Assembly: GCA_964559865.1 (NCBI GenBank) | Contig: CAZLJD010000030.1 | Location: 125,196 to 189,195, forward strand | DNA length: 64,000 bases | Reading direction: 5' to 3' | Source: an uncultured Synergistota bacterium | GTDB taxonomy: Bacteria > Synergistota > JAGHAJ01 | In this document: positions 1 through 64,000 of the stretch, piece by piece | Layout of the letters: the number at the start of each line of letters is the position of its first letter | How positions within the stretch are numbered: the stretch's first letter is position 1 | Program-made: the position numbers and the translations under genes | The notes under the pieces: generated by a model | Seen by the model: the letters and a program-made list of their open reading frames with translations, nothing else | The model's database searches: none | Told to the model about the DNA's origin: nothing

Positions 1-740
1 TTCAGGAAGCTTTCTGCCCTTCCCGTGCCACAGTTGAATATTCCGGAGAGCTCCGGATGGCTAAAGAAGAAGAGGTTTACATTTACAACATCTTTTACAT
101 GGGTGAAGTCTCTTTTGTAGTCTTCGCTTCCCTCGAACAGAACCATTTTATTGTTCTCTTTTGCTTCCTTGTAGAGTTGGAACACGATGGATGCCATCTT
201 GCCTTTGTGATACTCCTTGGGACCGTAGATGTTGAAGTACCTTAACCCTACTATTTGGGAATGCACCTCGGAGGAGTTTAAATGCCTCTTTACATACTTG
301 TCGAACATGAGTTTTGAGAAGCCGTATATGTTCAAGGAGTATTCGGAGTTTTCGTCTTCTTTGAAGCCGTACTTCCCGGCACCGTAAACTGCTGCTGAAG
401 AGGCATATATGAGCCTTATGTGGTTCTGGATGCTGAAGCTCAGGAGGTTTTTGCTGTATTCGTAATTATTGAGCATCATGTATCTCCCGTTGTATTCCAT
501 GGTGTCCGTGCATGCCCCCTCGTGAAATATAACTTCGATACTGTTTGGAGAGATACCGGACAAGAACTTCCATAGTTCCGTTTTGTCCACGAAGTCGGCA
601 AAGGATAGACCGTTTAGGTTTTTGAACTTTTCTGAGGTTTTTAAGTTGTCTACTATAACGATCTCATCTATACCCAACTTGTTTAGCCCTTCCACGATGT
701 TGCTACCTATGAAGCCAGAGCCTCCGGTCACGATTATCAA
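1..740 (-). CDS. hldD: ADP-L-glycero-D-manno-heptose 6-epimerase (HldD/RfaD), 3' end truncated by window edge
   Basis: Own translation of minus strand starts LIIVTGGSGFIGSN at a TTG preceded by GGGGGGA, and continues with FHEGACTDT, YASSAAVYG, NIYGFSKLMFD, YFNIYGPKEYHKGKMAS, FEGSEDYKRDF, which match the HldD signature blocks; ORF runs off position 1. Not in the ORF track (non-ATG start, partial). Confidence 0.85.
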   Translation of the reverse strand, partial: MIIVTGGSGFIGSNIVEGLNKLGIDEIVIVDNLKTSEKFKNLNGLSFADFVDKTELWKFLSGISPNSIEVIFHEGACTDTMEYNGRYMMLNNYEYSKNLLSFSIQNHIRLIYASSAAVYGAGKYGFKEDENSEYSLNIYGFSKLMFDKYVKRHLNSSEVHSQIVGLRYFNIYGPKEYHKGKMASIVFQLYKEAKENNKMVLFEGSEDYKRDFTHVKDVVNVNLFFFSHPELSGIFNCGTGRAESFL

Positions 741-905
741 GGATATCCCCCCATTTAGATAGTTCCTGAGCTATTATATACTTTAGAACCGTTTGTATAA
801 AGGGTTATTCTTCACGAAAGGATGTATTTCCACTTTTTGGAATATTTTGCCATTTGACTGATTCCACTTCTTAGTGTTAAGATTGCGACTGAGGGGGGAT
901 CAGGT

Positions 906-1940
906 TTGCAGAGATGGAAGCAGGATGTCTTTACGAAATTGACATTTTTGATGCTGTGGTTTTTGGCAGGGATAACGCTTCTTAATGTGATTCAAGGGAA
1001 GCCTTTCTGTCATGTCCTTATACTGAGCGTAGCTACCTTACTGGATGCGTTTATGTTTTTTGTGGCTTTTTTCTACGAAAGGTATTTTATATCTGCGTGG
1101 TTGTGGTTGACCATAGGGGTATTGGTTGGGCTATGGTTCACTACAGGTGGGCTCCAGAGCGCCATCTCTTATTATTTTATAATACCGTTCTTGTTTAATC
1201 TTGTGTTCTTCGAGGGTAGGAAACGGGTGTTGGGTTTTGTAGGTATAGTTTTTGTCTTTCTTTCGCTTTCCATAGTGGAGTATCACTATCCTTACTTGGT
1301 GTATAGGTACTCGTCCCGGTTTGATAGGTGGTTGCATGTCTCGAGTGCAGCACTGTTTTACATGATAATCTCTGCGTTTTTTGTCTCTATAGTGCTGAGG
1401 GAGTTTGTAAAGGAGCAGATCATAGTGAAGCTACAGAACAGGCGTCTTGAGGAGCTCAGCATGAAGGATAGTTTAACGGGTTTGTATAATCACGATGCCA
1501 TTATAGAGATGTTGACCAAAGAGTTAGAAATGGTCAAGAGGTTTGGGAGTCCTCTCTCCGTTTTGATGTTTGATGTAGATGATTTTAAGAGTATAAACGA
1601 TGAGCTTGGTCATCAAGTAGGAGATGAGGTTTTAAAGGTGGTTGGGAGTGTTGTAAGGGAGAGTATCAGGGGTGCAGATGTGCCCGGTAGGTATGGTGGG
1701 GATGAGTTTCTGGTCGTGCTACCCCAGTCGAATATTACTGGTGCTCGCCTCGTTGCAGATAGAATAAGAAATAGATTGCGCTCTCTGAGAGTAAGTGGCT
1801 TGAATAGGGCCATAACGATAAGTGGAGGTATTGTTGGGGCGGATGGTCATACTGCAGAAAAATTAATAAGAATTGTGGACAATCTTTTGTATAGGGCAAA
1901 GAAACAGGGAAAAGACAGAATAGAAGTAGAATTAAGTTAG
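906..1940 (+). CDS. membrane-anchored diguanylate cyclase (GGDEF domain)
   Basis: N-terminal hydrophobic segments; C-terminal GGDEF domain with intact RYGGDEF active-site motif and LTGLYNHDA / FDVDDFKSIND blocks; TTG start. Confidence 0.85.
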   Translation: MQRWKQDVFTKLTFLMLWFLAGITLLNVIQGKPFCHVLILSVATLLDAFMFFVAFFYERYFISAWLWLTIGVLVGLWFTTGGLQSAISYYFIIPFLFNLVFFEGRKRVLGFVGIVFVFLSLSIVEYHYPYLVYRYSSRFDRWLHVSSAALFYMIISAFFVSIVLREFVKEQIIVKLQNRRLEELSMKDSLTGLYNHDAIIEMLTKELEMVKRFGSPLSVLMFDVDDFKSINDELGHQVGDEVLKVVGSVVRESIRGADVPGRYGGDEFLVVLPQSNITGARLVADRIRNRLRSLRVSGLNRAITISGGIVGADGHTAEKLIRIVDNLLYRAKKQGKDRIEVELS

Positions 1941-1961
1941 TTTAACTTTCACAAATACTGC

Positions 1962-1990
1962 TTGACATCGTTCAGTTAAGGCTGTATACT
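1962..1990 (+). promoter_or_regulatory. sigma70-like promoter for the 13-gene complex operon (TTGACA, 17-nt spacer, TATACT)
   Basis: TTGACA at 1962-1967 and TATACT at 1985-1990 read directly; lies between the GGDEF stop (1940) and the first complex gene (2058). Confidence 0.55.
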
Positions 1991-2057
1991 ACTAACAGAT
2001 ATTGCTGGTGTATAAGGGAAATGCCTGAAAGGAACTTAGTTTAGAAAGGGTGGTTCT

Positions 2058-2603
2058 TTGAAGCAAGAAGCCAGCAAGCTAAGTAGATTTCTCTACGCAT
2101 TTATCGTCTATTCCCTTTTGTGGTGTGTATTTGTCCGTTCCCCCGGTATGTTACCCGGTCAGTGCACGCAGGAGTATGTAGTAGGGATAGTTCTTTCCTT
2201 CTTAGCAGCGTTGGTTAGCTACAAGCATCTTTCCTCTCGTGGTTTAAGAAATTTCTCTCTGCACAGGATTTTGTGGGTTCTCGGATACATACCTGTGCTT
2301 ATATGGGCAATGATAAAGGCAAATCTGGATGTTGCTTACCGCGTGCTTCATCCCAAGATGCCCATAAAACCTGGGATAGTGAGGATAAGGACCGATTTGA
2401 AAAACCCTCTTGCCAAGCTGGTGCTTGCCAACTCTATTACGCTTACGCCTGGCACCATGACTATGCAGATAATAGAGGACAGGTATTACATTCACTGGAT
2501 ATATGTGAGGAGTGAAGATGAAAAGCTGGCAGGAGAGTACATAAAGGGGGAGTTTGAGAAGTACATTAAGGAGGCGTTTGATGACCACGATTACCCATCC
2601 TGA
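2058..2603 (+). CDS. Mrp antiporter subunit E-like membrane protein (MbxA/MbsA-type)
   Basis: Hydrophobic ~180 aa protein, first gene of an operon with MrpF/G/B/C/D homologues; TTG start after AAAGGGTGG. Confidence 0.65.
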   Translation: MKQEASKLSRFLYAFIVYSLLWCVFVRSPGMLPGQCTQEYVVGIVLSFLAALVSYKHLSSRGLRNFSLHRILWVLGYIPVLIWAMIKANLDVAYRVLHPKMPIKPGIVRIRTDLKNPLAKLVLANSITLTPGTMTMQIIEDRYYIHWIYVRSEDEKLAGEYIKGEFEKYIKEAFDDHDYPS

Positions 2604-2853
2604 TCTTTTTCTGTTTTTTATAGGTGTCATAGCTGTGGCAGCCTTTTTGTCGTTGGTGAGGATAATAAAGGGTCCTACGGCGGCAGACAGAGCAGTGGCC
2701 ATGGATATAATGACCAATATAACCATTGTGCTTCTGGTTATATTGGGACTTTTCTTTGATAGGTTTGTTTATCTTGATGTTGCTTTGGTCTATGGGATAC
2801 TCTCATTTGTTGGAGTAATAGCCATAGCGAGGTATCTTGAGAAGGGTATGTGA
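2581..2853 (+). CDS. Mrp antiporter subunit F-like (MbxB-type)
   Basis: Small membrane protein with GPTAADRAVAMD motif typical of MrpF/MnhF; ATG at 2581 preceded by AAGGAGG, overlapping the upstream gene. Confidence 0.75.
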   Translation: MTTITHPDLFLFFIGVIAVAAFLSLVRIIKGPTAADRAVAMDIMTNITIVLLVILGLFFDRFVYLDVALVYGILSFVGVIAIARYLEKGM

Positions 2854-2860
2854 TCTGGTA

Positions 2861-3193
2861 ATGGTGGAATTTTTGAGGGTTTTGGGTTACTTTTTTGTGG
2901 GTGTAGGTTCTTTTTTTCTTTTGTTAGCCTCTATAGGCCTTATAAGGATGCCGGATGTGTATAACAGAATGCAGACATCCACGAAGGCTACCACATTGGG
3001 AGCACTAAGCGTCCTGTTGGGGGTAGGCTTTTTGAACCTCTATTGGTTGCCGAAGAGTCTTGTCATAGCAGCTTTTATTCTGTTAACAGCGCCGGTTGGA
3101 GCCAGTGCTTTGGTGAGGGCGAGTTACAGATCCGGCATAAAGCTGTGGGAGGGTAGCGTCGTTAATAAGTGTAAAGAGGACGAGGAGGGCTGA
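2861..3193 (+). CDS. Mrp antiporter subunit G-like (MbxC-type)
   Basis: RMPDVYNRMQTSTKATTLG motif typical of MrpG/MnhG; start chosen at ATG 2861 (track ORF begins at 2837 TTG). Confidence 0.75.
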   Translation: MVEFLRVLGYFFVGVGSFFLLLASIGLIRMPDVYNRMQTSTKATTLGALSVLLGVGFLNLYWLPKSLVIAAFILLTAPVGASALVRASYRSGIKLWEGSVVNKCKEDEEG

Positions 3194-3195
3194 TT

Positions 3196-3447
3196 GTGGA
3201 GCTGTATGACTTTGTTTCCATTATCCTTATAGGGGGAATGATCGTGCTGGCTTTCATAGCTGCTGAGAGTAGAGACTTGCTTTCTGCCTCTATTGCGATG
3301 GGGGTAGTTAGTCTCATTGTGTCTATCTTGTTTTACATGCTTCAGGCACCAGATGTTGCCATAACGGAGGCAGCTATAGGTGCAGCATTGAGCCTGGCGG
3401 TTATGATATTTGGCATAAAGCACACAGATAGGTGGGAGAAAAAGTGA
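3196..3447 (+). CDS. small membrane subunit of Mrp/Mbx-type complex (MbxD-like)
   Basis: 83-aa two-helix hydrophobic protein, GTG start after GAGGAGGG, position in operon. Confidence 0.55.
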   Translation: MELYDFVSIILIGGMIVLAFIAAESRDLLSASIAMGVVSLIVSILFYMLQAPDVAITEAAIGAALSLAVMIFGIKHTDRWEKK

Positions 3448-4172
3448 AAAGGATAATAGCTATAACCCTTTCTGTGTTGATATTTCTTATATTCATGACT
3501 GCCTTTGCACGGGTAAAGTTTGGTAATATAGCCCTGAGCAAGTACTTTTACTTTAATCCCGTAAAGAAGCAGATGACGAGAGACTCTGTGCCAAGTCATT
3601 ACCTTAAAGAGGGGATAAAAGAAACGGGTTCGACCAACATAGTAACGGCTGTTGTGGTTGATTATAGGGGCTTTGATACTTTGGGAGAGGTTACCGTGCT
3701 GTTTCTTGCTTCTATAGGTGTAGGTGCACTGATGTATATAAAGAGAGAAGAGAAACGCAAGGTACGGGAGGCAAACGAGATAGTGAAGACTGCATCTGCC
3801 TTCCTGTTTGGTTTTATAGTGCTGTTCGGTGCTTATATATTCGTGCATGGGCACCTTACGCCCGGAGGTGGTTTTCCTGGGGGTTCTGTGATTGCTTCAG
3901 CTTACCTTCTGCTCTACCTTGCTTACCCAAAGTATGCGGCAGACCACAGTAAACTTAGTGTCTTGGAAAGCCTGGCAGGACTCACATTTTTGGTTACAGG
4001 TTTGTTAGGTATCATATTCGGGGGACACTTCTTGTACAACTTTTTGCCTTACGGAGTGCCGAGATACCTGTTTAGTGCTGGTGTTATCCCTGTCATATAT
4101 GTAGCAGTTGGCATAAAGGTTGGGTCTGAGCTTACTGGTATAGTGGATTCAATGATGGGGGTGAGAGAGTGA
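3432..4172 (+). CDS. Mrp antiporter subunit B-like (MbxE/F-type)
   Basis: NIVTAVVVDYRGFDTLGEVTVL and HGHLTPGGGFPGG motifs characteristic of MrpB/MnhB. Confidence 0.75.
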   Translation: MGEKVKRIIAITLSVLIFLIFMTAFARVKFGNIALSKYFYFNPVKKQMTRDSVPSHYLKEGIKETGSTNIVTAVVVDYRGFDTLGEVTVLFLASIGVGALMYIKREEKRKVREANEIVKTASAFLFGFIVLFGAYIFVHGHLTPGGGFPGGSVIASAYLLLYLAYPKYAADHSKLSVLESLAGLTFLVTGLLGIIFGGHFLYNFLPYGVPRYLFSAGVIPVIYVAVGIKVGSELTGIVDSMMGVRE

Positions 4173-4501
4173 TCTTCTATGCTGCATCGCTGGCACTCGT
4201 TGCCATAGGTATATATGTGGTCATTTCGAAGAGAAATCTCATCAAGATCATCATAGGGCTCGATATGATAGATACGGGTGTGAACCTCCTTTTGATTTCC
4301 ATAGGATATGTCCGTGGGGGAACGGCACCTATAGAAAATGGTAACTATCCGCTTTATGTGGATCCAATCCCTCACGCATTGGTTCTTACTGCTATAGTAA
4401 TAGGGGTTTCCGTTATGGCTCTCGCCCTTTCTATAGTGATAGGTCTTTATAGACATACTGGTACGCTTGAGATAGACGAGATAAGGGGGCTTGTAAAGTG
4501 A
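4169..4501 (+). CDS. Mrp subunit C / NuoK-like (MbxG-type)
   Basis: 110-aa three-helix protein resembling NuoK/MrpC; GTG start overlapping upstream stop. Confidence 0.75.
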   Translation: MIFYAASLALVAIGIYVVISKRNLIKIIIGLDMIDTGVNLLLISIGYVRGGTAPIENGNYPLYVDPIPHALVLTAIVIGVSVMALALSIVIGLYRHTGTLEIDEIRGLVK

Positions 4502-5919
4502 TAAGACCTGTTCTTTTGATCGCTTTGCCGTTGTTCTTTGCGTTTTTGCTGCCAGTTATTGGCTTATGGAACAAGAAGGGCGTTAAGTATGTGACTGTTG
4601 GTGTTATGGGAGTAGAGTTGTTGCTTGCAGTTGCCCTGCTTGATGAGGTCTTGTTGCACCCCGTTATAGATAAGATTGGTGGATTTGTTCCCCCAATAGG
4701 TATAGTGCTTATGGTGGGTAGGCTTGGTGGTTTTCTTACGCTTATAATAGCGCTTTCCGCCTTCGTGATCTCTATATACAACCTCTGGGAGGACAAAGAG
4801 CCTATCGTTAGGTACAACATGCTTTCACTCTTGCTCCTTATGGGTTCCGTTGGGATGGTAATTACAGGTGATATATTTAACCTGTTTGTTTTTCTTGAGA
4901 TTACATCTATAGCCTCTTACGGACTCGCATCCTATAATCGTGATGCAAGGGGTTTTTCTGGAGCAATAAAGTATGTAGTACTTGGTTCTATAGGCAGTAG
5001 TTTTGTTCTGATAGGTATAGCGTTGATATATGCCCAGTTGAGGACACTTAACATGCTCGACATAGCGCACAGGATAGGAGAGATGGACCCTTATGTTAGG
5101 CTGATTGCTTTTACATCTCTGTTCCTCGGTTTTGGAGTGGAAGCGGAGATGTTTCCTTTAAACACATGGGTACCAGGTGTTTATGATGGAGCACCCAACG
5201 CCGTTGTAAGTATGTTTGCTTCCATGCCTGCAAAATCTTCTATTTTTGCACTTGCAAGGATGATGTTTACCGTTTTTTCCTTTAGTGGCTTTATGTGGTT
5301 TGTTGCAATCTTGGGGCTTATTACCGTTTTCTTCGGCGAGATGGTGGCATTTGCACAGGATAAGCTGAAGAAGATGCTTGCCTATTCTTCCATAGGGCAG
5401 ATGGGTATGATCATTATGGGGTTGGGTATAGGCACTGCTATGTCTGTTGAGGGTGCGTTTTTTCAGATGTTTGGGCACGCGCTTGCAAAAGCTTTGCTCT
5501 TCTTGGCAGCTGGGTATATGATCTATGCGGTTAAGAGCGAAAAGATACAGGACATGGTGGGAGTTGCAAAGAATCCTTTGGTGGGCGTGCCGGTAGTTAT
5601 TGCCATACTTTCTCTCCTCGGTATGCCACCATTTGTGGGATTTTACGGTAAGTTTTATATAGTGCTTGGTGGTATCGATGCAAGGGCTTACGGGATTATA
5701 GCGCTGTTTTTGGCCGCTACGATTATAGAGGTTGTGTATTATGCCAGATTTATAAAGGTTGCATTTGCAAAACCCGTTAGGGAGTATGTTTCACCGGAGC
5801 CGGTTGTGTATTTGCCGATGATGGTGTTTGCCATTGTCATAGTGGTTTTTGGTATTTTCCCGGCACCTATCTTTGCTATTTTGAGCAAGGTTTCCATGTT
5901 TATCCTGGGAGGAATATGA
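4498..5919 (+). CDS. antiporter-like subunit, MrpD/NuoN family (MbxH-type)
   Basis: 473-aa polytopic protein with proton-pumping antiporter-type conserved blocks (AYSSIGQMG, HALAKALLF). Confidence 0.85.
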   Translation: MIRPVLLIALPLFFAFLLPVIGLWNKKGVKYVTVGVMGVELLLAVALLDEVLLHPVIDKIGGFVPPIGIVLMVGRLGGFLTLIIALSAFVISIYNLWEDKEPIVRYNMLSLLLLMGSVGMVITGDIFNLFVFLEITSIASYGLASYNRDARGFSGAIKYVVLGSIGSSFVLIGIALIYAQLRTLNMLDIAHRIGEMDPYVRLIAFTSLFLGFGVEAEMFPLNTWVPGVYDGAPNAVVSMFASMPAKSSIFALARMMFTVFSFSGFMWFVAILGLITVFFGEMVAFAQDKLKKMLAYSSIGQMGMIIMGLGIGTAMSVEGAFFQMFGHALAKALLFLAAGYMIYAVKSEKIQDMVGVAKNPLVGVPVVIAILSLLGMPPFVGFYGKFYIVLGGIDARAYGIIALFLAATIIEVVYYARFIKVAFAKPVREYVSPEPVVYLPMMVFAIVIVVFGIFPAPIFAILSKVSMFILGGI

Positions 5920-5920
5920 G

Positions 5921-7735
5921 ATGGGGCATCAGGACTTGTTCTGGCTATTTGTGATTCTTCCGGCATTTGGTGGTATCCTTTCTTTTTTTCTTGAGAGGTA
6001 TGCAGTGGCTGTTGCAACGCTCTTCAGTGGAGTAGTGCTTGCATTTGCTATGTTTGGCTATGGTATGGCTGGGATGGGGGTACTGCATGTTGGGTTTGAG
6101 ATGCACCTTTCCTTGGATGCTGTATCTTGGTTCTTCATGGTAATGATAGACCTCGTTGGGTTTGTTGCTCTTATGTTTTCAATGGAGTTTATTACAGATG
6201 GTAAGGGGAGCTTTTCCTTCTTTATGTTGCTTGCGTTGGCGGGTGCAAACGGCGTCGTAATGTCAAGGGATTTTCTATCCCTGTATATCTTTTGGGAGAT
6301 CATGTCTTGGTCTGTTTTCCTATTGGTGTTGCGGAGCTCTGGGGAGTGGGCTAAAAAATACATCGTTTTTGCCGTAATTTCTGCTGTGCTCTTGCTGATG
6401 GGTATAGGTGTTGTGTACCATTATTCTGGTAGCTTGGTGTATAGTGGTGCGGTGAAGGGGCTGTCTCTGTCTGCGTGGGGTGTTGCATTGTCTCTTCTGA
6501 TTGTTGGCTTTATGGTGAAAATGGCCGTTGTGCCGTTGCATGTGTGGGCACCGTATGCCTATTCTTCTGAACAGACATTTGTTGCGTTCTTGTCTGGGGG
6601 TTTAAGTAAGCTTGGTACATTTGGAGTACTCGTGGTGATGTATATGGCTGCAGGTGTTTCCGTGATGCACGGTTTTGGCGTTTTTAAGAATGTTTCACTG
6701 TTTGGTTATCCTTTTGCTCTGCTCGGTGCAATCACAGCTTTTGTGGGTACTATAGTTGCTGTGTTTCAAGATGACATAAGAAAACTCCTTGCGTATTCCT
6801 CTATTGGGCAACTTGGTTATGTAATGGTTGGTTTGGGACTTGGTATGCCACTTGCCGTTGGGGGGGCGATCTTTCACGCTTTTAACCATGCGATGTTTAA
6901 GTCCGTACTGTTTATGGGGGTAGCGGCGGTCTTCTATAGAGTAAAGACATACAGGATAAGTGAGATGGGCGGTTTGGGTTACAAGATGCCGTTTACATTT
7001 TTGGCGGTGCTTACGGCTATATTTGGTCTTGCTGGCATACCTGTAACATCTGGCTTTATTTCGAAGTGGATGCTTTACGAAGCGGCAATTCAGAACAGAT
7101 TTGTCATAATTGCTCCTCTCATGCTGGTTGCCTCTGTCGGGGCGTTTCTGTATTGCTTCAGAATCCTCTACGGGGTATTCCTGGGTCAGATAGATAGGGG
7201 TAAAGAAGAGGTAAAAGAGGTTGGCGTTTGGATGCTTTTACCGATGTACATCCTTGTTGTACCTCTTTTGCTCTTTGCACTGTTTCCTGGTTGGATACTT
7301 GCTTGGATAAATGACATGTTGGTCTACATGAATGTGGGAAGGTTGAGCTATACTACTTACAGTTTTTCCTCTCTTATAGGTAATGCAGATATGCTACTGT
7401 TTCTTGGTTCGTTCTTCGTTGCGTTTGCTATAGCTGTGGCACTGTTCGTTAAGAGACCTGCAACAAATGTAGACCAGTATGATAATTACCTCTCTGGAGA
7501 GGTAAGGGAGTATGTAAGGTTGCATGCTGCTTATAACTTTTACAAACCCCTGAAGGATGTGTGGGCACCACTCCTCAACAGGAGTATAGATAGAGGGTAC
7601 GATGCCTTTGGGAAGATGCTGGGGGTTGTGTTTGATAGGGTTAAACTCTTTTACACGGGCAATCCTCAGGACTATGCTGCCTATGTTGGTTTAGCGTTTC
7701 TCATATTTGTAGTGGTTGGATGGTGGTTGAGATGA
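5921..7735 (+). CDS. second antiporter-like subunit, NuoL/MrpA family (MbxH'-type)
   Basis: 604-aa polytopic protein with AYSSIGQLGY and HAFNHAMFKS blocks; RBS GGGAGGAA. Confidence 0.85.
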   Translation: MGHQDLFWLFVILPAFGGILSFFLERYAVAVATLFSGVVLAFAMFGYGMAGMGVLHVGFEMHLSLDAVSWFFMVMIDLVGFVALMFSMEFITDGKGSFSFFMLLALAGANGVVMSRDFLSLYIFWEIMSWSVFLLVLRSSGEWAKKYIVFAVISAVLLLMGIGVVYHYSGSLVYSGAVKGLSLSAWGVALSLLIVGFMVKMAVVPLHVWAPYAYSSEQTFVAFLSGGLSKLGTFGVLVVMYMAAGVSVMHGFGVFKNVSLFGYPFALLGAITAFVGTIVAVFQDDIRKLLAYSSIGQLGYVMVGLGLGMPLAVGGAIFHAFNHAMFKSVLFMGVAAVFYRVKTYRISEMGGLGYKMPFTFLAVLTAIFGLAGIPVTSGFISKWMLYEAAIQNRFVIIAPLMLVASVGAFLYCFRILYGVFLGQIDRGKEEVKEVGVWMLLPMYILVVPLLLFALFPGWILAWINDMLVYMNVGRLSYTTYSFSSLIGNADMLLFLGSFFVAFAIAVALFVKRPATNVDQYDNYLSGEVREYVRLHAAYNFYKPLKDVWAPLLNRSIDRGYDAFGKMLGVVFDRVKLFYTGNPQDYAAYVGLAFLIFVVVGWWLR

Positions 7736-8676
7736 CGGTTATGCTGGAGAACTGGCTTGTGTCTGCTTTGTATGTGTTTTTGGCGATATGTGTAGGATTG
7801 CTTTTTGGAGGAATAGCGAGAAAGGTTACTGCACGCATTCAGAACAGGGTAGGGCCACCTGTTTACCAGAACTTCATAGATGTGGGAAAACTCCTTACAA
7901 AGAAGTCAAACATCAGACACAATTGGATATTTGACTTTGCACCGGTATTTGCCCTGTCAGGGGTAATTATGATACTTCTCTACCTGCCTATGGGTGGTTA
8001 TAGGATGTTTGCCTCTAAAGGGGACCTTATCCTCCTTATGTATATAATGGTGATACCTGCACTGGGTTTTGCGCTTGGTGCTGGTGCAAGCATGAATCCT
8101 AATGCTGGCGTGGGCGTTATGAGGGCATTAACCCTTATGCTCTCTTACGAGATGCCCTTTGTTATAGTGTTACTTTCTGTTATGATATACTACGACACAG
8201 CTTCGCTTACCACCCTTCTTGGAAAGCAGTTTTCCGTGGGGTGGGCTATAGTTGCTCTCCCTATATCGGCAGTTGCGGCTGACATGGCTTTGCAGGGAAT
8301 GATGATGGAAAAGCCGTTTGATATACCGATTGCACCCCACGAGATAGCGTCCGGTCCGTTGGTGGAGTTTGGCGGCAAGTACCTTGGAATGTTGATGCTA
8401 TATTCGGCGGGCGGCATCGTGGTGGAAACCTCTTTGTTTGTGGATCTGTTTCTTGGTGGTGGAGTGGTTCTGGACCCAGCCGTATATGGATTTTGGGCTT
8501 ATTTGGTAAATTATGTTGTGTGGTTTGCCCTCATACTGGCAGTTTGGTTGATAGCGGTGTTTGTGAACGCTGTGTTTCCGAGGTTCAGGATAGAGCAGGC
8601 GTTTAAGTTCTACTGGAAGTGGCCAACGGTTATAGCTATACTGGGATTGGTTCAGGCATACTTTTTGAAGGGATGA
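7720..8676 (+). CDS. NuoH/HycD-like membrane subunit (MbxM-type)
   Basis: 318 aa, RKVTARIQNRVGPP motif typical of NuoH-family subunits. Confidence 0.85.
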   Translation: MVVEMTVMLENWLVSALYVFLAICVGLLFGGIARKVTARIQNRVGPPVYQNFIDVGKLLTKKSNIRHNWIFDFAPVFALSGVIMILLYLPMGGYRMFASKGDLILLMYIMVIPALGFALGAGASMNPNAGVGVMRALTLMLSYEMPFVIVLLSVMIYYDTASLTTLLGKQFSVGWAIVALPISAVAADMALQGMMMEKPFDIPIAPHEIASGPLVEFGGKYLGMLMLYSAGGIVVETSLFVDLFLGGGVVLDPAVYGFWAYLVNYVVWFALILAVWLIAVFVNAVFPRFRIEQAFKFYWKWPTVIAILGLVQAYFLKG

Positions 8677-8677
8677 G

Positions 8678-9208
8678 TTGTCTATGTCTAAGGAAATGAG
8701 TTACAGGGATTGGACAGAGGTAGAGAGGCTTCTTTCCAGGAGGTCCTTGTGGATAATACACTTCTGTACTGGATGTGGGGCAATGGAGATGCCCGCTATC
8801 ATGACCTCCCGTTACGATATGGAGAGGTTTGGTATAATGCCCATGGCGACTCCGAGGCAAGCAGACATCATGCTTGTTACCGGTTATGTGGCTGTTAAAA
8901 CTTTGAAGAGGATAGTTCGTGTCTATGAGCAGATGCAGGATCCGAAATATGTTGTTGCGTTTGGTTCGTGTCCTATAAATGGCGGTTTGTATTGGGATTC
9001 CTATAATACGATAAAGCAACTCGATAAGTACATACCCGTAGATATCTACATAGCAGGCTGTATGCCAAGGCCGGAGGCTATCATGGATGCACTTCTGAAG
9101 CTTATGGATATGATAGACAGGGGTGAAGCGGACGGGTGGCGGAGGTATAAGGAGCAGTTTGAGGTTTACAAGGCGAATCAGAACAGGGTTTTTAAGAGGT
9201 GGGATTGA
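8678..9208 (+). CDS. NuoB-like small subunit with [4Fe-4S] cluster (MbxJ-type)
   Basis: Four conserved Cys (CTGCG ... GSCP ... AGCMPRPE) in NuoB/hydrogenase small-subunit arrangement. Confidence 0.9.
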   Translation: MSMSKEMSYRDWTEVERLLSRRSLWIIHFCTGCGAMEMPAIMTSRYDMERFGIMPMATPRQADIMLVTGYVAVKTLKRIVRVYEQMQDPKYVVAFGSCPINGGLYWDSYNTIKQLDKYIPVDIYIAGCMPRPEAIMDALLKLMDMIDRGEADGWRRYKEQFEVYKANQNRVFKRWD

Positions 9209-9687
9209 TGGAGACTTTTGGGATAGATTTCAAGGAGCTTCCCGTTAAGGGCAATACAAGAAAGCGGCTTTATGGCAGTGTGGAACTTGATAGGATAAAG
9301 GAACACATTAGAAAGTTCAAAGAGGTAGGTTTTAATCACCTTGTTGCGATAAGCTGTATAGATTGGATAGACGATGGAAAGTTTGAGGTGGTTTATCATT
9401 TGTGGAGCTACGAGGAGTTGGTAGATATATTCCTTTCGGTGATGATAGATAGAGATAACCCCAGCCTTCAGAGTGTAAAGGAGCTTTTCCCTCAGGCTGA
9501 GACTTACGAAAGAGAGATGCACGAGATGTTTGGCGTATATTTTGATGGCAACGATAGGTTAACGGAGTTTATCCTTGAAGACTGGGATGGTCCTCCGCCT
9601 ATGCGCAAGGACTTTGACACTAAGAAGTATGCTGAGGAGCGTTTCTATTCTGTACCTCCGGTAGGTGATGTAGATGAAGGAGTATGA
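9208..9687 (+). CDS. NuoC-like subunit (MbxK-type)
   Basis: ~160 aa with NuoC-family blocks (ETYEREMHEMFGVYFDGN); ATG overlaps upstream stop (TGATG). Confidence 0.8.
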   Translation: METFGIDFKELPVKGNTRKRLYGSVELDRIKEHIRKFKEVGFNHLVAISCIDWIDDGKFEVVYHLWSYEELVDIFLSVMIDRDNPSLQSVKELFPQAETYEREMHEMFGVYFDGNDRLTEFILEDWDGPPPMRKDFDTKKYAEERFYSVPPVGDVDEGV

Positions 9688-10804
9688 GCTTTTCATAGGA
9701 CCTCAACATGTTGGTATTACGGGAAACTTTATGGTTCACCTCACATTAGAAGGAGATACAGTAGTAAGTGCGGAGGCACACCCTGGTTATCTTCACCGAG
9801 GTTTCGAAAAACTCATGGAGAGAAGAGATTGGTCCATGAATGTTGCACTTATACCAAGGATATGTGTTCCGGAACCAGATGTCAATGAGGCTGCTTATGC
9901 GATGGCAGTTGAGAGCCTGATGGGGTGGGATATTCCAGAGAGGGCTAAATACATAAGGACAATAGTGCTTGAGCTTGCAAGGATATCTGCATATCTGCTT
10001 GCGATAGGTGGATATGCAGGCACGATAGGTTTGTATACTGCACCACAGTGGATGATGGGGGACAGAGATTACATTCTTGACCTGTTTGAGGAGCTGACTG
10101 GTGCACGAGTGTATCACATATTTATATTTCCTGGGGGTGTGAGGTGGGATATCCCAGATGGCTTCGAGGAACGGGTGAAGAAGGTCATGGACTATCTTGA
10201 AAGCAGACTCCAGCTCTATGATGAGCTACTCTTCAAAAACGAGGTGTTCTTCAGAAGGGCGCCTAATATAGGTGTTATTCCAAAGGATAAGGCTGTGGAA
10301 TGGGGGGTTACTGGGCCTAATCTTCGTGCATGTGGCTATGACTACGATGTCAGGAGGCTTGACCCGTACGCTGCTTACGAAGAGATGGATTTTGATGTGA
10401 TCTCCTACCCTGATAGTGTTAAGGGGTTTGATATCCTTTCTGATGGGTGTGACTGTTATGCAAGGATGGTTGTCAGAAGGGTAGAGTTGCAGGAGAGTAT
10501 AAAGATAATCCGACAGGCTGTGGATAATTTACCTCCGGGTGAAGTAACTCTAAAGAGACCCAATCCCCTTGCCTGGAAAGTACCAAAGGGATATGCGTAT
10601 GCGAGGGTTGAAAGTTCAAAGGGGGAATACGGGTACTTCGTGGTAAGTAACGGTGGTAAGAATCCGTATAGGGTGCATGTGAGGGGACCATCTTATACGC
10701 ACGGCATAAATGTCATTGAGACGATATTGAAAGGTTCAAACATAGCAGATGTTTCTCCCATAATGTTTAGCTTGGATATATGTCCACCTGACATAGAGAG
10801 GTGA
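9674..10804 (+). CDS. NuoD / [NiFe]-hydrogenase large-subunit homologue with incomplete metal-ligand motifs (MbxL/MbsL-type)
   Basis: Group-4 large-subunit-like protein; the N-terminal site reads RICVPE (Cys codon 9863-9865, Glu in place of the second Cys) and the C-terminal site reads DICPPDIER (Cys codon 10781-10783, Asp in place of the second Cys). Confidence 0.85.
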   Translation: MKEYELFIGPQHVGITGNFMVHLTLEGDTVVSAEAHPGYLHRGFEKLMERRDWSMNVALIPRICVPEPDVNEAAYAMAVESLMGWDIPERAKYIRTIVLELARISAYLLAIGGYAGTIGLYTAPQWMMGDRDYILDLFEELTGARVYHIFIFPGGVRWDIPDGFEERVKKVMDYLESRLQLYDELLFKNEVFFRRAPNIGVIPKDKAVEWGVTGPNLRACGYDYDVRRLDPYAAYEEMDFDVISYPDSVKGFDILSDGCDCYARMVVRRVELQESIKIIRQAVDNLPPGEVTLKRPNPLAWKVPKGYAYARVESSKGEYGYFVVSNGGKNPYRVHVRGPSYTHGINVIETILKGSNIADVSPIMFSLDICPPDIER

Positions 10805-10805
10805 T

Positions 10806-11267
10806 GTGATGAGTATAGTCAAGCCTTTTAAGGCGTTGCAGCACCTGTTTAAGAAACCACACACGGTTAGGATCCCTTATCAGGAGCATACAGACATAAC
10901 AGGTTTGCCTGTACCTACCGAGAGGTATAGAGGCTTTCACTCCAATGACATACAGAAGTGTATAGGGTGTCAGTTGTGCGGTAGGGTATGCCCTGCAAAT
11001 GCGATTACGTATGAAAAGTTCGAAAATGTGGAGAGCAAAATAAAGCTCAGACCGGTTGTGGACTATGGCCGGTGCTGTTACTGTGGTTTTTGCGTAGATG
11101 TGTGCCCTACAAAGTCTTTGAAACTTACACCCCGATACGAACTGGTATCTCCTAATATAAAGGACTTCAAGTTTATACCCACGGCTGAGATTGCGGGCAA
11201 GGATGATAAAGCAATCTCCATGTCGGAGGTGTTGTTCTCCCCGAAAGATTATAAACCTTCGGAATAG
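10806..11267 (+). CDS. NuoI-like 2x[4Fe-4S] ferredoxin subunit (MbxN-type)
   Basis: Two CxxCxxCxxxCP motifs (CIGCQLCGRVCP, CCYCGFCVDVCP). Confidence 0.85.
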   Translation: MMSIVKPFKALQHLFKKPHTVRIPYQEHTDITGLPVPTERYRGFHSNDIQKCIGCQLCGRVCPANAITYEKFENVESKIKLRPVVDYGRCCYCGFCVDVCPTKSLKLTPRYELVSPNIKDFKFIPTAEIAGKDDKAISMSEVLFSPKDYKPSE

Positions 11268-11305
11268 GCTTTTGTGCCGTTAAACTCTTATGGTAAAATA
11301 TTGGC

Positions 11306-14116
11306 ATGAGAAAGAGAATAGCTGTACTTGTTGTTTCCATGCTGGCTATTATGGTGTCTATTATCTACTTTGTGGATAGGTGGGTGCTCATAGATTACAT
11401 AAGCTCCCAGCTGTCTACCTCATTTCGTCAGAGGCTCTCCGGCATAAGACAGCTCGTGGATGGTGGGGTAACTGCGAGTAAGCTTGTTAGAGAGTACAGA
11501 GGATATGTCACCAATCTGGTATTGGAGGATGACCTTCAGAGGGTAAAGGCATTCTTGCAGATGTGTGATTCGTGGTCGAAGGCAGGTATACTGAGTGAGG
11601 ATGATGCAAAAAGGCTTGCGCTGAGCTACTTAAAGTCGGTTGGTGCCTATGTGTTGAACTCTTCGGGTAAAGCGCTCGTTTTCCCTGTCTACATTGAGAA
11701 GTTTTCCAAGAGTTCCGGAAGGCATGTGGGTTGGAGGAGGTTTGCTCCCTGGGGCTGGAAGATAGGAATGGTAATGAGTGAGAGGGATATCTTTGGTGTG
11801 CAGTATGGAGGCTTTGAGAAGCGGATAAAGAGTGCTGTCTTGAAGAGGATTAGTTACATGCCCTCTAATGGATCTTATGTGGTGGTATACAACAGGCGTG
11901 GCAGGATCATATCCTATCCTCACAGAAAGGTTTCTGCGGATGACCTACCAAGTTCTCCTTATGTGAAGAAGGTGTTTTCGCTTAAGAGTGGTAGTTTTAC
12001 CTATTCTTTTAACGGTAAGAGAAAAGAGAGGGTGTTCTCTTATGTGCCACTTATTGGGTGGTACATAGTCTTTACTGCTTACCCTGATGAGATGTGTTAT
12101 CCGATGCTTGTGAATATGCTGAAAGGGGAACTACCGACTGTTGTGGTTATATTGGTGTTATTAGGAGCCCTTGGGTTGTACGCGTGGAACAAATGTGTGC
12201 TCCTTCCACTTACGCAGGTAACGACAGGATTTGAGGAGCTTGGCAAGGGAAACTACAACTACAAGTTAGACCCCGATACCATAAGATACCCTTATATGAA
12301 AAGCCTTTTTAAGGACTTTAACTATATGATAGAAAAGCTCAAAGAGGGAGAAGAGGAACTCGTCAGGGCTTACAGGAAGTTAGAGGTGCTCAATGCAAGT
12401 ATATCACGCAGATATGAGGACCTCCAAAGGGAGCTTGAAAGGTTAAGGGTTTTGGACGCAATAATATCTGCCACGATCGGACTTGTGGATCACAAGGAGA
12501 TAGCTGCCCGTGTTGTAGATACGCTGGCTTCTACTGGGAGGTATAGTGATATAGGTATCCTGCTGAAGGAGGGAGATCTCCTTAAACGACTTGCGCATCA
12601 CGGTATAGTGTGGAGTAAGTTTGAGCAGTTTCCCATTAATAGTGGAGTGACCGGATGGGCGGTTAGGGATAAGGAGATAAAAAATGTTCCCAATGTTTTG
12701 GCTGAGAGTCACTATGTTGAAGGGAATGCCGCTGTCCGTTCTGAGCTTGCGTGTCCTATAGTCCTTGGTACAGATGTCGTGGGTGTGGTGGATGTGGAGA
12801 GTATGGAACCCTCTTACTTCGTTAGGGATGATGAGCTTATGCTTAGGATGGTGAGTGACTACCTTGCGATGGTCTTCCGGAGGGCTGACTCTGTGAAGTT
12901 GCTTCAGAGAAGACTTAAAGATATGGGCTTTTTACTGCGTCTGCTTAGGAGCGTCTCTAAGACGGAGCACATAGGTGAGCTGTCGAAACAGGTATGCGAG
13001 ATGGTGCAGGAGTATGGTGATTACAATAATGTGACGATGTACATTAGGGACGGGAATTTGCTGGTTTTAACCTATATTGCCGGTTTGCCCATACCTGAAG
13101 ATGTGTATAAGGTAGATTGGGGGATAATCAGTATCTATGGGAAAGGGATATCTGCCAGGGCGGCAAGGACTGCGGAGATGCAGAATGTTCCGAACTGCCT
13201 TGAGGACCCTGATTATCTGGTGGGGGATCGCACCACCAAGAGTGAGCTTGCCGTTCCAGTAAAAGTGGGAAATGAGGTTTTTGCGGTATTGGACTTAGAG
13301 TCAAACGAGTTCAATGCGTTTGGTAAGGAGGATGAGAGGCTGCTTTACCTGATTGCTGAGAACCTTGGGGCAATAATTCGGAGGGTGGAACTGGTGGAGG
13401 GGCTTGAAAGCACCGTTAAGGCACTGGAGGAGAGGAATAAGGAGCTCACACTCAAAGATGAGGAGCTGGAAGTTTCTGTTGAACAGCTTAGGGCCTATAC
13501 TCGGGAGCTTGAGAGCGTTCATCGTGATATGGTACAAAAGGAGACGGAACTTGAGGAAGCGTACTTGGATACCATAAAGGCTCTGGCAAGGGCTATAGAG
13601 ATGAAGGATCCATATGCGAGGGGACACACTACGAAGGTGGCAAGCTATGCGTTGAAGGTGGGGGAGGCTCTAGGACTAAGTGAAGAGGATATGAGGAATC
13701 TCTTGTATGCAGCGATCCTTCACGATATAGGCAGGATAGGACTTAAAGGGGCTGTTCTCGACAAACCTCATGAACTCACAGAAAAGGAAATAGAGTATAT
13801 AAAGGGGTATCCTGCAAGAGGTGCAAGTGTGCTAATGCAGATAGACTACCTTAGAGATGTGGCAAATGTGGTTTTGCACCACCAGGAGAGATGGGATGGT
13901 AGTGGCTATCCTGCAGGTTTAAAGGGAGAAGAGATACCGCTTTTGAGTAGGATTATAGCAGTCGTTGATGCCTATGATGCCATGATCTCTGATAGACCTT
14001 ACAGAAAGGCACTCTCAAAGGAAGAGGCGTTGAGGAGGATAAAGGAGTCTGCGGGGACGCAGTTTGACCCGAGGATTGTGGATGTCTTTTTGAAAGTTGT
14101 AGGGGAAGAGGAGTAA
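11306..14116 (+). CDS. membrane sensor with periplasmic domain, two GAF domains and C-terminal HD-GYP c-di-GMP phosphodiesterase domain
   Basis: Two TM segments flanking a ~250-aa extracytoplasmic region, coiled coils, GAF-like regions, then HD-GYP (LHDIGRIG ... HHQERWDGSGYPAGL). Confidence 0.85.
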   Translation: MRKRIAVLVVSMLAIMVSIIYFVDRWVLIDYISSQLSTSFRQRLSGIRQLVDGGVTASKLVREYRGYVTNLVLEDDLQRVKAFLQMCDSWSKAGILSEDDAKRLALSYLKSVGAYVLNSSGKALVFPVYIEKFSKSSGRHVGWRRFAPWGWKIGMVMSERDIFGVQYGGFEKRIKSAVLKRISYMPSNGSYVVVYNRRGRIISYPHRKVSADDLPSSPYVKKVFSLKSGSFTYSFNGKRKERVFSYVPLIGWYIVFTAYPDEMCYPMLVNMLKGELPTVVVILVLLGALGLYAWNKCVLLPLTQVTTGFEELGKGNYNYKLDPDTIRYPYMKSLFKDFNYMIEKLKEGEEELVRAYRKLEVLNASISRRYEDLQRELERLRVLDAIISATIGLVDHKEIAARVVDTLASTGRYSDIGILLKEGDLLKRLAHHGIVWSKFEQFPINSGVTGWAVRDKEIKNVPNVLAESHYVEGNAAVRSELACPIVLGTDVVGVVDVESMEPSYFVRDDELMLRMVSDYLAMVFRRADSVKLLQRRLKDMGFLLRLLRSVSKTEHIGELSKQVCEMVQEYGDYNNVTMYIRDGNLLVLTYIAGLPIPEDVYKVDWGIISIYGKGISARAARTAEMQNVPNCLEDPDYLVGDRTTKSELAVPVKVGNEVFAVLDLESNEFNAFGKEDERLLYLIAENLGAIIRRVELVEGLESTVKALEERNKELTLKDEELEVSVEQLRAYTRELESVHRDMVQKETELEEAYLDTIKALARAIEMKDPYARGHTTKVASYALKVGEALGLSEEDMRNLLYAAILHDIGRIGLKGAVLDKPHELTEKEIEYIKGYPARGASVLMQIDYLRDVANVVLHHQERWDGSGYPAGLKGEEIPLLSRIIAVVDAYDAMISDRPYRKALSKEEALRRIKESAGTQFDPRIVDVFLKVVGEEE

Positions 14117-14140
14117 GTAGATGTCGGCAAAAATCCTTGG

Positions 14141-14169
14141 TTGACAATGTGATATTTTTGATGTATTAT
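14141..14169 (+). promoter_or_regulatory. sigma70-like promoter (TTGACA, 17-nt spacer, TATTAT) upstream of tRNA-Lys / trp leader / trpB2
   Basis: TTGACA 14141-14146 and TATTAT 14164-14169 read directly; tRNA starts 13 nt downstream. Confidence 0.55.
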
Positions 14170-14181
14170 ACAGTCGCAGGT

Positions 14182-14257
14182 GGGCCGTTAGCTCAGGAGG
14201 TAGAGCACCGGACTTTTAATCCGGGTGTCGCAGGTTCGAATCCTGCACGGCTCACCA
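14182..14257 (+). tRNA. tRNA-Lys (anticodon TTT)
   Basis: 76-nt cloverleaf folded by hand: acceptor GGGCCGT/ACGGCTC, anticodon stem CCGGA/TCCGG with loop CTTTTAA, T-arm GCAGG-TTCGAAT-CCTGC, encoded CCA. Confidence 0.9.
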
Positions 14258-14282
14258 CTCTTAGATTAGAGGAGGAAGAGAA

Positions 14283-14354
14283 ATGATAAGGCAGAGATGT
14301 TGTTTTCTGTTTGGGATGTTTTGGTGGTGCAGCCAGCATGCTGGCTGCACATGA
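14283..14354 (+). CDS. putative trp leader peptide (23 aa, MIRQRCCFLFGMFWWCSQHAGCT) with tandem Trp codons
   Basis: ATG 14283 preceded by AGAGGAGG; TGG TGG at 14322-14327; stop TGA 14352-14354; sits between tRNA-Lys and a terminator directly upstream of trpB2. Confidence 0.5.
   Translation: MIRQRCCFLFGMFWWCSQHAGCT
14327..14350. repeat. perfect 24-bp palindrome gtgcagccagcatgctggctgcac overlapping the leader Trp codons (candidate pause/anti-antiterminator hairpin)
   Basis: Reverse complement identical to itself; begins at the second base of the second Trp codon. Confidence 0.85.
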
Positions 14355-14392
14355 GGGATAGATAATCCATCTGTAGTGTAGGTAGTCGGCAT

Positions 14393-14430
14393 GCCGGAAT
14401 CCGTAAGTGGGTTCCGGCATTTTTGTTTCT
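14393..14430 (+). terminator. intrinsic terminator / attenuator hairpin followed by a U-tract, immediately upstream of trpB2
   Basis: 10-bp stem gccggaatcc / gggttccggc with 6-nt loop, followed by ATTTTTGTTTCTT; its 5' arm lies in a self-complementary cggcatgccg that can alternatively pair with the palindrome centre (gcatgc). Confidence 0.6.
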
Positions 14431-14458
14431 TACGATAGATTTCGGGAGGTGTAAACTT

Positions 14459-15730
14459 ATGGAGAGAAGGATACATTTGAGTGATAAAGATATGCCTAAG
14501 TTTTGGTACAATGCAAAGGCAGACCTACCGTTTGAGCTCGATCCACCATTGGACCCTGAAACAAAGGAGCCTATGGATCCGGCTAAGCTGGAGGCTATAT
14601 TCCCTAAAAATCTTATAGAGCAAGAGCTTTCTATGGAGCGGGAGATACCCATACCGGAGGAGGTAAGAGAGGCATACAGGGTTTACCGTCCGACCCCTTT
14701 GGTGCGTGCCATTGGCCTTGAGAGGGCTTTGGGTACACCTGCACACATATACTACAAGAATGAGTCCCTCAGCCCCACTGGGAGCCACAAGCTCAATACG
14801 GCGATCGCACAGGCGTATTTTAACAAGGTAGAGGGGATAAAGAAGCTCTCTACGGAAACTGGTGCAGGTCAGTGGGGAAGTGCGTTGGCGTATGCCACAA
14901 GGTTGCTCGGAATGGATGTGATGATATTTATGGTAAAGGTGAGTTTCGAACAGAAGCCGTTGAGGAAGTACATGGTAAACTTCTTTGACGGTACTATTTA
15001 CCCGAGCCCGAGCACGCTTACGGAGAAGGGAAAGTACTTTTTGGACAAGGATCCGGAGACTACGGGTAGCCTTGGTATGGCTATAAGTGAGGCCGTAGAG
15101 TTTGCCTTTAAGAATAATGGCGTTAAGTATTCCCTTGGGAGTGTGCTTGATCATGTCTTGCTGCACCAGACCGTCATAGGTTTGGAAACCAGGAAGCAAT
15201 TTGAGATTGTTGGGGAGAGCCCTGATGTGCTTATAGGTTGTTTTGGTGGCGGCTCCAACTTCGGTGGGTTTGTGCTCCCCTTTTTACCAGAGAGGTTGAA
15301 AGGTAGTGCACCGGAGATGATTGCCTGCGAACCCGTTGCTTGCCCTTCACTGACGAAGGGGGAATACCGATACGATTACGGCGATTCAGCAGGGTTGACC
15401 CCATTGCTTAAGATGTACACTCTTGGTAAGGACTTCGTTCCGCCCCCGATCCATGCAGGTGGTCTTAGATACCATGGGGCTGCGCCTTTGATAAGTAGGC
15501 TTGTCAAAGAGGGTATTATAGGTGCTGTGGCTATCTCGCAGGAAGAAGCATTCCAGGCGGCAAAGCTCTTTGGTCGTGTAGAGGGGATAATCCCTGCACC
15601 TGAAACGAGCCATGCAATAGCCTGTGCAATAAGGTATGCAAAGTTGGCAAAAGAAACCGGCGAAAAGAAAGTTATAGCGTTTAACTTCAGTGGCCACGGC
15701 TTGCTTGACCTGACAGCCTATATTAGGTAA
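14459..15730 (+). CDS. trpB: tryptophan synthase beta chain-like PLP enzyme (TrpB2 type)
   Basis: [23 protein letters not shown]-terminus and PLP-enzyme blocks ([25 protein letters not shown]); ATG 14459 preceded by GGGAGGTG (track ORF starts earlier at 14423). Confidence 0.85.
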
Positions 15731-15742
15731 CCTGATTTCAAG

Positions 15743-15772
15743 GAGGGAGAGATAGCTAATGATCTCTCCCTC
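15743..15772 (+). terminator. possible terminator hairpin after trpB2 (11-bp stem, weak U-tract)
   Basis: gagggagagat / atctctccctc inverted repeat, 8-nt loop; downstream T-run is weak. Confidence 0.35.
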
Positions 15773-15888
15773 TATCGTGCGCTGTTTGAGATACTAACAG
15801 TATGAAAAATACCCTTCCAAAGTGTAACGGAATAGTATAAAATATTGCATATTGATAATTAGGGATAGATGGGGGATGTTCTTCGGTT

Positions 15889-16968
15889 TTGAGGTACACT
15901 TTCCGATCACCTGGTAGAATCAACCTTATAGGGGAACACACTGACTACAATGGGGGGTATGTCTTTCCCGCAGCAATAGATAGATATACATACCTAACAT
16001 TTGAGGATTCGGACAAATTTGAAGTCTATGCCAAGCACTTTGACCAGAGGGTAGGGTTTTCTCTGGATGAGAGTGGAGTGGAAGTGGAGTGGGTGAACTA
16101 TGTAAAGGGTGCGGTATTGTATGTGGCTCGTGCTATGGGGAGGGAGATAGAGCCGTTGAGCATTACTATAGATGGTGACCTTCCTCTGGGTGCAGGACTT
16201 TCCAGTTCAGCCTCTCTGCTGGTAGGTGTGATGTACGGTGTGTCTGTAGTTAGGGGTGCGGGTTTATCCAGAAGGGAGATTGCCAAGCTTGCCCATGAGG
16301 TCGAGAACGATTTTGTGGGTGTAAACTGCGGTGTGATGGATCAGCTCGCCGTGGCGATGGGAAAGAAAGATGCATTCATGTTAATTGATACTCTTCGTGG
16401 ATCTATAGAGTACATAAAGACTGACCACTTTCCTGTGATTACAGTAGTGGACTCGGGAGTGAGGCACAGGCTGCTTTCTGGCGGCTACAACGATAGAAGA
16501 TTTGAGTGTAAGGAAGCAGAGAGGATAGTTGGGGTTCCTTTTAGGGAGATGACTCTGGAGATTATTGGTGCCAAAAGGGGGGGGTTGGGAGAGGTTCTTT
16601 ATAGGCGTGCGAGACATGTGATTGAGGAGAACGAGAGGGTGCTTCGGGCAGTTGAGACTATTAGGGCACGTAACTGGAGAGAACTGGGGAGCCTGCTTTA
16701 TGCTTCTCACGACAGCTTGAAGAACCTTTTTGAGGTTTCAATCCCGGAGATCGACTATATAGTGGATTTGCTCAAGTGTATAGAGCATGTTTACGGTGCA
16801 AGAATAATGGGAGGAGGATTTGGGGGTAGTGTGCTTGTGATCTCTGAGAAGGTTTTGGATGAGGAACTGGTGTGGCTAAAAGGCAAATATATGGATAGGT
16901 TTGGCATAGAATTGCACGGCTACTCGGTTGGCATATCCGATGGAGTCAAAGAGATCAAGCAGATATAA
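15889..16968 (+). CDS. galK: galactokinase (GHMP kinase)
   Basis: PGRINLIGEHTDYNGG signature near N-terminus and GHMP kinase motif PLGAGLSSSASL; TTG start. Confidence 0.9.
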   Translation: MRYTFRSPGRINLIGEHTDYNGGYVFPAAIDRYTYLTFEDSDKFEVYAKHFDQRVGFSLDESGVEVEWVNYVKGAVLYVARAMGREIEPLSITIDGDLPLGAGLSSSASLLVGVMYGVSVVRGAGLSRREIAKLAHEVENDFVGVNCGVMDQLAVAMGKKDAFMLIDTLRGSIEYIKTDHFPVITVVDSGVRHRLLSGGYNDRRFECKEAERIVGVPFREMTLEIIGAKRGGLGEVLYRRARHVIEENERVLRAVETIRARNWRELGSLLYASHDSLKNLFEVSIPEIDYIVDLLKCIEHVYGARIMGGGFGGSVLVISEKVLDEELVWLKGKYMDRFGIELHGYSVGISDGVKEIKQI

Positions 16969-16985
16969 ATAAGGGGTGACGGAAG

Positions 16986-18113
16986 TTGGCAGATATCAGG
17001 TTAGAGGAGATATGGAAGATATTTGGTAAGGTTGAAGCGGTGAAGGATATGAATATTCAGGTGAGAGATGGAGAGTTTATGATCCTTCTTGGTCCGAGTG
17101 GATGTGGAAAGACAACAACTTTGAGGATGGTAGCAGGCTTGGAAGAGCCTTCGAAGGGTAGAATACTTATAGGGGATAAGGTTGTTGCTGAACCGGAAAG
17201 AGGTGTCTTTGTTGCACCGAAGGATAGAGACATAGCCATGGTATTTCAGAGTTATGCCCTTTATCCACATATGACGGTTTACGAAAACATGGCGTTTCCT
17301 TTAAAGTTGAGGAAGATCAACAAGCGAGAGATAGATAGCAGGGTAAAAGAGGTTGCTGACCTTTTGGGATTGGAGAAACTCCTTGATAGGAAGCCGAGGG
17401 AGCTTAGCGGTGGGCAGAGACAGAGGGTTGCGTTGGGTAGAGCCATAATCAGGAAACCGCAGGTCTTTTTGATGGACGAGCCACTGTCTAACCTTGATGC
17501 AAAGCTCAGGGTCAGGATGAGGGCGGAGCTTAAAAGACTACAGAGGCAGCTGGGGGTCACTACCGTTTATGTTACCCATGATCAGGTGGAAGCTATGACC
17601 ATGGGGGATCGGGTTGCGATAATAAACAACGGTGTGCTGCAGCAGGTAGGCTCTCCCGATGAGGTTTACAATAGCCCTGCCAACATGTTCGTTGCCGGTT
17701 TTATTGGTTCTCCTGCGATGAACTTTGCAGATGCTACTGTAGCTGCTGAGGATGGAGGGCTCTGGATTACTTTTAGTGGTGTGAAGTTGAAGCTCTTGCC
17801 AGAACACCAGAAGATGCTGGAAGACGGAGGGTATGTTGGTAAGGATGTAGTTTTTGGTATAAGACCTGAAGACCTGTACGATGCAGTATTTGCACAGGTA
17901 AAGGTACCCGGTGAGAATATGGCGAAGGCCAAGGTAGACATCGTAGAAAACCTCGGCAACTCGAAGATAGTTTATTTCAGTATGGACAGTATCTCGTTTG
18001 CCGGTGCCTTTCATGCAGAATCACAGGTCACAGAAGGCCAGCAGATAGATGTTGTATTTGATATGAAAAAGGCACATGTCTTTGATAAAGATACTCAGAA
18101 AGCTGTATTCTAA
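16986..18113 (+). CDS. sugar ABC transporter ATP-binding protein (MalK/MsmK-like)
   Basis: Walker A GPSGCGKTT, signature LSGGQRQR, Walker B LLMDEPLSNLD, plus C-terminal regulatory domain; TTG start. Confidence 0.9.
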   Translation: MADIRLEEIWKIFGKVEAVKDMNIQVRDGEFMILLGPSGCGKTTTLRMVAGLEEPSKGRILIGDKVVAEPERGVFVAPKDRDIAMVFQSYALYPHMTVYENMAFPLKLRKINKREIDSRVKEVADLLGLEKLLDRKPRELSGGQRQRVALGRAIIRKPQVFLMDEPLSNLDAKLRVRMRAELKRLQRQLGVTTVYVTHDQVEAMTMGDRVAIINNGVLQQVGSPDEVYNSPANMFVAGFIGSPAMNFADATVAAEDGGLWITFSGVKLKLLPEHQKMLEDGGYVGKDVVFGIRPEDLYDAVFAQVKVPGENMAKAKVDIVENLGNSKIVYFSMDSISFAGAFHAESQVTEGQQIDVVFDMKKAHVFDKDTQKAVF

Positions 18114-18890
18114 CTATTTCATCTTCCACTTTGGTGCTCTTTTTTCCAAGAAGGCGTCTATTCCTTCTTGGGCGTCTTCAAGTGTGCATATCGTAGAGAA
18201 GAATAGGTTAGAGATTTCAACTGCTTCGGGTAGAGGAAGGTCTGCCATTTTGTAGAATGCCATTTTTGTCAGTTGAAGCGCAAGTGGACTCTTTGATGCA
18301 AGCTCTTCGGCGAGTTGTTTTGTTTCTGCTTCGAGCCTCTCCTTTGGAACTACCTTGTTTATGAGGCCTATTCTTTCTGCTTCTTTGGCCTCTATAATCC
18401 TGCCCGTAAGTAGTAGCTCTAATGTCTTTTTTCTCCCCAAGCTGCGTAGCATTGGGACTGCTGGGCCTATGCACGAGAGACCGATGTTTATTGCTGTCGC
18501 ACCGAACTTCGTGCCTTCTGCAGCTATCGCAAGGTCACTGGCAGCTACGAGTCCTATACCGTTAGCGACAGCGAAACCATGCACAGATGCTATCACGGGC
18601 TTCTTCATGGACGATATGGTAATGGTCATTTCTTCCATGAGCTGTGTCGTTTCGTAATACTGAAGCATGGACATATCCTTTAGCTCTTTTACATCTATAC
18701 CTGCTGAAAATCCCTTTCCGTTGCCCTTTATAACGACTACCCTGATGTCGCTGTCTTTGTCTAGCTCTCTTAGTGCACTGTTTAACTCTGCGGCGAGTTC
18801 CTTTGTGAATGTGTTCAGGCTCTCGGGCCTGTTTAGTGTAATTGTGCCGATATGACCTTCTCTTTGGGATAGTATGGTTTTGTATTCCAT
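18114..18890 (-). CDS. enoyl-CoA hydratase/isomerase (crotonase) family protein
   Basis: Crotonase-fold blocks (VVVIKGNGKGFSAGIDVKEL, ASVHGFAVANGIGL); start set to the ATG preceded by AAAAGGAGG (track ORF extends to 18920). Confidence 0.8.
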   Translation of the reverse strand: MEYKTILSQREGHIGTITLNRPESLNTFTKELAAELNSALRELDKDSDIRVVVIKGNGKGFSAGIDVKELKDMSMLQYYETTQLMEEMTITISSMKKPVIASVHGFAVANGIGLVAASDLAIAAEGTKFGATAINIGLSCIGPAVPMLRSLGRKKTLELLLTGRIIEAKEAERIGLINKVVPKERLEAETKQLAEELASKSPLALQLTKMAFYKMADLPLPEAVEISNLFFSTICTLEDAQEGIDAFLEKRAPKWKMK

Positions 18891-18965
18891 GTTATACCTC
18901 CTTTTGAGCTTGTTATTCAAATTATACCATAAACTTGAGTTGTATGGGTCTTTGTTGTATAATCA

Positions 18966-19658
18966 GTGCGAAAGGTGGGGGTGGTGTTGGAAGAGGAGCT
19001 GAAGGGCTGGCAAGAGTTAGCTCGTAACATGGTAGAAACGCAGATAGCGAGGAGAGGGATAAAGGATAAAAGGGTGCTTCAGGTAATGAGCGCACTTCCA
19101 CGCCATCTGTTCGTCCCGTCGAGGCTTAAAGACAGTGCCTACGACGATACGCCTCTGCCGATAGGAATGGGACAAACGATATCGCAGCCTTACATGGTTG
19201 CGCTGATGACGGAGTTGTTGGCTTTGGGCGGAGGAGAGAAAGTTCTTGAGGTTGGGACAGGTTCTGGCTATCAGGCAGCTGTGCTGTGCAAACTCTGTAG
19301 AGAAGTGTGTACGATTGAGAGGGTAAAGGAGCTGATACCTATTGCCGAGGAGAATCTCAGGAAGGTGGGGTTGTCAAATTTTAAGATAAAGTATGGTGAT
19401 GGGAGTCTTGGATGGAAAGAGGAGTCGCCATTTGATGCTATCATCGTTACAGCTGCAGCACCCAAGCTACCTCAATCTCTCGTTGACCAACTGGCAGACG
19501 GGGGAAGGTTGGTTATACCAGTTGGTGATAGATATGTACAGGACCTGCTGTTAGTGTCAAAAGACAGAGGCGATGAACTCAAGAAAGAAGTGGTATCTAA
19601 GTGTGTGTTTGTTCCTTTGATAGGCAAGGAGGGGTGGAAAGGAGATGAACTACGATGA
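18966..19658 (+). CDS. pcm: protein-L-isoaspartate O-methyltransferase
   Basis: TISQPYMVALMTELL and VLEVGTGSGYQAAVL SAM-binding motifs; exact start uncertain. Confidence 0.85.
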   Translation: MRKVGVVLEEELKGWQELARNMVETQIARRGIKDKRVLQVMSALPRHLFVPSRLKDSAYDDTPLPIGMGQTISQPYMVALMTELLALGGGEKVLEVGTGSGYQAAVLCKLCREVCTIERVKELIPIAEENLRKVGLSNFKIKYGDGSLGWKEESPFDAIIVTAAAPKLPQSLVDQLADGGRLVIPVGDRYVQDLLLVSKDRGDELKKEVVSKCVFVPLIGKEGWKGDELR

Positions 19659-20215
19659 TAACCAGAGAGGAAGCTTATGAACTGGTAAAAGGACATGTTA
19701 AAGAGGATTACATGGTGAAACACATGCTTGCGGTGGAATCTGTGATGAGGGCACTTGCAAGGCACTTTGGAGAAGATGAAGAGAAGTGGGGAATAGCAGG
19801 CTTGTTACATGATCTTGACTATATGGAAGCAAAGTCTAACTTCTCTAAGCACGGCTATATCACCGTGAAGATGCTTGAGGAGAAAGGGTTAGATGTCCCT
19901 GAAGATGTTAAAAAGGCAATAATAGCCCATGTGGGACATCCTAATCATAAGAGGAAGCTGTTGATAGAAAAGGCGATCTATCCCTCAGACCCCGTTACGG
20001 GATTTATCGTAGCGGCGGCGAAGGTAATGCCTGACAAGAAGTTGGCGTCAGTGGATGTAACTTTCCTTTTAAAGAGGTTTAAGGAGAAGAGGTTTGCAAA
20101 AGGTGCAAATAGGAAGGCTATGAAGGCGTGTGAGGACATGGGACTTTCCTTGGAGGAATTTCTTGGGATAGCATTGCAAGCGATGAAAGACATTTCAGAC
20201 GAACTCGGGTTGTGA
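19655..20215 (+). CDS. HD-domain metal-dependent phosphohydrolase
   Basis: H...HD motif (HMLAVE ... LLHDLDY) in a ~186-aa protein. Confidence 0.7.
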   Translation: MITREEAYELVKGHVKEDYMVKHMLAVESVMRALARHFGEDEEKWGIAGLLHDLDYMEAKSNFSKHGYITVKMLEEKGLDVPEDVKKAIIAHVGHPNHKRKLLIEKAIYPSDPVTGFIVAAAKVMPDKKLASVDVTFLLKRFKEKRFAKGANRKAMKACEDMGLSLEEFLGIALQAMKDISDELGL

Positions 20216-20229
20216 GGAAGTGATGGATT

Positions 20230-21024
20230 GTGAAGGATGTGGTGTTGGTTGAGGATACGGCTCTTTACGGTAGGATACCTATCCTGGGTGTCCATGGTCT
20301 TTCTCAGCTGCTACAGGTAGATGGTTTGAATATCCTATACGATGTTGGTTCTGACTATCGAGTGCTTTTAAATAACGCAGCGTTCTTGGGCGTGAACCTG
20401 AGAGATGTCGATGTAGTGGTGCTCTCTCACGGGCACTATGACCATGGTAATGACCTCCACAGGGTATTGCAGGTTATAGGGAAGAAGGAGATTCCGGTTA
20501 TAGTTCACAAAGAGGTCTTCTCTAAGAAGCCACCTCTATCGTTAAACACTACGCCGGAGGATATAAAATACTGGGGCGGTAGGTTGATATACATAGAGAA
20601 ACCTTACAGGATAGGAGACAATATCTTGATTTCTGGAACTGTGCCAAGATTGAAAGGCAATCCTCATCATCCGGTATTGGATGACGGAGGTAATGTAGTT
20701 GATGAAGTGGTAGATGACATGTCTATATTTATAGATCTTGGGGAAAAGGGAATAGCTGTATTCACCGGTTGTGGGCATAGCGGGATAATAAATATAGTGG
20801 AGTATGCAAGGGAGCTGTGGGGTAAGCAGAGGATATGTTGTGTTGTTGGAGGATTGCACGGGCAGAAACAGGGTAGGGAGGTTGTGCAAAGGAGTATTGA
20901 TTTTCTCAAAGGTTTGGGTGCAGATGTATTGGCACCTATGCACTGTTCTGCAGGTATAAGAGATGGTTTGAGAGATGAACCCTCCTTTATGGGTTTGTGC
21001 TCCGGGAGTGTACTTGAGATTTGA
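20230..21024 (+). CDS. MBL-fold metallo-hydrolase
   Basis: LSHGHYDHGNDL zinc-binding motif and downstream GCGHSG. Confidence 0.7.
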   Translation: MKDVVLVEDTALYGRIPILGVHGLSQLLQVDGLNILYDVGSDYRVLLNNAAFLGVNLRDVDVVVLSHGHYDHGNDLHRVLQVIGKKEIPVIVHKEVFSKKPPLSLNTTPEDIKYWGGRLIYIEKPYRIGDNILISGTVPRLKGNPHHPVLDDGGNVVDEVVDDMSIFIDLGEKGIAVFTGCGHSGIINIVEYARELWGKQRICCVVGGLHGQKQGREVVQRSIDFLKGLGADVLAPMHCSAGIRDGLRDEPSFMGLCSGSVLEI

Positions 21025-21030
21025 GGGGGG

Positions 21031-21984
21031 ATGGAATTGAGAAGGGTGGCATTTTTTCTGGCATTTACGCTTGTGGTCTCTTCGGGGGCTGTTGCATTTG
21101 CTACCACTTATCTTTCTATGGCTACGGGTAGTCCAAGTGGGGTTTATTACCCTGTGGGCAGAGCCATAGGGGGGTTGATTACGAAGTATCTCCAGAATGT
21201 AGTTGTGAATGTAGAGGTAAGTACTGCCTCTGTGTCCAACTGTGAGGCTGTGGGAAAACACGCTGTAGACCTTGCCCTTGTCCAGAACAATGTTGCTACA
21301 TGGGCATATACGGGACGATACATGTTTAGGGAAAAGGCTATAAAGAACCTAAGAGCCATCGCTACGCTGTATCCCGAAGCCATTCAAATAGTTACATTGA
21401 AGGGCAGAGGCATAAACACTATTACTGATCTTGTAGGAAAGAGGGTGTCGATTGGTCTTCCCGGAAGTGGAACATCTATAGATGCCGTTTCTGTTCTCCG
21501 GTTGTGTGGTGTTAAGATGGAGGATCTGAAGCTGTATCACCTCTCCTTTTCTGAAACTACAAGAAGGATAGAAGATGGAAAGATAGATGCAGGCTTTGTT
21601 ACTGCGGGTTATCCTACAGCCTCGATAATGAATCTCGCAGCTCACAAGAATATAGAGCTTGTATCTATCCCTGAGGAAATGATAGAGAAGATACATTTGG
21701 ACTATCCGTATTATGTGAGGATTGTCATACCGAAGGGTACATATAAAGGGCTTGTGCACGATGTTACTACAGTTAGCTGTATGGCAATGCTCGTGGTGAA
21801 TGCTGCACTGTCTGAAAGGCTCGTCTATGACATTACGAAGACTATGTGGGAGCATATAAAGGATATATATTCTGTTCACGAAAAGGCTAAGTATATTACA
21901 CTCAAAACGGCGCTTGATGGTCTTAGTATACCGCTTCACCGAGGGGCGGAAAGGTACTACGAAGAAAAAGGGATGTTGAAATAA
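21031..21984 (+). CDS. TAXI-family TRAP-type periplasmic solute-binding protein
   Basis: Signal peptide followed by TAXI-like blocks (YYPVGRAIGG, SIGLPGSGTS, LHRGAERYY). Confidence 0.7.
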   Translation: MELRRVAFFLAFTLVVSSGAVAFATTYLSMATGSPSGVYYPVGRAIGGLITKYLQNVVVNVEVSTASVSNCEAVGKHAVDLALVQNNVATWAYTGRYMFREKAIKNLRAIATLYPEAIQIVTLKGRGINTITDLVGKRVSIGLPGSGTSIDAVSVLRLCGVKMEDLKLYHLSFSETTRRIEDGKIDAGFVTAGYPTASIMNLAAHKNIELVSIPEEMIEKIHLDYPYYVRIVIPKGTYKGLVHDVTTVSCMAMLVVNAALSERLVYDITKTMWEHIKDIYSVHEKAKYITLKTALDGLSIPLHRGAERYYEEKGMLK

Positions 21985-21990
21985 AAGATA

Positions 21991-22491
21991 ATGTACTTTT
22001 TCAGAATAAAGGTGCTTTCTGCAGTAAGTGGTGCAGTATTGACTCTTTTCTTTCTCTTTCATCCAGTTGTTTACCTTCAGTTGAGTAAGGGTAAGAAGGT
22101 GTGTCTTTACCAACCTATGGGTTTGGGAGGTGTTATTCACTTTCAGACGAGGAATTCAGTTGAGGGTAGTAGATGGGATGAGTATTGGCAGGTAGGGTGG
22201 GATGGGAAACTTTGGGTTGTTGATACCGTGTATCGTGATGAGGGGGCGGGATTCCCTATCGCCCCCTCCAAAGGAGCGCACTTTAAACAGACGGAAGAGG
22301 GTTTTGAGATATACGGTATGCATAGAATAATAACTGTTCCTCTTTACGTAAGGTTTGATGGTAAGAGGGATATCGTTATAGAGGTGGGTGGCAAGATACT
22401 TGCCCTTAAAAAGTTTGGAGAGGGTCTTTATCGTTTGGAGCTCTTTAGGGTGCCGTGGTTGAGGACATTGTTTGGAGGTGATGTGAGGTGA
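21991..22491 (+). CDS. hypothetical membrane-anchored protein (possibly DUF1850-like, often adjacent to TAXI receptors)
   Basis: N-terminal hydrophobic anchor, 166 aa; family name recalled from memory, not verified. Confidence 0.45.
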   Translation: MYFFRIKVLSAVSGAVLTLFFLFHPVVYLQLSKGKKVCLYQPMGLGGVIHFQTRNSVEGSRWDEYWQVGWDGKLWVVDTVYRDEGAGFPIAPSKGAHFKQTEEGFEIYGMHRIITVPLYVRFDGKRDIVIEVGGKILALKKFGEGLYRLELFRVPWLRTLFGGDVR

Positions 22492-23324
22492 TTGTAGATG
22501 TTCATGTGCACATACTACCACCAGAAGTAATAAAGGACATTGATCACTATAAGGCTAAAGACGAATACTTTGCACTCCTTCATAGAGATCCAAAGAGCAG
22601 ATTTGCGACGGCTGAGAGTGTTATTGAGGAGATGAACCGTAGCGGTGTAGATAGAAGTGTTGTATTCGGTTTTGCATTTAAGGATATGGGTATTTGCAGG
22701 ATGCTGAATGACTATGTAATGGACGCTGTTAGGAGGTATCCAGACAGATTGATAGGGTTCGGGGTTGTGGATCCTTTGAGCAGCAGTGTTGAGAGGGAGG
22801 TTTTAAGGTGTAAGGAGGGAGGTTTGGTTGGAATAGGGGAGCTTTTTCCTGATGGACAGGGCTTTAATGTAGGGAAACCCGAGGATTTGAAGAGGTTTAC
22901 ATCCGTGTGCAAAGAGGCTGGTATGATTGTTTCTATACACAGTAACGAACCGGTAGGGCACTACTATGAGGGTAAAGATTCTACTTATCCGGAAAAGGCT
23001 TATAGGTTTGCGTTGGCAAACCCTGATCTTGATATAATATTTGCTCATTGGGGAGGGGGGCTGTTTTTCTACGAGCTCATGCCCGAGGTTAGAAAGGCAC
23101 TCAGGCGGGTATTCTATGACACGGCGGCTTCTCCTTATCTTTATACCAAGGAGGTGTACAGGGTTGCAAGTGCTGCAGGTGTCGTTAATAAGGTACTAAT
23201 GGGTACCGATTTCCCTCTCATTGGTCAGAGTAGATATATAAGGGAGATAGAATCCAGTCTTCTAAGTGGTAGCGAGAAAACCGAGATTCTGGGAGGGAAT
23301 GCTGAAAGACTGTTTGATCTCTAA
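22488..23324 (+). CDS. amidohydrolase-family (TIM-barrel metal-dependent hydrolase) protein
   Basis: DVHVHI N-terminal metal-binding motif, internal HSNEP, C-terminal MGTDFP. Confidence 0.75.
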   Translation: MIVDVHVHILPPEVIKDIDHYKAKDEYFALLHRDPKSRFATAESVIEEMNRSGVDRSVVFGFAFKDMGICRMLNDYVMDAVRRYPDRLIGFGVVDPLSSSVEREVLRCKEGGLVGIGELFPDGQGFNVGKPEDLKRFTSVCKEAGMIVSIHSNEPVGHYYEGKDSTYPEKAYRFALANPDLDIIFAHWGGGLFFYELMPEVRKALRRVFYDTAASPYLYTKEVYRVASAAGVVNKVLMGTDFPLIGQSRYIREIESSLLSGSEKTEILGGNAERLFDL

Positions 23325-23337
23325 AGGAGGTGTTTTT

Positions 23338-23991
23338 ATGAAACCGAGAGAGATGGCATCGGTGATAGACCTTACGGTGTTGAAGCCGGATGCGACGACT
23401 GTTGACATAGATAGACTCTGTAAACAGGCTAAGAAATACGGCTTTTATAGTGTTTGTGTTGCACCGTTTTGGGCGGAGAGAGTAAAGAGGAGTCTTGAGG
23501 GTACGGATGTGAAGGTTGCCGTTGTCGTTGGTTTTCCTCTGGGAAATACAACCACGAATAACAAGTGCAGAGAGGCGGAGGAGCTTATCTCCATAGGTGT
23601 GGACGAGATAGACATGGTTGTTAACATAGGTAAGATCAAAGAGCATGATTGGGAGTTTGTGAAGCAGGAGGTCTCTGCGGTTAAAAAGATAGTGGGAAAC
23701 AGGGTCTTGAAGGTGATAATAGAGTGTTGCCTGTTGACTGACAATGAGAAAGTATCTGCGACGAGGGCAATTGCAGAGGCAGGTGCGGACTTTGTAAAGA
23801 CATCTACGGGCTTTTCTAAGGGTGGTGCGACTGTGGAGGATGTGAGGCTTTTAAAGGAGGCTGGTGGCGGCAAGTTGAAAGTCAAAGCAGCAGGAGGAAT
23901 AAGGGATTTTGAGAAGGCGCTTGCTATGGTGGAAGCGGGTGCGGATAGGATAGGTGCGTCGAGGGGACTTTCTATTATAGGGGTGGAGTGA
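23338..23991 (+). CDS. deoC: deoxyribose-phosphate aldolase
   Basis: ASVIDLTVLKPDAT, VAVVVGFPLGN, FVKTSTGF (Schiff-base Lys region), AAGGIRD; ATG 23338 preceded by AAAGGAGG. Confidence 0.9.
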   Translation: MKPREMASVIDLTVLKPDATTVDIDRLCKQAKKYGFYSVCVAPFWAERVKRSLEGTDVKVAVVVGFPLGNTTTNNKCREAEELISIGVDEIDMVVNIGKIKEHDWEFVKQEVSAVKKIVGNRVLKVIIECCLLTDNEKVSATRAIAEAGADFVKTSTGFSKGGATVEDVRLLKEAGGGKLKVKAAGGIRDFEKALAMVEAGADRIGASRGLSIIGVE

Positions 23992-25074
23992 TTGAGAAGT
24001 GGGGTTGCTTACCTTCCACTGCATGGTGGGAGGGCACCAAAGTGGTTGTTTGATAGGATGAAGAAACTGGCAAAATACATAGTTATTGCATTCGTAGAGG
24101 AGTGGGGTCCGGACCTCTTTCTCCAGAGATTGTCAGATCCGTTTTGGTTTCAGGCACTCGGCTGTGTTTTGGGTTTTGATTGGCATTCAAGTGGGCTTAC
24201 AGTTACTACTACTGCGGCTATCAAGGAAGGCATAAAGGGGATAGAAAGTGATTTGGGGTTGTTCGTGGCTGGCGGAAAGGGAAAGAGGGCACTTAAAACC
24301 CCTGATGATATAAAGCGATTTGGAGATGTTGCTGGAGTTGATGCTGAGGAGCTTGTATATGTGAGCAGGGTGGTGGCTAAGGTGGATTCCTCTGCACTCC
24401 AGGATGGTTATCAGCTTTATCATCACACCCTGTTTTTCACCAGTAGTGGAAACTGGGCAGTCATCCAGCAAGGTATGAATGAATCCACCCTTTACGCCAG
24501 GAGGTACCACTGGTTGAAGGATTCTGTTGATAGCTTTGTAGAGGAACCGCACACTGCGATCATTTCAGATGGCACTTCTTCGGTGCTGAATATGGTGGCG
24601 AAGGAGAGCAAAAATGCCAGAGATGTTGTGGTAGGCCTCACATCAGAGAAGCCGGAGAGACTCCTTAAAGAGATAAAGTCTATAAGGGAGTTAAAGTTGC
24701 CGTCCCACCATTATGTAGTAGGAAGTGTTGATCCTGATAGGATATATAGGGGATTTGTTTCGGCATACGAGCGGAATCCTGCAGACTTTGAGGAGCTTTT
24801 GGTTACGAAAAATGTTGGTCCAAAGACTATAAGGGCACTTGCACTTATAGCTGAGATACTCTACGGTACGCCGCCAAGCTTTAGAGACCCTGCAAAGTTC
24901 AGCTTTGCGCATGGTGGAAAAGATGGACACCCTTATCCAGTGGACAGGAGGGTTTATGATAACTCTATAGAGGTGCTTAAGAGAGTTGTCCAGCGCTCGA
25001 AGATCTCTCCGTTAGATAAGAATAAAGTGCTTCGGAGGTTGCAACATGCTGTAAGGAGTGGCATCGGTGGGTAG
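23992..25074 (+). CDS. conserved hypothetical protein (possibly DUF763-like)
   Basis: 360 aa, TTG start immediately after the deoC stop; LPLHGGRAPKWL ... LSDPFWFQALGCVLGFDWHSSG N-terminus; family assignment from memory only. Confidence 0.45.
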   Translation: MRSGVAYLPLHGGRAPKWLFDRMKKLAKYIVIAFVEEWGPDLFLQRLSDPFWFQALGCVLGFDWHSSGLTVTTTAAIKEGIKGIESDLGLFVAGGKGKRALKTPDDIKRFGDVAGVDAEELVYVSRVVAKVDSSALQDGYQLYHHTLFFTSSGNWAVIQQGMNESTLYARRYHWLKDSVDSFVEEPHTAIISDGTSSVLNMVAKESKNARDVVVGLTSEKPERLLKEIKSIRELKLPSHHYVVGSVDPDRIYRGFVSAYERNPADFEELLVTKNVGPKTIRALALIAEILYGTPPSFRDPAKFSFAHGGKDGHPYPVDRRVYDNSIEVLKRVVQRSKISPLDKNKVLRRLQHAVRSGIGG

Positions 25075-26062
25075 CATAAAGGCTATTGTGCTGTTTTCGG
25101 GTGGGCTGGATAGTATACTGGCAGCGAAAGTGCTAATAAAAGAAGGTATAGAGATTATACCGGTGACCTTTCGTTCCCCGTTTGTTAGCATAGAGCATGC
25201 AGTTAGGCTCTCCGAAAGGCTTTTGGGTAGATCTACTATTGTGGTGGATATATCCAGCGAAATGATGGATGTTGTGAAATACCCTCGTTATGGGTATGGT
25301 AGCCAGATGAACCCGTGTGTTGACTGTAGAATACTCACATTCAGACTGGCTGGAAACATGATGGAAGAACTCGGTACGCACTTTATGGCTACCGGTGAGG
25401 TGGTTGGGGAGAGACCTTTCACTCAGAATAGGGGTACACTCCTTTTAACTGCAAGAAAGTCAGGGTATGATGGTTATATTCTCAGGCCGCTTTCTGCGAA
25501 GCTTTTACCTCCTACGGTGCCCGAGGAGATGGGGTGGATAAATAGAGAACACCTTTTTTCTATACAGGGAAGATCTCGTAAGGAACAGTTTAGACTTGCT
25601 CAAACCTTTGGGGTGGACGAATACCCATCTCCTGCAGGTGGTTGCATCCTTACGGACCCATCTTTTTCCAAGAGGATGAAGCGCATAATCTCTTACTGGC
25701 AAGATGTGGAACTCTTTGAGGTGGAACTTTTGAAGTTGGGCAGGCACTTTATCTTTGGAAAGAAAAACTGGCTCGTAGTTGGCAGGAATAGAAGCGAAAA
25801 TAAGGATCTTGAACGGCTTTCAGCGGATAGGGGACTTTGTGTGCTGCAGGTCGTCGGTTATCCGGGACCTGTAGGGGTTCTCATGTGTAGGGGGAAAAAT
25901 AGTTGTCCTGTCTTCCTCTCGGCAGGTATTGTAGCGAGTTACAGCGATGCCCCTGTGGGTGAGACTGTTGAAGTCTCCGTTAAGAGTGGTGCAGGAGTGC
26001 AGGTGGTTGATGTAGCTGTTCGGGACAAGAAGAGGTTTAGGAAGTACATGATAGTCGTATGA
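25058..26062 (+). CDS. PP-loop ATP pyrophosphatase, MnmA/ThiI-like (probable thiolation/adenylation enzyme)
   Basis: SGGLDS PP-loop at residues 13-18, NPCVDC and AGGCILTD cysteine blocks resembling tRNA thiolase catalytic Cys; likely true start GTG 25067 after GTAAGGAG. Confidence 0.6.
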   Translation: MASVGSIKAIVLFSGGLDSILAAKVLIKEGIEIIPVTFRSPFVSIEHAVRLSERLLGRSTIVVDISSEMMDVVKYPRYGYGSQMNPCVDCRILTFRLAGNMMEELGTHFMATGEVVGERPFTQNRGTLLLTARKSGYDGYILRPLSAKLLPPTVPEEMGWINREHLFSIQGRSRKEQFRLAQTFGVDEYPSPAGGCILTDPSFSKRMKRIISYWQDVELFEVELLKLGRHFIFGKKNWLVVGRNRSENKDLERLSADRGLCVLQVVGYPGPVGVLMCRGKNSCPVFLSAGIVASYSDAPVGETVEVSVKSGAGVQVVDVAVRDKKRFRKYMIVV

Positions 26063-26970
26063 GATACATAAAACTCTACCATTCAGGGGAACTTTTCAAA
26101 AAGATAAGAGAGATAGAGAGTTACCTTTATCCGTGTACTCTATGCCCGAACAGATGTGGTGTAGATCGGGCTTTTGGAAAGGTGGGGATCTGTCGTTCTG
26201 CTGTTTCTCCCCGGGTTGCGAGTTACAACCTGCACTTTGGTGAAGAGCCTCCTCTGGTAGGTGAAGGTGGGTCAGGTACTATATTTTTTAGCGGATGTTC
26301 TTTGCACTGTGTATTTTGTCAGAACTATCCTATAAGTCACTACAATGTTGGAAATGATGTTTCAATAGGCAGGCTTGCTGAGATGATGTTGGAGCTACAG
26401 AACAGGGGAGCTGTTAACATAAATCTGGTTACTCCTACTCACTATGTACACGCTGTATTGAGAGCATTACCTATCGCAATAGAGATGGGGTTGAGTATAC
26501 CCATAGTGTTTAATTGTAGTGGATATGAAAGGGTGGAGGTTCTAAAGATACTGGAAGGGGTGATAGACATTTACCTCCCGGATGCAAAGTATGGGGATAA
26601 CGGGGTTGGAAAGAGATATTCTGGAGTGAGTGACTACTGGGAGGTGAATCGGAGAGCGCTTAAGGAGATGTTCAGGCAGAAAGGGGATAAACTGGTGGTA
26701 AACAGTGATGGAGTGGCTGTTGAAGGGATGATTATAAGGCATCTCGTTCTGCCCTCCAATGTGTCCAATAGCATCAAGGTTCTGAGATTCATCGCAGAGG
26801 AGCTCTCGGTAAATATCCCAATTAGTCTTATGAGTCAATACTTTCCTGCGTTTAGGTCAAGTAAGTATAAGGAGATCAACAGAAAACTCTTTTTACAGGA
26901 GTATGAAGAGGTGAAGGAAGCAGCCATTTCGATGGGATTTAGGGACCTTTGGATTCAGGAGATTGGTTGA
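26059..26970 (+). CDS. radical SAM protein, PflX-like (pyruvate formate-lyase activase homologue)
   Basis: CSLHCVFCQN (Cx3Cx2C) plus N-terminal CTLCPNRCGVDR cysteine cluster; ATG overlaps upstream stop (ATGA). Confidence 0.8.
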   Translation: MRYIKLYHSGELFKKIREIESYLYPCTLCPNRCGVDRAFGKVGICRSAVSPRVASYNLHFGEEPPLVGEGGSGTIFFSGCSLHCVFCQNYPISHYNVGNDVSIGRLAEMMLELQNRGAVNINLVTPTHYVHAVLRALPIAIEMGLSIPIVFNCSGYERVEVLKILEGVIDIYLPDAKYGDNGVGKRYSGVSDYWEVNRRALKEMFRQKGDKLVVNSDGVAVEGMIIRHLVLPSNVSNSIKVLRFIAEELSVNIPISLMSQYFPAFRSSKYKEINRKLFLQEYEEVKEAAISMGFRDLWIQEIG

Positions 26971-27743
26971 CACTTTGGACAGTATCTGGACTTTCTGCTC
27001 CCTACGGTTGTAACTTCTATAGGCGTGCCACAGACTGCACACGGTTTGCCCTCTCTCTGGTACACTTTCAGGTGTGAGTCGAATTTCCCTATACCTGTGT
27101 AGTGTTTTGTGCCTTTCAAGTTGCAGGCTTGTCTAATTAATTCTTTTGTGACTTTAAAGAGCGTTTGAGCCTCTTCTGGGGTTAGTGTATGTGCCTTTCT
27201 TAGAGGGTGTATTTTGGCTCTAAACAGGATTTCATCGGAGTATATGTTTCCTATACCAGCCACTACAGACTGATCCATTAGAAGGGCTTTTACCATTTTC
27301 TTCCTCTTGATAAAGTTATCCTTGAAGTATTCGTAGGAAAAGGCTTCCGATAGTGGTTCTGGTCCCATGTTTTTTATGGTTGGTATCTCTTCTGGTGAGT
27401 TTACCACGCTGATGGTTGCGAGTCTTCGTGGGTCATAAAAGCAGAATTTCTTCTCGTTTCCGCACTCAAAGACGATGCCTTTGTCGTCTATTCCGTCACC
27501 AAACTCTATTTTGCCGTTTAACCTCAAGTGGAATACCATTACCTTTTCGACCGAGGTGTGAACTACGAGGAACTTACCCTTGTGCTCCACAGATAATACC
27601 CTGCTACCTACTACGGAGTTTATATTCAAGCTGTTCTTGTCTATCATGCTTTCCCAGAAGACCCTGATGTTGAATATAACTTCCCCTTTTATGTAATCAT
27701 TTAATCCGCTTGCGATTGCTACTATTTCTGGTAGTTCTGGCAT
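26955..27743 (-). CDS. mutM: formamidopyrimidine-DNA glycosylase (Fpg/Nei family)
   Basis: N-terminal MPELPEI catalytic motif and C-terminal zinc finger CAVCGTPI ... CPKCQ. Confidence 0.85.
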   Translation of the reverse strand: MPELPEIVAIASGLNDYIKGEVIFNIRVFWESMIDKNSLNINSVVGSRVLSVEHKGKFLVVHTSVEKVMVFHLRLNGKIEFGDGIDDKGIVFECGNEKKFCFYDPRRLATISVVNSPEEIPTIKNMGPEPLSEAFSYEYFKDNFIKRKKMVKALLMDQSVVAGIGNIYSDEILFRAKIHPLRKAHTLTPEEAQTLFKVTKELIRQACNLKGTKHYTGIGKFDSHLKVYQREGKPCAVCGTPIEVTTVGSRKSRYCPKCQPIS

Positions 27744-27877
27744 GATTTACCTCCGATCCGTGTACTTTTAATTACTATACACTTATTGTCCCTTTATTTC
27801 AAGGTACTTATTGTTTGGGGCATTTAAGGGTGAATGTGAGGTTCTGGATAATTTTGTGCTTAAAGCCACGAGTAGTG

Positions 27878-27886
27878 TGGTATAAT
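27878..27886 (+). promoter_or_regulatory. possible extended -10 promoter element (TGgTATAAT) for the peptide ABC transporter operon
   Basis: TATAAT at 27881-27886 preceded by TGG; no convincing -35. Confidence 0.35.
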
Positions 27887-27915
27887 AACATAATAAACTA
27901 AACGACGAGGGGGAG

Positions 27916-29481
27916 GTGTTGGAGTTGAAGGGATCTGTGAGGTTTTTACTGGTGGGCGTTTTCATTCTTGGGATGTTTTGGGGAGTAGCTGTTGCTGGTA
28001 ATCCGAATGTGGCAATATATGCCTACAACAGCGAGATGATAACACTTGACCCGAGTACCGAATTTTCTAACTCGGTGGTGGTATTGGCTAATCTCTACGA
28101 GTGTTTGGTGAAGTATACTCCATCTGGTTTAAAACCGTGGCTTGCAGTTTCGTGGGAGGCGCTAAACGGTGGTAAGGAATGGGTGTTTCACCTACGGAGG
28201 GGTGTTAAGTTTCACAGCGGCAACGAGATGACGGCGAAGGATGTTAAGTGGTCTGTTGAGAGAACTATAAAGATGGGTGGTGGTGCGGCGTTTATATGGG
28301 ATCCTGTTAAAAAGGTAGAGGTGGTAGATAGGTATACAGTTAAGTTTGTCCTTAAGTATGCAGCTAATCTTCCGTTGATTGCTTCTGCCGGTTATGGTGC
28401 CTACATCATGGATAGTAAGACACTCTCTGAGATAGGGGACAACAAGGCTATAGCGAAGTATCTTAACAAGGGGCACGAAGCGGGTAGTGGACCATATACG
28501 TTGGTAAAGTATAACCCTAAGACTGAGATTATAATGAAAAAGTTTAATGATTACTGGGGAGGTTGGAAGAAGGGACAGATAGATATAGCAGTGGTTAAGG
28601 TGGTTCCTGACGCTTCATTGAGGGAACAGATGGTGATAAGTGGACAGGCTCAAATTACCAGGGACCTGCCAATAGATGATATACCCAAACTTGAGGATAA
28701 CAAGAAGGTTACGATAAAGCGTTCTCTATCTTATCAGGAGCTTTATGGTATGTTAAACACCCAAAAGAAGCCACTTAACAACAAGCTTGTCAGGAAGGCG
28801 CTCTCTTATGCTACGCCTTATGAGAAGATATTAAAGTATATACTTCACGACTACGGTGTTGTAGCGAATGGACCTATACCCAAGGGGATGTTTGGTTACT
28901 TCCAGGATATGAAGGGCTATTCTTACGACATTTCGAAGGCAAAACAGCTGCTTTCTAAGGCAGGATATGCAAAGGGTGGAATAAAACTGTTGCTTACCTA
29001 TATGCAGGGGGATAGCTCTGAGAAGAAGGTCGCAGAGATATTGAAGGCAGAGTGGAAAAAGATAGGCGTGGACCTCGAAATCAAGGCAATGAACTGGGAG
29101 CAGCAGTGGGCACTTGCGAAGAGTGATCCTTCGAAGGCCCAAGATGTGCTTGTGTTCTATTGGTGGCCAACATATGCAACCCCTTACGACTTTTTGTTTA
29201 ACATGTTCCACAGCGAAAAGACGATCAACTTCAACCTTTGCTATTACAGAAACCCGAACTTTGATAAGTTGATAGATGAGGCCGTTGCCCTTGAGGGTAC
29301 TGATGTCAAGAAGTCTTCTGCCCTTTACAGGAAGGCGGAGGAGATCCTTTTAGACGATGCACCGGCTATATTCTTTTATTCTCCGGATGCGATATATGTT
29401 GTTAACAGAGGTGTAAAAGGGTTTAAGGCGAATCCAGGATACACGCAAGTTGTATTTTTCTATCAGTTGTTCAAGCGGTAG
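27916..29481 (+). CDS. ABC transporter substrate-binding protein, peptide/nickel family (OppA/DppA-like)
   Basis: Signal peptide; 521 aa with family-5 SBP blocks; followed by cognate permeases and ATPases. Confidence 0.85.
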   Translation: MLELKGSVRFLLVGVFILGMFWGVAVAGNPNVAIYAYNSEMITLDPSTEFSNSVVVLANLYECLVKYTPSGLKPWLAVSWEALNGGKEWVFHLRRGVKFHSGNEMTAKDVKWSVERTIKMGGGAAFIWDPVKKVEVVDRYTVKFVLKYAANLPLIASAGYGAYIMDSKTLSEIGDNKAIAKYLNKGHEAGSGPYTLVKYNPKTEIIMKKFNDYWGGWKKGQIDIAVVKVVPDASLREQMVISGQAQITRDLPIDDIPKLEDNKKVTIKRSLSYQELYGMLNTQKKPLNNKLVRKALSYATPYEKILKYILHDYGVVANGPIPKGMFGYFQDMKGYSYDISKAKQLLSKAGYAKGGIKLLLTYMQGDSSEKKVAEILKAEWKKIGVDLEIKAMNWEQQWALAKSDPSKAQDVLVFYWWPTYATPYDFLFNMFHSEKTINFNLCYYRNPNFDKLIDEAVALEGTDVKKSSALYRKAEEILLDDAPAIFFYSPDAIYVVNRGVKGFKANPGYTQVVFFYQLFKR

Positions 29482-29487
29482 ATACTT

Positions 29488-30507
29488 ATGAGATTCTGGG
29501 AGTATGTAGCTTACAGGTTGATACTTGCCGTTGTGGTTGTGTTTGGGGTAGTTACTATAGTCTTTGTGACTTCGAGGATAGTGCCGTCCGACCCAGCTGC
29601 ACTCTGGGTCGGATCACACCCCACGGTTGAGGCTATAAAGAAGGCACGCATAGAACTGCATCTGAACGAGCCACTTTGGAAGCAGTATGCTTACTACATA
29701 GGTGCACTTGTCAAAGGAGACCTCGGTGTTTCTATAAGGACCCATAACTCTGTGGCTTCTGACTTGAGAACAGCTTTCTCTGCAACATTTGAATTGATAG
29801 TTGTCGCAGAAGCTATAGCAATTCTTATAGGAGTTCCATTAGGCGTGGTTTCTGCTGTGAGAAAGGATAGCTGGGTTGATAACCTGAGTAGGATACTGGC
29901 GGTAAGTGGTGTTTCCCTGCCTGCGTTCTGGTTTGGCATAATCCTGCAGTTAATATTCTTCCGGTATCTGGGTATACTTCCTCTTTCTGACAGAGTGGGT
30001 ACTATCGTTTTACTACAGCATCCTCTGAAGGTGCTAACTGGGTTTTATCTCTTAGATTCTCTTTTAACGGGTAATTTTGCTGTCTTCTGGGATGCATTAA
30101 AGCACATAATATTACCAGCCTTTACCCTTTCTGTTTATCCGATAGGACTCATTACGAGGCAGGTCCGATCTATGATGGTAGAGGTCCTACAGGAAAATTA
30201 TGTCAGAACCGTTAGAGCTTATGGATTGCCTGAGCGCCAAATATATTACAAGTATGCTCTAAAGAACGCTATAACGCCGGCGTTGATATCTGTTGGATTG
30301 TCGTTTGCCTACACACTGGTGGGTGCCTTTCTTGTGGAACTTGTGTTTAACTGGCCTGGTTTGGGGAGGTATGCTGCGAATGCAATACTTAGTATGGACT
30401 ATCCTGCAATTTCGGGAGTGACGATAGTAGTAGCTACGACCTATGTGTTTGTTAACCTGGTTGTTGACCTCATACAGGTGCATCTCGATCCGAGGATAGT
30501 GCTATGA
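29488..30507 (+). CDS. ABC transporter permease (DppB/OppB-like)
   Basis: Polytopic; typical DppB N-terminus (RLILAVVVVFGVVTIVF). Confidence 0.9.
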   Translation: MRFWEYVAYRLILAVVVVFGVVTIVFVTSRIVPSDPAALWVGSHPTVEAIKKARIELHLNEPLWKQYAYYIGALVKGDLGVSIRTHNSVASDLRTAFSATFELIVVAEAIAILIGVPLGVVSAVRKDSWVDNLSRILAVSGVSLPAFWFGIILQLIFFRYLGILPLSDRVGTIVLLQHPLKVLTGFYLLDSLLTGNFAVFWDALKHIILPAFTLSVYPIGLITRQVRSMMVEVLQENYVRTVRAYGLPERQIYYKYALKNAITPALISVGLSFAYTLVGAFLVELVFNWPGLGRYAANAILSMDYPAISGVTIVVATTYVFVNLVVDLIQVHLDPRIVL

Positions 30508-31358
30508 AAGTGATCGATGGTGTAAGACTTGTGATGAGAAAGAAGATATCGGCTGTTGCCTTCTGGACGATAATTTTGCTTGTACTCATGGCAATATTTG
30601 CTCCTCTGATTGCTCCCTATCCGCAAGAGGCTACAGGGACACCTAATCTGAAAGCGAGGCTTTTGCCGCCCTCCTGGGAGCATCCGTTTGGCACAGACCA
30701 CCTTGGTAGGGATGTGCTCAGTAGGGTTATATATGGAGCACGCACATCTTTTGTGGTGGGTTTTTCTGTAGTTGCCATTGCGCTTTTGATAGGTCTGCCT
30801 TTGGGTTTAATATCGGGTTATCTTGGCGGGAAGTTTGATATGATAATCATGCGCCTTACCGATGTTTTTCTTGCCTTTCCCCCACTCTTGTTGGCTTTGC
30901 TTATATCCTCGTCCATTGGTAGTGGAATGTTCAATGCGATTCTTGCGCTGGCTATAAGCTGGTGGCCTTGGTACACAAGATTGGTGAGAGGCATGGCAAT
31001 ATCCGTTAAGCAACGCCCGTATGTGGAAGCAGCGAGTTGCATGGGGATCAGTCAAGTGAAGATAGTTCTGAGGCATGTTTTACCCAATTCTATATCCCCT
31101 ATGATAGTGCAAGCTACCATGGATGTGGGTTCAGCCATACTTGAGGCTGCTGCTTTGAGCTTCTTAGGATTGGGCGTTCAAGCTCCCACCCCTGATTGGG
31201 GTTTGATGATAAGTGAGGGGAAAAACTACTTTTTGAACTACTGGTGGTATCCGGTCTTCCCCGGTATAGCACTACTTGTAGTGGTTGTGTCGTTTAACAT
31301 ACTTGGTGATGCAGTTAGGGAGTTTATAGATCCCCGATTAAGGAGAAGGGTTATATGA
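30504..31358 (+). CDS. ABC transporter permease (DppC/OppC-like)
   Basis: Polytopic; LGTDHLGRDVLSRVIYGAR block typical of DppC. Confidence 0.9.
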   Translation: MKVIDGVRLVMRKKISAVAFWTIILLVLMAIFAPLIAPYPQEATGTPNLKARLLPPSWEHPFGTDHLGRDVLSRVIYGARTSFVVGFSVVAIALLIGLPLGLISGYLGGKFDMIIMRLTDVFLAFPPLLLALLISSSIGSGMFNAILALAISWWPWYTRLVRGMAISVKQRPYVEAASCMGISQVKIVLRHVLPNSISPMIVQATMDVGSAILEAAALSFLGLGVQAPTPDWGLMISEGKNYFLNYWWYPVFPGIALLVVVVSFNILGDAVREFIDPRLRRRVI

Positions 31359-32317
31359 ATGTAAAGCTTTCTATTAGAGACCTTTTCGTGGATTTTGCTA
31401 CTCCTTTAGGTGTGGCAAAGGTTCTGAACGGTGTAAACCTCGATGTGTATCAGGGGGAAGTATTTGGGGTAGTTGGGGAAACTGGTTGTGGTAAGAGTGT
31501 TACTTCTATGTCTATTTTGAGGGTGTTGCCTCAGAACGCATATGTTCGAGGGAGTATTGTGTTTGAGGGTGAGGAGTTGCTCGAGAAGACAGAGGAGGAA
31601 ATGCGTGAGATAAGGGGAAGCAAGATATCGATGGTCTTTCAGGATCCGATGACATCGCTGAATCCCCTTTTTAAAATAGGGGAACAGATGATAGATGTGG
31701 TGAGGGCGCACCGCTCTGTTGGTAAGAGAGAAGCACTGGATATGATCTCGTCTCTCCTTGCTGATGTGAGGCTTTCTGACCCGTCGAGGATCGTATCTTC
31801 ATACCCTCATGAGTTGTCTGGGGGTATGAAGCAGAGGGTTATGATAGCAATGGCGCTTTCGTTAAAGCCTTCTTTGATTATAGCAGATGAGCCAACGACG
31901 GCCTTGGATGTTACTGTTCAGAGGCAGGTTTTAGATCTTATCTTGGAGTTGCAGGAAAAGTACGGATTTTCTGTGCTTTTGATAACGCATGACCTTGGTG
32001 TTGTTGCTGAGACATGTGATAGGGTTGGAATAATGTATGCGGGGGATGTAGTGGAAATTGCACCGATTGAGAAACTATTTTCTAATCCACTCCACCCTTA
32101 TACGAGGGCATTGCTGTCCGTTATCCCAGACATCTCAGGGAAGAAGAGATTGACCCCTCTGGGTGGAAGCGTTCCCAGTTTGTTGCATCCACCTACTGGA
32201 TGCAGGTTTCACCCGAGATGTAGATTTTTGAAAGATGTGTGCAGACAGGATAAACCAATACTTCTGGAAGTTGAAGATGAGCACTTTGTTTCCTGCCATC
32301 TCTATGGAGGTAGATGA
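31355..32317 (+). CDS. ABC transporter ATP-binding protein (DppD/OppD-like)
   Basis: Walker A GETGCGKS, signature LSGGMKQR, Walker B IADEPTTALD, C-terminal oligopeptide-ATPase extension. Confidence 0.9.
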   Translation: MNVKLSIRDLFVDFATPLGVAKVLNGVNLDVYQGEVFGVVGETGCGKSVTSMSILRVLPQNAYVRGSIVFEGEELLEKTEEEMREIRGSKISMVFQDPMTSLNPLFKIGEQMIDVVRAHRSVGKREALDMISSLLADVRLSDPSRIVSSYPHELSGGMKQRVMIAMALSLKPSLIIADEPTTALDVTVQRQVLDLILELQEKYGFSVLLITHDLGVVAETCDRVGIMYAGDVVEIAPIEKLFSNPLHPYTRALLSVIPDISGKKRLTPLGGSVPSLLHPPTGCRFHPRCRFLKDVCRQDKPILLEVEDEHFVSCHLYGGR

Positions 32318-33276
32318 TGATAGAGGTAAGAGAGTTAAAGAAATACTTTCCCGTGAAGATAGGAGTATTTAAAAGACCCATCTATTTAAAGGCAGTAGAT
32401 GGAGTATCTTTCTCCGTAGATAGGGCAAAAACACTTGCACTTGTTGGTGAGAGTGGCAGTGGTAAAACAACAGTTGGTAGAACTGTAATAAGGCTTTACG
32501 AACCTACCTCTGGAGAGATACTGTTTAAGGGCGAGAATATTTCCACCATGAGTAGAGAGGAGTTTAAGAGCGTGAGGACAAAGATGCAGATGATATATCA
32601 AAACCCTTACTCTTCTCTCAACCCGAGACTCACGGTGTTTAAGTCTGTGGCTGAGCCGCTTGTAGAACATAGCTGTGCTGGTGTTAGGTCGAGAGTTTAT
32701 GAACTTCTGGATGCAGTAGGACTTTCTGTAGAGCATGCGAACAAGTATCCGGATGAACTTTCTGGTGGGCAGTGCCAGAGGGTGGCTATTGCAAGGGCAC
32801 TTGCATTGCAACCGGAGTTTCTTGTCTTGGATGAACCCACATCGGCATTAGATGTCTCTGTTCAAGCTCAGGTTCTAAACCTCCTCATAGATGTTCAGAA
32901 GGAGAAGGAGATCTCTTATCTGTTTATCTCGCATGACCTTTCTGTTGTCAGGTATCTTAGTGATAGGGTGGCAATTATGTACCTTGGAAAGATCGTAGAG
33001 ATAGGCTTTACAGATGATATATTTGATGATCCGCTTCACCCTTACACGAAGATGTTACTCGATTCTATTCCGGTTCCTTCCCCGGGGAGAAAGAGGGGGA
33101 GGCTACATATCCCTCTTGGAGAAGTTGCCAGTCCTTTGAATCCCCCAACAGGGTGTAAATTCCACCCGAGGTGCCCGTTTCGGGAAAAGCAGTGTGTTGA
33201 AGAAGAACCAGACCTTATTGAAGTTGGAAGAGGAAGGTTAGTAAGGTGTCACTTCGTTACCCAGAGGGAGGTGTGA
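32314..33276 (+). CDS. ABC transporter ATP-binding protein (DppF/OppF-like)
   Basis: Walker A GESGSGKTT, signature LSGGQCQR, Walker B LVLDEPTSALD. Confidence 0.9.
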   Translation: MMIEVRELKKYFPVKIGVFKRPIYLKAVDGVSFSVDRAKTLALVGESGSGKTTVGRTVIRLYEPTSGEILFKGENISTMSREEFKSVRTKMQMIYQNPYSSLNPRLTVFKSVAEPLVEHSCAGVRSRVYELLDAVGLSVEHANKYPDELSGGQCQRVAIARALALQPEFLVLDEPTSALDVSVQAQVLNLLIDVQKEKEISYLFISHDLSVVRYLSDRVAIMYLGKIVEIGFTDDIFDDPLHPYTKMLLDSIPVPSPGRKRGRLHIPLGEVASPLNPPTGCKFHPRCPFREKQCVEEEPDLIEVGRGRLVRCHFVTQREV

Positions 33277-33279
33277 ACT

Positions 33280-34368
33280 TTGAAAGAACTTACAGTTTTG
33301 GACTTAAAGGATATACTGCTTGGCTGTACACTCCTTGGCACAGGGGGAGGTGGAGATCCAGCGGAAGGTTGGCACTTGATTGAGAGGGCAGTAAATAGTG
33401 GGAAGAAGTTTGTTTTAGCAGGATTGGATGAACTCCCTGAAGATGGGATTGTTGCAGTGCCTTACTTTGTTGGTTCTCTTGGGGGAAAGAAATTAGATTC
33501 TGTATATAAGGAGGGAGAAGTTGTAAGGTCTTACAAGTTGCTCGAAGACTACATGGGTAAGCAATTTTACGGTGTCCTTTCTACGGAACTTGGGGGTGCT
33601 AACACTGCGGTAGCTCTAATGACTGCTGCTATGATGGGCTATCCTATTGTAGATGGAGACCCTGCGGGCAGATCTGTACCCGAGCTTCAGCATACCACAT
33701 ATTATATCAAGGGTATAGGTATGTGTCCGTTTTCGGTGGTTACACCGTTTGGCGATGAGATGGTGGTACCCACCGTGAGTAGTGACTTTATGGCGGAGAG
33801 GATCGTTAGAGCTGTGGTATGGGGTTGTGGCACGAATGTCGGTGTTACCTCTCACCCGGTTTCTGGAGATAGATTGAAAGAGGCGGTAATAGGTGGTGCT
33901 ATAACAGATGCGCTGAATCTTGGCAGAGTGATAAGGGAGCATGCAGGGACGATAAAAGGAGTTGTCGAGGCACTCGTTGGTGAAGGTGGTTGGTATCTCC
34001 TCTTTGAGGGCGTGTGTATAGATGCGTTGTATGAAGAGAGGGAGGGCTTTACTGTTGGTCATTTTGTTTTGCAGGGCGAAGGGGATTTTACTGGTCATAG
34101 ATATAAGGTTTATCTCAAGAACGAAAACATGTATTCTGAGAAAGATGGCAGGATAGATGTTACCGTTCCAGACCTGATAAGTGTGGTGGATGAAGAGGGT
34201 ATGCCGGTTACCAATCCAAATGTTTTGGTGGGGAAGCGTTATGCGGTTGTTGGACTCCCTGCACCTTCGGTGTGGAGAACGCAGGGTGGTTTGAATATAT
34301 TTGGTCCTAAGTATCTTGGGTTGGATGTGGATTATGTGCCGATAGAAGAGAGCCGTGGGGGTGTTTAG
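33280..34368 (+). CDS. conserved hypothetical protein (possibly DUF917-like)
   Basis: 362 aa with GTGGGGDP glycine-rich motif near N-terminus; family name from memory, unverified. Confidence 0.45.
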   Translation: MKELTVLDLKDILLGCTLLGTGGGGDPAEGWHLIERAVNSGKKFVLAGLDELPEDGIVAVPYFVGSLGGKKLDSVYKEGEVVRSYKLLEDYMGKQFYGVLSTELGGANTAVALMTAAMMGYPIVDGDPAGRSVPELQHTTYYIKGIGMCPFSVVTPFGDEMVVPTVSSDFMAERIVRAVVWGCGTNVGVTSHPVSGDRLKEAVIGGAITDALNLGRVIREHAGTIKGVVEALVGEGGWYLLFEGVCIDALYEEREGFTVGHFVLQGEGDFTGHRYKVYLKNENMYSEKDGRIDVTVPDLISVVDEEGMPVTNPNVLVGKRYAVVGLPAPSVWRTQGGLNIFGPKYLGLDVDYVPIEESRGGV

Positions 34369-34370
34369 AG

Positions 34371-35420
34371 ATGCCGACTAAGTTTTCTTTGGAGACCATG
34401 AGTGCTGCCTTCAAGTTGATGAGAGATATTGTTGGTGTGAAAGAGGGAGAGAGTGTTGTTATAACTGCAGATACGGGTAGTGACTGGAGTGTGGTTGAGG
34501 CTGTGGCAAAGGCATCGACTTTGCTGGGAGCAAAGCCGATGGTGGTATGGTATCCTATGCCACTGGGAGTGGGTAAGGCGGCTGACCCTTACTTGCCACA
34601 GAAACCGTTGGAGGCTGCGGTTTCCAGTGCAGATGTCTGGATAGAGTTTAACATGGGGTGGCTGCTCTATTCTACTGTTTGGGATAATGTGATGGCAGAG
34701 GGTAGTGTTAGGTATCTGTGTTTGGTCGGCATGGGCGTGGACATGTTGGTTAGAACGGTAGAACGGGTTGATGTCGATCTTGTGCTTGAATTCCAGGATA
34801 AACTCGTTGAAGTAACCAAAAGCACACGCAAGATGAGGCTTACCTCTCCTGTGGGTATGGAGCTTGAATTTGAGAATGACCCAGCAAGACCGATTTTCAC
34901 GGAGGGGCGTGTCATGGGTCCAGGGGATTACATGTTGATGGGACAGGTAGACTGGGCACCGATTGAAGAGAGCATAAATGGGGTTTTGGTCTTTGATGGA
35001 TCTGTCTATCCACCAGAGGATGTTGGACTTTTGCGTGCTCCTATATTTTTGGAAGTAGAGAAAGGTCGTGTAGTTTCTGTGAAAGGTGGCTCTGAAGCTA
35101 AGAGGTTTGAGAGATGGCTCAAGAGTTTTGATGACCCTGGTATGTTTAATATAGCTCATATCTCTTATGGGTGCAACCCAGGAGCAAAGCTAACGGGTAA
35201 TATCCTTGAGGATGAGAGGGTCTGGGGTGCTGTGGAGTGGGGGATTGGTAATCAGGCAGATAGCTTCAAAGGGTTAGCGGGTCCTGCTAAGAGCCATACA
35301 GACGGCATATGTTTGAATCCCACACTGATTGCTGATGGGGAGTACCTTATAAAGGATGGAAGTTATGTTCATCCACTGCTTGCAGATATGGAAAAGAGGA
35401 TAATCGGGTCTTCTGGGTGA
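34371..35420 (+). CDS. M29-type aminopeptidase-like protein
   Basis: C-terminal blocks EDERVWGAVEWGIGN and HTDGI resemble AmpS/PepS-family metalloaminopeptidases; tentative. Confidence 0.45.
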   Translation: MPTKFSLETMSAAFKLMRDIVGVKEGESVVITADTGSDWSVVEAVAKASTLLGAKPMVVWYPMPLGVGKAADPYLPQKPLEAAVSSADVWIEFNMGWLLYSTVWDNVMAEGSVRYLCLVGMGVDMLVRTVERVDVDLVLEFQDKLVEVTKSTRKMRLTSPVGMELEFENDPARPIFTEGRVMGPGDYMLMGQVDWAPIEESINGVLVFDGSVYPPEDVGLLRAPIFLEVEKGRVVSVKGGSEAKRFERWLKSFDDPGMFNIAHISYGCNPGAKLTGNILEDERVWGAVEWGIGNQADSFKGLAGPAKSHTDGICLNPTLIADGEYLIKDGSYVHPLLADMEKRIIGSSG

Positions 35421-35497
35421 GCTGGCGGATTCTTTGTATTGACAAAGTGGGCAGTTTGGGGTATCCTTTGTGTGGAAGAAGGGGGGAGGTATCAGGA

Positions 35498-36292
35498 ATG
35501 AAGAGGATAAGAGGGTATATGATTTTCTTTGTGGTGGTTGGAATTCTGGTGTCTTTGTTTTCAACGCTTGCTTTTGCGAAGAGTAATAAGGTGTATGAAG
35601 AATACAAGAAGACGCTTGCGCAGTTTCAGAAGACAGTGGTATATAGAGGGAAGAGGGCTCGTATTTCTATTACTGTTACGTACTACTCTGCAAAGCTGGT
35701 GGATGCCATAGTGAACTGGGAAGCCGAAAAGCACCTGTGGACGGAGGACGAGGCAGAAAACTACAAGTATCAGCTGTTGAAGACATTACACTTTGAAGAT
35801 ATGCTCCCGTTCAAAATTTCCATAGATAATAGAGGACCGAGCATGCACCCGGCACCGTTTGGTTCTAAGGTTACTCTTTGGATAGACAGCAAGAGCTACA
35901 AACCTAAGAAGTACGACTTGAGGTTTAACTTTAAGATAATAGGGAAAAGGGAAGGTATGGTCTTCTTTGCGAGGAGAGGCAAGAATGGGAAGCCGATAAT
36001 AAAGCCGTCGTCCTCTCTCATGCAGATAGTTATAGACAGTTCCATAAGCCCGGTGACCAGTGGGCGGAATTTTGACTTTACATTTAAGTGGGGACATCCT
36101 TACGAGAATCTCGAGGCGCTTGCGAAAGCCGATATAGCCAGAGCCCGTTTAGAGATTGATAGGCTTATGAGGAGGATACAGAGGCTTACGGATAAAAAGA
36201 AGGAGCTTCTGGAACAGTTGAAAAAGATAGAACAAGAGATCGAAATGATAAAGAAGAGAATAAGTGAGCTTGAAAGCGTAAAAGAGAAGTGA
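35498..36292 (+). CDS. hypothetical secreted/membrane-anchored protein with C-terminal coiled coil
   Basis: ATG 35498 preceded by GGGAGGT; N-terminal signal-like segment; K/E-rich heptad region at C-terminus. Confidence 0.5.
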   Translation: MKRIRGYMIFFVVVGILVSLFSTLAFAKSNKVYEEYKKTLAQFQKTVVYRGKRARISITVTYYSAKLVDAIVNWEAEKHLWTEDEAENYKYQLLKTLHFEDMLPFKISIDNRGPSMHPAPFGSKVTLWIDSKSYKPKKYDLRFNFKIIGKREGMVFFARRGKNGKPIIKPSSSLMQIVIDSSISPVTSGRNFDFTFKWGHPYENLEALAKADIARARLEIDRLMRRIQRLTDKKKELLEQLKKIEQEIEMIKKRISELESVKEK

Positions 36293-36302
36293 GGAGTTGG
36301 AG

Positions 36303-36887
36303 TTACGCGACGGCATCAAACCCGCTGCCTACTAACCCGGGTAGCGGGTTTATGTTTTCTGGTAGAGCTTTGTTGTTTTGGGCGAGTTCTATCCGTATCA
36401 GGATACTTTTGAGATTTCTAATCTTCTCCCTGAGCCTTTCTGCTTTTTGCCCTTCTGCAGGGTTGTTTTCTTCTTCTTGGAGTTTTTGAGAGAGTATCTG
36501 TATCTCTCGTTGGATTCGCTCTTTCAATCTCTTTGTACGAACCTTCTTTGCATCTATGTGGTTGGTGTTGCCGTTTGTCTCCTTATTTTTAGGTAGTGCT
36601 GTGTTAACTTTTTTGTGTTTTGGGAAGATGATATACGCCTTGGATTCACCAGACCTTGCAGCCAGAAATGAGCCAACAAACTGTCTGTTTAGATATATGT
36701 TTTCATATATGACTATACCACCTTTTTCCATCGCTTCTGCCTCGAAGCGGTGGATATTCCCCAATTCGTGGGATGCTACCCGTAGAACGCTTTGACTTGC
36801 GCTTGCAGGAGCAGCTATCCCCATCTCTCCTGGGTCGAGCTTATAGTAAAGAATAGGATTTGATACCGCTGTCAATCCTCTTAACAT
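36303..36887 (-). CDS. hypothetical protein (uncertain ORF)
   Basis: 194-aa ORF with GGTGA before ATG and a K/E/Q-rich coiled-coil C-terminal half; its last ~15 codons are encoded by the terminator hairpin of the convergent gene. Confidence 0.3.
   Translation of the reverse strand: MLRGLTAVSNPILYYKLDPGEMGIAAPASASQSVLRVASHELGNIHRFEAEAMEKGGIVIYENIYLNRQFVGSFLAARSGESKAYIIFPKHKKVNTALPKNKETNGNTNHIDAKKVRTKRLKERIQREIQILSQKLQEEENNPAEGQKAERLREKIRNLKSILIRIELAQNNKALPENINPLPGLVGSGFDAVA
36318..36360 (+). terminator. intrinsic terminator after the 35498-36292 gene
   Basis: aaacccgctgcc / gggtagcgggttt stem followed by ATGTTTTCT T-rich tract. Confidence 0.55.
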
Positions 36888-36942
36888 TACACTTCACCAT
36901 TACATATTATACCACAACTTTGCTAAAGAGGGGTATAAAAAT

Positions 36943-38595
36943 TTGTTGATGTTAGGTTTAGAGTACTGTAAACTTACAGTGATGTTTATTCTGGGGGTGG
37001 GAGATTTGGTTGATTTTGGGTGGGATTTTCCTTATCCTTCTGTTAGGATGCCTGTTATGGCTGGCAACATAGTAGCTACCTCTCAGCCATTAGCAGCGCA
37101 AGCGGGTATAGAGATGCTCTGGAGAGGTGGAAATGCAGTAGATGCTGCTATTGCTACAGCTGTGGCGTTGACGGTAGTAGAACCAACATCTAATGGTATA
37201 GGTGGAGACGCTTTTGCCATCGTTTGGGATACGAAAAGGCTGCACGGCCTTAATGCCTCTGGTAAGTCTCCTGCTGCTTGGAGTTTTGAGTACTTTTCGA
37301 AGAAGTATTCGTCTATGCCTATGTTGGGCTGGGATACGGTTACCGTGCCTGGTGTGGTTTCGTCTTGGGTGGAGTTGTCTAACAGGTTTGGTAAACTGCC
37401 TTTTGCAGATTTGTTTGAGCCTGCCGTTAGGTATGCTTATGATGGTTTTATAGTCTCTCCTTTTACTGCGAGAAGGTGGGAACTTGCGGCGGATATTTAC
37501 AAGGATTTTCCCGAGTTTGCCAGGGCATTTTTACCCGGGGGAAAACCACCTAAGGCTGGGGAAAGGTTTGAGTTCAAGGAGCAGGCAAAGACTTTAGAGA
37601 TGATAGCGGAGACAAAGGGAGAAGCATTTTATCGCGGTGTCTTGGCGGAGAAGATAGTTGAGCACGCTAAGGCTACTGGCGGAATGATCACCGAGGAGGA
37701 TTTAGCGTTGCACGAGGTGGAGTGGGTTGAACCCATTTGCATAGATTATCACGGATTTACTCTACATGAATTGCCACCCAATGGACAGGGGATAGCTGCA
37801 CTCATTGCGTTGGGTATACTGGACCGTTGGGATGTGAGAGATTACGGTGTGGACACGGGAGACAGCTTACACCTGCAAATAGAGGCTATGAAACTGGCGT
37901 TTGCGGATACCTACAGGTATATATCTGATCCACGGACGATGGAAGTGGACTTTAGAGAGCTGTTGTCTTCTGAGTATCTGGATATGCGTTCGAAGTTAAT
38001 TGATTCCAAGAGGGCTGGGGATTCTACTTACGGTACACCAAAACCTGGAGGAACTGTTTATCTAACCGTAGCCGATAGAAGTGGTATGATGGTTTCCTTT
38101 ATACAATCAAACTTTATGGGGTTTGGCTCCGGTATTGTGATACCGGGTACGGGTATCAGCATGCAGAACAGGGGTCATGGTTTTAGCTTGGAGAAAGGCC
38201 ATCCAAATCAAGTAGATGGTGGGAAAAAGCCTTTCCACACGATCATACCTGCATTTGTGACGAAGAACGGACTCCCTGTGATGAGTTTTGGTGTGATGGG
38301 TGGTCCTATGCAACCTCAAGGGCATGTCCAGGTTATGCTGCGTGTGTTTGACTTTCACCAGAATCCTCAGGCTGCATGTGATGCACCCCGCTGGCGTGTG
38401 CTTGAAGGTAGAAAGGTAGCTGTTGAGCCCGGGTTCAAACCAGAGGTTCTGGATGACTTGAAGATGCGAGGACATGAGATTGTCGTTACAGATGATTTTT
38501 TGATGTTTGGTGGGGCGCAGGCGATTTACAGACTTTCTGATGGTTATCTTGGTGCTTCTGATCCAAGAAAGGATGGACAGGCAGTAGGATTTTGA
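36943..38595 (+). CDS. ggt: gamma-glutamyltranspeptidase
   Basis: GGNAVDAAIA ... GGDAFAIVWD N-terminal blocks and nucleophile region GTVYLTVADRSGMMVSF, C-terminal GGAQAI; true start may be ATG 37047. Confidence 0.85.
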   Translation: MLMLGLEYCKLTVMFILGVGDLVDFGWDFPYPSVRMPVMAGNIVATSQPLAAQAGIEMLWRGGNAVDAAIATAVALTVVEPTSNGIGGDAFAIVWDTKRLHGLNASGKSPAAWSFEYFSKKYSSMPMLGWDTVTVPGVVSSWVELSNRFGKLPFADLFEPAVRYAYDGFIVSPFTARRWELAADIYKDFPEFARAFLPGGKPPKAGERFEFKEQAKTLEMIAETKGEAFYRGVLAEKIVEHAKATGGMITEEDLALHEVEWVEPICIDYHGFTLHELPPNGQGIAALIALGILDRWDVRDYGVDTGDSLHLQIEAMKLAFADTYRYISDPRTMEVDFRELLSSEYLDMRSKLIDSKRAGDSTYGTPKPGGTVYLTVADRSGMMVSFIQSNFMGFGSGIVIPGTGISMQNRGHGFSLEKGHPNQVDGGKKPFHTIIPAFVTKNGLPVMSFGVMGGPMQPQGHVQVMLRVFDFHQNPQAACDAPRWRVLEGRKVAVEPGFKPEVLDDLKMRGHEIVVTDDFLMFGGAQAIYRLSDGYLGASDPRKDGQAVGF

Positions 38596-38636
38596 CAAGT
38601 TTCTGTGAATCTGTATGAGAGTATGCTGCACGGGAG

Positions 38637-39401
38637 GTGGACATTATGAGTTTTATTTTTTTTGTAATGGTATTTGGTGTAGGTATAGCAGCTGGCTTTT
38701 TGAATGTGATCGCTGGTGGAGGGTCTTTGCTTGTCCTTCCGACTCTTGTTTTCCTGGGGCTTGGTATAGATATTGCGAATGCTACTAACCGTGTAGCAAT
38801 ACTCCTGCAGAATGTTGTTGCGGTTAGAGAGTTCCACAGGAAGGGTGTATTGTCTTTTAAAGATGTGCTACCTTTTATTATCCCTGCGATTGTTGGGGCG
38901 GTTGCAGGCTCCTTTCTTGCCATAAACCTGAATAGAAGGGTGCTTGAGGTTGTGGTGGCTATAGCTATATCTGTGATGGCAGTTTTTCTCGTTTTGAAGC
39001 CAAAGATGTGGGAAGAGAAGAGGGATACACTACTGCCCAAGTGGGCTGTTTGGGTGGTATTTTTTCTTATAGGTATGTATGGTGGGTTTATACAGGCAGG
39101 AGTTGGCTTTTTCTTTATATGGGGATTGGTCGGCATCGGAGGGCTTGATTTACTGACTACCAATGCAGTGAAAGTAACCATAATCGCCCTTTATACCGTC
39201 TTTAGCCTGACCATCTTTCTGTTACACGGATTTGTTGATTTGAAGGTAGGTCTTGTCCTTGCAGCGGGGAACATAGTGGGGGCCTTATTAGGGACTCACT
39301 TTGCTATATCAAGAGGTAATCGTGCCTTAAGATTGGTACTTGCAGTAGTGGTGATCGTTAGTGCAGTAAAGATGCTGTGGAGTGCGTTTGTAGGTAGTTA
39401 A
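38637..39401 (+). CDS. TSUP-family (TauE/SafE-like) anion exporter
   Basis: Two-repeat polytopic protein with AGFLNVIAGGGSLLVLPTLVFLG block. Confidence 0.8.
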   Translation: MDIMSFIFFVMVFGVGIAAGFLNVIAGGGSLLVLPTLVFLGLGIDIANATNRVAILLQNVVAVREFHRKGVLSFKDVLPFIIPAIVGAVAGSFLAINLNRRVLEVVVAIAISVMAVFLVLKPKMWEEKRDTLLPKWAVWVVFFLIGMYGGFIQAGVGFFFIWGLVGIGGLDLLTTNAVKVTIIALYTVFSLTIFLLHGFVDLKVGLVLAAGNIVGALLGTHFAISRGNRALRLVLAVVVIVSAVKMLWSAFVGS

Positions 39402-39480
39402 ACATTTCTCGAATACGGTTAAAACGGTGCATGGTTTAGTGGAGTGGAAGCGGAGAGGGTTAGTTTTTTAGAGATTTCCC

Positions 39481-39508
39481 TTGCATTTGTTTTAGGAAAT
39501 GGTAAAAT
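39481..39508 (+). promoter_or_regulatory. possible promoter for hypA (TTGCAT, 16-nt spacer, TAAAAT with upstream TG)
   Basis: Read directly; RBS AGGGGGA 9 nt before the hypA ATG. Confidence 0.4.
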
Positions 39509-39539
39509 GTTTTTATCACAAATGCAGGGGGATTTTTTT

Positions 39540-39881
39540 ATGCACGAGCTCGGTGTTACGCAGGAAATATTTAACATAGTTATGAGAGAAGCAAAGAAGC
39601 ATGGTGCAAAGAGGGTTTTGAAGGTTGAAGTGGAGGTGGGAGAGTTTAGTACGATAGAGCCCGAGCCTGTGAAGTTGTATTTTGAGGTTGTGAGTAAGGG
39701 TAGTATAGCTGAAGGTGCAGAGGTGGAAGTCAGGAAACTGCCCATAAGGGTGAAGTGTAATAGTTGTGGTCATGAGTATACGGCGGAGAAGTATGATCTC
39801 ACCTGTCCGAGGTGTGGGAGTATAGATGTTGAGATAATAGGGGGGAGGGAGCTGATAGTCACAAAGATAGATGTGGAGTAG
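39540..39881 (+). CDS. hypA: hydrogenase nickel-insertion protein HypA
   Basis: MHELGVTQEI N-terminus (HypA MHE motif) and zinc finger CNSCGH ... CPRCGS. Confidence 0.85.
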   Translation: MHELGVTQEIFNIVMREAKKHGAKRVLKVEVEVGEFSTIEPEPVKLYFEVVSKGSIAEGAEVEVRKLPIRVKCNSCGHEYTAEKYDLTCPRCGSIDVEIIGGRELIVTKIDVE

Positions 39882-39886
39882 CTTTT

Positions 39887-39915
39887 TTGACAAAGTTGCA
39901 AAGGTGTAGTATAAT
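39887..39915 (+). promoter_or_regulatory. consensus sigma70 promoter (TTGACA, 17-nt spacer, TATAAT) for the phasin-like / radical SAM pair
   Basis: TTGACA 39887-39892, TATAAT 39910-39915; RBS GGGGGGTGG precedes ATG 39943. Confidence 0.6.
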
Positions 39916-39942
39916 TATGCTAACTTTGGGGGGTGGTAGTTT

Positions 39943-40275
39943 ATGATAGAGCTACTGAGGAAGTTTTTGTTCAGTGGTTTAGGTGTAGTGGCGTTTACGA
40001 AGTCGCAGTTAGATGCGCTTGTTAAAGAGTTGGTCAGTAAGGGCGAGATGAGTGAAGAGGAGGGTAAAAAGATAGTTGAGGAGTTTACCAAGAGGATGGA
40101 AGTGAAGAAAGAAGAGATGATATCCACTATCAGGCAGGAGATAGGAAAGCTGTTTGATGTGGTAGATATACCTTCAAAGGCAGAGGTGAATGAGATAAAG
40201 CGTATGCTCAAAGCCTTGGAAAATAGGATAGAACTCTTAGAAGGAGTTGTCACTGACATTAAGAAGGGGGGATAA
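39943..40275 (+). CDS. phasin-like coiled-coil protein
   Basis: 110 aa, K/E-rich predicted helical protein resembling phasin/granule-associated proteins; no catalytic motifs. Confidence 0.5.
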   Translation: MIELLRKFLFSGLGVVAFTKSQLDALVKELVSKGEMSEEEGKKIVEEFTKRMEVKKEEMISTIRQEIGKLFDVVDIPSKAEVNEIKRMLKALENRIELLEGVVTDIKKGG

Positions 40276-40278
40276 CTC

Positions 40279-41751
40279 GTGGATATTCTTACCAGAGCGA
40301 AGGGGTATGTTTCTGCACAGGTAATGAAAGGTGTAGCGGCTTTTCTCTCTAAAGCGTCAGATGCACATGTGAAGAAGGTGTTTTTACTCCTTTCGAGAAT
40401 GTCTCCCACCAAGTTTCATAGAGAGACTTTCAGGGGTATTGCAGATATGGCGGACCAAAACCACCCGTTTTATGTCTTGTGGAGAAGCATATTTAAGGAC
40501 CTTCATCCAAACTGCAGGAACAAGCTTGTCATAAATTTGCTTGTCAACTCGATGATAATAGGTAGGGGTATCAGAGACAAGAAAGAGAAAGAGTACGATG
40601 TTCACTTGCCGTATTTTATGGTGATTAGTCCGACGATGAAGTGCAATTTGAGGTGTAAAGGTTGTTATGCTGCTAAGTACCCCAAGGCAAAAGAATTAAG
40701 CTTCGAGGATGTGGATAGGATTATTACTGAGGCTAAAGAGCTTGGTATGTACTTCTTTACTATGTCCGGTGGTGAGATATTTACGAGAAAGGATATGTTT
40801 GATATCTGGGAGAAACACAATGATGCTTACTTCCAGCTCTACACCAATGGTACACTCATAACGAGAGATGTGGCAAAGCGCCTTGTAGAGCTCGGGAATG
40901 TGGCCCCTATGATAAGTATAGAGGGTTCTAAGGAGGAGACAGACTGGCGCAGGGGGAAGGGCGTTTACGACAGAGTTATGGAAGCAATGGACATCTTGAG
41001 GGAAGAGGGGGTTTTGTTTGGCTTCTCAGCTACAGCTACGAGAACGAGCACTGAGGCTATATCCAGTGAGGAGTTTATAGACTTTATGATAAGCAAGGGT
41101 GCAAAGGTTGGGTGGTATTTCCAGTACATTCCTACTGGCGATGCACCAGACCTTGAATACATGGCCACTCCTGAGCAGAGAGCCTTGCTCCGTGAGAGAG
41201 TTCGAGAGTATCGTAAGACCAAGCCGATATTCCTCGGTGACTTCTGGAATGATGGTTTGTATGTAGATGGTTGTATGGCTGCTGGTGAGAGGTACATGCA
41301 TATCGTTGCAACTGGAGATGTTGAGCCGTGCGTGTTTGCACACTTTGCTGCTGACAATATACATGAGAAGAGCCTTGTAGAAATATTAAAGAGCCCGTTC
41401 TTCACTAAGATAAGAGAGGCAGCGCCTTACGATGATGATAACCTTACGAGACCTTGCATGATCATAGATCATCCGTGGGTGCTTAGAAGGATAGTTAAGG
41501 AGACAGGCGCTCACCCAACGCATCCGGGAGCAGAGATGCTTCTGGGTCCTCTGGCACCCAAGCTGGACGAGTATGCGAGGAGGGTTAAAGAAATATTTGA
41601 TCCTATATGGGAAAAAGAGGATCTTCCACTTTACATGAAGCTCCTTAGCAAAGAGGATAAGCCCTACAACTATGAGAGATTTATGCGTAGGAGGAGAGAG
41701 GTAGAGGAAAGGAGAAAGAAAAAAGAGACCGAAGAGATTTTGACGAAGTGA
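40279..41751 (+). CDS. radical SAM protein with N-terminal extension and Cys-containing C-terminal region; function unknown
   Basis: CNLRCKGC (Cx3Cx2C) at ~residue 122; additional conserved-looking Cys (GCMAAG, EPCVFAHF, RPCMIIDHP); GTG start after AAGAAGGGGGGA. Confidence 0.8.
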   Translation: MDILTRAKGYVSAQVMKGVAAFLSKASDAHVKKVFLLLSRMSPTKFHRETFRGIADMADQNHPFYVLWRSIFKDLHPNCRNKLVINLLVNSMIIGRGIRDKKEKEYDVHLPYFMVISPTMKCNLRCKGCYAAKYPKAKELSFEDVDRIITEAKELGMYFFTMSGGEIFTRKDMFDIWEKHNDAYFQLYTNGTLITRDVAKRLVELGNVAPMISIEGSKEETDWRRGKGVYDRVMEAMDILREEGVLFGFSATATRTSTEAISSEEFIDFMISKGAKVGWYFQYIPTGDAPDLEYMATPEQRALLRERVREYRKTKPIFLGDFWNDGLYVDGCMAAGERYMHIVATGDVEPCVFAHFAADNIHEKSLVEILKSPFFTKIREAAPYDDDNLTRPCMIIDHPWVLRRIVKETGAHPTHPGAEMLLGPLAPKLDEYARRVKEIFDPIWEKEDLPLYMKLLSKEDKPYNYERFMRRRREVEERRKKKETEEILTK

Positions 41752-41787
41752 GGTAGCTCTTTGCCAATATAGTTTGTGAGACTTTAA

Positions 41788-41820
41788 AAGGGTGGGACAT
41801 ACTCTCACCCTTTTTTATTT
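41788..41820 (+). terminator. intrinsic terminator after the radical SAM gene
   Basis: agggtg / caccct stem with 11-nt loop followed by TTTTTTATTT. Confidence 0.6.
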
Positions 41821-41829
41821 GGGGGTTTA

Positions 41830-43395
41830 ATGGTGCCTTCAAAGACTTCTTTCATGGTAAAATCTGCGGGCGTTATGATGGTTGCCACTCTTGTAAGCAG
41901 AGTACTGGGACTGTTTAGAGACATGATTATTGCAGCTTTCTTTGGTGCTACTGCCCAGTACGACGCCTTTCTGGTGGCATACACAATACCCAATCTACTC
42001 AGAAGGTTGCTTGCAGAGGGTGCGCTAAGTGCTGCCTTTGTGCCGGTTTTCACCCGTAGAATTGTAAAGGGTGAGCAAACAGAGGCATGGGACACGGTTA
42101 ACAGTCTCATAAACATCATGATTGTACTGTTTATCATTATAGTCTCTGCAGGTGAATTTTTTGCCCCGTGGCTTGTGAAACTTATAGCACCTGGTTTTGG
42201 CGAATCTACGCACTTGCTTGCCGTGAAACTCACTCGAGTAATGTTCCCTTTCATAGTTTTTATGAGTCTTGCAGCGATCTCTATGGGTATCTTAAACGCC
42301 TTGGGCAAGTTCTTTGTACCTGCTCTTGCACCTGCGATGCTGAACATATCTATTATATCTATTATGCTTCTCTTCGGGAAGGTAAGGTGGGCTATCCTCT
42401 TGCTTGCAGTTGCTGTGATGGTTGGAGGAGGGTTGCAGTTTTTCGTGCAGTTGCCCCTGTTGTACAAAAAGGGCTATAGGTATAGGTTTGTCTTGGATCT
42501 CCACAACCCAGATGTTTTGCAGATAGGCAGGCTCATGCTTCCGTATGTGTTTGGCCTTGCTGTTACCCAGCTTGATATTGTAATAGATAGGATACTTGCA
42601 TCTATGCTTACATCTGGTAGTATCTCAGTGTTGAACTATGCGCTGAGGCTCGTGTTGTTGCCTATGGGGGTCTTTGGGATTGCTATATCTACCGCTGTCT
42701 TTCCAACTCTCTCAAAGCACAGCGCTCAAGATAGCCCCTCTGAGTTTGTAGATGCTTTAACAGATGGGCTTGCGTTTGTTAGCTTTATAGTTGTACCTGC
42801 TGCCATAGGGTTGGCTGTGTTGGGTAAGCCCATTATAAGGCTACTCTTTGCCAGGGGAGAGTTTGGTGCTTGGGCAGTAGAGAGCACTTCATTTGTGCTC
42901 TATTTTTATGCTGCAGGATTACCTTTTATGGCGTACCTGAACCTTATACTGAAAGCGTTTTATGCAGCTTACGATACTAAGACACCGGTTAAAGTTGGTG
43001 CATTTATGGTGGGATTGAACTTTGTTTTGGCATATTCACTCATGCATGTGTTGGATGTTGGGGGGCTTGCCTTTGCCACTTCTGTAGTTTCTGCCATTAA
43101 CTTTGCGGTGTTGTTTGAGATTCTTAGGCGGCGATTTGACTTTCTGAGGTGGGGTGCTTTTCTCTTTCCCCTTCTTAGGGTATTGGGAGTAGGTGCGGTA
43201 ATGCTGGTTGTTGTGTATGTTCTGGGTGTGTACTGGATTGAGGATTGTTATGGGTGGATTTTGCTGGTAAAATTATCTGTAACGGTTCTTCTGGGGATGT
43301 TTGTCTTTCTCTTGCTGCTGTACCTGTTGAAGGTAAGGGAGAGGAGATATATCTCTGTAGTGTACGAACTATTTATGCAGAGGCTGAGGGGGTAG
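41830..43395 (+). CDS. murJ: lipid II flippase MurJ
   Basis: SAGVMMVATLVSRVLGLFRDMIIAAFFGAT ... ALSAAFVPVF N-terminal signature of MurJ/MviN; 14 predicted TM. Confidence 0.9.
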   Translation: MVPSKTSFMVKSAGVMMVATLVSRVLGLFRDMIIAAFFGATAQYDAFLVAYTIPNLLRRLLAEGALSAAFVPVFTRRIVKGEQTEAWDTVNSLINIMIVLFIIIVSAGEFFAPWLVKLIAPGFGESTHLLAVKLTRVMFPFIVFMSLAAISMGILNALGKFFVPALAPAMLNISIISIMLLFGKVRWAILLLAVAVMVGGGLQFFVQLPLLYKKGYRYRFVLDLHNPDVLQIGRLMLPYVFGLAVTQLDIVIDRILASMLTSGSISVLNYALRLVLLPMGVFGIAISTAVFPTLSKHSAQDSPSEFVDALTDGLAFVSFIVVPAAIGLAVLGKPIIRLLFARGEFGAWAVESTSFVLYFYAAGLPFMAYLNLILKAFYAAYDTKTPVKVGAFMVGLNFVLAYSLMHVLDVGGLAFATSVVSAINFAVLFEILRRRFDFLRWGAFLFPLLRVLGVGAVMLVVVYVLGVYWIEDCYGWILLVKLSVTVLLGMFVFLLLLYLLKVRERRYISVVYELFMQRLRG

Positions 43396-43405
43396 GATCG
43401 TTTAG

Positions 43406-44737
43406 ATGAAGATACTAATAGTTGGTGCTGGGGAAGTGGGGTTTAACCTTGCGAAGGTTTTGTCTTCCGAGGAGCACGATGTCGTTGTTGTGGACATAGA
43501 TGAAGACAAGGTATCTCGCGTGAAAGAAAGGCTTGATGTTATGACTATAAAGGGCAGTGGTTCAAAGCTGGGTATCTTGGAGAAGGCTGGAGTTGGTACA
43601 GATGTGGACATGATAATCGCAGTTGCTAACAGCGACGAAACGAACATAGTGTCCTGTATGTTTGGCAAAAAGCGGGGAGTTTCCACTACAGTTGCAAGAA
43701 TGAGAGACCTGAGGTATTCTGACAGAGATGCTACCTTTTCTCACAAGGAGCTCGGTATAGACTTTGTCGTGAGTCCTGAGAGGGTGATCTCAGAGGAGAT
43801 AGTGGAACTCTTGGCGTTGCCGTCTGCCATACAGGTTGCATATTTCTTTGATGGAAATGTGAAGATGTACGGCGTAAACATTAGAGAGGGACATGTGCTT
43901 GAGAATGTGAGGTTGAAGGACTTTGAAAGTATTGGGTGGAGGGGGGTTTTTCTTGTAGCTATTGTTGTTAGGGGTGGCAGGAGTTTCATTCCCAGAGGGG
44001 ATGACGTGCTGTTGAAGGGTGATAAGGTCTTTGTGTTGGGAAAGTCTGCCGACTTTGATCGGTTTAAGAGGGGAATCAAGAGTGTCATGATAGTTGGTAG
44101 TGGAAAGGTTGGATTTAGGGTAGCGAGGAGACTTTCTTCTATGGGAGTGCCTTTTGTGAAGGTAATAGATGTGGATAAGGAGAAGTGTCAGAAGGTTGCG
44201 ATGGAGTTGCACGATGTAGTTGTGTTGAATGGTGATGGTACTGACCTTGAATTTTTGATAAGGGAGGGTGTAGGTGAGGTGGACGGCTTCGTTACTACGA
44301 CGAGAAATGACGAGGTGAACTTGCTCTCTGCTGTGCTTGGGAAGTCTGCTGGAGCTACAAAGAGCATAGCGCTCGTCAGAAAGATAGATTACATGAACCT
44401 TTTGCCGTATCTTTCTATAGACTCTATCGTGAATCCCCGTGTTGATGTTACATCTGCGATCTTGAGGTTTATCAGGAGGAGGGGTTTTGTTAGTGGTGTT
44501 TATTTAGAGGGGGTAGATGTTCAGGCGTTGGAGCTGGTGGTCTCTGAGGATGCCCCTGTTGTGGGTAAGAGTCTGGTGGAGCTGAGGGGTTCTCGTGATT
44601 TTATCGTTGGTGCTATTATGCGTGGGGGAGATGTCTTTATCCCCAAAGGGGATGACCACATAGAGGGTAGTGACAGGGTGATAGTATTTTCTCCCACATC
44701 CAAAGTAAGTAAGGTGGAGAGGCTCTTCGTGGGGTAG
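43406..44737 (+). CDS. trkA: Trk potassium uptake regulatory protein TrkA (two RCK domains)
   Basis: Two NAD-binding Rossmann starts (MKILIVGAGEVG and IVGSGKVG) each followed by an RCK C-domain. Confidence 0.9.
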   Translation: MKILIVGAGEVGFNLAKVLSSEEHDVVVVDIDEDKVSRVKERLDVMTIKGSGSKLGILEKAGVGTDVDMIIAVANSDETNIVSCMFGKKRGVSTTVARMRDLRYSDRDATFSHKELGIDFVVSPERVISEEIVELLALPSAIQVAYFFDGNVKMYGVNIREGHVLENVRLKDFESIGWRGVFLVAIVVRGGRSFIPRGDDVLLKGDKVFVLGKSADFDRFKRGIKSVMIVGSGKVGFRVARRLSSMGVPFVKVIDVDKEKCQKVAMELHDVVVLNGDGTDLEFLIREGVGEVDGFVTTTRNDEVNLLSAVLGKSAGATKSIALVRKIDYMNLLPYLSIDSIVNPRVDVTSAILRFIRRRGFVSGVYLEGVDVQALELVVSEDAPVVGKSLVELRGSRDFIVGAIMRGGDVFIPKGDDHIEGSDRVIVFSPTSKVSKVERLFVG

Positions 44738-44743
44738 GTATCT

Positions 44744-46189
44744 ATGAACATTAGATTGGTTTTCTTCTTCCTTGGCCGTCTGTTGCTTCTTTTGGGGGTT
44801 AGTATGTCATTTCCTCTGTTTTGGGCGTTCTACTATCATGGAAACGACATACTCCCGTTGGTGTATGCGATGTCCATAACGATTGGTGCGGGCTTTTTAT
44901 TCTCGTTTTTGGGAGAGGGTGAAGGTGAGCTTGGGAGAAAGGAAGGGTTTGCCGTTGTGGCCTTTGGTTGGATACTTGCATCTGCTTTTGGTGCCCTTCC
45001 CTATGTCTTTTCGGGTGTTTTGCCTACATTTACGGATGCCTATTTTGAGGCAATGTCTGGTTTTACCACCACTGGGGCGTCTGTTCTTACGCACATAGAA
45101 GGTTCTCCTTTGGGTATATTATTCTGGCGGGACTTTACGCACTGGCTTGGAGGTATGGGTATTATACTCCTGTCTGTTGCAATCTTGCCTGCACTTGGAG
45201 TAGGGGGTATGCAGCTTGTTGCAGCGGAGGTGCCCGGGCCAGTTGCAGAGAAGTTGCGTCCTCGTATAAAGGAGACTGCAAAACTTCTGTGGATTGTGTA
45301 TATAATTTTGTCTGCTGCGGAGGTATTACTCCTATACTTTGGTGGAATGAATCTGTTTGAATCTCTGTGTCACATGTTTGGCACGATGGCTACAGGTGGC
45401 TTCTCGACTCGTAATGCGAGCATAGGTGCATATCACTCTGTATATGTAGATATTGTGATAATAGTGTTTATGTTTATAGCTGGTGCAAACTTTTCACTTC
45501 ACTACTATGCGCTTAAAGGTAGGCTGAAGGTGTACAAAGATGCAGAGTTTCTCTTTTATACGGTCTTTACTGCCTTTTCCGTTTTGCTAATTACCTTTGA
45601 TCTGTGGCATCACCATGTTTACAAGAGTATTGGACAGGATCTGAGATATGCCTCTTTCCAAGCTATATCTATAATGACTACTACGGGATATGCCACGGCT
45701 GACTTTGGTAAGTGGCCGTATCTTTCGCAGTTTTTCCTTTTGTTTCTCATGTTTGTTGGTGGATGTGCTGGTTCAACAGGTGGCGCTATAAAGCACATAA
45801 GGATAATGGTTCTACTTAAGGACGGCGTAAGGAGGTTGTACAGGCTCATACATCCTCGTGCGGTAATGCCTATTGTCTTGAACAAAGAGGTTGTCTCGGA
45901 AGAGGTAGTGGCTGACATACATAGTTTTTTCCTGTTGTATATGCTTATGTTTGTGGTGGCTACGATCTATATGAGTTCTCTTGGATTGGATACGATAACG
46001 GCAATATCTTCCGTTGCTGCTACACTTGGCAATATTGGTCCAGGCCTTGCACGAGTTGGCCCGGCACAGAATTATGCGTTTGTGCCAGTAGCAGGCAAGT
46101 GGTTGCTGAGCATGTGCATGCTGCTCGGAAGGCTTGAGATATATACGGTATTGGTTTTGTTGCTTCCTACTACTTGGAGGAAGGTTTGA
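44744..46189 (+). CDS. trkH: Trk/Ktr potassium transporter membrane subunit TrkH
   Basis: 481-aa polytopic protein with repeated selectivity-filter-like glycine motifs (MSGFTTTGAS, MTTTGYAT). Confidence 0.9.
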   Translation: MNIRLVFFFLGRLLLLLGVSMSFPLFWAFYYHGNDILPLVYAMSITIGAGFLFSFLGEGEGELGRKEGFAVVAFGWILASAFGALPYVFSGVLPTFTDAYFEAMSGFTTTGASVLTHIEGSPLGILFWRDFTHWLGGMGIILLSVAILPALGVGGMQLVAAEVPGPVAEKLRPRIKETAKLLWIVYIILSAAEVLLLYFGGMNLFESLCHMFGTMATGGFSTRNASIGAYHSVYVDIVIIVFMFIAGANFSLHYYALKGRLKVYKDAEFLFYTVFTAFSVLLITFDLWHHHVYKSIGQDLRYASFQAISIMTTTGYATADFGKWPYLSQFFLLFLMFVGGCAGSTGGAIKHIRIMVLLKDGVRRLYRLIHPRAVMPIVLNKEVVSEEVVADIHSFFLLYMLMFVVATIYMSSLGLDTITAISSVAATLGNIGPGLARVGPAQNYAFVPVAGKWLLSMCMLLGRLEIYTVLVLLLPTTWRKV

Positions 46190-46204
46190 GTGGGGTGATC
46201 GAAG

Positions 46205-46978
46205 ATGCTGTTGGTAATGGATGTTGGTAACACGAATACGGTGCTTGGCGTTTTTGAAGATGAGAGGTTGCTGGTCTCTTGGAGGATTTCTACCGAGAGG
46301 AAGAGGATGTCTGGTGAGTACCTTGCCATTCTCGATACTCTGTTTAAGTATGCCCACATCTCTGTAGATTACATAGATGGCATTGCAGTTTCGAGTGTTG
46401 TTCCTCAGATAGACAGAAACCTCAGAGAGTGTTGCAAGGAGCTGTTTGGTAGGGAACCCGTATTTGTCAGGGCGGACATGGACCTTGGGATAGAGGTGGA
46501 TTATGACCCCCCGAGTGGGGTGGGTGCCGATAGGCTTGTTAATGCGGTAGCTGCTTACTTTGTTTATGGGGCGCCTGCCATAGTGGTTGATTTTGGCACT
46601 GCATCTACCTTTTGTGCAATAGATAGGGGTGGGATCTACAGGGGTGGTGCTATAGCTCCAGGGCTTTTGATATCAAGGGATGCACTCTTTAGCCGTACGG
46701 CGAGGTTGCCCAGTGTCTCTCTTGAAATACCTAAAAGCAGCATAGGGAAGAATGTTGTTGACAGTATTCGTTCGGGGCTTGTCATGGGTTTTGCAGGTAT
46801 GGTGGAGGGTATGGTTAGAAGGTTTAAGGAGGAGCTTTCTGGAGATGCAAAGGTGATTGCTACAGGTGGACTCATAGAGCTCGTTGCGGCGAAGACAGAT
46901 GTGATAGATGTCGTGGACAAAGAGCTAACACTGAAGGGTTTAAGAATAATATACGAAAGGGTGAAGGTGAACTATTAG
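46205..46978 (+). CDS. coaX: type III pantothenate kinase
   Basis: MLLVMDVGNTNTVLGVF N-terminus and VVDFGTASTF, ATGG blocks. Confidence 0.9.
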   Translation: MLLVMDVGNTNTVLGVFEDERLLVSWRISTERKRMSGEYLAILDTLFKYAHISVDYIDGIAVSSVVPQIDRNLRECCKELFGREPVFVRADMDLGIEVDYDPPSGVGADRLVNAVAAYFVYGAPAIVVDFGTASTFCAIDRGGIYRGGAIAPGLLISRDALFSRTARLPSVSLEIPKSSIGKNVVDSIRSGLVMGFAGMVEGMVRRFKEELSGDAKVIATGGLIELVAAKTDVIDVVDKELTLKGLRIIYERVKVNY

Positions 46979-47009
46979 CTGGTGGAAAGATTTTTGGAGT
47001 AATAAAAGG

Positions 47010-47987
47010 GTGATCATTGCCCCTATGAGTGGTGTTACAAATATCGTTTTTAGGAAGCTTATGCTGAGGTACGGCGCTGACCTTGTCTTCACTGAGATGG
47101 TAAATGACCGTGGTGTAGTTAATGGCACTAAGAGGTCGATGGAGATACTGCATATTGGGCGTGATGAAGGACCTGTGGGGGTTCAACTTTTTGGGAGAGA
47201 ACCGGATGTTATGGTAGAGGCGTCGGAGATAGCTGTCAGCAGGGGTGCTGTGGTTGTAGATGTCAACATTGGTTGCCCAGTCCCGAAGGTGGTGAAGAGG
47301 GGCAAGGGTGCTTACCTTTTGAGGGAGCCTGAAAGGGTTTCTGATATACTCAGGGCGATGAAGGAAAGGATTTCTGTGCCTGTTACTGCTAAGATTCGGA
47401 AGGGTTGGTATTCTGATGGTAGAGATGGGATCAGAGTGGTGTCGGTTCTTCTGGATGCAGGGGTAGATGCCATTACAGTGCACGCAAGGACTGTTAAGGG
47501 TGGGTATGCGGAGGAAGTAGATCTGGAGTTTATAAGGCGTGTGAGGGAGATGGCAGATGTGCCCGTTGTGGGTAATGGGGGGATACTGACGGTTGACGAC
47601 GCTGTGAGGATGGTGGAGTTTACCGGTTGTGACGCTGTGATGCTTGCAAGAGGTGTACTGGGGAATCCCTGGCTCGTTGAGGATGTGAGGAGGGCGCTAA
47701 GTGGGAGGGCGCCAAGAGAGATTTCGAAAGAGGAGTACTTTTCAGTCTTAAGAGATTTTCTGCGTGATTATGTGGAGTTTAAGGGGCAACAGAAGGCATT
47801 TAGAGAGACGAAAAAGTTTATATCTTGGTTTATAAAGGATCTGCCGGGTGCTTCCAGGGTGAGGGACGGTGTAAATAGGGCTGGTAGCTGGGATGAAGTA
47901 TGGTATATAATTGATAGGTATGAAAAGAGTATTGATTATAGGTTTTTTAGGGGGAGGAGAAAAGAATGGAAGAAAACGAACTCATAA
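47010..47987 (+). CDS. tRNA-dihydrouridine synthase
   Basis: IIAPMSGVTN, FMN-binding TIM-barrel blocks (VDVNIGCP, TVHART, VVGNGGI); GTG start. Confidence 0.85.
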   Translation: MIIAPMSGVTNIVFRKLMLRYGADLVFTEMVNDRGVVNGTKRSMEILHIGRDEGPVGVQLFGREPDVMVEASEIAVSRGAVVVDVNIGCPVPKVVKRGKGAYLLREPERVSDILRAMKERISVPVTAKIRKGWYSDGRDGIRVVSVLLDAGVDAITVHARTVKGGYAEEVDLEFIRRVREMADVPVVGNGGILTVDDAVRMVEFTGCDAVMLARGVLGNPWLVEDVRRALSGRAPREISKEEYFSVLRDFLRDYVEFKGQQKAFRETKKFISWFIKDLPGASRVRDGVNRAGSWDEVWYIIDRYEKSIDYRFFRGRRKEWKKTNS

Positions 47988-49450
47988 GAGTCCGTAAGGA
48001 AAAGCTGTTTAAGATGAGGGAATCGGGCTTTGATCCGTTTGCCATTGATCACTTCTATAAGGATAAGCTCACTGCCGATATTTGGAAGGAGTACGAATAC
48101 CTGAAACCTGACGAGGTGGCTGATAAGGAGGTAAGGATAGCAGGCAGACTCGTCTCTTTCAGGAGGCATGGCAGGGCAGCTTTTGGACATGTGATGGATG
48201 ATGCAGGCAAGGTTCAGGTGTACTTTCAGGAGAATAAACTCGGAAAAGAGAGATATGAGTTTTTGAAGAAGATGGTGGACATAGGTGACATACTGGGTAT
48301 ATGGGGCAATGTGTTTAGGACGAAAACTGGAGAGATTACTGTTTGGGCAGAGGGTTTTCAGCTTTTAACCAAGGCGATAAGGCCACTGCCAGAGAAGTGG
48401 CATGGTTTGAAAGACATAGAGATCAGGTACAGACAGAGATATGTAGACCTTGTGGTGAATCCACAGACAAAAGATGTCTTTTTAAAAAGGAGTAAGATCA
48501 TAACTCTTCTGAGGGAATACATGAACAGTCATGGTTTTATAGAGGTAGAGACACCTATACTGCATCCTATACCTGGTGGAGCCAATGCAAGGCCCTTTGT
48601 TACCCACTTAAATGCGCTTGACCACGATTTTTATCTCAGGATAGCGCCGGAATTGTATCTTAAGAGACTACTTGTTGGGAGCTTTGAGAAGGTGTACGAG
48701 ATAGGTAAAGACTTCAGAAATGAAGGTATGGACATAAAGCACAATCCCGAATTCACGGCAATGGAATTCTACTGGGCTTATGTTAACTACGAAGATGTCA
48801 TGAAGTTTACAGAAGACCTCCTGTGCTATGTAGTGAAGGGGGTTACAGGTTCGCTGGAGATAGAGTATCAGGGTAGTAAAATAGATTTTACGCCTCCGTG
48901 GAGACGGTTGCCCATGATAGATGCGGTTAAGGAGTACGCAGGGGTTGACTTTAGGGAGATACATAACTTGGAAGAAGCACTCGAGCGTGCGAAGAGCTCA
49001 GGTATAGAGATAGAGGCAGGAGAGGTTGAGAATGTAGATGAAGTGATGGTGAAGTTCTTTGAGGAGAAGGTGGAAGATAAACTAATTCAGCCCACATTCG
49101 TTATAGGCTATCCCGTGGCAGTTTCTCCACTTGCAAAGAGGAATCCTGATAATCCAGAGATAACCAACCGCTTTGAGCTTTATATAAATGGCGATGAGAT
49201 AGTTAATGCGTTCTCTGAGTTAAACGACCCTTTAGATCAGAGGGAGCGCTTTGAGAAGCAAGCAGCAAAAAGGGCGAAAGGTGATGAGGAGGCTCATGCG
49301 ATGGACGAGGACTTTGTGAGAGCCCTTGAATACGGGATGCCCCCAGCGGGTGGCTGGGGACTTGGCGTCGATAGATTAGTCATGCTGCTTACCAACTCTC
49401 GTTCCATAAGAGATGTTATACTCTTTCCTTTGCTAAAGCCAGAGAAGTGA
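47966..49450 (+). CDS. lysS: lysine--tRNA ligase (class II)
   Basis: OB-fold N-domain, class II motifs (FRNEGMDIKHNPEFT, ELYINGDEIVNAFSELND, GMPPAGGWGLGVDR). Confidence 0.95.
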   Translation: MEENELIRVRKEKLFKMRESGFDPFAIDHFYKDKLTADIWKEYEYLKPDEVADKEVRIAGRLVSFRRHGRAAFGHVMDDAGKVQVYFQENKLGKERYEFLKKMVDIGDILGIWGNVFRTKTGEITVWAEGFQLLTKAIRPLPEKWHGLKDIEIRYRQRYVDLVVNPQTKDVFLKRSKIITLLREYMNSHGFIEVETPILHPIPGGANARPFVTHLNALDHDFYLRIAPELYLKRLLVGSFEKVYEIGKDFRNEGMDIKHNPEFTAMEFYWAYVNYEDVMKFTEDLLCYVVKGVTGSLEIEYQGSKIDFTPPWRRLPMIDAVKEYAGVDFREIHNLEEALERAKSSGIEIEAGEVENVDEVMVKFFEEKVEDKLIQPTFVIGYPVAVSPLAKRNPDNPEITNRFELYINGDEIVNAFSELNDPLDQRERFEKQAAKRAKGDEEAHAMDEDFVRALEYGMPPAGGWGLGVDRLVMLLTNSRSIRDVILFPLLKPEK

Positions 49451-50113
49451 CTATTGCATCTTTACTGGTATTTTCAGTACCTGTGGCTTTTCGGTAATAG
49501 CTGTCTTTGCGTCTGAACCATAACCGAGTAAAGTAGTGGTCTCTCCTCCAGAGGAGCGCGCCTTTACTATGCCGAAGGGAACCTTGTTGCTCTCCCATAT
49601 CTCGGTGTAACCTTCTCCAATAATCTTGATGTGCTTTGCACGAAATGTCCCTGCAGGTACCGTTATGGTTTGGGTACCGAGATCTTCTATCTTTGCTTTT
49701 TTACCTTTTGTAGGGCTTACTGGTGTTATCATGCTTCCTGCCATTGCAGCCATTTCTGGAGGTAATTCCATTGCTGGTTTTCCATCCTGTTTGAATATGA
49801 TTCTCTTTACCTCGATTATGTGCTTGGTTAAAGAATATCTCATGAGTACTTTGCTTATCATCTTTTTGTTCTTTATGGTGGTGCGCATTTCCATCCAGAG
49901 ATACCTCTTGCCATTTATTGTTTGTTCTCCCACAGCACCTATCCACATTACCATCTTGTGGTTGTTTGTTGTCTGCATGTACTTTACCCATGAGCCTACC
50001 TTTATGTTGTCCGTGTCCATCATCGTTGGCAGCATGGACATACCGTACGCAGATATACTGAATGTTACTACGGCTATCGCTGTTAATATTACTAACATGT
50101 TCAACCTTCTCAT
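49451..50113 (-). CDS. hypothetical secreted protein
   Basis: ATG preceded by AAAAGGAGG; N-terminal signal peptide MRRLNMLVILTAIAVVTFSISAYG; no recognisable motifs. Confidence 0.5.
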   Translation of the reverse strand: MRRLNMLVILTAIAVVTFSISAYGMSMLPTMMDTDNIKVGSWVKYMQTTNNHKMVMWIGAVGEQTINGKRYLWMEMRTTIKNKKMISKVLMRYSLTKHIIEVKRIIFKQDGKPAMELPPEMAAMAGSMITPVSPTKGKKAKIEDLGTQTITVPAGTFRAKHIKIIGEGYTEIWESNKVPFGIVKARSSGGETTTLLGYGSDAKTAITEKPQVLKIPVKMQ

Positions 50114-50223
50114 TTTGCATACCTCCTTTTGATTTTTGATTGCTTACAATAATTATACAGTATGAGGGTTGGTAGTCAAGTGCCAGTGGTGGTGTATAAT
50201 ATACACCTGAAGGGGTGAGTGGA

Positions 50224-51339
50224 ATGAAGTTGCGTCTGTTTTACATTACTGCTGGTATGGGACACAAAGTTGCTGCTGAAGTTATAGCAGATGTGGTACG
50301 ACAGACTGGGATGGAGTGCGAGAGTATCGACTTACTTGGATTTGCCAATCCACTGGTGAGGTGGATGTATAGCAGATTCTATGAAATTATGGAGAGTCAT
50401 TCCCATGTTGCCTGTCGTTTGTTTTACAGGTTGGCCAGTTTGATTGGGAGTAACAGGAAGGTATTTTCTCCCATGATTAGAGGTATAGTATATACTATGA
50501 GGAGACCTATGAAGGTTATAAGGGACTGCGATCCGGATCTTGCAGTGTGCACACACTTCCTACCGATCCTTATGCTCTCCTTTATGAAGAAAAAAGGTAG
50601 GTTTCATGGTAAGGTGGTAGCTGTTATCACCGATTACACGCTTCACAGCTTGTGGGTAGATGAGGTGGTGGATCTCTACATTGCACCTAACAGAACTGTA
50701 GCGGATGCACTTGTGGAGAGTGGCATAAGTGACAGTCGGGTAGTTGCCTCTGGCATACCTGTGGCACCGCAGTTCTCTGAGGTTGTCGGCAAAGATAAGC
50801 GTTTGCTCAGAAAAGAACTCTCTATTCCGCAGGATGATTTTGTCGTTCTCTTCGTGGCAAGCGGACTGCCGACCAGAAGATCTCTGAAAATAGTGTCTAC
50901 GATAATGCAGATAGATTTTCCGATGACCTTTGTTGTCGTTGCAGGCAGAGGTAACTCCATGGACAGGCACCTTGAGAAAGTGAAGGCCTCTAACTGCGTT
51001 AACTTGGTGAAACACGGTTTTGTGAGTGATATACACCGGTTACTGAGAGCTGCAGATCTGATCGTAACGAAGCCCGGTGGACTCACCGTTTCAGAGAGCC
51101 TGGCAGTTGGGTTACCCCTTGTGATGATTTATCCCGTTCCTGAACAGGAGGAAGAGAACATGAGATATGTTGTGTCTGAAGGGGCAGGTGTTTATGTAGA
51201 GGACTTGAATGAGATTCCTGTTATCATTCGGAGATTTCGTGAAGACCCTGAACTCTATGAGAGTTATGCGACTAATGCAACTCGTATAGGCAAACCCTTT
51301 GCCGTGTTTGAGATAGTGAATAATCTGCTTGAGATGTGA
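50224..51339 (+). CDS. GT28-family diacylglycerol glycosyltransferase (MGDG-synthase-like)
   Basis: ITAGMGHKVAA N-terminal motif and C-terminal GT-B fold blocks (IVTKPGGLTVSESLAVGLPLV); ATG 50224 preceded by AGGGGTGAGTGGA. Confidence 0.7.
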   Translation: MKLRLFYITAGMGHKVAAEVIADVVRQTGMECESIDLLGFANPLVRWMYSRFYEIMESHSHVACRLFYRLASLIGSNRKVFSPMIRGIVYTMRRPMKVIRDCDPDLAVCTHFLPILMLSFMKKKGRFHGKVVAVITDYTLHSLWVDEVVDLYIAPNRTVADALVESGISDSRVVASGIPVAPQFSEVVGKDKRLLRKELSIPQDDFVVLFVASGLPTRRSLKIVSTIMQIDFPMTFVVVAGRGNSMDRHLEKVKASNCVNLVKHGFVSDIHRLLRAADLIVTKPGGLTVSESLAVGLPLVMIYPVPEQEEENMRYVVSEGAGVYVEDLNEIPVIIRRFREDPELYESYATNATRIGKPFAVFEIVNNLLEM

Positions 51340-51545
51340 ATAAGATCCACACTTGGTAGATAGAGTAGATATTTGCCAAGTGCTTTTACTTCTTTATTGT
51401 CTGAAGAGTCACTTTGAAAGCCTTATGTATCTTAAGCACATTGCCTTTGTTTTGTGGTATTTCCAGGGGTGTATTTGCCCCTTTGTTCTATCATAGGACT
51501 GGTAAATATCTTCGTGCTTGTCTATCCATGTGAGCTAAATCTACC

Positions 51546-51575
51546 TTGACAATCTGTTTGTATGGGTGATATACT
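51546..51575 (+). promoter_or_regulatory. promoter for tRNA-Glu/tRNA-Thr (TTGACA, 18-nt spacer, TATACT)
   Basis: TTGACA 51546-51551 and TATACT 51570-51575; tRNA starts 15 nt downstream; AT-rich upstream region. Confidence 0.5.
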
Positions 51576-51589
51576 TAACCTGCTATGGT

Positions 51590-51665
51590 GCTCTCATCGT
51601 CTAGCGGCCAAGGACACTGCCCTTTCAAGGCAGCGGCGGGGGTTCGAATCCCCCTGGGAGCGCCA
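51590..51665 (+). tRNA. tRNA-Glu (anticodon TTC)
   Basis: 76-nt cloverleaf folded by hand: acceptor GCTCTCA/TGGGAGC, anticodon stem CTGCC/GGCAG with loop CTTTCAA, T-arm GGGGG-TTCGAAT-CCCCC, encoded CCA. Confidence 0.9.
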
Positions 51666-51669
51666 AGGG

Positions 51670-51745
51670 GCCGGTGTAGCTCAACTGGTAGAGCAGCGGA
51701 ATCGTAATCCGCGGGTTGTCCGTTCGAGTCGGATCACCGGCTCCA
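51670..51745 (+). tRNA. tRNA-Thr (anticodon CGT)
   Basis: 76-nt cloverleaf: acceptor GCCGGTG/CACCGGC, D-arm GCTC-AACTGGTA-GAGC, anticodon stem GCGGA/TCCGC with loop ATCGTAA, T-loop TTCGAGT, encoded CCA. Confidence 0.9.
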
Positions 51746-51747
51746 TT

Positions 51748-52746
51748 TCAGCATATCCTTGGGAGCTGTTCTCCTACGAGTGAGTCTACGATCCGCTTTC
51801 CCCCTATGTTTGTCTTCATTGCGACAATACCGGGGTGCTTGGCTGTAACCTCTCCTATGATTGCTGCGTCTCTGCCAAGGGGGTGTCTTTTCATTGTGTT
51901 AAGTATTTCTTCTGCTGCCTCTGGGGCTGCAAAAAGAAGGAACTTCCCCTCGTTTGCGAGGTACAGCGGATCAAAACCAAGGATCTCGCAGTATGCCTTT
52001 ACATCGGGTTTGATTGGTATCTTTGACTCCTCTATCTCTATGCCTAAGGTGTTATTAGCCAGAAATTCATTCAACACTGTCCCCAACCCACCTCGGGTTA
52101 CATCTCTCATAGCGTGTATGTCCTTCGTTTTTGGGAGGAGCTCCCTTACCAATGGGTATACAGATGTACAATCACTTCTGAGCCCTTTGGGCAATTCTAG
52201 TCCGTTTCTAAGTGCCATAAGAGTTATAGAGTGTTCGCCCAGGCTACCACTGAGTATTATTTTATCCTTCTCTGATATCCTGTGTGGACCTATATCTATC
52301 CCATCTGGAATAACACCTATGCCGGCTGTATTAATAAAGATCTTGTCTACCTTTCCCCTTTCCACAACCTTTGTATCGCCTGTGACTATCTCTACCTCGT
52401 TCTCTTTTGCTGTAGCTGATATGGACTTTATTATTTCCTCAAGCGTATCTTCTGAAAGTCCCTCTTCTATTATAAGTGAGAGACTCAAGTACATAGGGGT
52501 TGCACCAACCATGGCAAGGTCGTTTATCGTGCCTGTTACGGAGAGTTTGCCTATGTCTCCCCCGGGAAAGAACAGGGGTGAGACGGTGTGTGAGTCGGTG
52601 GTAAATGCGATCCTTGTTGCAGATATATTGAGTACGGCAGAATCCGTAAGTTGTGAGAGTATAGGATTTCCTATTTTCGGCATCAGTCTGTTTTGAATGA
52701 GCTCCCTACTCAGCTTTCCACCGCTCCCGTGATCTAATGTTATCAT
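51748..52746 (-). CDS. hypE: hydrogenase maturation carbamoyl dehydratase HypE
   Basis: MITLDHGSGG N-terminus, AIR-synthase-like fold blocks, C-terminal PRIC motif. Confidence 0.9.
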   Translation of the reverse strand: MITLDHGSGGKLSRELIQNRLMPKIGNPILSQLTDSAVLNISATRIAFTTDSHTVSPLFFPGGDIGKLSVTGTINDLAMVGATPMYLSLSLIIEEGLSEDTLEEIIKSISATAKENEVEIVTGDTKVVERGKVDKIFINTAGIGVIPDGIDIGPHRISEKDKIILSGSLGEHSITLMALRNGLELPKGLRSDCTSVYPLVRELLPKTKDIHAMRDVTRGGLGTVLNEFLANNTLGIEIEESKIPIKPDVKAYCEILGFDPLYLANEGKFLLFAAPEAAEEILNTMKRHPLGRDAAIIGEVTAKHPGIVAMKTNIGGKRIVDSLVGEQLPRIC

Positions 52747-53834
52747 ATCACCTTACCTCCATACTTGTAGTAGGCAGCACAACTCCCTTCGGTTGATACC
52801 ATGCAGGGACCTACAGGCTCTAAAGGTGTGCACGCCTTTCCAAAAAGAGGGCACTGATAGGGTTCAATTATCCCTTTGAGGACATCTCCACACCGACATC
52901 CGGGTGGATCTTTACTCTCAAGTTTAGGTATCTGGAATCGCTTTTCTGCGTCTATGTGAGTAAAGTCCCCTTTTAGCTGCATGCCTGACATCGGTATCGT
53001 GCCGATGCCTCTCCACTGTACATCTGTTGTTTGAAATACTTCCTTTAATACTGCTTGTGCTTCTTTGTTTCCCTCCTTCTTTACCACATATCTGTAAGCG
53101 TTTTCCACTGCAGGAGTTCCTTCTGCAATCTGGGATACCATTCGATATATGGCGTACAGGATCTCTGAGGCTTTAAATCCCCCTATAACGGCAGGTTTGT
53201 GGTATCTCTCTGGTATGAAGTGGTAAGGTTTTTCGCCTATTACTACACTCACATGTCCGGGGCACAAGAATCCGTCTATGGCAATATCTTTATCTTCCAA
53301 CAGCATTTGCATTACGGGAGGTATTACCTTGTGCATAACCACTATGGATAGGTTTTTTATCCCTTTTTGAACGACCTCTTTTGCCAGCACAGCAGTTGCA
53401 GGTGCTGTAGTCTCGAAACCCACACCCAGAAAGACCACTTCTTTGTCAGGATTGTGCTTAGCGATCTCTATGGAATCTGTTGCTGCATACACTATCTTTA
53501 CCGTTGCACCTCTGGCTATAGCCTTTCTCAAAGAGTTGCCGTTGCTACCGGGGACCCTTATCATGTCTCCGTAAGTTGCTATAATGACGCCCTTTTGCTG
53601 GCTCAACCATATAGCTTTATCTATCTCCGATGTCGGTGTTACACACACTGGACATCCAGGTCCGCTGATGAAATTTACTTCCGGGGCGATGGCTTCCCTT
53701 ATGCCATATCTGAACATGTTTACTGTGTGAGTCCCGCAAACTTCCATAAATCGTAGATTTCGGGGTGCTTTTTGCTTTATCTTTTTGATGAGTGTTTCGG
53801 TCCACTCGGGATTGTCCCAGTCAGGAAGACTCAA
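52743..53834 (-). CDS. hypD: hydrogenase maturation factor HypD
   Basis: MEVCGTHT, GPGCPVCVTP, GFETTAP, CPGHVS motifs and C-terminal Cys cluster. Confidence 0.9.
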   Translation of the reverse strand: MSLPDWDNPEWTETLIKKIKQKAPRNLRFMEVCGTHTVNMFRYGIREAIAPEVNFISGPGCPVCVTPTSEIDKAIWLSQQKGVIIATYGDMIRVPGSNGNSLRKAIARGATVKIVYAATDSIEIAKHNPDKEVVFLGVGFETTAPATAVLAKEVVQKGIKNLSIVVMHKVIPPVMQMLLEDKDIAIDGFLCPGHVSVVIGEKPYHFIPERYHKPAVIGGFKASEILYAIYRMVSQIAEGTPAVENAYRYVVKKEGNKEAQAVLKEVFQTTDVQWRGIGTIPMSGMQLKGDFTHIDAEKRFQIPKLESKDPPGCRCGDVLKGIIEPYQCPLFGKACTPLEPVGPCMVSTEGSCAAYYKYGGKVI

Positions 53835-54046
53835 TACCGTTCCATCTCCTCAAATAGGGAAAGCATCTCGTTGACCTCTTTTTCACTGATTCTCTCAATT
53901 GCAAAGCCGGAGTGCACCATTACATACTCTCCAACCTTCACGCCGGGTAGCATGTCTATCCTTATTCTCTGCCTTACGCCGCTTAGCTCACCTATTGCGT
54001 AAGGTGGCGATATTTCCACAACCTTTAAGGGAATACCTAAACACAT
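53831..54046 (-). CDS. hypC: hydrogenase maturation factor HypC
   Basis: MCLGIPLKVVEI N-terminus (HypC MC(L/A)xIP motif); track ORF extends 30 codons further upstream. Confidence 0.85.
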   Translation of the reverse strand: MCLGIPLKVVEISPPYAIGELSGVRQRIRIDMLPGVKVGEYVMVHSGFAIERISEKEVNEMLSLFEEMERY

Positions 54047-54093
54047 AAGTTCATCACCCTTTTTATATTTTACTACCACAGTCAAGCAATTTG

Positions 54094-54102
54094 TGATATA
54101 AT
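54094..54102 (+). promoter_or_regulatory. extended -10 promoter element (TGaTATAAT) upstream of ccdA
   Basis: Read directly, ~35 nt upstream of the ccdA start in the divergent hypC/ccdA intergenic region. Confidence 0.4.
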
Positions 54103-54135
54103 CACATGCATAGTTTTGGGGTAGGGAGGTAAGCA

Positions 54136-54828
54136 ATGTTCCCCAATGTAGGTTTTGTATCTGTTGACATTTGGACGGCCCTTGTTGCTGGGGTAGCTAC
54201 TTTCTTTACGCCCTGCATATTGCCGGTTATACCGGGTTTTATAGCGTACTTCATAGCCGATAAGGAGAATAACCTGTTTAGGACTACACTTAACGCTGTT
54301 GGTTTTGTCGTTGGGCTTTCTTTCGTGTTTATTAACATGGGGGTGCTCTCGGCGTATCTGGGTGGGTTTATAGAGGGTAACAAGGGGTTGGTAAATGTCG
54401 TCTCGGGTTTGATCGTGATTGCGTTTGGAATACACATAGCTGGTATAGTGAAGATACCTTTTGTTGGGAAGATGGGTTTTAACATCAATGTAAGTAGTGG
54501 AAAGAGGGGATTCATAAGAGCTCTTGTCTTGGGGTTGGCGTTTTCTGTTGTGTGGAGTCCGTGTCTTTCTCCCACTTTAGGTGCTATACTGATCATTGCA
54601 TCTAAGTCTGCGGAGATTTGGAAGGGGGCAGAGTTGCTTTTGTTTTACTCTGTGGGTATGGGAATTATGTTTGTTGCAACGGCGATGGCTACCAGAAGAC
54701 TCTTGTGGGTGATCTCCAAGATGCAAAGGTATCAGAGGGGCATAGAGATAGCAACTGGTGTTTTGTTAGTGGTAATGGGTGTTATTATAGCGTGTGGCAA
54801 GTTTGACTGGATAGCTACTCTGATTTAG
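54136..54828 (+). CDS. ccdA: CcdA/DsbD-family membrane thiol-disulfide electron transporter
   Basis: Two conserved Cys in TM helices (FFTPCILPV and WSPCLSPTLGAIL). Confidence 0.8.
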   Translation: MFPNVGFVSVDIWTALVAGVATFFTPCILPVIPGFIAYFIADKENNLFRTTLNAVGFVVGLSFVFINMGVLSAYLGGFIEGNKGLVNVVSGLIVIAFGIHIAGIVKIPFVGKMGFNINVSSGKRGFIRALVLGLAFSVVWSPCLSPTLGAILIIASKSAEIWKGAELLLFYSVGMGIMFVATAMATRRLLWVISKMQRYQRGIEIATGVLLVVMGVIIACGKFDWIATLI

Positions 54829-54838
54829 GGGTGGTAGT

Positions 54839-55147
54839 ATGGGTAAGTTGGAGGATGTGAAAGAGCGGATAGAGAAGGGCGAAGTTCTCCTTATAGAGTT
54901 TTCGAGCGATGGTTGTGCACCCTGCGAGGCGATGAAACCCGTTGTAGAAAAGGTGCTATCGGAGGAGCGGTTTAGAGGTGTAAGGTTTGAGGAGGTGAAT
55001 CTCAGTATGTATCCGGAATTCTCCGTTGAGTTTGGGGTGTTTGGCGTACCTACCGTCGTTGTGTTTAAGGACGGTAGAGAGTACAAGCGGAATGTGGGAT
55101 ATATGAGCGAGAAGAAGTTGAGGAAGCTTTTAGGGGGTGTGGTATGA
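54839..55147 (+). CDS. thioredoxin-family protein (CAPC active site)
   Basis: 102 aa; FSSDGCAPCEAMKP, thioredoxin-fold length. Confidence 0.8.
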   Translation: MGKLEDVKERIEKGEVLLIEFSSDGCAPCEAMKPVVEKVLSEERFRGVRFEEVNLSMYPEFSVEFGVFGVPTVVVFKDGREYKRNVGYMSEKKLRKLLGGVV

Positions 55148-55872
55148 GGAGATTTTTGTATTTTCTGTGCATACTCTTTTTGTTGGTAGGTTTTGAGGTA
55201 GGATATGCCAAGGTGCCCGAACCGTTGAAGTCTTTTGATGTAGCAGCCCAGCTTTCCAAAATAGAGGGTAAGGACCTCATCGTGATGTTTTCCAGCAATA
55301 GTTGTTACTATTGTAGAAAATTTATCAGCGTTACGTACACGGACCCTGCCGTTCAGAGATTGCTGAGCAACAATTACATCTTCTCTGAGTTACTGCTTGA
55401 GGACAAGAAACACAAGATGCACTTTATGGGTAAAGAGCTCACCTACCTCGATTTTGCGCGTGCATTTGAAATAAGGGGTACACCCACTTTTGTCTTTTTT
55501 GATGCAGCTATTAAACCGATAACTGGTTACCCGGGTTATGCCCCTCCGCAGGTGTTTGTGAAGGTACTCCGATATATATCTCAGCGGCTGTTCAAGAAGG
55601 TGAAGTTCGATGTATACTACAAACGGCAGGACAGCTTCTGGGGTAAGCAGAGCGTAAGAGAGATTACGAAACAGCAAGCCTCGTTTGTCCTGAGGAACGA
55701 TCCTTATGCCGTGCTACTTAAACCAGAAGACAATATAGAAGGTCTTGACAGAAGCAGGAGGTATGTGGTTTGCAGTGGTCAGTTCAGTGGTGATATCGTG
55801 AGTAAGATGAAGGAGATGGGTTTCTTTACCATTTTGGAGGTTAAGGGGTGTAAGTCTGGACTTGGGGATTAG
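55144..55872 (+). CDS. secreted thioredoxin-fold protein (CYYC motif)
   Basis: Signal peptide, then VMFSSNSCYYCRKF in a thioredoxin-like context and a ~120-aa C-terminal extension. Confidence 0.55.
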   Translation: MRRFLYFLCILFLLVGFEVGYAKVPEPLKSFDVAAQLSKIEGKDLIVMFSSNSCYYCRKFISVTYTDPAVQRLLSNNYIFSELLLEDKKHKMHFMGKELTYLDFARAFEIRGTPTFVFFDAAIKPITGYPGYAPPQVFVKVLRYISQRLFKKVKFDVYYKRQDSFWGKQSVREITKQQASFVLRNDPYAVLLKPEDNIEGLDRSRRYVVCSGQFSGDIVSKMKEMGFFTILEVKGCKSGLGD

Positions 55873-55877
55873 CTTGT

Positions 55878-56654
55878 TTATATGTCCAGTCTCATGCCGT
55901 CACTTGCTGCTATGACATTTATACCCGTTTCTTCGGATATTGACTGTGCAACTTTGTAAGGGTTTGCTTTCAGCATGGTGCCGCCAAAGTGCGTGAGAAC
56001 GATGAGCTTAGGTCTTATCTCATTTGCTACTGTCACTACATCTTCTACGGATAGGTGTTGTATTGATGTCCCCTTTACAGACTTGTATCTCACGGTATTC
56101 ATGACTATTATCTCAGAATCTTTGTAGCTTTCGATTAGCTCTGGGAAGAATCGGGTATCTACCATGAAGGAGAGTAGCTTATCTTTTAGTTTGAACTTTA
56201 TTCCGTAGGTTTCTACTGAGTGTTTGTGCCTTGTGGATGTACTGAAAGGTACGCCATCTATGTGGTACACTGAATTGCCCTTTAACACTTGGATGTTGGA
56301 AAGAAAGGCTCTTGTGTACGGGAGTACGACCCTGTTTTCTCCGAAAAGGGCATCTTCGGGTGCAAACAGCTGTCCTTTCTTTTTTATCCCTCCAAGTGTC
56401 ATGCCGTCTATGAGTATGTTTACATCGTTTGAGTGGTCTATGTGGAGGTGCGAAAGTATGATGGCATCTATGCTCTCGATGTCTATTTTAGGCCTTGATT
56501 TGGCCATTCTCACGAGCGTTCCTGGGCCGGGATCCAGGATGATGTTTATGTCATTTATATGTATGAAGACACCCCCAGACGCCCTTATTTGCTTTGACAC
56601 GATGAATCTAGCACCTGCTGTGCCGAGAAACTTTATGTAATTTTCGGACATCAC
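55878..56654 (-). CDS. MBL-fold metallo-hydrolase
   Basis: LSHLHIDH zinc motif; overlaps the upstream nifX-like gene by 4 nt. Confidence 0.7.
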   Translation of the reverse strand: MMSENYIKFLGTAGARFIVSKQIRASGGVFIHINDINIILDPGPGTLVRMAKSRPKIDIESIDAIILSHLHIDHSNDVNILIDGMTLGGIKKKGQLFAPEDALFGENRVVLPYTRAFLSNIQVLKGNSVYHIDGVPFSTSTRHKHSVETYGIKFKLKDKLLSFMVDTRFFPELIESYKDSEIIVMNTVRYKSVKGTSIQHLSVEDVVTVANEIRPKLIVLTHFGGTMLKANPYKVAQSISEETGINVIAASDGMRLDI

Positions 56655-57070
56655 TCAAGAGCAGGTATTACCTGCTCCCTTTCACCAGACTTTCTCTTCT
56701 GGATGAGTGAGTATATGGTGTGGAAGTTTTCTGCTATTACCTGCAGACACTCCTCAACGCTTTCCCTCTTGACAACCACAGGTTGTATTTCTGTTGACTT
56801 ACTCATCTTTATGAAGTTTGGACTCAGTACTCTTCCTACGAAGACCTCCACGGAAGGCAGAATGGACATGATTTTCTTCATCTTACCGCTGCTACCGTGT
56901 TTCTCTTCCTCTTCGTCTTCAAGAGCGATGTTCTTCACCTTTTTTACTAATTCGTACTCTCCATCCTCCTTGACCCTGTAGACAAGGAATTGTGATGTGT
57001 CGCCGAGATGTTTCTTTGGCATGCTCTTACCGTCATCACTTCCCAGTACTATAGTGATACACTTGTCCAT
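56651..57070 (-). CDS. NifB/NifX-family (dinitrogenase FeMo-cofactor-binding-domain-like) small protein
   Basis: ITIVLGSDDGKSMPKKHLGDTSQFLVYRV N-terminus resembles the NifX/NafY-type fold; acidic linker. Confidence 0.55.
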   Translation of the reverse strand: MDKCITIVLGSDDGKSMPKKHLGDTSQFLVYRVKEDGEYELVKKVKNIALEDEEEEKHGSSGKMKKIMSILPSVEVFVGRVLSPNFIKMSKSTEIQPVVVKRESVEECLQVIAENFHTIYSLIQKRKSGEREQVIPALE

Positions 57071-57082
57071 AACTATCCCTCC

Positions 57083-57967
57083 TTATACCCCTATCATGTC
57101 GAGTAACATGGGTAACTTGTTCAGTGATGCTATAGGCATTATGTGGATACCATCTGCGAGATGCTCTCTTCTTATGGCTATTATGATTTCTGCTGCTATC
57201 TTAAATCCCTCCTCCAGTGGGTTGCTGGCGTTTGCTATCCTCTTTATGATGTGTTCTGGCACTATTATACCCGGTATGTGCTCATTCATGAATGTTGCCA
57301 TTCTCACGGAGCGTACGGGTATTATTCCTGCCAGTATCTTGGTTTTTATACCGGAATCGCTCATTAGCTTTATGAAGCTTTTCCACCTCTGCAATTCGAA
57401 GACTGCCTGCGTTTGAAAGAACTGTGCACCTGCTTTTATCTTCTTTTTCATAGTGATTATCTGCAGCTCTTGGGGTGTGAAACTTGGGTTTGTTACTGCA
57501 CCTGCAAACAGGTTTAGCGGTGTGTCTATCTGATTATTGCCCATATCTCTGCCTTCTGATAGTTCTCTTATTGCCCGAAGTATTCCCACAGAATCTAAGT
57601 CGAATACCGGTTTTGCTGCTGGATTATCTCCTAATGAGGGGTGATCTCCTGTAAGTGCGAGAAAGTTCTTTATCCCTAAGGATGCTGCAGATATGATCTC
57701 TCCCTGTATAGCTATCCTGTTTCTGTCCCTTCCAGTAATGTGGAGCACGGGTTCAAATCCCTCTTCTATTACCGTAAGGGCTGCAGATAGGGCACTCATC
57801 CTTACTGATGCACCCTGAAAGTCGGTGATGTTTATGGCATCAACTCTTCCTATTAATGGTTTTATATGTTTCCTTAGGTGGGTTCTGTCTATGCCCTTTG
57901 GTGGTGCAACTTCCACCGTTATAACGAAATCTTTACTGTTAAGTGCTTTTCTGAACTCCATGTGCAT
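57083..57967 (-). CDS. metF: methylenetetrahydrofolate reductase
   Basis: VITVEVAPPKG, FALTGDHP, GAQFFQTQAVF blocks of MetF. Confidence 0.85.
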   Translation of the reverse strand: MHMEFRKALNSKDFVITVEVAPPKGIDRTHLRKHIKPLIGRVDAINITDFQGASVRMSALSAALTVIEEGFEPVLHITGRDRNRIAIQGEIISAASLGIKNFLALTGDHPSLGDNPAAKPVFDLDSVGILRAIRELSEGRDMGNNQIDTPLNLFAGAVTNPSFTPQELQIITMKKKIKAGAQFFQTQAVFELQRWKSFIKLMSDSGIKTKILAGIIPVRSVRMATFMNEHIPGIIVPEHIIKRIANASNPLEEGFKIAAEIIIAIRREHLADGIHIMPIASLNKLPMLLDMIGV

Positions 57968-58636
57968 CTACCTCTTTCTTACATTTATGTGTCTTGGTTT
58001 TATAACTTTAGAGTAGTCCTTTGGTGGCAGGATTTCCTCCATACGCTCCAGCTGTTTTAATCTCGACAGCCTTTTGTATATGGATACCCAGACGCACTCC
58101 TCTTTAGGGTTTACCTCACACATGCCGTTTTTTGCCCCTCCACACGGTCCATTTAGCAACCCCTTTGGGCATCTTGTAACCGGACATATTCCACCTGTGT
58201 AGTTTAAGACGCACGAACCACATGCACTGCAGGTTTCGTTAAAGTATCCTACTCTTTCTACTTCACCTATAAAGAGGGTGTTTGTTCCAGAGTACACGGG
58301 TATCTCCTCACTGAGAAGCTGTTCGGATGCTTTTGCAACCACTTGGACACCGTCACCGCATGCTATACTCAGTATCGAGTCGGAGTCGTTTAGCTCGTTA
58401 ATGTGTTTTTTTAGATCCAGTTTTACCCTCTGCAAGTTACATGAAGGGTCTATTACTACATACCCGGTGACGAGCTTTCCTGCAGATTGAAGTCTTTCCT
58501 TTAGCTCCAGAATCTCGGGTTCTCCTCCTACTTTTGCAAGTGCAGAACACACGGCACAGCCACTGAGAAACACCTTTTTGCTCCCTTTTAACACATCTAA
58601 GATCTCTTCAAAGGGTTTCTGCTCGGATATAATCAT
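57968..58636 (-). CDS. metV: MetF-associated Cys-rich subunit (MTHFR C-terminal-like, MetV-type)
   Basis: Cys-rich 222-aa protein (CAVC, CSACGSC, CPVTRCPKGLLNGPCGG) directly upstream of and abutting metF. Confidence 0.7.
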   Translation of the reverse strand: MIISEQKPFEEILDVLKGSKKVFLSGCAVCSALAKVGGEPEILELKERLQSAGKLVTGYVVIDPSCNLQRVKLDLKKHINELNDSDSILSIACGDGVQVVAKASEQLLSEEIPVYSGTNTLFIGEVERVGYFNETCSACGSCVLNYTGGICPVTRCPKGLLNGPCGGAKNGMCEVNPKEECVWVSIYKRLSRLKQLERMEEILPPKDYSKVIKPRHINVRKR

Positions 58637-58687
58637 CTTTCATTACTCCTTCCTTAATTCCTGCTGGTAAAAGATTTTACCACGCTT

Positions 58688-59617
58688 TTACTTGCTATAG
58701 TAGAATGTATTTCCTTTAAACACCTTTTTTATGACGCCTTTCGTGTTTTCGAGTTCTTTAAAGAAGCTTTTTAACTCTACATCGAAGTATGCTTTGACTG
58801 TCTGTTGTATCTGTTCTTTTCTCATTGGATGCCTTTTTATTATCTCCAATATGGCCTTTACGGGTGGTAGGTCTGTTTGAAGCTTGAATGTCCCTTCTTC
58901 CTGATATGCAATGCTTACAGCTTCTCCTATTATTGCGTGTGCATTTGCAATCGTTTCTATATCTGGCGGTTCTACCCATGGTTCAGCTGGTGGTCTTATA
59001 GGCACATTTATGTATGTCCTGTCTGGAGATATCTCTTTTAAAGTGTAATTTAGTTTTAAAAGGTGTTCGCTGGAGTCGTTTACACCTTTTACCAACATTA
59101 TCTCTATCCACAACTGTCCTTTGAACGCTTTTCTGAATTCTATCATTCCCTCGATGATCTCAGATATTTGCATCTTCCCGATAGGTCTATTTATCTTCTG
59201 GAATGTCTGCTGGTCAGATGCGTCCAGAGAAGGCATAACTACGTCAGCGTTTAGGAGTTCTGATCTGACATCTTCTTGGGATAACAGTGCGCCATTTGTT
59301 ATGACAGCTACAGGTATCTCCGTAAAGCCCTTTATGCTTTTGATGATTTTTCCGATGCTCTTGCAAAGAGTGGGTTCTCCCTCTCCCACGAGTGTGATGT
59401 AGTCTATTTCCTCTTTACCTGATACAGCCAGTTCCACCTCTCTTATTATTTCCTCTGGGGGAAAGTAGTCCTGCCTCTCATTTGTCATGTGATCGGTTCT
59501 GCCAAGCTGACAATATATGCAAGAGTAGTTACAGGTCTTTGAAGGGATGGGATTGACCCCGAGAGACTTTCCCAGTCGTCTGGAAGGTACCGGACCGTAC
59601 ACATACTTGTACTGCAT
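58688..59617 (-). CDS. radical SAM protein (function unknown)
   Basis: YGPVPSRRLGKSLGVN N-terminus and CNYSCIYCQ (Cx3Cx2C). Confidence 0.8.
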   Translation of the reverse strand: MQYKYVYGPVPSRRLGKSLGVNPIPSKTCNYSCIYCQLGRTDHMTNERQDYFPPEEIIREVELAVSGKEEIDYITLVGEGEPTLCKSIGKIIKSIKGFTEIPVAVITNGALLSQEDVRSELLNADVVMPSLDASDQQTFQKINRPIGKMQISEIIEGMIEFRKAFKGQLWIEIMLVKGVNDSSEHLLKLNYTLKEISPDRTYINVPIRPPAEPWVEPPDIETIANAHAIIGEAVSIAYQEEGTFKLQTDLPPVKAILEIIKRHPMRKEQIQQTVKAYFDVELKSFFKELENTKGVIKKVFKGNTFYYSK

Positions 59618-59767
59618 TTTATCCCTTCTTTCGCAAGTTGTCTGGTAAAATTATACCATCTTGTTGCAAATGGCACTCCGGGGGTGCAAAATTTTCTACT
59701 TCATTAAAATAGTAAATGTGTGTTATAATTTCCTGAGGTTGGCTATTCTGGTTCCTTGGGGGGCAAA

Positions 59768-60223
59768 ATGAAGGAGGTATATGTTTTTTTTCTTTCCATG
59801 ACGCCTGTGGGAGAGGTGAGGTTGTCCATCCCTATGGGGATATTCTACTACCACCTTTCTCCTATGACCTCGTACTTGGTAAGTGTTGTAGGTAATGTTC
59901 TGATAGCCATACTCCTTTTGTATATACTTCAATGGGTTGAAGCACAGCTTAGAAGGGTAGCGTTTATTGATAGGATCTATACTAAGTATGTAGATGCTTT
60001 GAGGGAAAGGGTCAGAGATAGGCTGAACAGGTGGGGGTATATTGCTCTCCTGCTGTTTGTGGGAGTGCCTCTGCCTGGTAGTGGGGTGTACACTGGTGCA
60101 TTGATCTCTTACCTCTTTAACATGGACAAATTGAGGTCCATGATATACATATCTTTGGGCGCTATTATGGCTTCCACGGTAGTTGTCTATCTGGTTGTTG
60201 CAACTAAGATGTTTATAAAATAA
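59768..60223 (+). CDS. small membrane protein (possibly COG2426 small multidrug export family)
   Basis: Four predicted helices, VGVPLPGSGVYTGAL motif; preceded by an extended -10 element TGtTATAAT at 59721-59729. Confidence 0.5.
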   Translation: MKEVYVFFLSMTPVGEVRLSIPMGIFYYHLSPMTSYLVSVVGNVLIAILLLYILQWVEAQLRRVAFIDRIYTKYVDALRERVRDRLNRWGYIALLLFVGVPLPGSGVYTGALISYLFNMDKLRSMIYISLGAIMASTVVVYLVVATKMFIK

Positions 60224-60244
60224 ACTTTCGGTGGGGGTATTGTA

Positions 60245-62719
60245 ATGATAGAGTACAATTTTAGGGAGATCGAAGAGAAGTGGCAGAGGTACTGGGAAGA
60301 GAATAAAACTTTCAGGGTGGAAAGGGACCCAAACAAAAAGAAGTACTATGTCCTTGAGATGTTTCCCTATCCTTCTGGTAAGCTTCACATTGGGCACTTG
60401 AGGAACTATTCCATAGGTGATGTGGTTGCCCGCTACAAGAGGATGAGGGGTTTTAATGTGTTGCATCCTATGGGGTGGGATGCGTTTGGTTTGCCTGCTG
60501 AGAATGCAGCGATAAAGATGAAGGTGCACCCGGCAAGCTGGACATATGGCAACATCGAGAACATGAGGAAGCAGCTGAAAGAGATAGGTGCAAGCTACGA
60601 TTGGGATAGAGAGGTTGCCACCTGTGATCCTGATTACTACAAGTGGACTGAATGGATGTTCTTGCAGTTTTACAAGGCAGGTCTTGCCTACAAGGCGGAA
60701 GCGCTTGTCAACTGGTGTCCTAAGTGCAAGACTGTGCTTGCTAATGAACAGGTGGAGCAGGGGAGGTGTTGGAGGTGCGGTAGCGTGGTTCAGAAGAAGA
60801 AGCTGGAGCAGTGGTTTCTGAAGATAACGGACTACGCAGAGGAGCTGCTCTCCGACATCGAGAAGCTTGAGGGTTGGCCCGAGAGGGTAAAGCTGATGCA
60901 GAAGAACTGGATAGGTAAGAGTGAAGGGGTGGAGGTAGACTTCGAGGTGGAGGGACTGGACGAAGTTATGCCGATCTTTACGACGAGGATAGATACGATA
61001 TTTGGTGTAACATTTATGGCACTTGCGCCGGAGCATCCACTTGTAGACAAGATTATATCTTTGAGCAGTAATGGAGATGAGATTAGGAACTTTGTTGATG
61101 AAGTGTTGAGGCAGGATCAAAGCTATAGGTCTGACATATCCACGGAGAAAGAGGGGATCTTTACAGGGTATTACGCCGTGAACCCGGTGAACGGGGAGAG
61201 AATACCTGTATGGGTTGCAAATTATATCCTAATGGAGTATGGGACTGGAGCTATCATGGGTGTGCCCGCTCACGATGAGAGGGACTTCGAGTTTGCTAAA
61301 AAGTATAACCTTCCTATTAGAGTGGTTATATCCCCGGATGGTAGTGCAAACCCCCATCTCGAAGAAGCCTACACCGGAGATGGGATACAGGTCAATTCTG
61401 GTGAGTTTGACGGTTTATCCTGCAAAGAGGCAAAGGAGAAGATAGCGGATTGGGTTGAAAGACAGGGCATTGGCAGGAGGAAGGTAAACTACAAGTTAAG
61501 GGATTGGCTCATATCCCGTCAGAGGTATTGGGGAGCACCTATCCCGATTGTTTACTGCCAAAAGTGTGGGATCGTGCCTGTCCCGGAAGATCGGCTTCCT
61601 GTTATACTACCTTTGGACCTGCAGATAGGGGAGGACGGGAGCTCGCCGCTTCCTAAGAGCAAAGAGTTTGTCGAGGCGAGATGCCCTGTATGTGGTGGTC
61701 CTGCTAAAAGGGAGACGGATACGATGGATACATTTATATGCTCTTCTTGGTACTTTGACAGGTTTACGAGCCCGAGATCTGATGATAAGCCGTTCGAGAA
61801 GGATGACATAGAGTATTGGATGCCGGTCGACCAGTATATAGGTGGTGTCGAACATGCGGTATTGCACCTTCTTTACTCACGCTTTTTCACGAAGTTTTTG
61901 GCAGATAGAGGTTTGTTTGAGTTTAGAGAGCCATTCAAGAATCTGCTTACGCAGGGCATGGTGATAAAAGATGGAGCGAAGATGTCTAAATCTCTGGGCA
62001 ACATTGTGGACCCAGATGATATCATAAAAAAGTATGGTGCAGACACTGCGAGATTGTTTATTCTGTTTACATCTCCCCCTGAGAGAGATCTCGAATGGAG
62101 CGACCAAGGTGTGGAGGGTGCTCACAGGTTTCTTAAGAGGGTCTGGAGATTGTATCAGCTTCTGATACCGAAACTGCCCCGGAAATCCTTTGAGGTAATA
62201 GATGTTGACGATATAAAGAGCAAGGAAACCAGAAGACTCAAGAGATTTCTCCACTATACGATAAAGCGTGTCACTATAGATATAGACAAGAGAATGCACT
62301 TTAATACTGCCATAAGTGCTCTTATGGAACTCACCAACGAGCTTTACAAGTTTAAACCCCAGACGGAGGAGGACTGGATGGTCGTGAACGAGGCACTTAA
62401 TGCGATGGTGTTGATGTTCCACCCGTTTGTGCCTCACATTGCAGAGGAGCTTTGGAGTCTGCTTGGAAATGACTCTACTCTGGCTTACGAGCCGTGGCCT
62501 CAGTGGGATGAGAAGGCGGCTACATTCGAGGAGGTTACCGTAGTAGTGCAGATAAATGGTAAGGTGAGATCCCAGTTTGATGCACCTCGTGGACTCTCTA
62601 AGGAAGAGCTAAAGGAGATGGCACTTTCGAGCGATGCAGTTCGCTCACGGATAGAGGGTAAGGAGATTGTGAAGGTTGTTGTGGTCCCAGATAAGATAGT
62701 GAGTATTGTAGTGAGATGA
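60245..62719 (+). CDS. leuS: leucine--tRNA ligase
   Basis: HIGH-type motif ([15 protein letters not shown]), KMSKS motif, editing domain, Zn-binding Cys pairs. Confidence 0.95.
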
Positions 62720-63642
62720 GGAAGAACCTTTATCTGCTCAGGGGGAAGGAAGGTTTTCTGAAGGAACTGTTTGTCAGAAGGAGAAGAGAAAGATACAGCA
62801 GCGTTAACATTGTTCGGGGTGGGGAGCTCGGATTAAAAGAGTTCGTGGGCATTCTTTCTGATAGAGGAGTCTTTGGTGGGGATTGTCCAAGGATGGTGGT
62901 TGTGAAGCATGCAGAGGCACTCCCCTTGAGTTCAAAGACAGAGGTTTCCTTCGTGCTGAGCTGTCTGTCTGATTGCGTTGACCTCTTTCTCGTCTTTGAG
63001 GAGGACAACAAGGTTTATGCGTTGTTCAGAGGTGCTGGAAAAGAGTTTACTTTCAGCAGACTTTACGGTGGGAGACTGCAGGAGTGGGTAGAAGGACTGC
63101 TTAGGGATTACGGAATAAAGCCACATTACAGGCTCGTTGATGCCCTTGTGAGCTTGCAGGAACCTCCTTTGATATACGACAAGGTGCAACAGATCTCTCT
63201 ATTGGCTTCTGATGGGATTTTAAATGAGAAAGATGTAGAGGAGCTCTTTAGCAGTGTGGAAGTGGTTAATCCGTTTGCCGTTATAGATGCCGTTCTGAAT
63301 AAGGATTTGGCTTTGATGATGAGGGTTATTTATAGTGCTAAGACGAAAGAGGATTCTCTTAAAGCATTTTATACGGTTGTGAAGTATGTGCATGCACTCT
63401 TTATTGCCAAGCTACTCGCTGAACGGGGGCGAGATGTTCAGCAGGAGTTGGTGTCGCTACTTAAGTTGCATCCATTTGTTGCTAAGAAGGTCTTAAGGGC
63501 GCTTTCGCTTTACCCTTTAGACTTTTTTGCTAAAAAAATACCTTACCTCTACTCTGTAGAGGTAAGGTTAAGAAAATCTCACCTTGACTTGAGGGATTCT
63601 ATCGCAAAAGGACTCTTTTATCTGTTTTCTGATGCCAGCTGA
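62716..63642 (+). CDS. holA: DNA polymerase III delta subunit (HolA-like)
   Basis: Size (308 aa), [11 protein letters not shown]-terminus, and conserved leuS-holA-rpsT neighbourhood; weak motif support. Confidence 0.6.
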
Positions 63643-63893
63643 TTGAGTTTTGAGTATAGGCGTGACTTCTTTCTGGCAGCGTTGTTCTTGTGTATGACGC
63701 CTTTGCGAGCGGCTCTATCTATTGTAGAGACGGCTTCTCTTAGGAGTTTTTCTATCTCTTCTCTGTTGTTGCCTTCCAAGGCTTTAAGAAACTTCTTTAT
63801 TCTCGTTTTTACTTCTGATTTTACTGCCCTGTTACGCATGCGGCGTTTTTCCTCTTGGCGTATTCTCTTTATAGCGGACTTTATGTTTGCCAA
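63618..63893 (-). CDS. rpsT: 30S ribosomal protein S20
   Basis: MANIKSAIKRIRQEEKRRMRNR N-terminus typical of S20; TTG start preceded by AGGAGGTGA. Confidence 0.9.
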   Translation of the reverse strand: MANIKSAIKRIRQEEKRRMRNRAVKSEVKTRIKKFLKALEGNNREEIEKLLREAVSTIDRAARKGVIHKNNAARKKSRLYSKLNQLASENR

Positions 63894-64000
63894 CCCTTCT
63901 CACCTCCTTACGGCTGTTATTCTACCATCTGTGTAGCTGTTTGACAACCCTTAATTTGGCTGGACTCTTTCTTTGTCTTTTATGGTAGAGGTCTTTGTGA

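Follow-up and report, generated by a model that had tools for sequence, protein, structure and literature searches.

What does a 13-gene operon of Mrp antiporter-like and complex I-like subunits do in a bacterium, when the nearest relatives of all 13 genes are archaeal? The operon lies in a 64-kb stretch of DNA (hereafter, the window), and its host bacterium is assigned to Synergistota on thin evidence. An open reading frame check of the window recovered 13 intact genes on the forward strand, without a single internal stop and with junctions of −50 to +2 nt (Table 1), as expected from the sequence-only reading of this DNA, which had described 13 contiguous, mostly overlapping genes. Automatic gene callers begin mbsA at a later ATG (151 aa). 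We prefer the TTG start, because homology to MbsA extends from residue 3 of the long reading frame and because an SD-like sequence, AAAGGGTGG, is located 6 nt upstream. Other automatic start calls in the operon differ by 1–9 codons.

Table 1. Features of the mbs locus, with Pfam matches (E-values) and PDB matches (bits; 6U8Y, P. furiosus MBS; 6CFW, P. furiosus MBH).
Feature	Position	Strand	Remarks	Pfam	PDB
Sigma-70-type promoter-like site TTGACA-17-TATACT	1962..1990	+	~67 nt before first start codon		
mbsA (MrpE-like)	2058..2603	+	181 aa, TTG start	MNHE 7.9e-41	6u8y_A 163; 6cfw_A 96
mbsB (MrpF-like)	2554..2853	+	99 aa; 90 aa by automatic call	MrpF_PhaF 4.4e-17	6u8y_B 76.7; 6cfw_B 57.4
mbsC (MrpG-like)	2837..3193	+	118 aa	PhaG_MnhG_YufB 1.9e-23	6u8y_C 114.9; 6cfw_C 37.5
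mbsD (MbhD/DUF4040, small membrane subunit)	3196..3447	+	83 aa	MbhD 1.9e-20	6u8y_D 77
mbsE (MbhE + MnhB/MrpB-like)	3432..4172	+	246 aa	MnhB 1.4e-24; MbhE 1.8e-12	6u8y_E 204.7
mbsG (MrpC/NuoK-like)	4169..4501	+	110 aa	Oxidored_q2 8e-26	6u8y_G 107; 6cfw_G 86.5
mbsH, antiporter-like subunit 1 (MrpD/NuoN-like)	4498..5919	+	473 aa	Proton_antipo_M 7.3e-58	6u8y_H 298; 6cfw_H 203
mbsH', antiporter-like subunit 2	5921..7735	+	604 aa; C-terminal extension (HL helix region in MBS)	Proton_antipo_M 4.6e-48	6u8y_X 277; 6cfw_H 164
mbsM (NuoH-like, peripheral-arm membrane anchor)	7720..8676	+	318 aa	NADHdh 2.3e-57	6u8y_M about 253–255; 6cfw_M 101
mbsJ (NuoB-like, proximal [4Fe-4S] cluster carrier)	8678..9208	+	176 aa	Oxidored_q6	6u8y_J 263; 6CFW 121
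mbsK (NuoC-like)	9199..9687	+	162 aa	Complex1_30kDa 3.1e-31	6u8y_K 87
mbsL (NuoD/NiFe large-subunit-like)	9674..10804	+	376 aa; without NiFe site	Complex1_49kDa	6u8y_L 402
mbsN (NuoI-like, 2x[4Fe-4S], presumed ferredoxin entry)	10806..11267	+	153 aa, short form	Fer4 5e-12; Fer4_7	6u8y_N 101
Cache-GAF-GAF-HD-GYP protein gene	11306..14116	+		HD_5 1.4e-41; GAF	

Across the operon, family-specific Pfam models matched with E-values of 4e-17 to 7e-79 and corroborated the subunit families named from the sequence, with the NuoI-like N being recognized by generic 4Fe-4S models only. The top PDB match of each of the 13 proteins is its counterpart chain in the P. furiosus MBS structure (6U8Y chains A, B, C, D, E, G, H, X [=H'], M, J, K, L and N), whereas match scores to MBH are 1.3- to 3-fold lower for each subunit compared. 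The alignment of mbsJ to its MBS counterpart is gapless at 68 per cent identity, mbsL is 51 per cent identical to MbsL, and residues 10–600 of mbsH' align to residues 7–617 of chain X. Against other structures, mbsL scores 255 bits (T. thermophilus Nqo4) and 146 bits (MbhL). These matches, together with the mbs gene order, uphold the proposed Mbx/Mbs-type architecture over Mbh or complex I, and the two antiporter-like subunits of 473 and 604 aa on which that proposal relied correspond to chains H and X. Neither clustering with Mbh or Ech hydrogenases nor an interruption of the operon was found.

The residues of the presumptive catalytic site were compared with those of MBS and of homologs. In mbsL, RICVPEPD and DICPPDIER occupy the places where two CxxC NiFe motifs would stand, leaving two of the four NiFe-position cysteines (C64 and C370, which align with MbsL C85 and C385). 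C64 is a cysteine in all 81 homologs and C370 in 80 of the 81, the remaining sequence being a truncated contig. The equivalent MbsL residues are dispensable for DMTS reduction in vitro (PMC7684303). Because these cysteines are universal yet their equivalents are dispensable, our picture of the chemistry that takes place here in the cell may be incomplete. The mbsJ protein carries the MBS-type FCTGCG motif. None of its ligand cysteines (C33, C98 and C128) varies among 74 homologs, whereas 19 of these homologs have a glycine in place of C30, the counterpart of the non-ligand MbsJ C25. This is the pattern expected of a three-cysteine cluster, and the proximal cluster of P. furiosus MBS has three cysteine ligands only (PMC7684303).

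Most charged-axis residues compared are also retained: E134 and K246 in mbsH; E126, K230 and H319 in mbsH'; E208 and E216 (invariant in 71 homologs) and D201 in mbsM; and the glutamate equivalent to MbsD E58 in mbsD. In mbsG, an aspartate aligns with MbsG E37. Three positions differ from MBS (MbsH H330 is Q323; MbsM E104 is V111; and MbsM E193 is K198, with a glutamate one position away), and all three differences are common throughout the family.

We consider it likely, with a probability of about 65 per cent, that the operon encodes an MBS-type respiratory complex (formerly Mbx) that is complete and functional, passes electrons from ferredoxin to sulfane sulfur and pumps ions; we infer the donor, the acceptor and the pumped ion. 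Under such a model, reduced ferredoxin from fermentation would most likely dock on the short NuoI-like N, and electrons would pass through the two [4Fe-4S] clusters of N to the proximal [4Fe-4S] cluster in J. As in P. furiosus MBS, the S–S bond of polysulfide (sulfane sulfur) would be cleaved at the open iron of the J cluster, within a reaction chamber built from loops of L, M and H'. Through the charged axis, this reaction would be coupled to H and H', the two antiporter-like subunits that pump protons, and to the Na+/H+ module of Mrp type formed by A, B, C, D, E and G, with the resulting ion gradient feeding ATP synthesis. Reduction of S0 or thiosulfate has been described for isolates of Aciduliprofundum, in the donor lineage, and of Synergistota. 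In P. furiosus, MBS uses ferredoxin to reduce polysulfide at its own proximal [4Fe-4S] cluster (PMC7684303), and mbxA of T. maritima, a bacterial homolog, is upregulated 4.4-fold with S0 and is induced by thiosulfate as well (PMC9431562). Counting against this model are the three axis differences, the loss of the Trp-rich MbsD tail, an identity to MbsL of only 51 per cent, the dispensability of the equivalents of C64 and C370, and a neighborhood in which no sulfur-handling partner was found.

The sequence-only reading had named two candidate acceptors, sulfane sulfur and NAD(P)+ via a partner, and subunit N favors the former and disfavors the latter. At ~55 of the ~60 bacterial loci examined, N is a fusion of 590–800 aa that combines a NuoI-like part with Fer4_20 and Pyr_redox_2 domains (a GltD/SudA-like flavoprotein), a form already noted in Thermotoga and proteobacteria (PMC4758237); across most bacterial homologs, the GltD-like module is either on N or next to it. 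The mbsN of the window lacks a Fer4_20 or Pyr_redox_2 extension, no GltD-like gene was found in the 64-kb window, at the sister locus or at the DHVE2 loci, and the operon groups in a clade of short-N forms that also contains sulfur-reducing archaea. With a short N of the archaeal kind and no GltD-like gene within 64 kb, the operon favors transfer from ferredoxin to sulfane sulfur rather than to NAD(P)+. The older Mbx model, in which the complex hands ferredoxin electrons to NAD(P)+ as a ferredoxin:NAD(P)+ oxidoreductase while sulfur is reduced by another, soluble enzyme of the NSR type, was the accepted view until 2018, is still applied to Mesotoga and in comparative work, and finds support in the GltD-like NAD(P)H flavoprotein domain of most bacterial homologs. 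We regard it as improbable for this operon, given the form of its N, the lack of a Pfam nucleotide-binding domain in any subunit and the fact that the MBS structural paper proposes no NAD(P)+ step (PMC7684303). A machine that pumps ions in the same way but uses another acceptor (organic persulfides or trisulfides, thiosulfate-derived sulfane, cystine or other), or that runs in reverse to produce reduced ferredoxin, is unlikely but deserves more weight. The 13-gene block is found across very different physiologies, among them sulfur-oxidizing Gammaproteobacteria (e.g. Sedimenticola, Thiodiazotropha and Thiomargarita), the two L cysteines are kept wherever the alignment covers them even though DMTS reduction in vitro does not require their equivalents, and the thiosulfate response of T. 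maritima mbxA points the same way. Polysulfide, however, is the substrate of the nearest characterized enzyme, and the short-N clade in which the operon falls speaks against a different acceptor.

Two further possibilities can be given very little credence. The automatic name 'NADH-quinone oxidoreductase' would make the complex a quinone-reducing, complex I-like (Nuo11-type) enzyme, and mbsL indeed scores above the cutoff of the NCBIfam NuoD model NF004739 (438 vs 360 bits), with its homologs being named NuoD in databases. Yet mbsJ has C-x-x-C in place of the adjacent Cys-Cys of complex I N2, the operon contains an Mrp E/F/G module and lacks NuoA, NuoJ and NuoEFG, and scores against complex I chains are far lower than those against MBS chains. 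To our knowledge, Synergistota isolates are generally quinone-free fermenters, which also counts against this assignment. An H2-evolving energy-converting hydrogenase of the Mbh/Ech type might be suspected from hypA, hypD and hypE in the same window and from a weak NiFeSe_Hases Pfam match of mbsL (9.6e-5, below the family cutoff). However, these NiFe maturation genes are 28–43 kb from the operon and presumably serve another hydrogenase, the antiporter-like subunits number two rather than one, and mbsL prefers MbsL to MbhL by the scores given above. Because each CxxC motif of mbsL is reduced to a single cysteine and metal ligands are thus missing, the hydrogenase reading is effectively refuted. 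The ferredoxin-to-sulfane-sulfur complex is the reading that we retain.

The consensus promoter suggested upstream of the operon is present as a putative site and is the top consensus match (11 of 12 positions) within positions 1700–11600. Promoter-like matches across the region do not exceed chance (15 found vs 16.9 expected). Support for the site comes from its location in the sole upstream intergenic gap and from the sister genome, in which both hexamers are unchanged despite five substitutions in the spacer. Downstream, the HD-GYP gene begins 39 nt after mbsN with no terminator-like site found in the gap, and is possibly co-transcribed with the operon. It is also found at the sister locus, is missing from the archaeal loci and is a host gene outside the transferred block. 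No sulfur-handling partner (e.g. NSR) was found adjoining the operon.

For all 13 genes, the nearest relatives are from DHVE2/Aciduliprofundum archaea (55–82 per cent identity), and in the phylogenetic tree the window operon and its sister are nested inside a DHVE2/Thermoplasmata clade with 100 per cent bootstrap support. This combination indicates that the whole mbs operon was transferred from an archaeon to a bacterium; the sequence-only reading had recognized neither this archaeal (DHVE2) descent nor the bacterial host. In the window, the operon is flanked by bacterial genes (GGDEF, HD-GYP, MurJ, Pol III delta and a bacterial-type class II LysRS). An 11-residue insertion in mbsL relative to P. 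furiosus MbsL (at approximately residues 243–253) is common to the nine closest homologs in the alignment, two of which are labeled as a Thermoplasmata archaeon and a Bacteroidetes bacterium. The operon is under strong purifying selection, with a dN/dS of 0.04 relative to the sister species for the whole operon and of 0.017–0.063 for individual genes.

Among known systems, the mbs/mbx operons of DHVE2 (Aciduliprofundum) and other Thermoplasmata (L003–L010) have an identical gene order, a short N and no GltD-like gene, but their flanks are archaeal, as at L004 (diphthine synthase and archaeal isopentenyl phosphate kinase). Bacterial mbx-like operons (T. maritima MBX, Spirochaetes, Bacteroidales, Ignavibacteria, Gammaproteobacteria and others) share the 13-gene order and the conserved L and J cysteines, but their N is mostly fused to the flavoprotein and their L is only 54–60 per cent identical to that of the window. 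P. furiosus MBH has the Mrp-derived membrane arm, the four-subunit peripheral arm and homologs of most subunits in common with the window operon, but is encoded by 14 genes, has a single antiporter-like subunit and all four NiFe cysteines, and carries a proximal-cluster motif that is longer. P. furiosus MBS differs from the window operon in its Trp-rich MbsD tail, which is used for dimerization and is missing here, in the three axis residues (Gln, Val and Lys here), in the length of N (208 aa vs 153 aa) and in archaeal SurR control, as opposed to a bacterial host and a sigma-70-type promoter-like site. Nevertheless, the two share all 13 subunits and their order, two vestigial NiFe cysteines in L, FCTGCG in J, two antiporter-like subunits with a C-terminal extension on H', and an N that likewise carries no NAD(P) module.

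The operon consists of 13 unbroken, co-oriented ORFs with junctions of -50 to +2 nt between neighbours. Its gene order, A-B-C-D-E-G-H-H'-M-J-K-L-N in the nomenclature of the Pyrococcus furiosus mbs genes, and its Pfam families (E-values of 4e-17 to 7e-79 for the family-specific models) agree exactly with the 13-gene operon described in an earlier, sequence-only reading of this DNA. Automatic callers start the first gene, mbsA, at ATG 2148. We prefer TTG 2058, because the longer ORF is homologous to MbsA from its residue 3 onwards and because AAAGGGTGG lies 6 nt upstream of this TTG.

Features of the operon and of the surrounding window, with the models or signals that define them
Feature	Position	Strand	Basis or remark
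Membrane GGDEF cyclase	906-1940	+	Upstream of operon
Imperfect palindrome	1934-1948		AAGTTAG-T-TTAACTT
Promoter-like site	1962-1990		TTGACA-17-TATACT
Operon	2058-11267	+	13 ORFs
Operon genes 1-3: MNHE (MrpE), MrpF_PhaF, PhaG_MnhG (MrpG)		+	Pfam
Operon genes 4-6: MbhD, MbhE+MnhB (MrpB-like), Oxidored_q2 (MrpC/NuoK)		+	Pfam
Operon genes 7-8: two Proton_antipo_M proteins		+	Pfam; 473 and 604 aa
Operon genes 9-12: NADHdh (NuoH), Oxidored_q6 (NuoB), Complex1_30kDa (NuoC), Complex1_49kDa (NuoD)		+	Pfam
Subunit J	8678-9208	+	NuoB-like
Subunit L	9674-10804	+	NuoD-like
Operon gene 13: NuoI-like protein (subunit N)		+	2x[4Fe-4S]; generic Fer4 models only, 5e-12
Cache-GAF-GAF-HD-GYP phosphodiesterase	11306-14116	+	Downstream of operon
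tRNA gene	14182-14254		
Gamma-glutamyltranspeptidase and TauE/SafE sulfite-exporter-family permease	36943-39401	+	Directly upstream of hypA
hypA	39444-39881	+	
tRNA gene	51590-51662		
tRNA gene	51670-51742		
hypE	51748-52746	-	AIRS/AIRS_C
hypD	52743-53834	-	

MBS (or Mbx), the membrane-bound sulfane sulfur reductase of archaea, is seen as standing in evolution between Mrp antiporters or hydrogenases on one side and complex I on the other, and sulfur respiration by it involves unusual iron-sulfur-cluster chemistry. The P. furiosus MBS structure (PDB 6U8Y) is the top PDB match for all 13 subunits, in a one-to-one correspondence with A, B, C, D, E, G, H, X (= H'), M, J, K, L, and N. Its scores exceed those of the P. 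furiosus membrane-bound hydrogenase (MBH; 6CFW) for L (402 versus 146 bits), J (263 versus 121), M (253 versus 101), H (298 versus 203), H' (277 versus 164), A (163 versus 96), and C (115 versus 37). Complex I chains score far below MBS (255 bits for L against Thermus thermophilus Nqo4), and for J the next family after MBS reaches 139 bits. No subunit is closer to MBH, Mrp, or complex I than to MBS. L and J are 51–68 per cent identical to the solved MBS structure. Together with gene order and most of the defining MBS features given in the structure paper (PMC7684303), these per-subunit scores support an MBS-type complex, and the earlier assignment to Mbx/Mbs rather than to Mbh or complex I is upheld.

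Among those features, the four NiFe cysteines are reduced to two in L: C64 (motif RICVPEPD) and C370 (DICPPDIER), which align with MbsL C85 and C385. The first is Cys in all 81 L homologues and the second in every one but a truncated contig (80 of 81). The equivalent residues are reported to be dispensable for DMTS reduction in vitro (PMC7684303), and one possibility is that the conserved cysteines point to a physiological role that has yet to be described. J aligns with MbsJ residues 14–167 without gaps and carries an identical FCTGCG, so the three-residue shortening relative to MBH appears to be shared, as do three Cys ligands at the proximal cluster. Across 74 homologues, the ligand cysteines C33, C98, and C128 are invariant, whereas C30, equivalent to the non-ligand MbsJ C25, is Gly in 19; this is the pattern that the predicted three-Cys coordination would produce.

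In the membrane part, residues 10–600 of H' align with MbsH' 7–617, an alignment that at the level of sequence spans the C-terminal extension forming the horizontal helix HL, TMH15-16, and Loop 1 in MBS. Along the charged axis through M, H', H, D, and G, 10 of the 13 named residues are kept (E134 and K246 of H; E126, K230, and H319 of H'; D201, E208, and E216 of M; the Glu of D) or conservatively replaced (Asp in place of Glu in G). The remaining three differ: MbsH H330 is replaced by Gln, MbsM E104 by Val, and MbsM E193 by Lys, with a Glu one position earlier. Since these three substitutions predominate family-wide, the P. furiosus residues look Pyrococcus-specific, and the substitutions do not look like defects of the operon.

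Subunit N sets this operon apart from most of its bacterial homologues. In the window it has 153 aa and Fer4 domains only, whereas in most bacterial loci (about 55 of about 60, e.g. L012, L023, L058, and L067) it has 590–800 aa, with the NuoI-like domain preceding Fer4_20 and Pyr_redox_2, which together form a GltD/SudA-like NAD(P)H flavoprotein. At two further homologous loci, the GltD-like module has a gene of its own directly downstream (L046, 11729–13033; L072, 12773–14122). The GltD-fused variant has already been described for Thermotoga and proteobacteria (PMC4758237). The operon does not belong to this bacterial mbx-like class with a fused or adjacent module: a tblastn search with two GltD-like tails found no GltD-like sequence in the 64-kb window, and none of the operon subunits contains a nucleotide-binding domain. 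These absences and the short N assign the window to the ferredoxin-type architecture, which is independent of NAD(P). Among bacteria, the short-N form is rare; in our sample it is restricted to the window lineage and an Atribacteria locus, L013, whose contig ends approximately 490 nt past N, so that a separate downstream GltD-like gene is possible there. The two architectures probably differ in electron partner, and the split between short and GltD-fused N gives a practical rule for predicting that partner.

The peripheral arm (N, K, L, and J) is complete in sequence, with all cluster ligands, and the membrane part comprises the NuoH-like anchor M, the antiporter-like pumps H and H', and the Mrp-type module A, B, C, D, E, and G. 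By analogy with the solved homologue, ferredoxin would donate electrons at N, from which they would pass to the three-Cys proximal cluster of J; in a chamber whose walls are loops of L, M, and H', this cluster would break polysulfide S-S bonds, and conformational and electrostatic coupling would drive H+ pumping and Na+/H+ exchange. The sequence-only reading had left sulfane sulfur and NAD(P)+ as candidate acceptors. The latter, which would make the complex a ferredoxin:NAD(P)+ oxidoreductase, is disfavoured, as the NAD(P) module is missing. Sulfane sulfur is favoured by the short-N architecture, for which reduction of polysulfide at the proximal cluster of MBS has been shown biochemically (PMC7684303), and the bacterial homologue mbxA of T. 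maritima is induced 4.4-fold by S0 (PMC9431562). A different sulfane-type or other acceptor is nevertheless a real possibility, given the dispensability in vitro of the conserved L cysteines for the model substrate and the occurrence of the same 13-gene block in sulfur-oxidizing Gammaproteobacteria (Sedimenticola, Thiodiazotropha, Thiomargarita, tubeworm symbionts, and Parasulfuritortus; loci L057, L060, L063, L067, L070, L077, and L081 among them). In these sulfur oxidizers, the block suggests a function different from sulfur respiration, possibly with the complex running in reverse. No NSR, SudAB/Nfn, Rnf, or Psr sulfur partner was found in the window, where the search returned only TauE, gamma-glutamyltranspeptidase, and DsbD/thioredoxin-like genes, none adjoining the operon. 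The gamma-glutamyltranspeptidase and TauE genes, upstream of hypA, may have to do with sulfur or thiol handling and show no link to the operon.

The hyp genes of the window prompt a hydrogenase reading, which is excluded by the missing NiFe ligands: each of the two CxxC motifs of L is cut to a single Cys, and the two Proton_antipo_M proteins depart from the single antiporter-like subunit of MBH/Ech hydrogenases. The window contains no hydrogenase structural genes, and with an MBS-like L that lacks the NiFe ligands, hypA, hypE, and hypD presumably serve a hydrogenase encoded elsewhere. Automatic annotation, in turn, implies a quinone-reducing Nuo, since L scores above the cutoff of NCBIfam NF004739 ('NADH-quinone oxidoreductase subunit D'). 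This reading is contradicted: J has C-T-G-C in place of the CC of cluster N2, an Mrp E/F/G module is present, and NuoA, NuoJ, and NuoEFG are missing from the operon. All L homologues with a source name are likewise labelled NuoD; under standard annotation, MBS-type complexes therefore pass as 'complex I'.

A scan of one genome per GTDB species for L subunits of the RICVP[ED]P type yielded at least 590 loci. Among the matches listed, the nearest relatives of L are DHVE2/Aciduliprofundum archaeal MAGs (74–77 per cent identity; for MAG contigs, such taxonomic labels are only as good as the binning), followed by other Thermoplasmata (approximately 66 per cent) and many bacterial phyla (54–60 per cent). 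In tblastn searches with all 13 proteins, essentially every complete locus has the same 13-gene order, and among the loci examined, the best match of each of the 13 subunits is a DHVE2 locus, at 55–82 per cent identity. The identity of the operon to DHVE2 is higher than that of the host lysyl-tRNA synthetase (LysRS) to any other bacterium (61 per cent). In a neighbour-joining rather than maximum likelihood tree of concatenated M, J, L, G, E, and C (1216 columns, 24 taxa, and 100 bootstraps; midpoint rooted without an outgroup and built without Thermococcales), the window and its sister species group with the DHVE2 locus L004 (bootstrap support of 100 per cent), these three group with three further DHVE2/Thermoplasmata loci (100 per cent), and all fall within a wider Thermoplasmata clade (84 per cent). 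An 11-residue insertion in L (approximately residues 243–253, SYPDSVKGFDI), which P. furiosus MbsL and most bacterial homologues lack, is limited to the nine closest homologues in the alignment and is an indel signature consistent with the tree. Two of these nine carry source labels, one of a Thermoplasmata archaeon and the other of a Bacteroidetes bacterium.

The L004 contig is archaeal as judged by NCBIfam, because it carries a diphthine synthase (TIGR00522, 312 bits) downstream of the operon and an archaeal isopentenyl phosphate kinase (NF040647) directly after it; Pfam searches of the flanks of L004 and of L005, a second DHVE2/Thermoplasmata locus, returned nothing diagnostic of domain. 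The host of the window is uncultured and known from metagenome contigs alone, and its bacterial nature is not in doubt: the window encodes GGDEF and HD-GYP proteins, MurJ, Fpg, and the DNA polymerase III delta subunit. The best named relatives of its class II LysRS are Synergistetes MAGs, Thermovirga, and Firmicutes (57–60 per cent identity), and its TrkH clusters at 90 per cent identity with a protein that bears the label 'Synergistetes bacterium'. This one cluster label and the LysRS matches near 60 per cent weakly support the phylum label Synergistota. A literature search pairing 'Mbx' with 'Synergist' found nothing relevant.

An independent assembly of the sister species (GCA_053938165.1; L083) has the same operon, downstream genes, and promoter region, making an assembly chimera unlikely. 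On the simplest reading of these sequence comparisons, the operon would have passed once, as a whole, from an archaeon into the bacterial lineage that later divided into the two species. Composition offers neither support nor a date for such a transfer, as the operon (GC 0.449, GC3 0.474) shows no anomaly relative to the other window genes (0.462 and 0.491). Since the species split, selection on the operon has been strongly purifying (dN/dS of 0.04 overall and 0.017–0.063 per gene, at dS of approximately 1.4). We give a probability somewhat above one half, roughly 0.55, to the full reading that a ferredoxin-dependent, NAD(P)-independent, 13-subunit MBS passed between domains, in an unusually clean transfer, from DHVE2 to a Synergistota-like vent bacterium, where it is under a bacterial sigma-70 promoter and strong purifying selection.

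The promoter predicted by the sequence-only reading exists as a sequence match at the position named and, with 11 of 12 consensus positions, is the best match of the region. The region contains 15 promoter-consensus matches versus 16.9 in shuffled sequence, so the match alone proves little; its location in the sole intergenic gap upstream of the operon and the retention of both hexamers in the sister species (MbsL 94 per cent identical), where the spacer has five substitutions, add weight to this promoter-like site. The imperfect palindrome, a candidate operator, has its centre approximately 21 nt before the -35 hexamer and shares bases with the stop codon of the GGDEF gene; the sister species has the same palindrome, but also the same sequence over about 60 nt around it. 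Genes of c-di-GMP turnover lie on both sides of the operon. Downstream, the HD-GYP gene follows after a 39-nt gap with no terminator-like site and may therefore be co-transcribed with the operon, and it is kept in the sister. Upstream in the sister, no GGDEF gene was called, and unannotated ORFs of 187 and 74 aa occupy the position, the 3' end of the latter aligning with the end of the window GGDEF gene. Nearly the entire window has a strongly positive GC skew (+0.13 to +0.39), with almost all genes on the + strand; the skew is negative only at approximately 52–60 kb, where genes are on the - strand, which indicates a marked leading-strand gene bias.

Beyond the sequence-only reading, the analysis adds an archaeal-type short-N MBS in a bacterial genome, probably after whole-operon transfer from DHVE2, and the N-architecture split as a predictor of electron partner. 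The archaeal form of MBS, ferredoxin-dependent and without an NAD(P) module, also occurs in a bacterium. If the transfer is real, the host is among the few bacteria with the archaeal short-N type, and MBS could be studied through it in a bacterial background. The name 'NADH-quinone oxidoreductase' masks probable sulfur respiration in vent Synergistota-like bacteria, and does so across the 590 or more loci. Current understanding of the MBS complex itself is unchanged by the locus. Relative to P. furiosus MBS, the window D is without the Trp-rich C-terminal tail of MbsD (MBS dimer), and N is shorter still (153 versus 208 aa); the short N as such is common to the window, its sister species, the DHVE2 loci, and P. 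furiosus.

Follow-up and report, generated by a model that had tools for sequence, protein, structure and literature searches.

An MBS-type operon in a bacterial genome encodes an MbsL homologue that keeps one cysteine of each [NiFe] ligand pair

The closest described system to the locus reported here is MBS, the polysulfide-reducing complex of Pyrococcus furiosus that was characterized by cryo-EM and mutagenesis (Yu et al. 2020; PMC7684303). Two of the four cysteines that ligate the NiFe centre in the hydrogenase subunit MbhL are gone in MBS, and the two that remain in MbsL (C85 and C385) lie beside the proximal cluster, the vestigial site being ~12 Å from it (PMC7684303). A subcomplex carrying the C85A/C385A substitutions nevertheless reduces dimethyltrisulfide about as actively as the wild type (PMC7684303), and the catalytic centre proposed for polysulfide cleavage is the proximal [4Fe-4S] cluster of MbsJ, which is held by three cysteines (PMC7684303; PMC8165549). 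The cluster-bearing loop of MbsJ is three residues shorter than its counterpart in hydrogenases, with the first cysteine of the CxxC motif out of the cluster's reach, and the complex contains two antiporter-like subunits (PMC7684303). Vestigial cysteines in the NuoD homologues of mbx and mbx-like operons were already described in a comparative paper of 2015 (PMC4758237). Related complexes are also known from bacteria: elemental sulfur (S0) raises the expression of the 13-subunit MBX of Thermotoga maritima (PMC9431562), and the deep-branching bacterium Zhurongbacter 3DAC possesses an S0-induced MBS termed 'archaea-derived', with MbsL-encoding genes reported from the majority of lineages within its thermophilic clade (PMC10356935).

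The locus lies in a 64,000-nucleotide stretch of DNA from an uncultured bacterium, which we refer to as the window. It consists of 13 genes on the forward strand (2058..11267) that are tightly packed or overlapping and follow the order mbsABCDEGHH'MJKLN, with mbsL as the twelfth (Table 1). As judged from the open reading frames and their Pfam families, this is the gene order of MBS, which comprises an Mrp-type module, two antiporter-like subunits, and homologues of NuoH, NuoB, NuoC, NuoD and NuoI, with no NuoEFG. The same order is found in six archaeal loci, in one Thermotogota locus and in L050 (GCA_053938165.1), a 94%-identical relative that was used to refine the start codons of the operon genes. 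MbsA is 92% identical to a 158-aa gene of L050 and 66% identical to its counterpart in L002, a locus from an Aciduliprofundum-labelled MAG. The mbsL gene translates into a 376-aa protein. A sequence-only reading of the window had reported that this protein retains exactly one cysteine of each [NiFe] ligand pair, within the motifs RICVPE and DICPPDIER, and this proved correct to the codon: Cys64 is encoded at 9863-9865 (TGT) and Glu67 at 9872-9874, whereas the C-terminal pair, Cys370 and Asp373, is encoded at 10781-10783 (TGT) and 10790-10792, respectively.

Table 1. Features of the MBS-type operon, with positions given relative to the first letter of the window.
Feature	Position	Strand	Basis and remarks
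Sigma-70-like promoter candidate, TTGACA-17-TATACT, 11/12	1962..1990	+	Upstream of operon; consensus match only, the 400 nt scanned being expected to hold ~0.9 such matches by chance
mbsA (MnhE/MrpE-like)	2058..2603	+	PF01899, E 7.9e-41; start uncertain, longest ORF given
mbsB (MrpF-like)	2581..2853	+	PF04066; start refined on L050
mbsC (MnhG/MrpG-like)	2861..3193	+	PF03334; start refined
mbsD (MbhD family)	3196..3447	+	PF13244
mbsE (MbhE and MnhB domains)	3444..4172	+	PF20501, PF04039; start refined
mbsG (NuoK/MrpC-like)	4169..4501	+	PF00420
mbsH (antiporter-like proton-pump subunit, 473 aa)	4498..5919	+	PF00361, E 7e-58
mbsH' (second antiporter-like subunit, 604 aa; ~130 aa longer than MbsH)	5921..7735	+	PF00361, E 4.6e-48
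mbsM (NuoH-like membrane anchor)	7732..8676	+	PF00146
mbsJ (NuoB-like; predicted proximal [4Fe-4S] carrier and predicted catalytic site)	8684..9208	+	6u8y_J, E 1.7e-77
mbsK (NuoC-like)	9208..9687	+	PF00329
mbsL (NuoD/[NiFe]-large-subunit homologue without NiFe site)	9674..10804	+	6u8y_L, E 2e-119; Foldseek; PF00346
N-terminal vestige of RxCGxC in mbsL, R62-I-C64-V-P-E67-P-D69	9857..9880	+	Longest invariant run in MbsL
C-terminal vestige of DPCxxCxxR in mbsL, D368-I-C370-P-P-D373-I-E-R376	10775..10801	+	Translation and alignment
mbsN (NuoI-like, 152 aa; two CxxCxxCxxxCP motifs, two [4Fe-4S] clusters)	10809..11267	+	Fer4 families, Cys positions

Sequence and fold comparisons both identify the twelfth gene product as MbsL. 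A search of solved structures returned P. furiosus MbsL (PDB 6U8Y chain L) as the best match, aligned end to end with an E value of 2e-119, followed at a distance by Nqo4 (7.8e-75) and MbhL (1.7e-41). The window protein is ~52% identical to MbsL as compared to 29% for MbhL, and the motifs RICVPEPDV and CPPDI[DE]R are the same in it and in 6u8y_L. An AlphaFold2 model (mean pLDDT 86.5, pTM 0.89) likewise has 6u8y_L as its top Foldseek match (TM 0.88/0.89), and a neighbor-joining (NJ) tree of the large subunit places the protein inside the MbsL clade, away from the hydrogenases with four ligand cysteines (CCCC) and from NuoD. With MbsL as its top match among solved structures, the protein groups with the sulfane-reducing complexes of the Mbx/Mbs type, a kinship that the sequence-only reading had rightly suggested. 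By these comparisons window L is a full-length orthologue of P. furiosus MbsL bearing the same motifs, and we assign the complex to MBS with high confidence. In profile searches, Pfam assigns Complex1_49kDa (E 6.8e-79), with NiFeSe_Hases matching the N-terminal part below threshold, and NCBIfam NF004739, whose name is NuoD, scores 438 bits against a cutoff of 360.

The residues of the former NiFe site were compared in an alignment of window L with P. furiosus MbsL, MbhL (6CFW), HycE (7Z0S), four more large subunits of true group-4 hydrogenases from loci L042-L046, and four NuoD sequences; the P. furiosus MbhL and E. coli HycE sequences were recovered from PDB alignments. All of the true group-4 large subunits contain R[IVM]CGIC and DPCxxC. 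The window residues C64, E67, C370 and D373 align on C68, C71, C374 and C377 of MbhL, which are its four NiFe ligands, and on C85, E88, C385 and D388 of MbsL, while the NuoD sequences have D, A/S, V and E/D at these columns. Since the window residues fall on the MbhL ligand columns, the true ligand positions do not lie elsewhere in the protein with intact CxxC pairs. As in MBS, only the first cysteine of each NiFe pair is kept (C64 and C370, corresponding to C85 and C385), so that two of the four ligands of the hydrogenase pattern RxCGxC ... DPCxxC are present. The proton-relay glutamate of MbhL (E21) is replaced by Gly17 and the quinone ligands of Nqo4 (H38 and Y87) are replaced by Thr16 and Val65, in keeping with the absence of all three from MBS (PMC7684303). 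The replacement of two ligand cysteines by Glu67 and Asp373 supports the earlier statement that a canonical NiFe centre cannot be built here, and, judging by its ligand columns, the NiFe centre is absent from window MbsL.

The MBS character of the locus extends to the adjacent subunit. The NuoB-like open reading frame (8678..9208) contains four cysteines at its residues 30, 33, 98 and 128, whose codons within mbsJ are 8765-8767, 8774-8776, 8969-8971 and 9059-9061. It aligns with 6u8y_J without gaps, and its cysteine spacing equals that of C25, C28, C93 and C123 in MbsJ, whereas in the comparison with MbhJ 124 of its residues align to 127. The loop bearing the CxxC motif reads HF----CTGCG in the window protein and HFCGSSCNGCD- in hydrogenases, and NuoB is distinguished by a tandem CC (GLACC). 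At the sequence level, the motif is thus three residues shorter (net difference) than in MBH, which is the MBS condition. The sequence-only reading had counted all four cysteines as holders of the cluster; they are indeed present in the sequence, but ligation by all four is not supported, given the short MbsJ-type loop. As this loop is probably too short for the first cysteine to reach the cluster, the proximal cluster of window MbsJ is predicted to be ligated by three cysteines.

All of the MBS features that sequence could test are found in the operon, and those that define hydrogenases and complex I are not. A complex I or NuoD identity for window L was rejected on the basis of Thr16 and Val65 at the quinone-ligand positions and of the J motif CTGC with no CC; neither L nor J carries the residues expected of complex I, namely the quinone His and Tyr in NuoD and the tandem Cys-Cys in NuoB. 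It is extremely improbable that the complex works as a [NiFe] hydrogenase or as a complex-I-type quinone reductase, even though maturation genes for HypA, HypC, HypD and HypE occur within the window and the cutoff of the NuoD-named profile is exceeded. The Hyp genes are 28-43 kb off, and a separate, genuine hydrogenase elsewhere in the genome would account for them. Moreover, the protein lacks half of the NiFe cysteines together with the proton-relay glutamate, neither H38 and Y87 nor a NuoB-type tandem CC is present, and the NJ tree separates L from both the CCCC hydrogenases and NuoD.

The orthology with the P. furiosus enzyme suggests how the window complex may operate. Electrons from reduced ferredoxin would enter at the two [4Fe-4S] clusters of MbsN and move on to the proximal cluster of MbsJ, a [4Fe-4S] centre held by three cysteines. 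Polysulfide would be reductively cleaved by the MbsJ cluster in a hydrophobic chamber that MbsL, MbsJ and MbsM form together, and the energy would be transmitted via interface loops to MbsH and MbsH', the pair of antiporter-like proton pumps, and also to the Mrp-type Na+/H+ module (MbsA-G), the outcome being an ion gradient. Within this scheme the Cys64/Glu67 and Cys370/Asp373 pairs would be a remnant of the ancestral NiFe site, and the P. furiosus orthologue does without the two vestigial cysteines in catalysis. Orthology, operon architecture, residue equivalence, the J-loop signature and conservation are shown by the sequence itself; we infer the substrate, the electron donor and ion pumping from an enzyme that is ~52% identical. 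The overall reading, a ferredoxin-oxidising, polysulfide-reducing and ion-pumping MBS, is very probably right in its essentials, and it is likely, with somewhat less assurance, that the detailed P. furiosus mechanism carries over to the window complex.

An older hypothesis for Mbx would make the complex a ferredoxin:NAD(P)+ oxidoreductase and no sulfane reductase. Earlier literature assigned Mbx the function of a ferredoxin:NADP+ oxidoreductase (cited in PMC4758237), and in Thermotoga-type mbx-like operons the NuoI homologue is fused to a flavoprotein that is GltD-like and NAD(P)-binding, often followed by rubrerythrin (PMC4758237). This arrangement was confirmed in the Thermotogota locus L020, where the NuoI homologue is a 621-aa fusion (Fer4, Fer4_20 and Pyr_redox_2) that precedes a rubrerythrin gene. 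The window has neither, as its 152-aa MbsN is of the short archaeal type, with two Fer4 motifs only and no GltD-like flavoprotein domain, and the next gene encodes a Cache-GAF-HD-GYP signalling protein instead of a GltD or Nfn homologue. The lack of a flavoprotein partner disfavours the oxidoreductase role, as does the reported direct reduction of polysulfide by the P. furiosus enzyme, which has the same architecture (PMC7684303), and we judge that role to be very improbable for the window complex.

To describe the conservation of the four residues, we compared window L with its 120 closest database homologues, which are 56-94% identical to the query and ~59% identical to each other. All 120, from archaea and bacteria alike, conform to the signature R-I-C-V-P-[DE]-P-D ... 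[DGE]-x-C-[PA]-P-[DE]-x-[DE]-R, such that both cysteines and both acidic positions are retained in every homologue. Invariant positions make up 66 of the 376 residues (17.6%), and the segment R62-D69 is the longest invariant run. The other three cysteines of window L vary freely among the same homologues, and the retention of the two cysteines and two acidic residues in 120 of 120 is therefore not a matter of chance. It also shows that the pattern, which had been singled out as noteworthy in a bacterial homologue, is universal in the family, and vestigial cysteines in mbx were noted in 2015 (PMC4758237). The CxxE/CxxD pattern is not new; it is a published hallmark of MbsL, of which the window locus is a further member, and the finding carries little weight by itself because this pattern is the textbook signature that sets MbsL apart from hydrogenases and NuoD.

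A broader survey of the ligand columns used 150 representatives of 50%-identity clusters, within a set of 168 sequences aligned with MAFFT in fast mode, for which reason the column states of very divergent representatives are approximate. In this approximate alignment the hydrogenase state CCCC was found in 16 of the 150 and C[DE]C[DE] in about a dozen; other two-cysteine states (CVCE, CACE, CSCE and CTCG) account for a few and CCCD for one, and the majority are NuoD-like, D[ASG][VI][ED]. An acidic residue in the fourth column is thus common to ordinary NuoD and is no special ligand of MBS. The sequence-only reading had further invoked, as one alternative, a site of two cysteines plus carboxylates, as proposed for Mbx/Mbs. 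For MBS, such a site has been neither proposed nor found: the C85A/C385A variant has wild-type activity and catalysis is placed on the MbsJ cluster (PMC7684303, PMC8165549).

The invariance of the two cysteines is nonetheless real, and the view that they are purely vestigial does not account for it; retention in all 120 homologues sharpens a puzzle acknowledged in the literature, namely that the cysteines are conserved yet dispensable. The site could be functional, with Cys64, Cys370, Glu67 and Asp373 binding a metal other than NiFe, or with the cysteines acting as a redox-active or persulfide-carrying pair, although we consider this unlikely. On this reading either role, though dispensable in the in-vitro assay, could be required in the physiological reaction, in the coupling to ion pumping, or in assembly and stability. 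Its strict conservation, including the R62-D69 run and the contrast with the three variable cysteines, would suit a function, as would the recurrence of C-[DE]-C-[DE] in several deeper 50%-identity clusters and the distance of ~12 Å to the proximal cluster (PMC7684303). However, the C85A/C385A subcomplex of P. furiosus reduces dimethyltrisulfide at the wild-type level, an acidic fourth column is standard in NuoD, where it is metal-free, and the invariance may reflect mere packing against MbsJ and its cluster. The mutagenesis employed a soluble subcomplex and a model substrate, and the intact coupled enzyme may differ in its requirements. We give only a small chance to the idea that the four residues form a conserved site invisible to the soluble-subcomplex assay, which could serve in persulfide or polysulfide hand-off, as a redox switch, or in metal gating of coupling. 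If true, it would explain why they are invariant (the acidic residues as Asp or Glu) in archaeal and bacterial MbsL though dispensable for dimethyltrisulfide reduction.

The genes around the operon are bacterial and include MurJ, a bacterial-type LeuRS (TIGR00396, 1158 bits), a type III pantothenate kinase (CoaX), and GGDEF and HD-GYP proteins. The closest relatives of the LeuRS are from Synergistota-labelled MAGs (69%), which allows a tentative placement in that phylum. The operon itself has archaeal affinities. Among genomes sampled at one per species, a set that contains neither the window's own genome nor the 94% relative, the closest L subunits (65-77% identical) belong without exception to archaeal MAGs of Thermoplasmata, DHVE2 or Aciduliprofundum, as compared to 51% identity for the Thermotogota copy. 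All 13 subunits are collinear with those of L002 and 57-80% identical to them, versus 29-56% for the Thermotogota locus, and in the NJ tree window L and the 94% relative are nested in the Thermoplasmata/DHVE2 clade. These relationships point to an old transfer of the whole operon, of archaeal type, into a bacterium; a like transfer is already on record for another deep-branching bacterium (PMC10356935). Annotation of the flanks of L002 (from an 'Aciduliprofundum sp.' MAG) yielded no domain-diagnostic gene, and the evidence that its clade is archaeal in origin comes from the titles under which 20 independent MAG contigs are recorded. The direction of transfer, read from nesting in an unbootstrapped NJ tree together with MAG labels, is provisional. 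A recent transfer was rejected: the operon does not differ in GC or GC3 from the remainder of the window, and L050 is syntenic on both sides of the operon with 75-79% DNA identity, so that no island boundary is visible.

A modest practical benefit is correct annotation: public pipelines give window L and related proteins the name 'NADH-quinone oxidoreductase subunit D', from which one would mistakenly conclude that this anaerobe has a complex I and respires with quinones. The window adds one more complete sulfur-respiration operon of the Thermoplasmata/DHVE2-like type that has settled in a bacterial genome, and it bears on the inter-domain movement of energy metabolism at hydrothermal sites.

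In comparison with known systems, the window locus most resembles the MBS operons of Thermoplasmata/DHVE2 (Aciduliprofundum-type), which are nearest for all 13 subunits and fully collinear, but differs from them in the domain of its host, with bacterial flanks and a sigma-70-like promoter candidate before the operon. It shares with P. furiosus MBS the 13-gene order, the L motifs RICVPEPD and CPPDIxR, the cysteine spacing and short loop of J, the antiporter-like pair H and H', the short two-cluster N, and an L subunit with no proton-relay glutamate and no quinone ligands. Unlike the P. furiosus system, the window operon resides in a bacterial host, and its L subunit has an 11-residue insertion at ~aa 244-260 that includes a non-conserved CDC. 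The Thermotoga-type Mbx-like complex is also bacterial and draws its subunits from the same families, and in L020 the L subunit keeps a C..E / C..E vestige (RICVPEPD and CPPEIDR), whereas the NuoI fusion and rubrerythrin of that locus have no counterpart in the window. Group 4 hydrogenases (MbhL, 6CFW; HycE, 7Z0S) have the fold, the ligand-bearing segments and the first cysteine of each pair in common with window L; in the latter, however, the second cysteine of each pair is Glu or Asp and the proton-relay glutamate is Gly, the J loop is three residues shorter, and there are two pumps instead of one. Lastly, NuoD/Nqo4 of complex I shares the fold (TM ~0.87) and an acidic fourth ligand column, but its four columns typically read D, S/A, V and E with no cysteine among them, it carries H38/Y87, and its partner NuoB has a tandem CC, none of which is seen in the window L and J subunits.

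Public records systematically label MbsL-type proteins as NuoD, the source name carried by the homologues of MbsL (376 aa; 9674..10804), the large-subunit homologue of the predicted MBS-type sulfane sulfur reductase operon. This naming follows from NF004739, an NCBIfam model of the 'equivalog' type that stands for NADH-quinone oxidoreductase subunit D and scores 438 bits on the window's MbsL against a cutoff of 360. The protein also contains an additional Cys-Asp-Cys sequence at residues 259-261 (10448..10456), within the string SDGCDCYARM. The MbsL of P. furiosus differs in that it lacks the 11-residue insertion holding this sequence, while an identical GCDCYARM string is present in Bacillota-type group-4 hydrogenases (loci L042-L046). 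As the two cysteines are kept in only 25/120 and 14/120 members of the MbsL family, and are thus not conserved, the Cys-Asp-Cys sequence is probably not significant.

Genes for c-di-GMP signalling lie on both sides of the mbs operon (see the table below). In L050, the locus in GCA_053938165.1 that encodes a 94%-identical MbsL relative, the Cache-GAF-GAF-HD-GYP gene is kept at the same place downstream, and the upstream GGDEF region is apparently divided into calls of 187 and 74 aa. It is possible that these genes have a regulatory link to the operon. Genes for [NiFe]-hydrogenase maturation are located 28-43 kb from the operon. Among the scanned ORFs of the window there is no large subunit with CxxC motifs; a real [NiFe] hydrogenase is probably encoded elsewhere in the genome.

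Genes flanking the mbs operon and genes in and beside the hyp cluster (window coordinates)
Feature	Coordinates	Strand	Description
GGDEF protein	906..1940	+	membrane protein, upstream of mbs operon
Cache-GAF-GAF-HD-GYP protein	11306..14116	+	936 aa; start 39 nt past mbsN
hypA	39444..39881	+	[NiFe]-hydrogenase maturation
hypE	51748..52746	-	[NiFe]-hydrogenase maturation
hypD	52743..53834	-	[NiFe]-hydrogenase maturation
hypC	53831..54136	-	[NiFe]-hydrogenase maturation
DsbD-type transmembrane protein and two thioredoxin-like proteins	54136..55872	+	adjoining hyp genes
MetF and MetV-like pair	57083..58636	-	methylene-THF reductase; beyond DsbD-type gene region

Of the 32 two-kb bins that span the window, 29 show a strongly positive GC skew (0.13-0.39). 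The + strand carries most of the genes, except at ~52-60 kb, where several run on the - strand; both features are consistent with a leading-strand segment. At E <= 1e-5, no family in Pfam or NCBIfam matches several ORFs of 110-349 aa (34371..36887, 39943..40275, 49451..50113 and 21991..23324).

When the complete 13-gene mbs operon of this bacterium (2058..11267) was compared with loci L001-L019, L048 and L020, the closest operons were those of Thermoplasmata/DHVE2 (Aciduliprofundum-type) archaea, with 57-80% identity per subunit, whereas the Thermotogota version (L020) is distant (29-56% per subunit). This pattern suggests that the complete operon was transferred between domains long ago. The Thermotogota operon, which is mbx-like, also represents another type of complex than the window's, as it ends in a 621-aa NuoI-GltD-like fusion containing Fer4, Fer4_20 and Pyr_redox_2 domains (9601..11466 of that locus) that is followed by a rubrerythrin (11476..11973).

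Follow-up and report, generated by a model that had tools for sequence, protein, structure and literature searches.

What controls a stand-alone trpB2 gene that lies behind a tRNA gene, a very short open reading frame (ORF) with adjacent Trp codons and a hairpin followed by a U-tract? This question is raised by a locus in the window, by which we mean the whole 64-kb stretch of DNA analysed here. A preliminary description, made from the sequence alone, had read the locus as a leader-peptide attenuator, and the leaders of orthologous genes, compensatory changes and ribosome-masked folds support that reading. We consider it very likely that the region is a ribosome-mediated leader-peptide transcription attenuator, which would sense charged tRNA-Trp and gate transcription into trpB2. 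Its elements are the following:

14141–14169, + strand: sigma-70-type promoter, TTGACA (14141–14146), 17 nt spacer, TATTAT (14164–14169), 11 of 12 consensus matches
14182–14257, + strand: tRNA-Lys(UUU) gene with encoded CCA (ARAGORN; Rfam tRNA 72.4 bits)
14268–14275, + strand: leader Shine-Dalgarno sequence (SD) AGAGGAGG; 7 nt separate it from the start codon ATG (14283)
14283–14354, + strand: leader ORF of 23 codons, MIRQRCCFLFGMFWWCSQHAGCT, stop codon TGA at 14352–14354
14322–14327, + strand: tandem Trp codons TGG TGG, the proposed sensing codons, invariant in the alignment
14327–14338, + strand: segment 1, 5' arm of the 1:2 hairpin and first half of the 24-bp palindrome
14339–14350, + strand: segment 2, 3' arm of the 1:2 hairpin; with 14336–14338 it provides the 5' strand of the antiterminator
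14382–14402, + strand: segment 3; 14382–14394 pairs with 14336–14348 (13-bp antiterminator; pair probabilities 0.5–1.0 under a stall at the first Trp codon), 14391–14402 is the terminator 5' arm
14409–14431, + strand: segment 4, terminator 3' arm (14409–14420) and then the U-tract TTTTTGTTTCTT
14444–14451, + strand: trpB2 SD GGGAGGTG, read from the sequence
14459–15730, + strand: trpB2, stand-alone TrpB-like PLP enzyme of 423 aa, start ATG at 14459 (NF009057, 684 bits)
15742–15772, + strand: 11-bp GC-rich hairpin with a weak T-tract, 12 nt after the trpB2 stop, read from the sequence and missed by the terminator scan; probable 3' end of the unit

The elements named in the preliminary description were all present at, or at most 2 nt from, the coordinates it gave. 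Promoter and tRNA gene lie where it had placed them, the latter recognised by both ARAGORN and Rfam. The 23-codon ORF with its two adjacent Trp codons, the perfect 24-bp palindrome at 14327–14350, the complementarity of the palindrome centre to the terminator 5' arm, and the start and TrpB2-type identity of trpB2 were likewise found as described. Two points had to be amended. The SD is present, but the 25 nt quoted for it separate the tRNA from the ATG; the gap between the tRNA CCA end and the SD is 10 nt in the window and 1–4 nt in relatives. A terminator does occupy the place of the 10-bp hairpin with U-tract described at 14393–14430, but its stem has 12–13 pairs.

In consensus scans of the + strand from 13500 to 16500, the promoter at 14141 was the sole promoter-like match and the terminator at 14391 the sole terminator. 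The tRNA-Lys(UUU) gene sits between promoter and leader ORF. Since no promoter or terminator intervenes, we infer that tRNA-Lys, leader and trpB2 are co-transcribed from one promoter, which would serve the whole unit. The promoters of the congeners L096 and L100 are nearly identical to that of the window. Terminator and trpB2 are separated by just 28 nt, SD included, which hold no promoter-like site, and trpB2 would therefore depend on readthrough. The same arrangement could be read in another way, with hairpin and U-tract (14391–14431) as a constitutive terminator of tRNA-Lys, the ORF as fortuitous and trpB2 as expressed by other means. A terminator is required after a tRNA gene, and the stretch from the tRNA to the leader contains none; a promoter for trpB2 alone, however, has neither room nor a match in the 28 nt that precede the gene.

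The gene product scored 684 bits with NCBIfam NF009057 ('TrpB-like PLP-dependent enzyme', cutoff 366) and 654 bits with TIGR01415 (cutoff 519), whereas the score with the canonical TrpB model TIGR00263 was 145 bits, below its cutoff of 392. The best homologues share 77–80% identity, and those with a named source belong to Mesoaciditoga/Mesoaciditogaceae. No other trp gene was found among the ORFs scanned (about 4.5–23.3 kb of the window), in agreement with the earlier remark that trpA is not nearby. TrpB2 is known as a tryptophan synthase that salvages indole and has no need of TrpA.

To compare the leader among orthologs we used the distinct trpB2 loci fetched with at least 70% TrpB2 protein identity (n = 16). 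All 16 carry a short, SD-preceded ORF with in-frame WW or WWW just 5' of the hairpins, so the Trp leader that the preliminary description would expect at orthologous loci was found throughout. WW is seen in three syntenic congeners (L096, L097/L098 and L100; the congeners L096–L098 and L100 were reached through GalK homologues) and WWW in 13 Mesoaciditogaceae-type loci (L002–L007, L082, L084/85, L087, L088, L090, L092 and L094). A purine-rich SD stands ahead of every orthologous leader and the same three helices follow 3' of the Trp ORF in each locus. In the alignment of 14 leaders the TGGTGG columns are invariant (14/14). From WW to the stop codon the window leader is homologous to its relatives codon for codon (WWCSQHAGCT vs WWYDRYFGRT, each followed by the stop). 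N-terminal codons are free to diverge; frame, SD and stop position are kept, and the leader has 23 codons in the window, L096 and L100. Relatives have one more TGG, at a position that is TTT in the window. The first of three Trp codons has been lost in the window lineage, to the detriment of its footprint geometry.

In the window, then, an SD-preceded ORF with at least two adjacent codons for the regulating amino acid lies upstream of a biosynthetic gene. The comparison speaks against a constitutive tRNA terminator, as ORF, WW(W) and the three helices are also present at the loci without a tRNA (L005, L006 and L094), and TGGTGG is invariant and the frame kept while the flanking codons diverge. 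It also bears on whether trpB2 might be coupled to leader translation in general (ribosome availability, stress) and not specifically to Trp-tRNA. Any slowing of the leader ribosome at that place would have an equal structural effect, and the leader contains rare Cys codons (CC at codons 6–7, C16 and C22). Across the 14 sequences, however, the only codons conserved in position are those for Trp, the others vary, and the regulated gene makes Trp. General coupling is highly unlikely on these grounds.

The region 14258–14462 folds with a z-score of -4.3 relative to shuffles. In the terminator stem 14391–14402 pairs with 14409–14420 (12–13 pairs), followed by TTTTTGTTTCT. The palindrome is the sole perfect one of at least 16 bp in the 64-kb window; shuffles contain about 0.8 palindromes of at least this size. 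Its centre (14333–14346) is complementary to the region of the terminator 5' arm (14384–14397).

We determined covariation on the 14 aligned leaders. RNAalifold gave a consensus of two helices, 1:2 (hairpin) and 3:4 (terminator), in which 9 pairs vary in a compensatory way. For the terminator 93.5% of the cells were paired and 7 pairs showed double changes; none of 500 shuffles was as good, and partners slid along the alignment gave 30–51% paired. An intrinsic terminator with 7 compensatory pairs therefore lies between leader ORF and structural gene. The antiterminator 2:3, a helix specified by hand and not part of the RNAalifold consensus, was 92.3% paired with 5 pairs showing double changes (slid controls 27–42%), and the 1:2 hairpin was 87.5% paired with 2 compensatory pairs. 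In the group at 70% identity (L006, L094) the sequences differ and the logic is the same: CCCUGAUGCUGAA pairs with UUCAGCAUCGGGG and AUCGGGGAUCUU with AAGAUCCCCGAU. When JGI metagenome contigs were scanned for exact copies of the invariant core TGGTGGTGCAGCCAGCATGCTGGCTGCAC, there were 0 matches. The covarying antiterminator is a further point against a constitutive tRNA terminator.

The palindrome, which is perfect, has no spacer and is the only one of its kind in the 64 kb, could also be a DNA operator for a dimeric (e.g. Trp-responsive) repressor, replacing attenuation or adding to it. Its 24 nt are invariant in the three congeners despite diverged neighbouring sequence. Triple duty in coding, 1:2 pairing and 2:3 pairing would also explain this invariance. 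In 11 Mesoaciditogaceae-type homologues the same place forms an imperfect stem of 8 bp, with G-U pairs and a loop of 8 nt, and 10 of 12 sequences have an A-C mismatch at palindrome positions, conservation being at the level of RNA pairing only. Moreover, the sole promoter is about 160 nt upstream of the palindrome. We therefore regard an operator as very improbable.

We then folded the RNA with the positions from -12 to +15 relative to the P site masked by a ribosome, the size of this footprint being assumed. At 60°C the free window transcript showed the 1:2 hairpin (P about 0.9) together with the full terminator. With the ribosome stalled at the first Trp codon (W1) the antiterminator formed with pair probabilities of 0.5–0.97, and with the ribosome at the stop codon 2:3 was gone and the full terminator was left. 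Under this assumed footprint segment 2 is available when the ribosome stalls at the Trp codons and covered when it has reached the stop codon. In the window the antiterminator overlaps the terminator 5' arm by 4 basal nt (14391–14394) with the W1 stall and by 1–2 nt with a stall at the second Trp codon (W2), compared with 5–10 nt in relatives. Exclusion between 2:3 and 3:4 is partial in the window equilibrium folds because competition is limited to about 4 nt. In complete-transcript equilibrium folds of the window an 8–9-bp upper terminator stem persisted in every state, and readthrough would therefore depend on the base of the stem and on kinetics. Equilibrium folding of complete transcripts gave no clean switch, terminators being more stable than antiterminators; for this reason nascent transcripts with their 3' end at the terminator 5' arm were folded as well. 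With the ribosome at W1, segment 2 sequestered 4–10 nt of the terminator 5' arm at all 14 loci, whereas with the ribosome at the stop codon no part of this arm was sequestered at 12 of the 14.

The checks proposed in the preliminary description thus turned up state-dependent alternative structures with the ribosome mask, and compensatory changes in the hairpins, the antiterminator included. The upper stem that is stable in all equilibrium states is what a constitutive tRNA terminator would also show; taken with the evidence from orthologs, covariation and spacing given above, that reading is nevertheless very improbable.

A trans factor acting on the leader RNA, with the ORF irrelevant, could make the same choice between structures: uncharged tRNA-Trp at a T-box, a TRAP-like protein or a metabolite at a riboswitch. 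These are the usual Trp-sensing devices of Firmicutes-like thermophiles, and the 5' leader contains a few (G/U)AG triplets (UAG, UAG, GAG and GAG at 14262–14280). There are only about four of them, however, coinciding with the SD and outside the antiterminator. A cmscan of 14000–14700 against Rfam, with E up to 10, found neither T-box (RF00230) nor Trp_leader (RF00513), nor any other cis-regulatory family at this permissive threshold. The best non-tRNA match was ROSE_3 (16 bits vs a gathering score of 43, E = 1.1). ROSE_3, plastid motifs (tRNA antisense) and snoRNAs (E about 7–9) were the remaining matches and were rejected as chance. As the in-frame TGG run is the feature conserved across lineages, a trans factor appears extremely improbable.

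The elements, their conservation, the covariation and the state-dependent folds form the basis of the following model of attenuation. The single promoter at 14141–14169 would transcribe tRNA-Lys, leader and trpB2 in this order, and a ribosome would load at AGAGGAGG and translate the 23-codon leader. With plentiful Trp-tRNA the ribosome would reach the TGA at 14352 and cover segment 2 (14339–14350); segment 3 would then pair with segment 4, the terminator (14391–14420 plus U-tract) would form and transcription would end about 30 nt before trpB2. With scarce Trp-tRNA the ribosome would stall with the first TGG (14322) in the A site and cover segment 1, leaving 14336–14348 to pair with 14382–14394. 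This antiterminator would remove the AUGC base of the terminator stem beside the U-tract, and RNA polymerase would read into trpB2. If the leader is not translated, the very stable 1:2 hairpin of the palindrome would sequester segment 2 and the terminator would form. We infer how far the ribosome reaches, that the helices compete kinetically and that the system responds to Trp. Very probably, low charged tRNA-Trp would switch trpB2 on and the gene would otherwise be off, so that Trp starvation would induce an enzyme making Trp from indole and serine or phosphoserine.

Of known systems the enterobacterial trpL of E. coli (RF00513) is closest in layout. It shares the SD-preceded short ORF with tandem Trp codons, the four segments forming 1:2, the 2:3 antiterminator and the 3:4 intrinsic terminator with termination as default, and the position of the Trp codons at the start of segment 1 and of the stop codon just after segment 2. 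It differs in that the window element has no detectable homology to it in sequence or structure (no RF00513 match) and a much smaller overlap between 2:3 and 3:4. Further, trpL controls trpEDCBA while the window element would control a single stand-alone trpB2; a tRNA gene precedes the leader on the presumed common transcript; and the host belongs to a thermophile-type lineage related to Thermotogota/Synergistota. Judged by its sequence, the element would be a mechanistic analogue and not a member of the RF00513 family. In E. coli tRNA-mRNA operons (thrU-tyrU-glyT-thrT-tufB; tyrT-tpr) the tRNA is excised from a primary transcript made from a shared promoter. These resemble the window in placing tRNA genes and a protein-coding gene under one promoter, but have no attenuator between tRNA and mRNA. 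The TRAP and T-box systems of Bacillus likewise let Trp decide whether an antiterminator or a terminator forms ahead of trp genes; there, however, Trp supply is sensed by a protein or by uncharged tRNA instead of a translating ribosome, and the window has neither signature.

Trp leader-peptide attenuators have been predicted or validated in Actinobacteria for the Corynebacterium trp operon and for Streptomyces trpE (Seliverstov et al. 2005, PMC1262725). They are independent, non-proteobacterial occurrences recognised by the same comparative logic and indicate that the attenuator class is phylogenetically scattered, but they belong to another phylum, are unrelated in sequence, target classical trp operons and have no tRNA (PMC1262725). 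The 'trpB2A' of C. diphtheriae is a second canonical trpB beside trpA and not a TrpB2-family gene (PMC1262725). In Sinorhizobium meliloti trpL is a Trp leader attenuator too, and its sRNA rnTrpL and peptide peTrpL have demonstrated trans-acting roles (PMC6614838, PMC7298713). The terminated product accumulates there, and a strong tRNA promoter would also give abundant attenuated RNA here; trans roles, shown in S. meliloti, are pure speculation for the window element. In a full-text literature search we found no prior report of leader-peptide attenuation in Mesoaciditogaceae-type Thermotogota or the related lineage, and Rfam has no model for this attenuator.

Linkage to a tRNA gene is conserved as well, although the tRNA in relatives is a different one. 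tRNA-Lys(UUU) is at the equivalent position in L096, L097 and L100, and in relatives a tRNA-Val(GAC) occupies the place of the window's tRNA-Lys; the tRNA is decayed in one locus and there is none in three (L005, L006, L094). The attenuator-trpB2 cassette is thus seen directly behind two different tRNA genes, tRNA-Lys(UUU) here and tRNA-Val(GAC) in Mesoaciditogaceae. The 64-kb window was also searched for att-like repeats of the 3' end of tRNA-Lys, which would point to an integrated island, and contains none. It seems rather unlikely that the tRNA gene is an integral part of the device and not a passive neighbour. As the leader SD follows 1–10 nt after the encoded CCA, excision by RNase P/RNase Z could create the 5' end of the leader mRNA, and if the tRNA is integral, leader translation or mRNA stability could be tied to tRNA processing. 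Alternatively or in addition, large amounts of attenuated leader RNA or of peptide could be made from a strong constitutive tRNA promoter and act in trans, cf. rnTrpL/peTrpL. The natural variants with tRNA-Val, tRNA-Lys, a decayed tRNA or none provide a comparative series for the effect of an upstream tRNA on the attenuator or on mRNA fate.

The trpB2 of Thermotoga maritima (L095, 66% identity) has no leader and only about 45 nt to a divergent gene; the device is therefore lineage-restricted and does not extend to Thermotogales. Among 74 more distant trpB2 loci (55–63% identity) upstream mini-ORFs with WW were convincing only in L009 (WWWW) and L038 (WAWWW), from lineages unrelated to that of the window, and possible in L020; those of L014, L028 and L080 look fortuitous. 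The presence of W-rich leaders in front of trpB2 in MAGs of Deltaproteobacteria type suggests that the link between Trp sensing and TrpB2 may be general. TrpB2 (80%) and GalK (54–60%) of the window are closest to Mesoaciditoga, and LeuRS is closest to Synergistota-labelled MAGs (69%), with no Thermotogota among its best 120 matches. The cassette, as a regulated module complete in itself, may have been transferred horizontally between Thermotogota and a Synergistota-like host.

In summary, we judge the element to be a real and new member of the leader-peptide attenuator class, as far as its sequence and that of its relatives can tell. It very probably uses the textbook mechanism of E. coli trp attenuation; the lineage and the target gene are both unusual for this mechanism, and so is the fusion to a tRNA. 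It would extend classical leader-peptide attenuation to deep-branching thermophiles, namely Thermotogota of the Mesoaciditogaceae type and a lineage that is related to them or Synergistota-like. Because Mesoaciditoga lauensis (locus L082) is cultured, the prediction is directly testable. The role of TrpB2 in vivo is debated, and the attenuator provides regulatory evidence on it: a trpB2 placed behind a sensor of tRNA-Trp charging would supply tryptophan as it is required, indole salvage being the simplest route.

The region upstream of trpB2, the gene for a stand-alone TrpB-like PLP enzyme, was found to contain the following elements in the window.

14141–14169, + strand: promoter TTGACA-17-TATTAT, 11 of 12 consensus matches
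14182–14257: tRNA-Lys(UUU) gene
14268–14275: leader SD, AGAGGAGG
14283–14354: leader ORF of 23 codons, MIRQRCCFLFGMFWWCSQHAGCT
14322–14327: tandem TGG TGG codons (W1 and W2) inside the leader ORF
14327–14350: perfect 24-bp palindrome
14391–14420: GC-rich hairpin of 12–13 bp, followed by TTTTTGTTTCT
14459: trpB2 ATG, with GGGAGGTG, 28 nt beyond TTTTTGTTTCT

Every element of the preliminary description, in which the promoter was taken to drive the tRNA, is thereby confirmed. A consensus scan of 13500–16500 returned the promoter as the sole promoter-like site on the + strand; the tRNA, the SD and the 23-codon ORF with its adjacent Trp codons were likewise recovered, and the 64-kb window holds no other perfect palindrome of at least 16 bp. 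The hairpin and U-tract before trpB2 are also present, with a stem of 12–13 bp instead of the 10 bp first reported. Against the NCBIfam TrpB2 model NF009057 the 423-aa trpB2 product scored 684 bits; its score on the canonical TrpB model was only 145 bits (cutoff 392). No further trp gene was detected among the ORFs scanned at about 4.5–23.3 kb of the window, in line with the claimed lack of a nearby trpA; these ORFs include a Mrp/NADH-dehydrogenase-like cluster, an HD-GYP/GAF protein, galK, a malK-like ATPase and an enoyl-CoA hydratase. The cluster is a Mrp/complex-I-like membrane module (4498–11267; Proton_antipo_M twice, NADHdh, Complex1_49kDa, ferredoxin-like), and a 936-aa GAF-GAF-HD-GYP protein (11306–14116) ends 25 nt 5' of the promoter. 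An 11-bp GC-rich hairpin (GAGGGAGAGAT...ATCTCTCCCTC, 15742–15772) lacking a proper T-tract lies 12 nt 3' of the trpB2 stop and probably marks where the trpB2 unit ends, ahead of galK.

We compared loci fetched via TrpB2 homologues at 70–80% identity, which belong to Mesoaciditoga lauensis and to Mesoaciditogaceae or Thermotogae MAGs (L002–L007, L082, L084/85, L087, L088, L090, L092, L094), together with three syntenic congeners of the window lineage (L096/97, L098, L100) reached via GalK homologues. Tandem Trp codons in an SD-preceded short ORF directly 5' of trpB2 were present in 16 of 16 distinct loci; leaders end in ...NAWWWYDRYFGRT (L003), ...NRWWWSDRCTGRNT (L005) or ...ENWWWYCP (L006), and that of L096 reads MKEGVYRVFWGRFWWCSQHAGCT. 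From the Trp codons through the stop, the window leader aligns codon for codon with its relatives. Its TTT codon stands opposite their first TGG, so one Trp codon out of three has been lost in the window lineage. Among the members of this lineage the 12 codons before F-W-W are almost wholly diverged; leader length (23 codons), frame and SD are all conserved, and a 32-nt core, TTTTGGTGGTGCAGCCAGCATGCTGGCTGCAC, is invariant. The trpB2 of Thermotoga maritima (66% identity) has no leader.

The proposed alternative pairing between palindrome and terminator arm was supported by the leader alignment of 14 sequences. Segments 1 to 4 of the window (14327–14338, 14339–14350, 14382–14402 and 14409–14431 with the U-tract) define a palindrome hairpin (1:2), an antiterminator (2:3) and an intrinsic terminator (3:4). 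Unguided RNAalifold returned the 1:2 hairpin plus the 3:4 terminator, with nine pairs changed on both sides. For the terminator 93.5% of cells are paired, with seven doubly changed pairs; none of 500 shuffles was as good and slid registers gave 30–51%. The antiterminator (columns 24–36 with 87–99) reaches 92.3% with five such pairs, against 27–42% in slid registers, and the 1:2 hairpin 87.5% with two, so that compensatory changes occur in all three helices. As an example, CCGGUAUUUUGG pairs with CCAAAAUACCGG in the relatives and CCAGCAUGCUGG with UCGGCAUGCCGG-type sequences in the window, both strands being changed at three positions. The 70% group (L006, L094) shows the same three-helix logic in unrelated sequences. 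A perfect 24-bp palindrome might also be read as a DNA operator. The relatives' 1:2 hairpin is, however, imperfect (8 bp including G-U pairs and an A-C mismatch, closed by a loop of 8 nt), which together with the covariation in the window marks the palindrome as a lineage-specific lengthened form and argues for a role at the RNA level and against an operator. In L088 (2925–2990) and L090 (2919–2990) an extra stretch of about 70–90 nt, absent from the other loci, separates the attenuator terminator from the trpB2 SD; in L088 it holds a small GC hairpin, GCCGCTAAGCGGC.

None of 200 shuffles folds as well as the 205-nt leader (z = -4.3). An Rfam scan up to E = 10 gave no cis-regulatory match, including to the Trp_leader family. 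We then folded the transcripts, at 37 and at 60°C, with a ribosome footprint masked that spans -12 to +15 relative to the first nucleotide of the P site. At 60°C the free window transcript forms the 1:2 hairpin (P about 0.9) and the full terminator. When the first TGG occupies the A site, a 13-bp antiterminator appears (14336–14348:14382–14394, P 0.5–1.0), and the four basal terminator pairs adjoining the U-tract fall to P = 0.0–0.5; with the ribosome at the stop codon the terminator is complete and the antiterminator absent. In nascent-transcript folds a ribosome at W1 sequesters 4–10 nt of the terminator 5' arm in 14 of 14 loci, and one at the stop none in 12 of 14. The overlap is smallest in the window (4 nt at W1, 1–2 nt at W2). 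Ribosome position alters the predicted folds, but in equilibrium folds of complete transcripts the upper 8–9 bp of the terminator persist in every state. In E. coli trpL the terminator is likewise more stable than the antiterminator and the decision is kinetic. MFE folds also contain a small hairpin, CUCU-N6-AGAG, directly 3' of the tRNA (14258–14271); it pairs with the start of the leader SD and could affect leader translation or tRNA 3' processing.

Neither promoter nor terminator consensus was found between tRNA and leader in the window, which suggests co-transcription. At the equivalent place the congeners also carry tRNA-Lys(UUU), and eleven Mesoaciditogaceae-type loci have tRNA-Val(GAC) between a TTGACT...TATCAT type promoter and the leader, whose SD begins 1–4 nt past the CCA end. 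The association has arisen or been retained with two different tRNAs. The tRNA is dispensable for the attenuator, since in L005, L006 and L094 the promoter stands directly 5' of the leader, and in L088 (2697–2772) a tRNA-Val(GAC) pseudogene between promoter and WWW leader has decayed (many GC-to-AT changes, cloverleaf lost, uncalled by ARAGORN) while the leader, the attenuator and trpB2 remain intact. The window contains no att-like repeat of the 3' end of the tRNA. A tRNA-Glu(UUC) and tRNA-Thr(CGU) tandem, 4 nt apart, lies at 51590–51745.

The nearest relatives of TrpB2 (80%) and GalK (54–60%), encoded together at 14459–16968, are from Mesoaciditoga, whereas LeuRS (60245–62719) is closest to Synergistota-labelled MAGs (69%) and has no Thermotogota in its best 120 matches. 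The trpB2(-galK) region could have been transferred horizontally, or the host could be an unclassified deep lineage. The + strand shows a very strong, sustained GC skew, with 4-kb bins at +0.15 to +0.34; it drops to +0.08 and then -0.05 at 52–60 kb, where genes change to the - strand.

Orthologous Trp leaders in all 16 loci, covarying helices and masked folds support the ribosome-mediated architecture first suggested, and the element is very probably a Trp leader-peptide attenuator controlling trpB2. It shares architecture and predicted logic with E. coli trpL and with predicted actinobacterial Trp attenuators (PMC1262725). Further W-rich mini-ORFs follow a promoter 5' of trpB2 in a Deltaproteobacteria MAG, UBA1386 (L009:3831–3990; WWWW, MTNAATNNWWWWRRL), and a Syntrophorhabdus MAG (L038:2697–2850; WAWWW, MMKSAAKKDWAWWWLV). 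In both, two GC-rich hairpins with GGCCATGG motifs in common stand in succession, and a T-run follows each. These leaders seem to be Trp attenuators of trpB2 in their own right and suggest convergent use of the same strategy. Within an incomplete coverage of the literature we found no published description of a leader-peptide attenuator, either in Thermotogota or 5' of any TrpB2-family gene. Hiyama et al. (2014, as cited in PMC11085991) describe TrpB2 as a synthase that salvages indole and needs no TrpA, a role with which a predicted tRNA-Trp sensor ahead of trpB2 would be consistent. A well-known class of attenuator gains a new case, unusual, as the preliminary description had held, both in its TrpB2 target and in the presumed fusion of its transcript to a tRNA.
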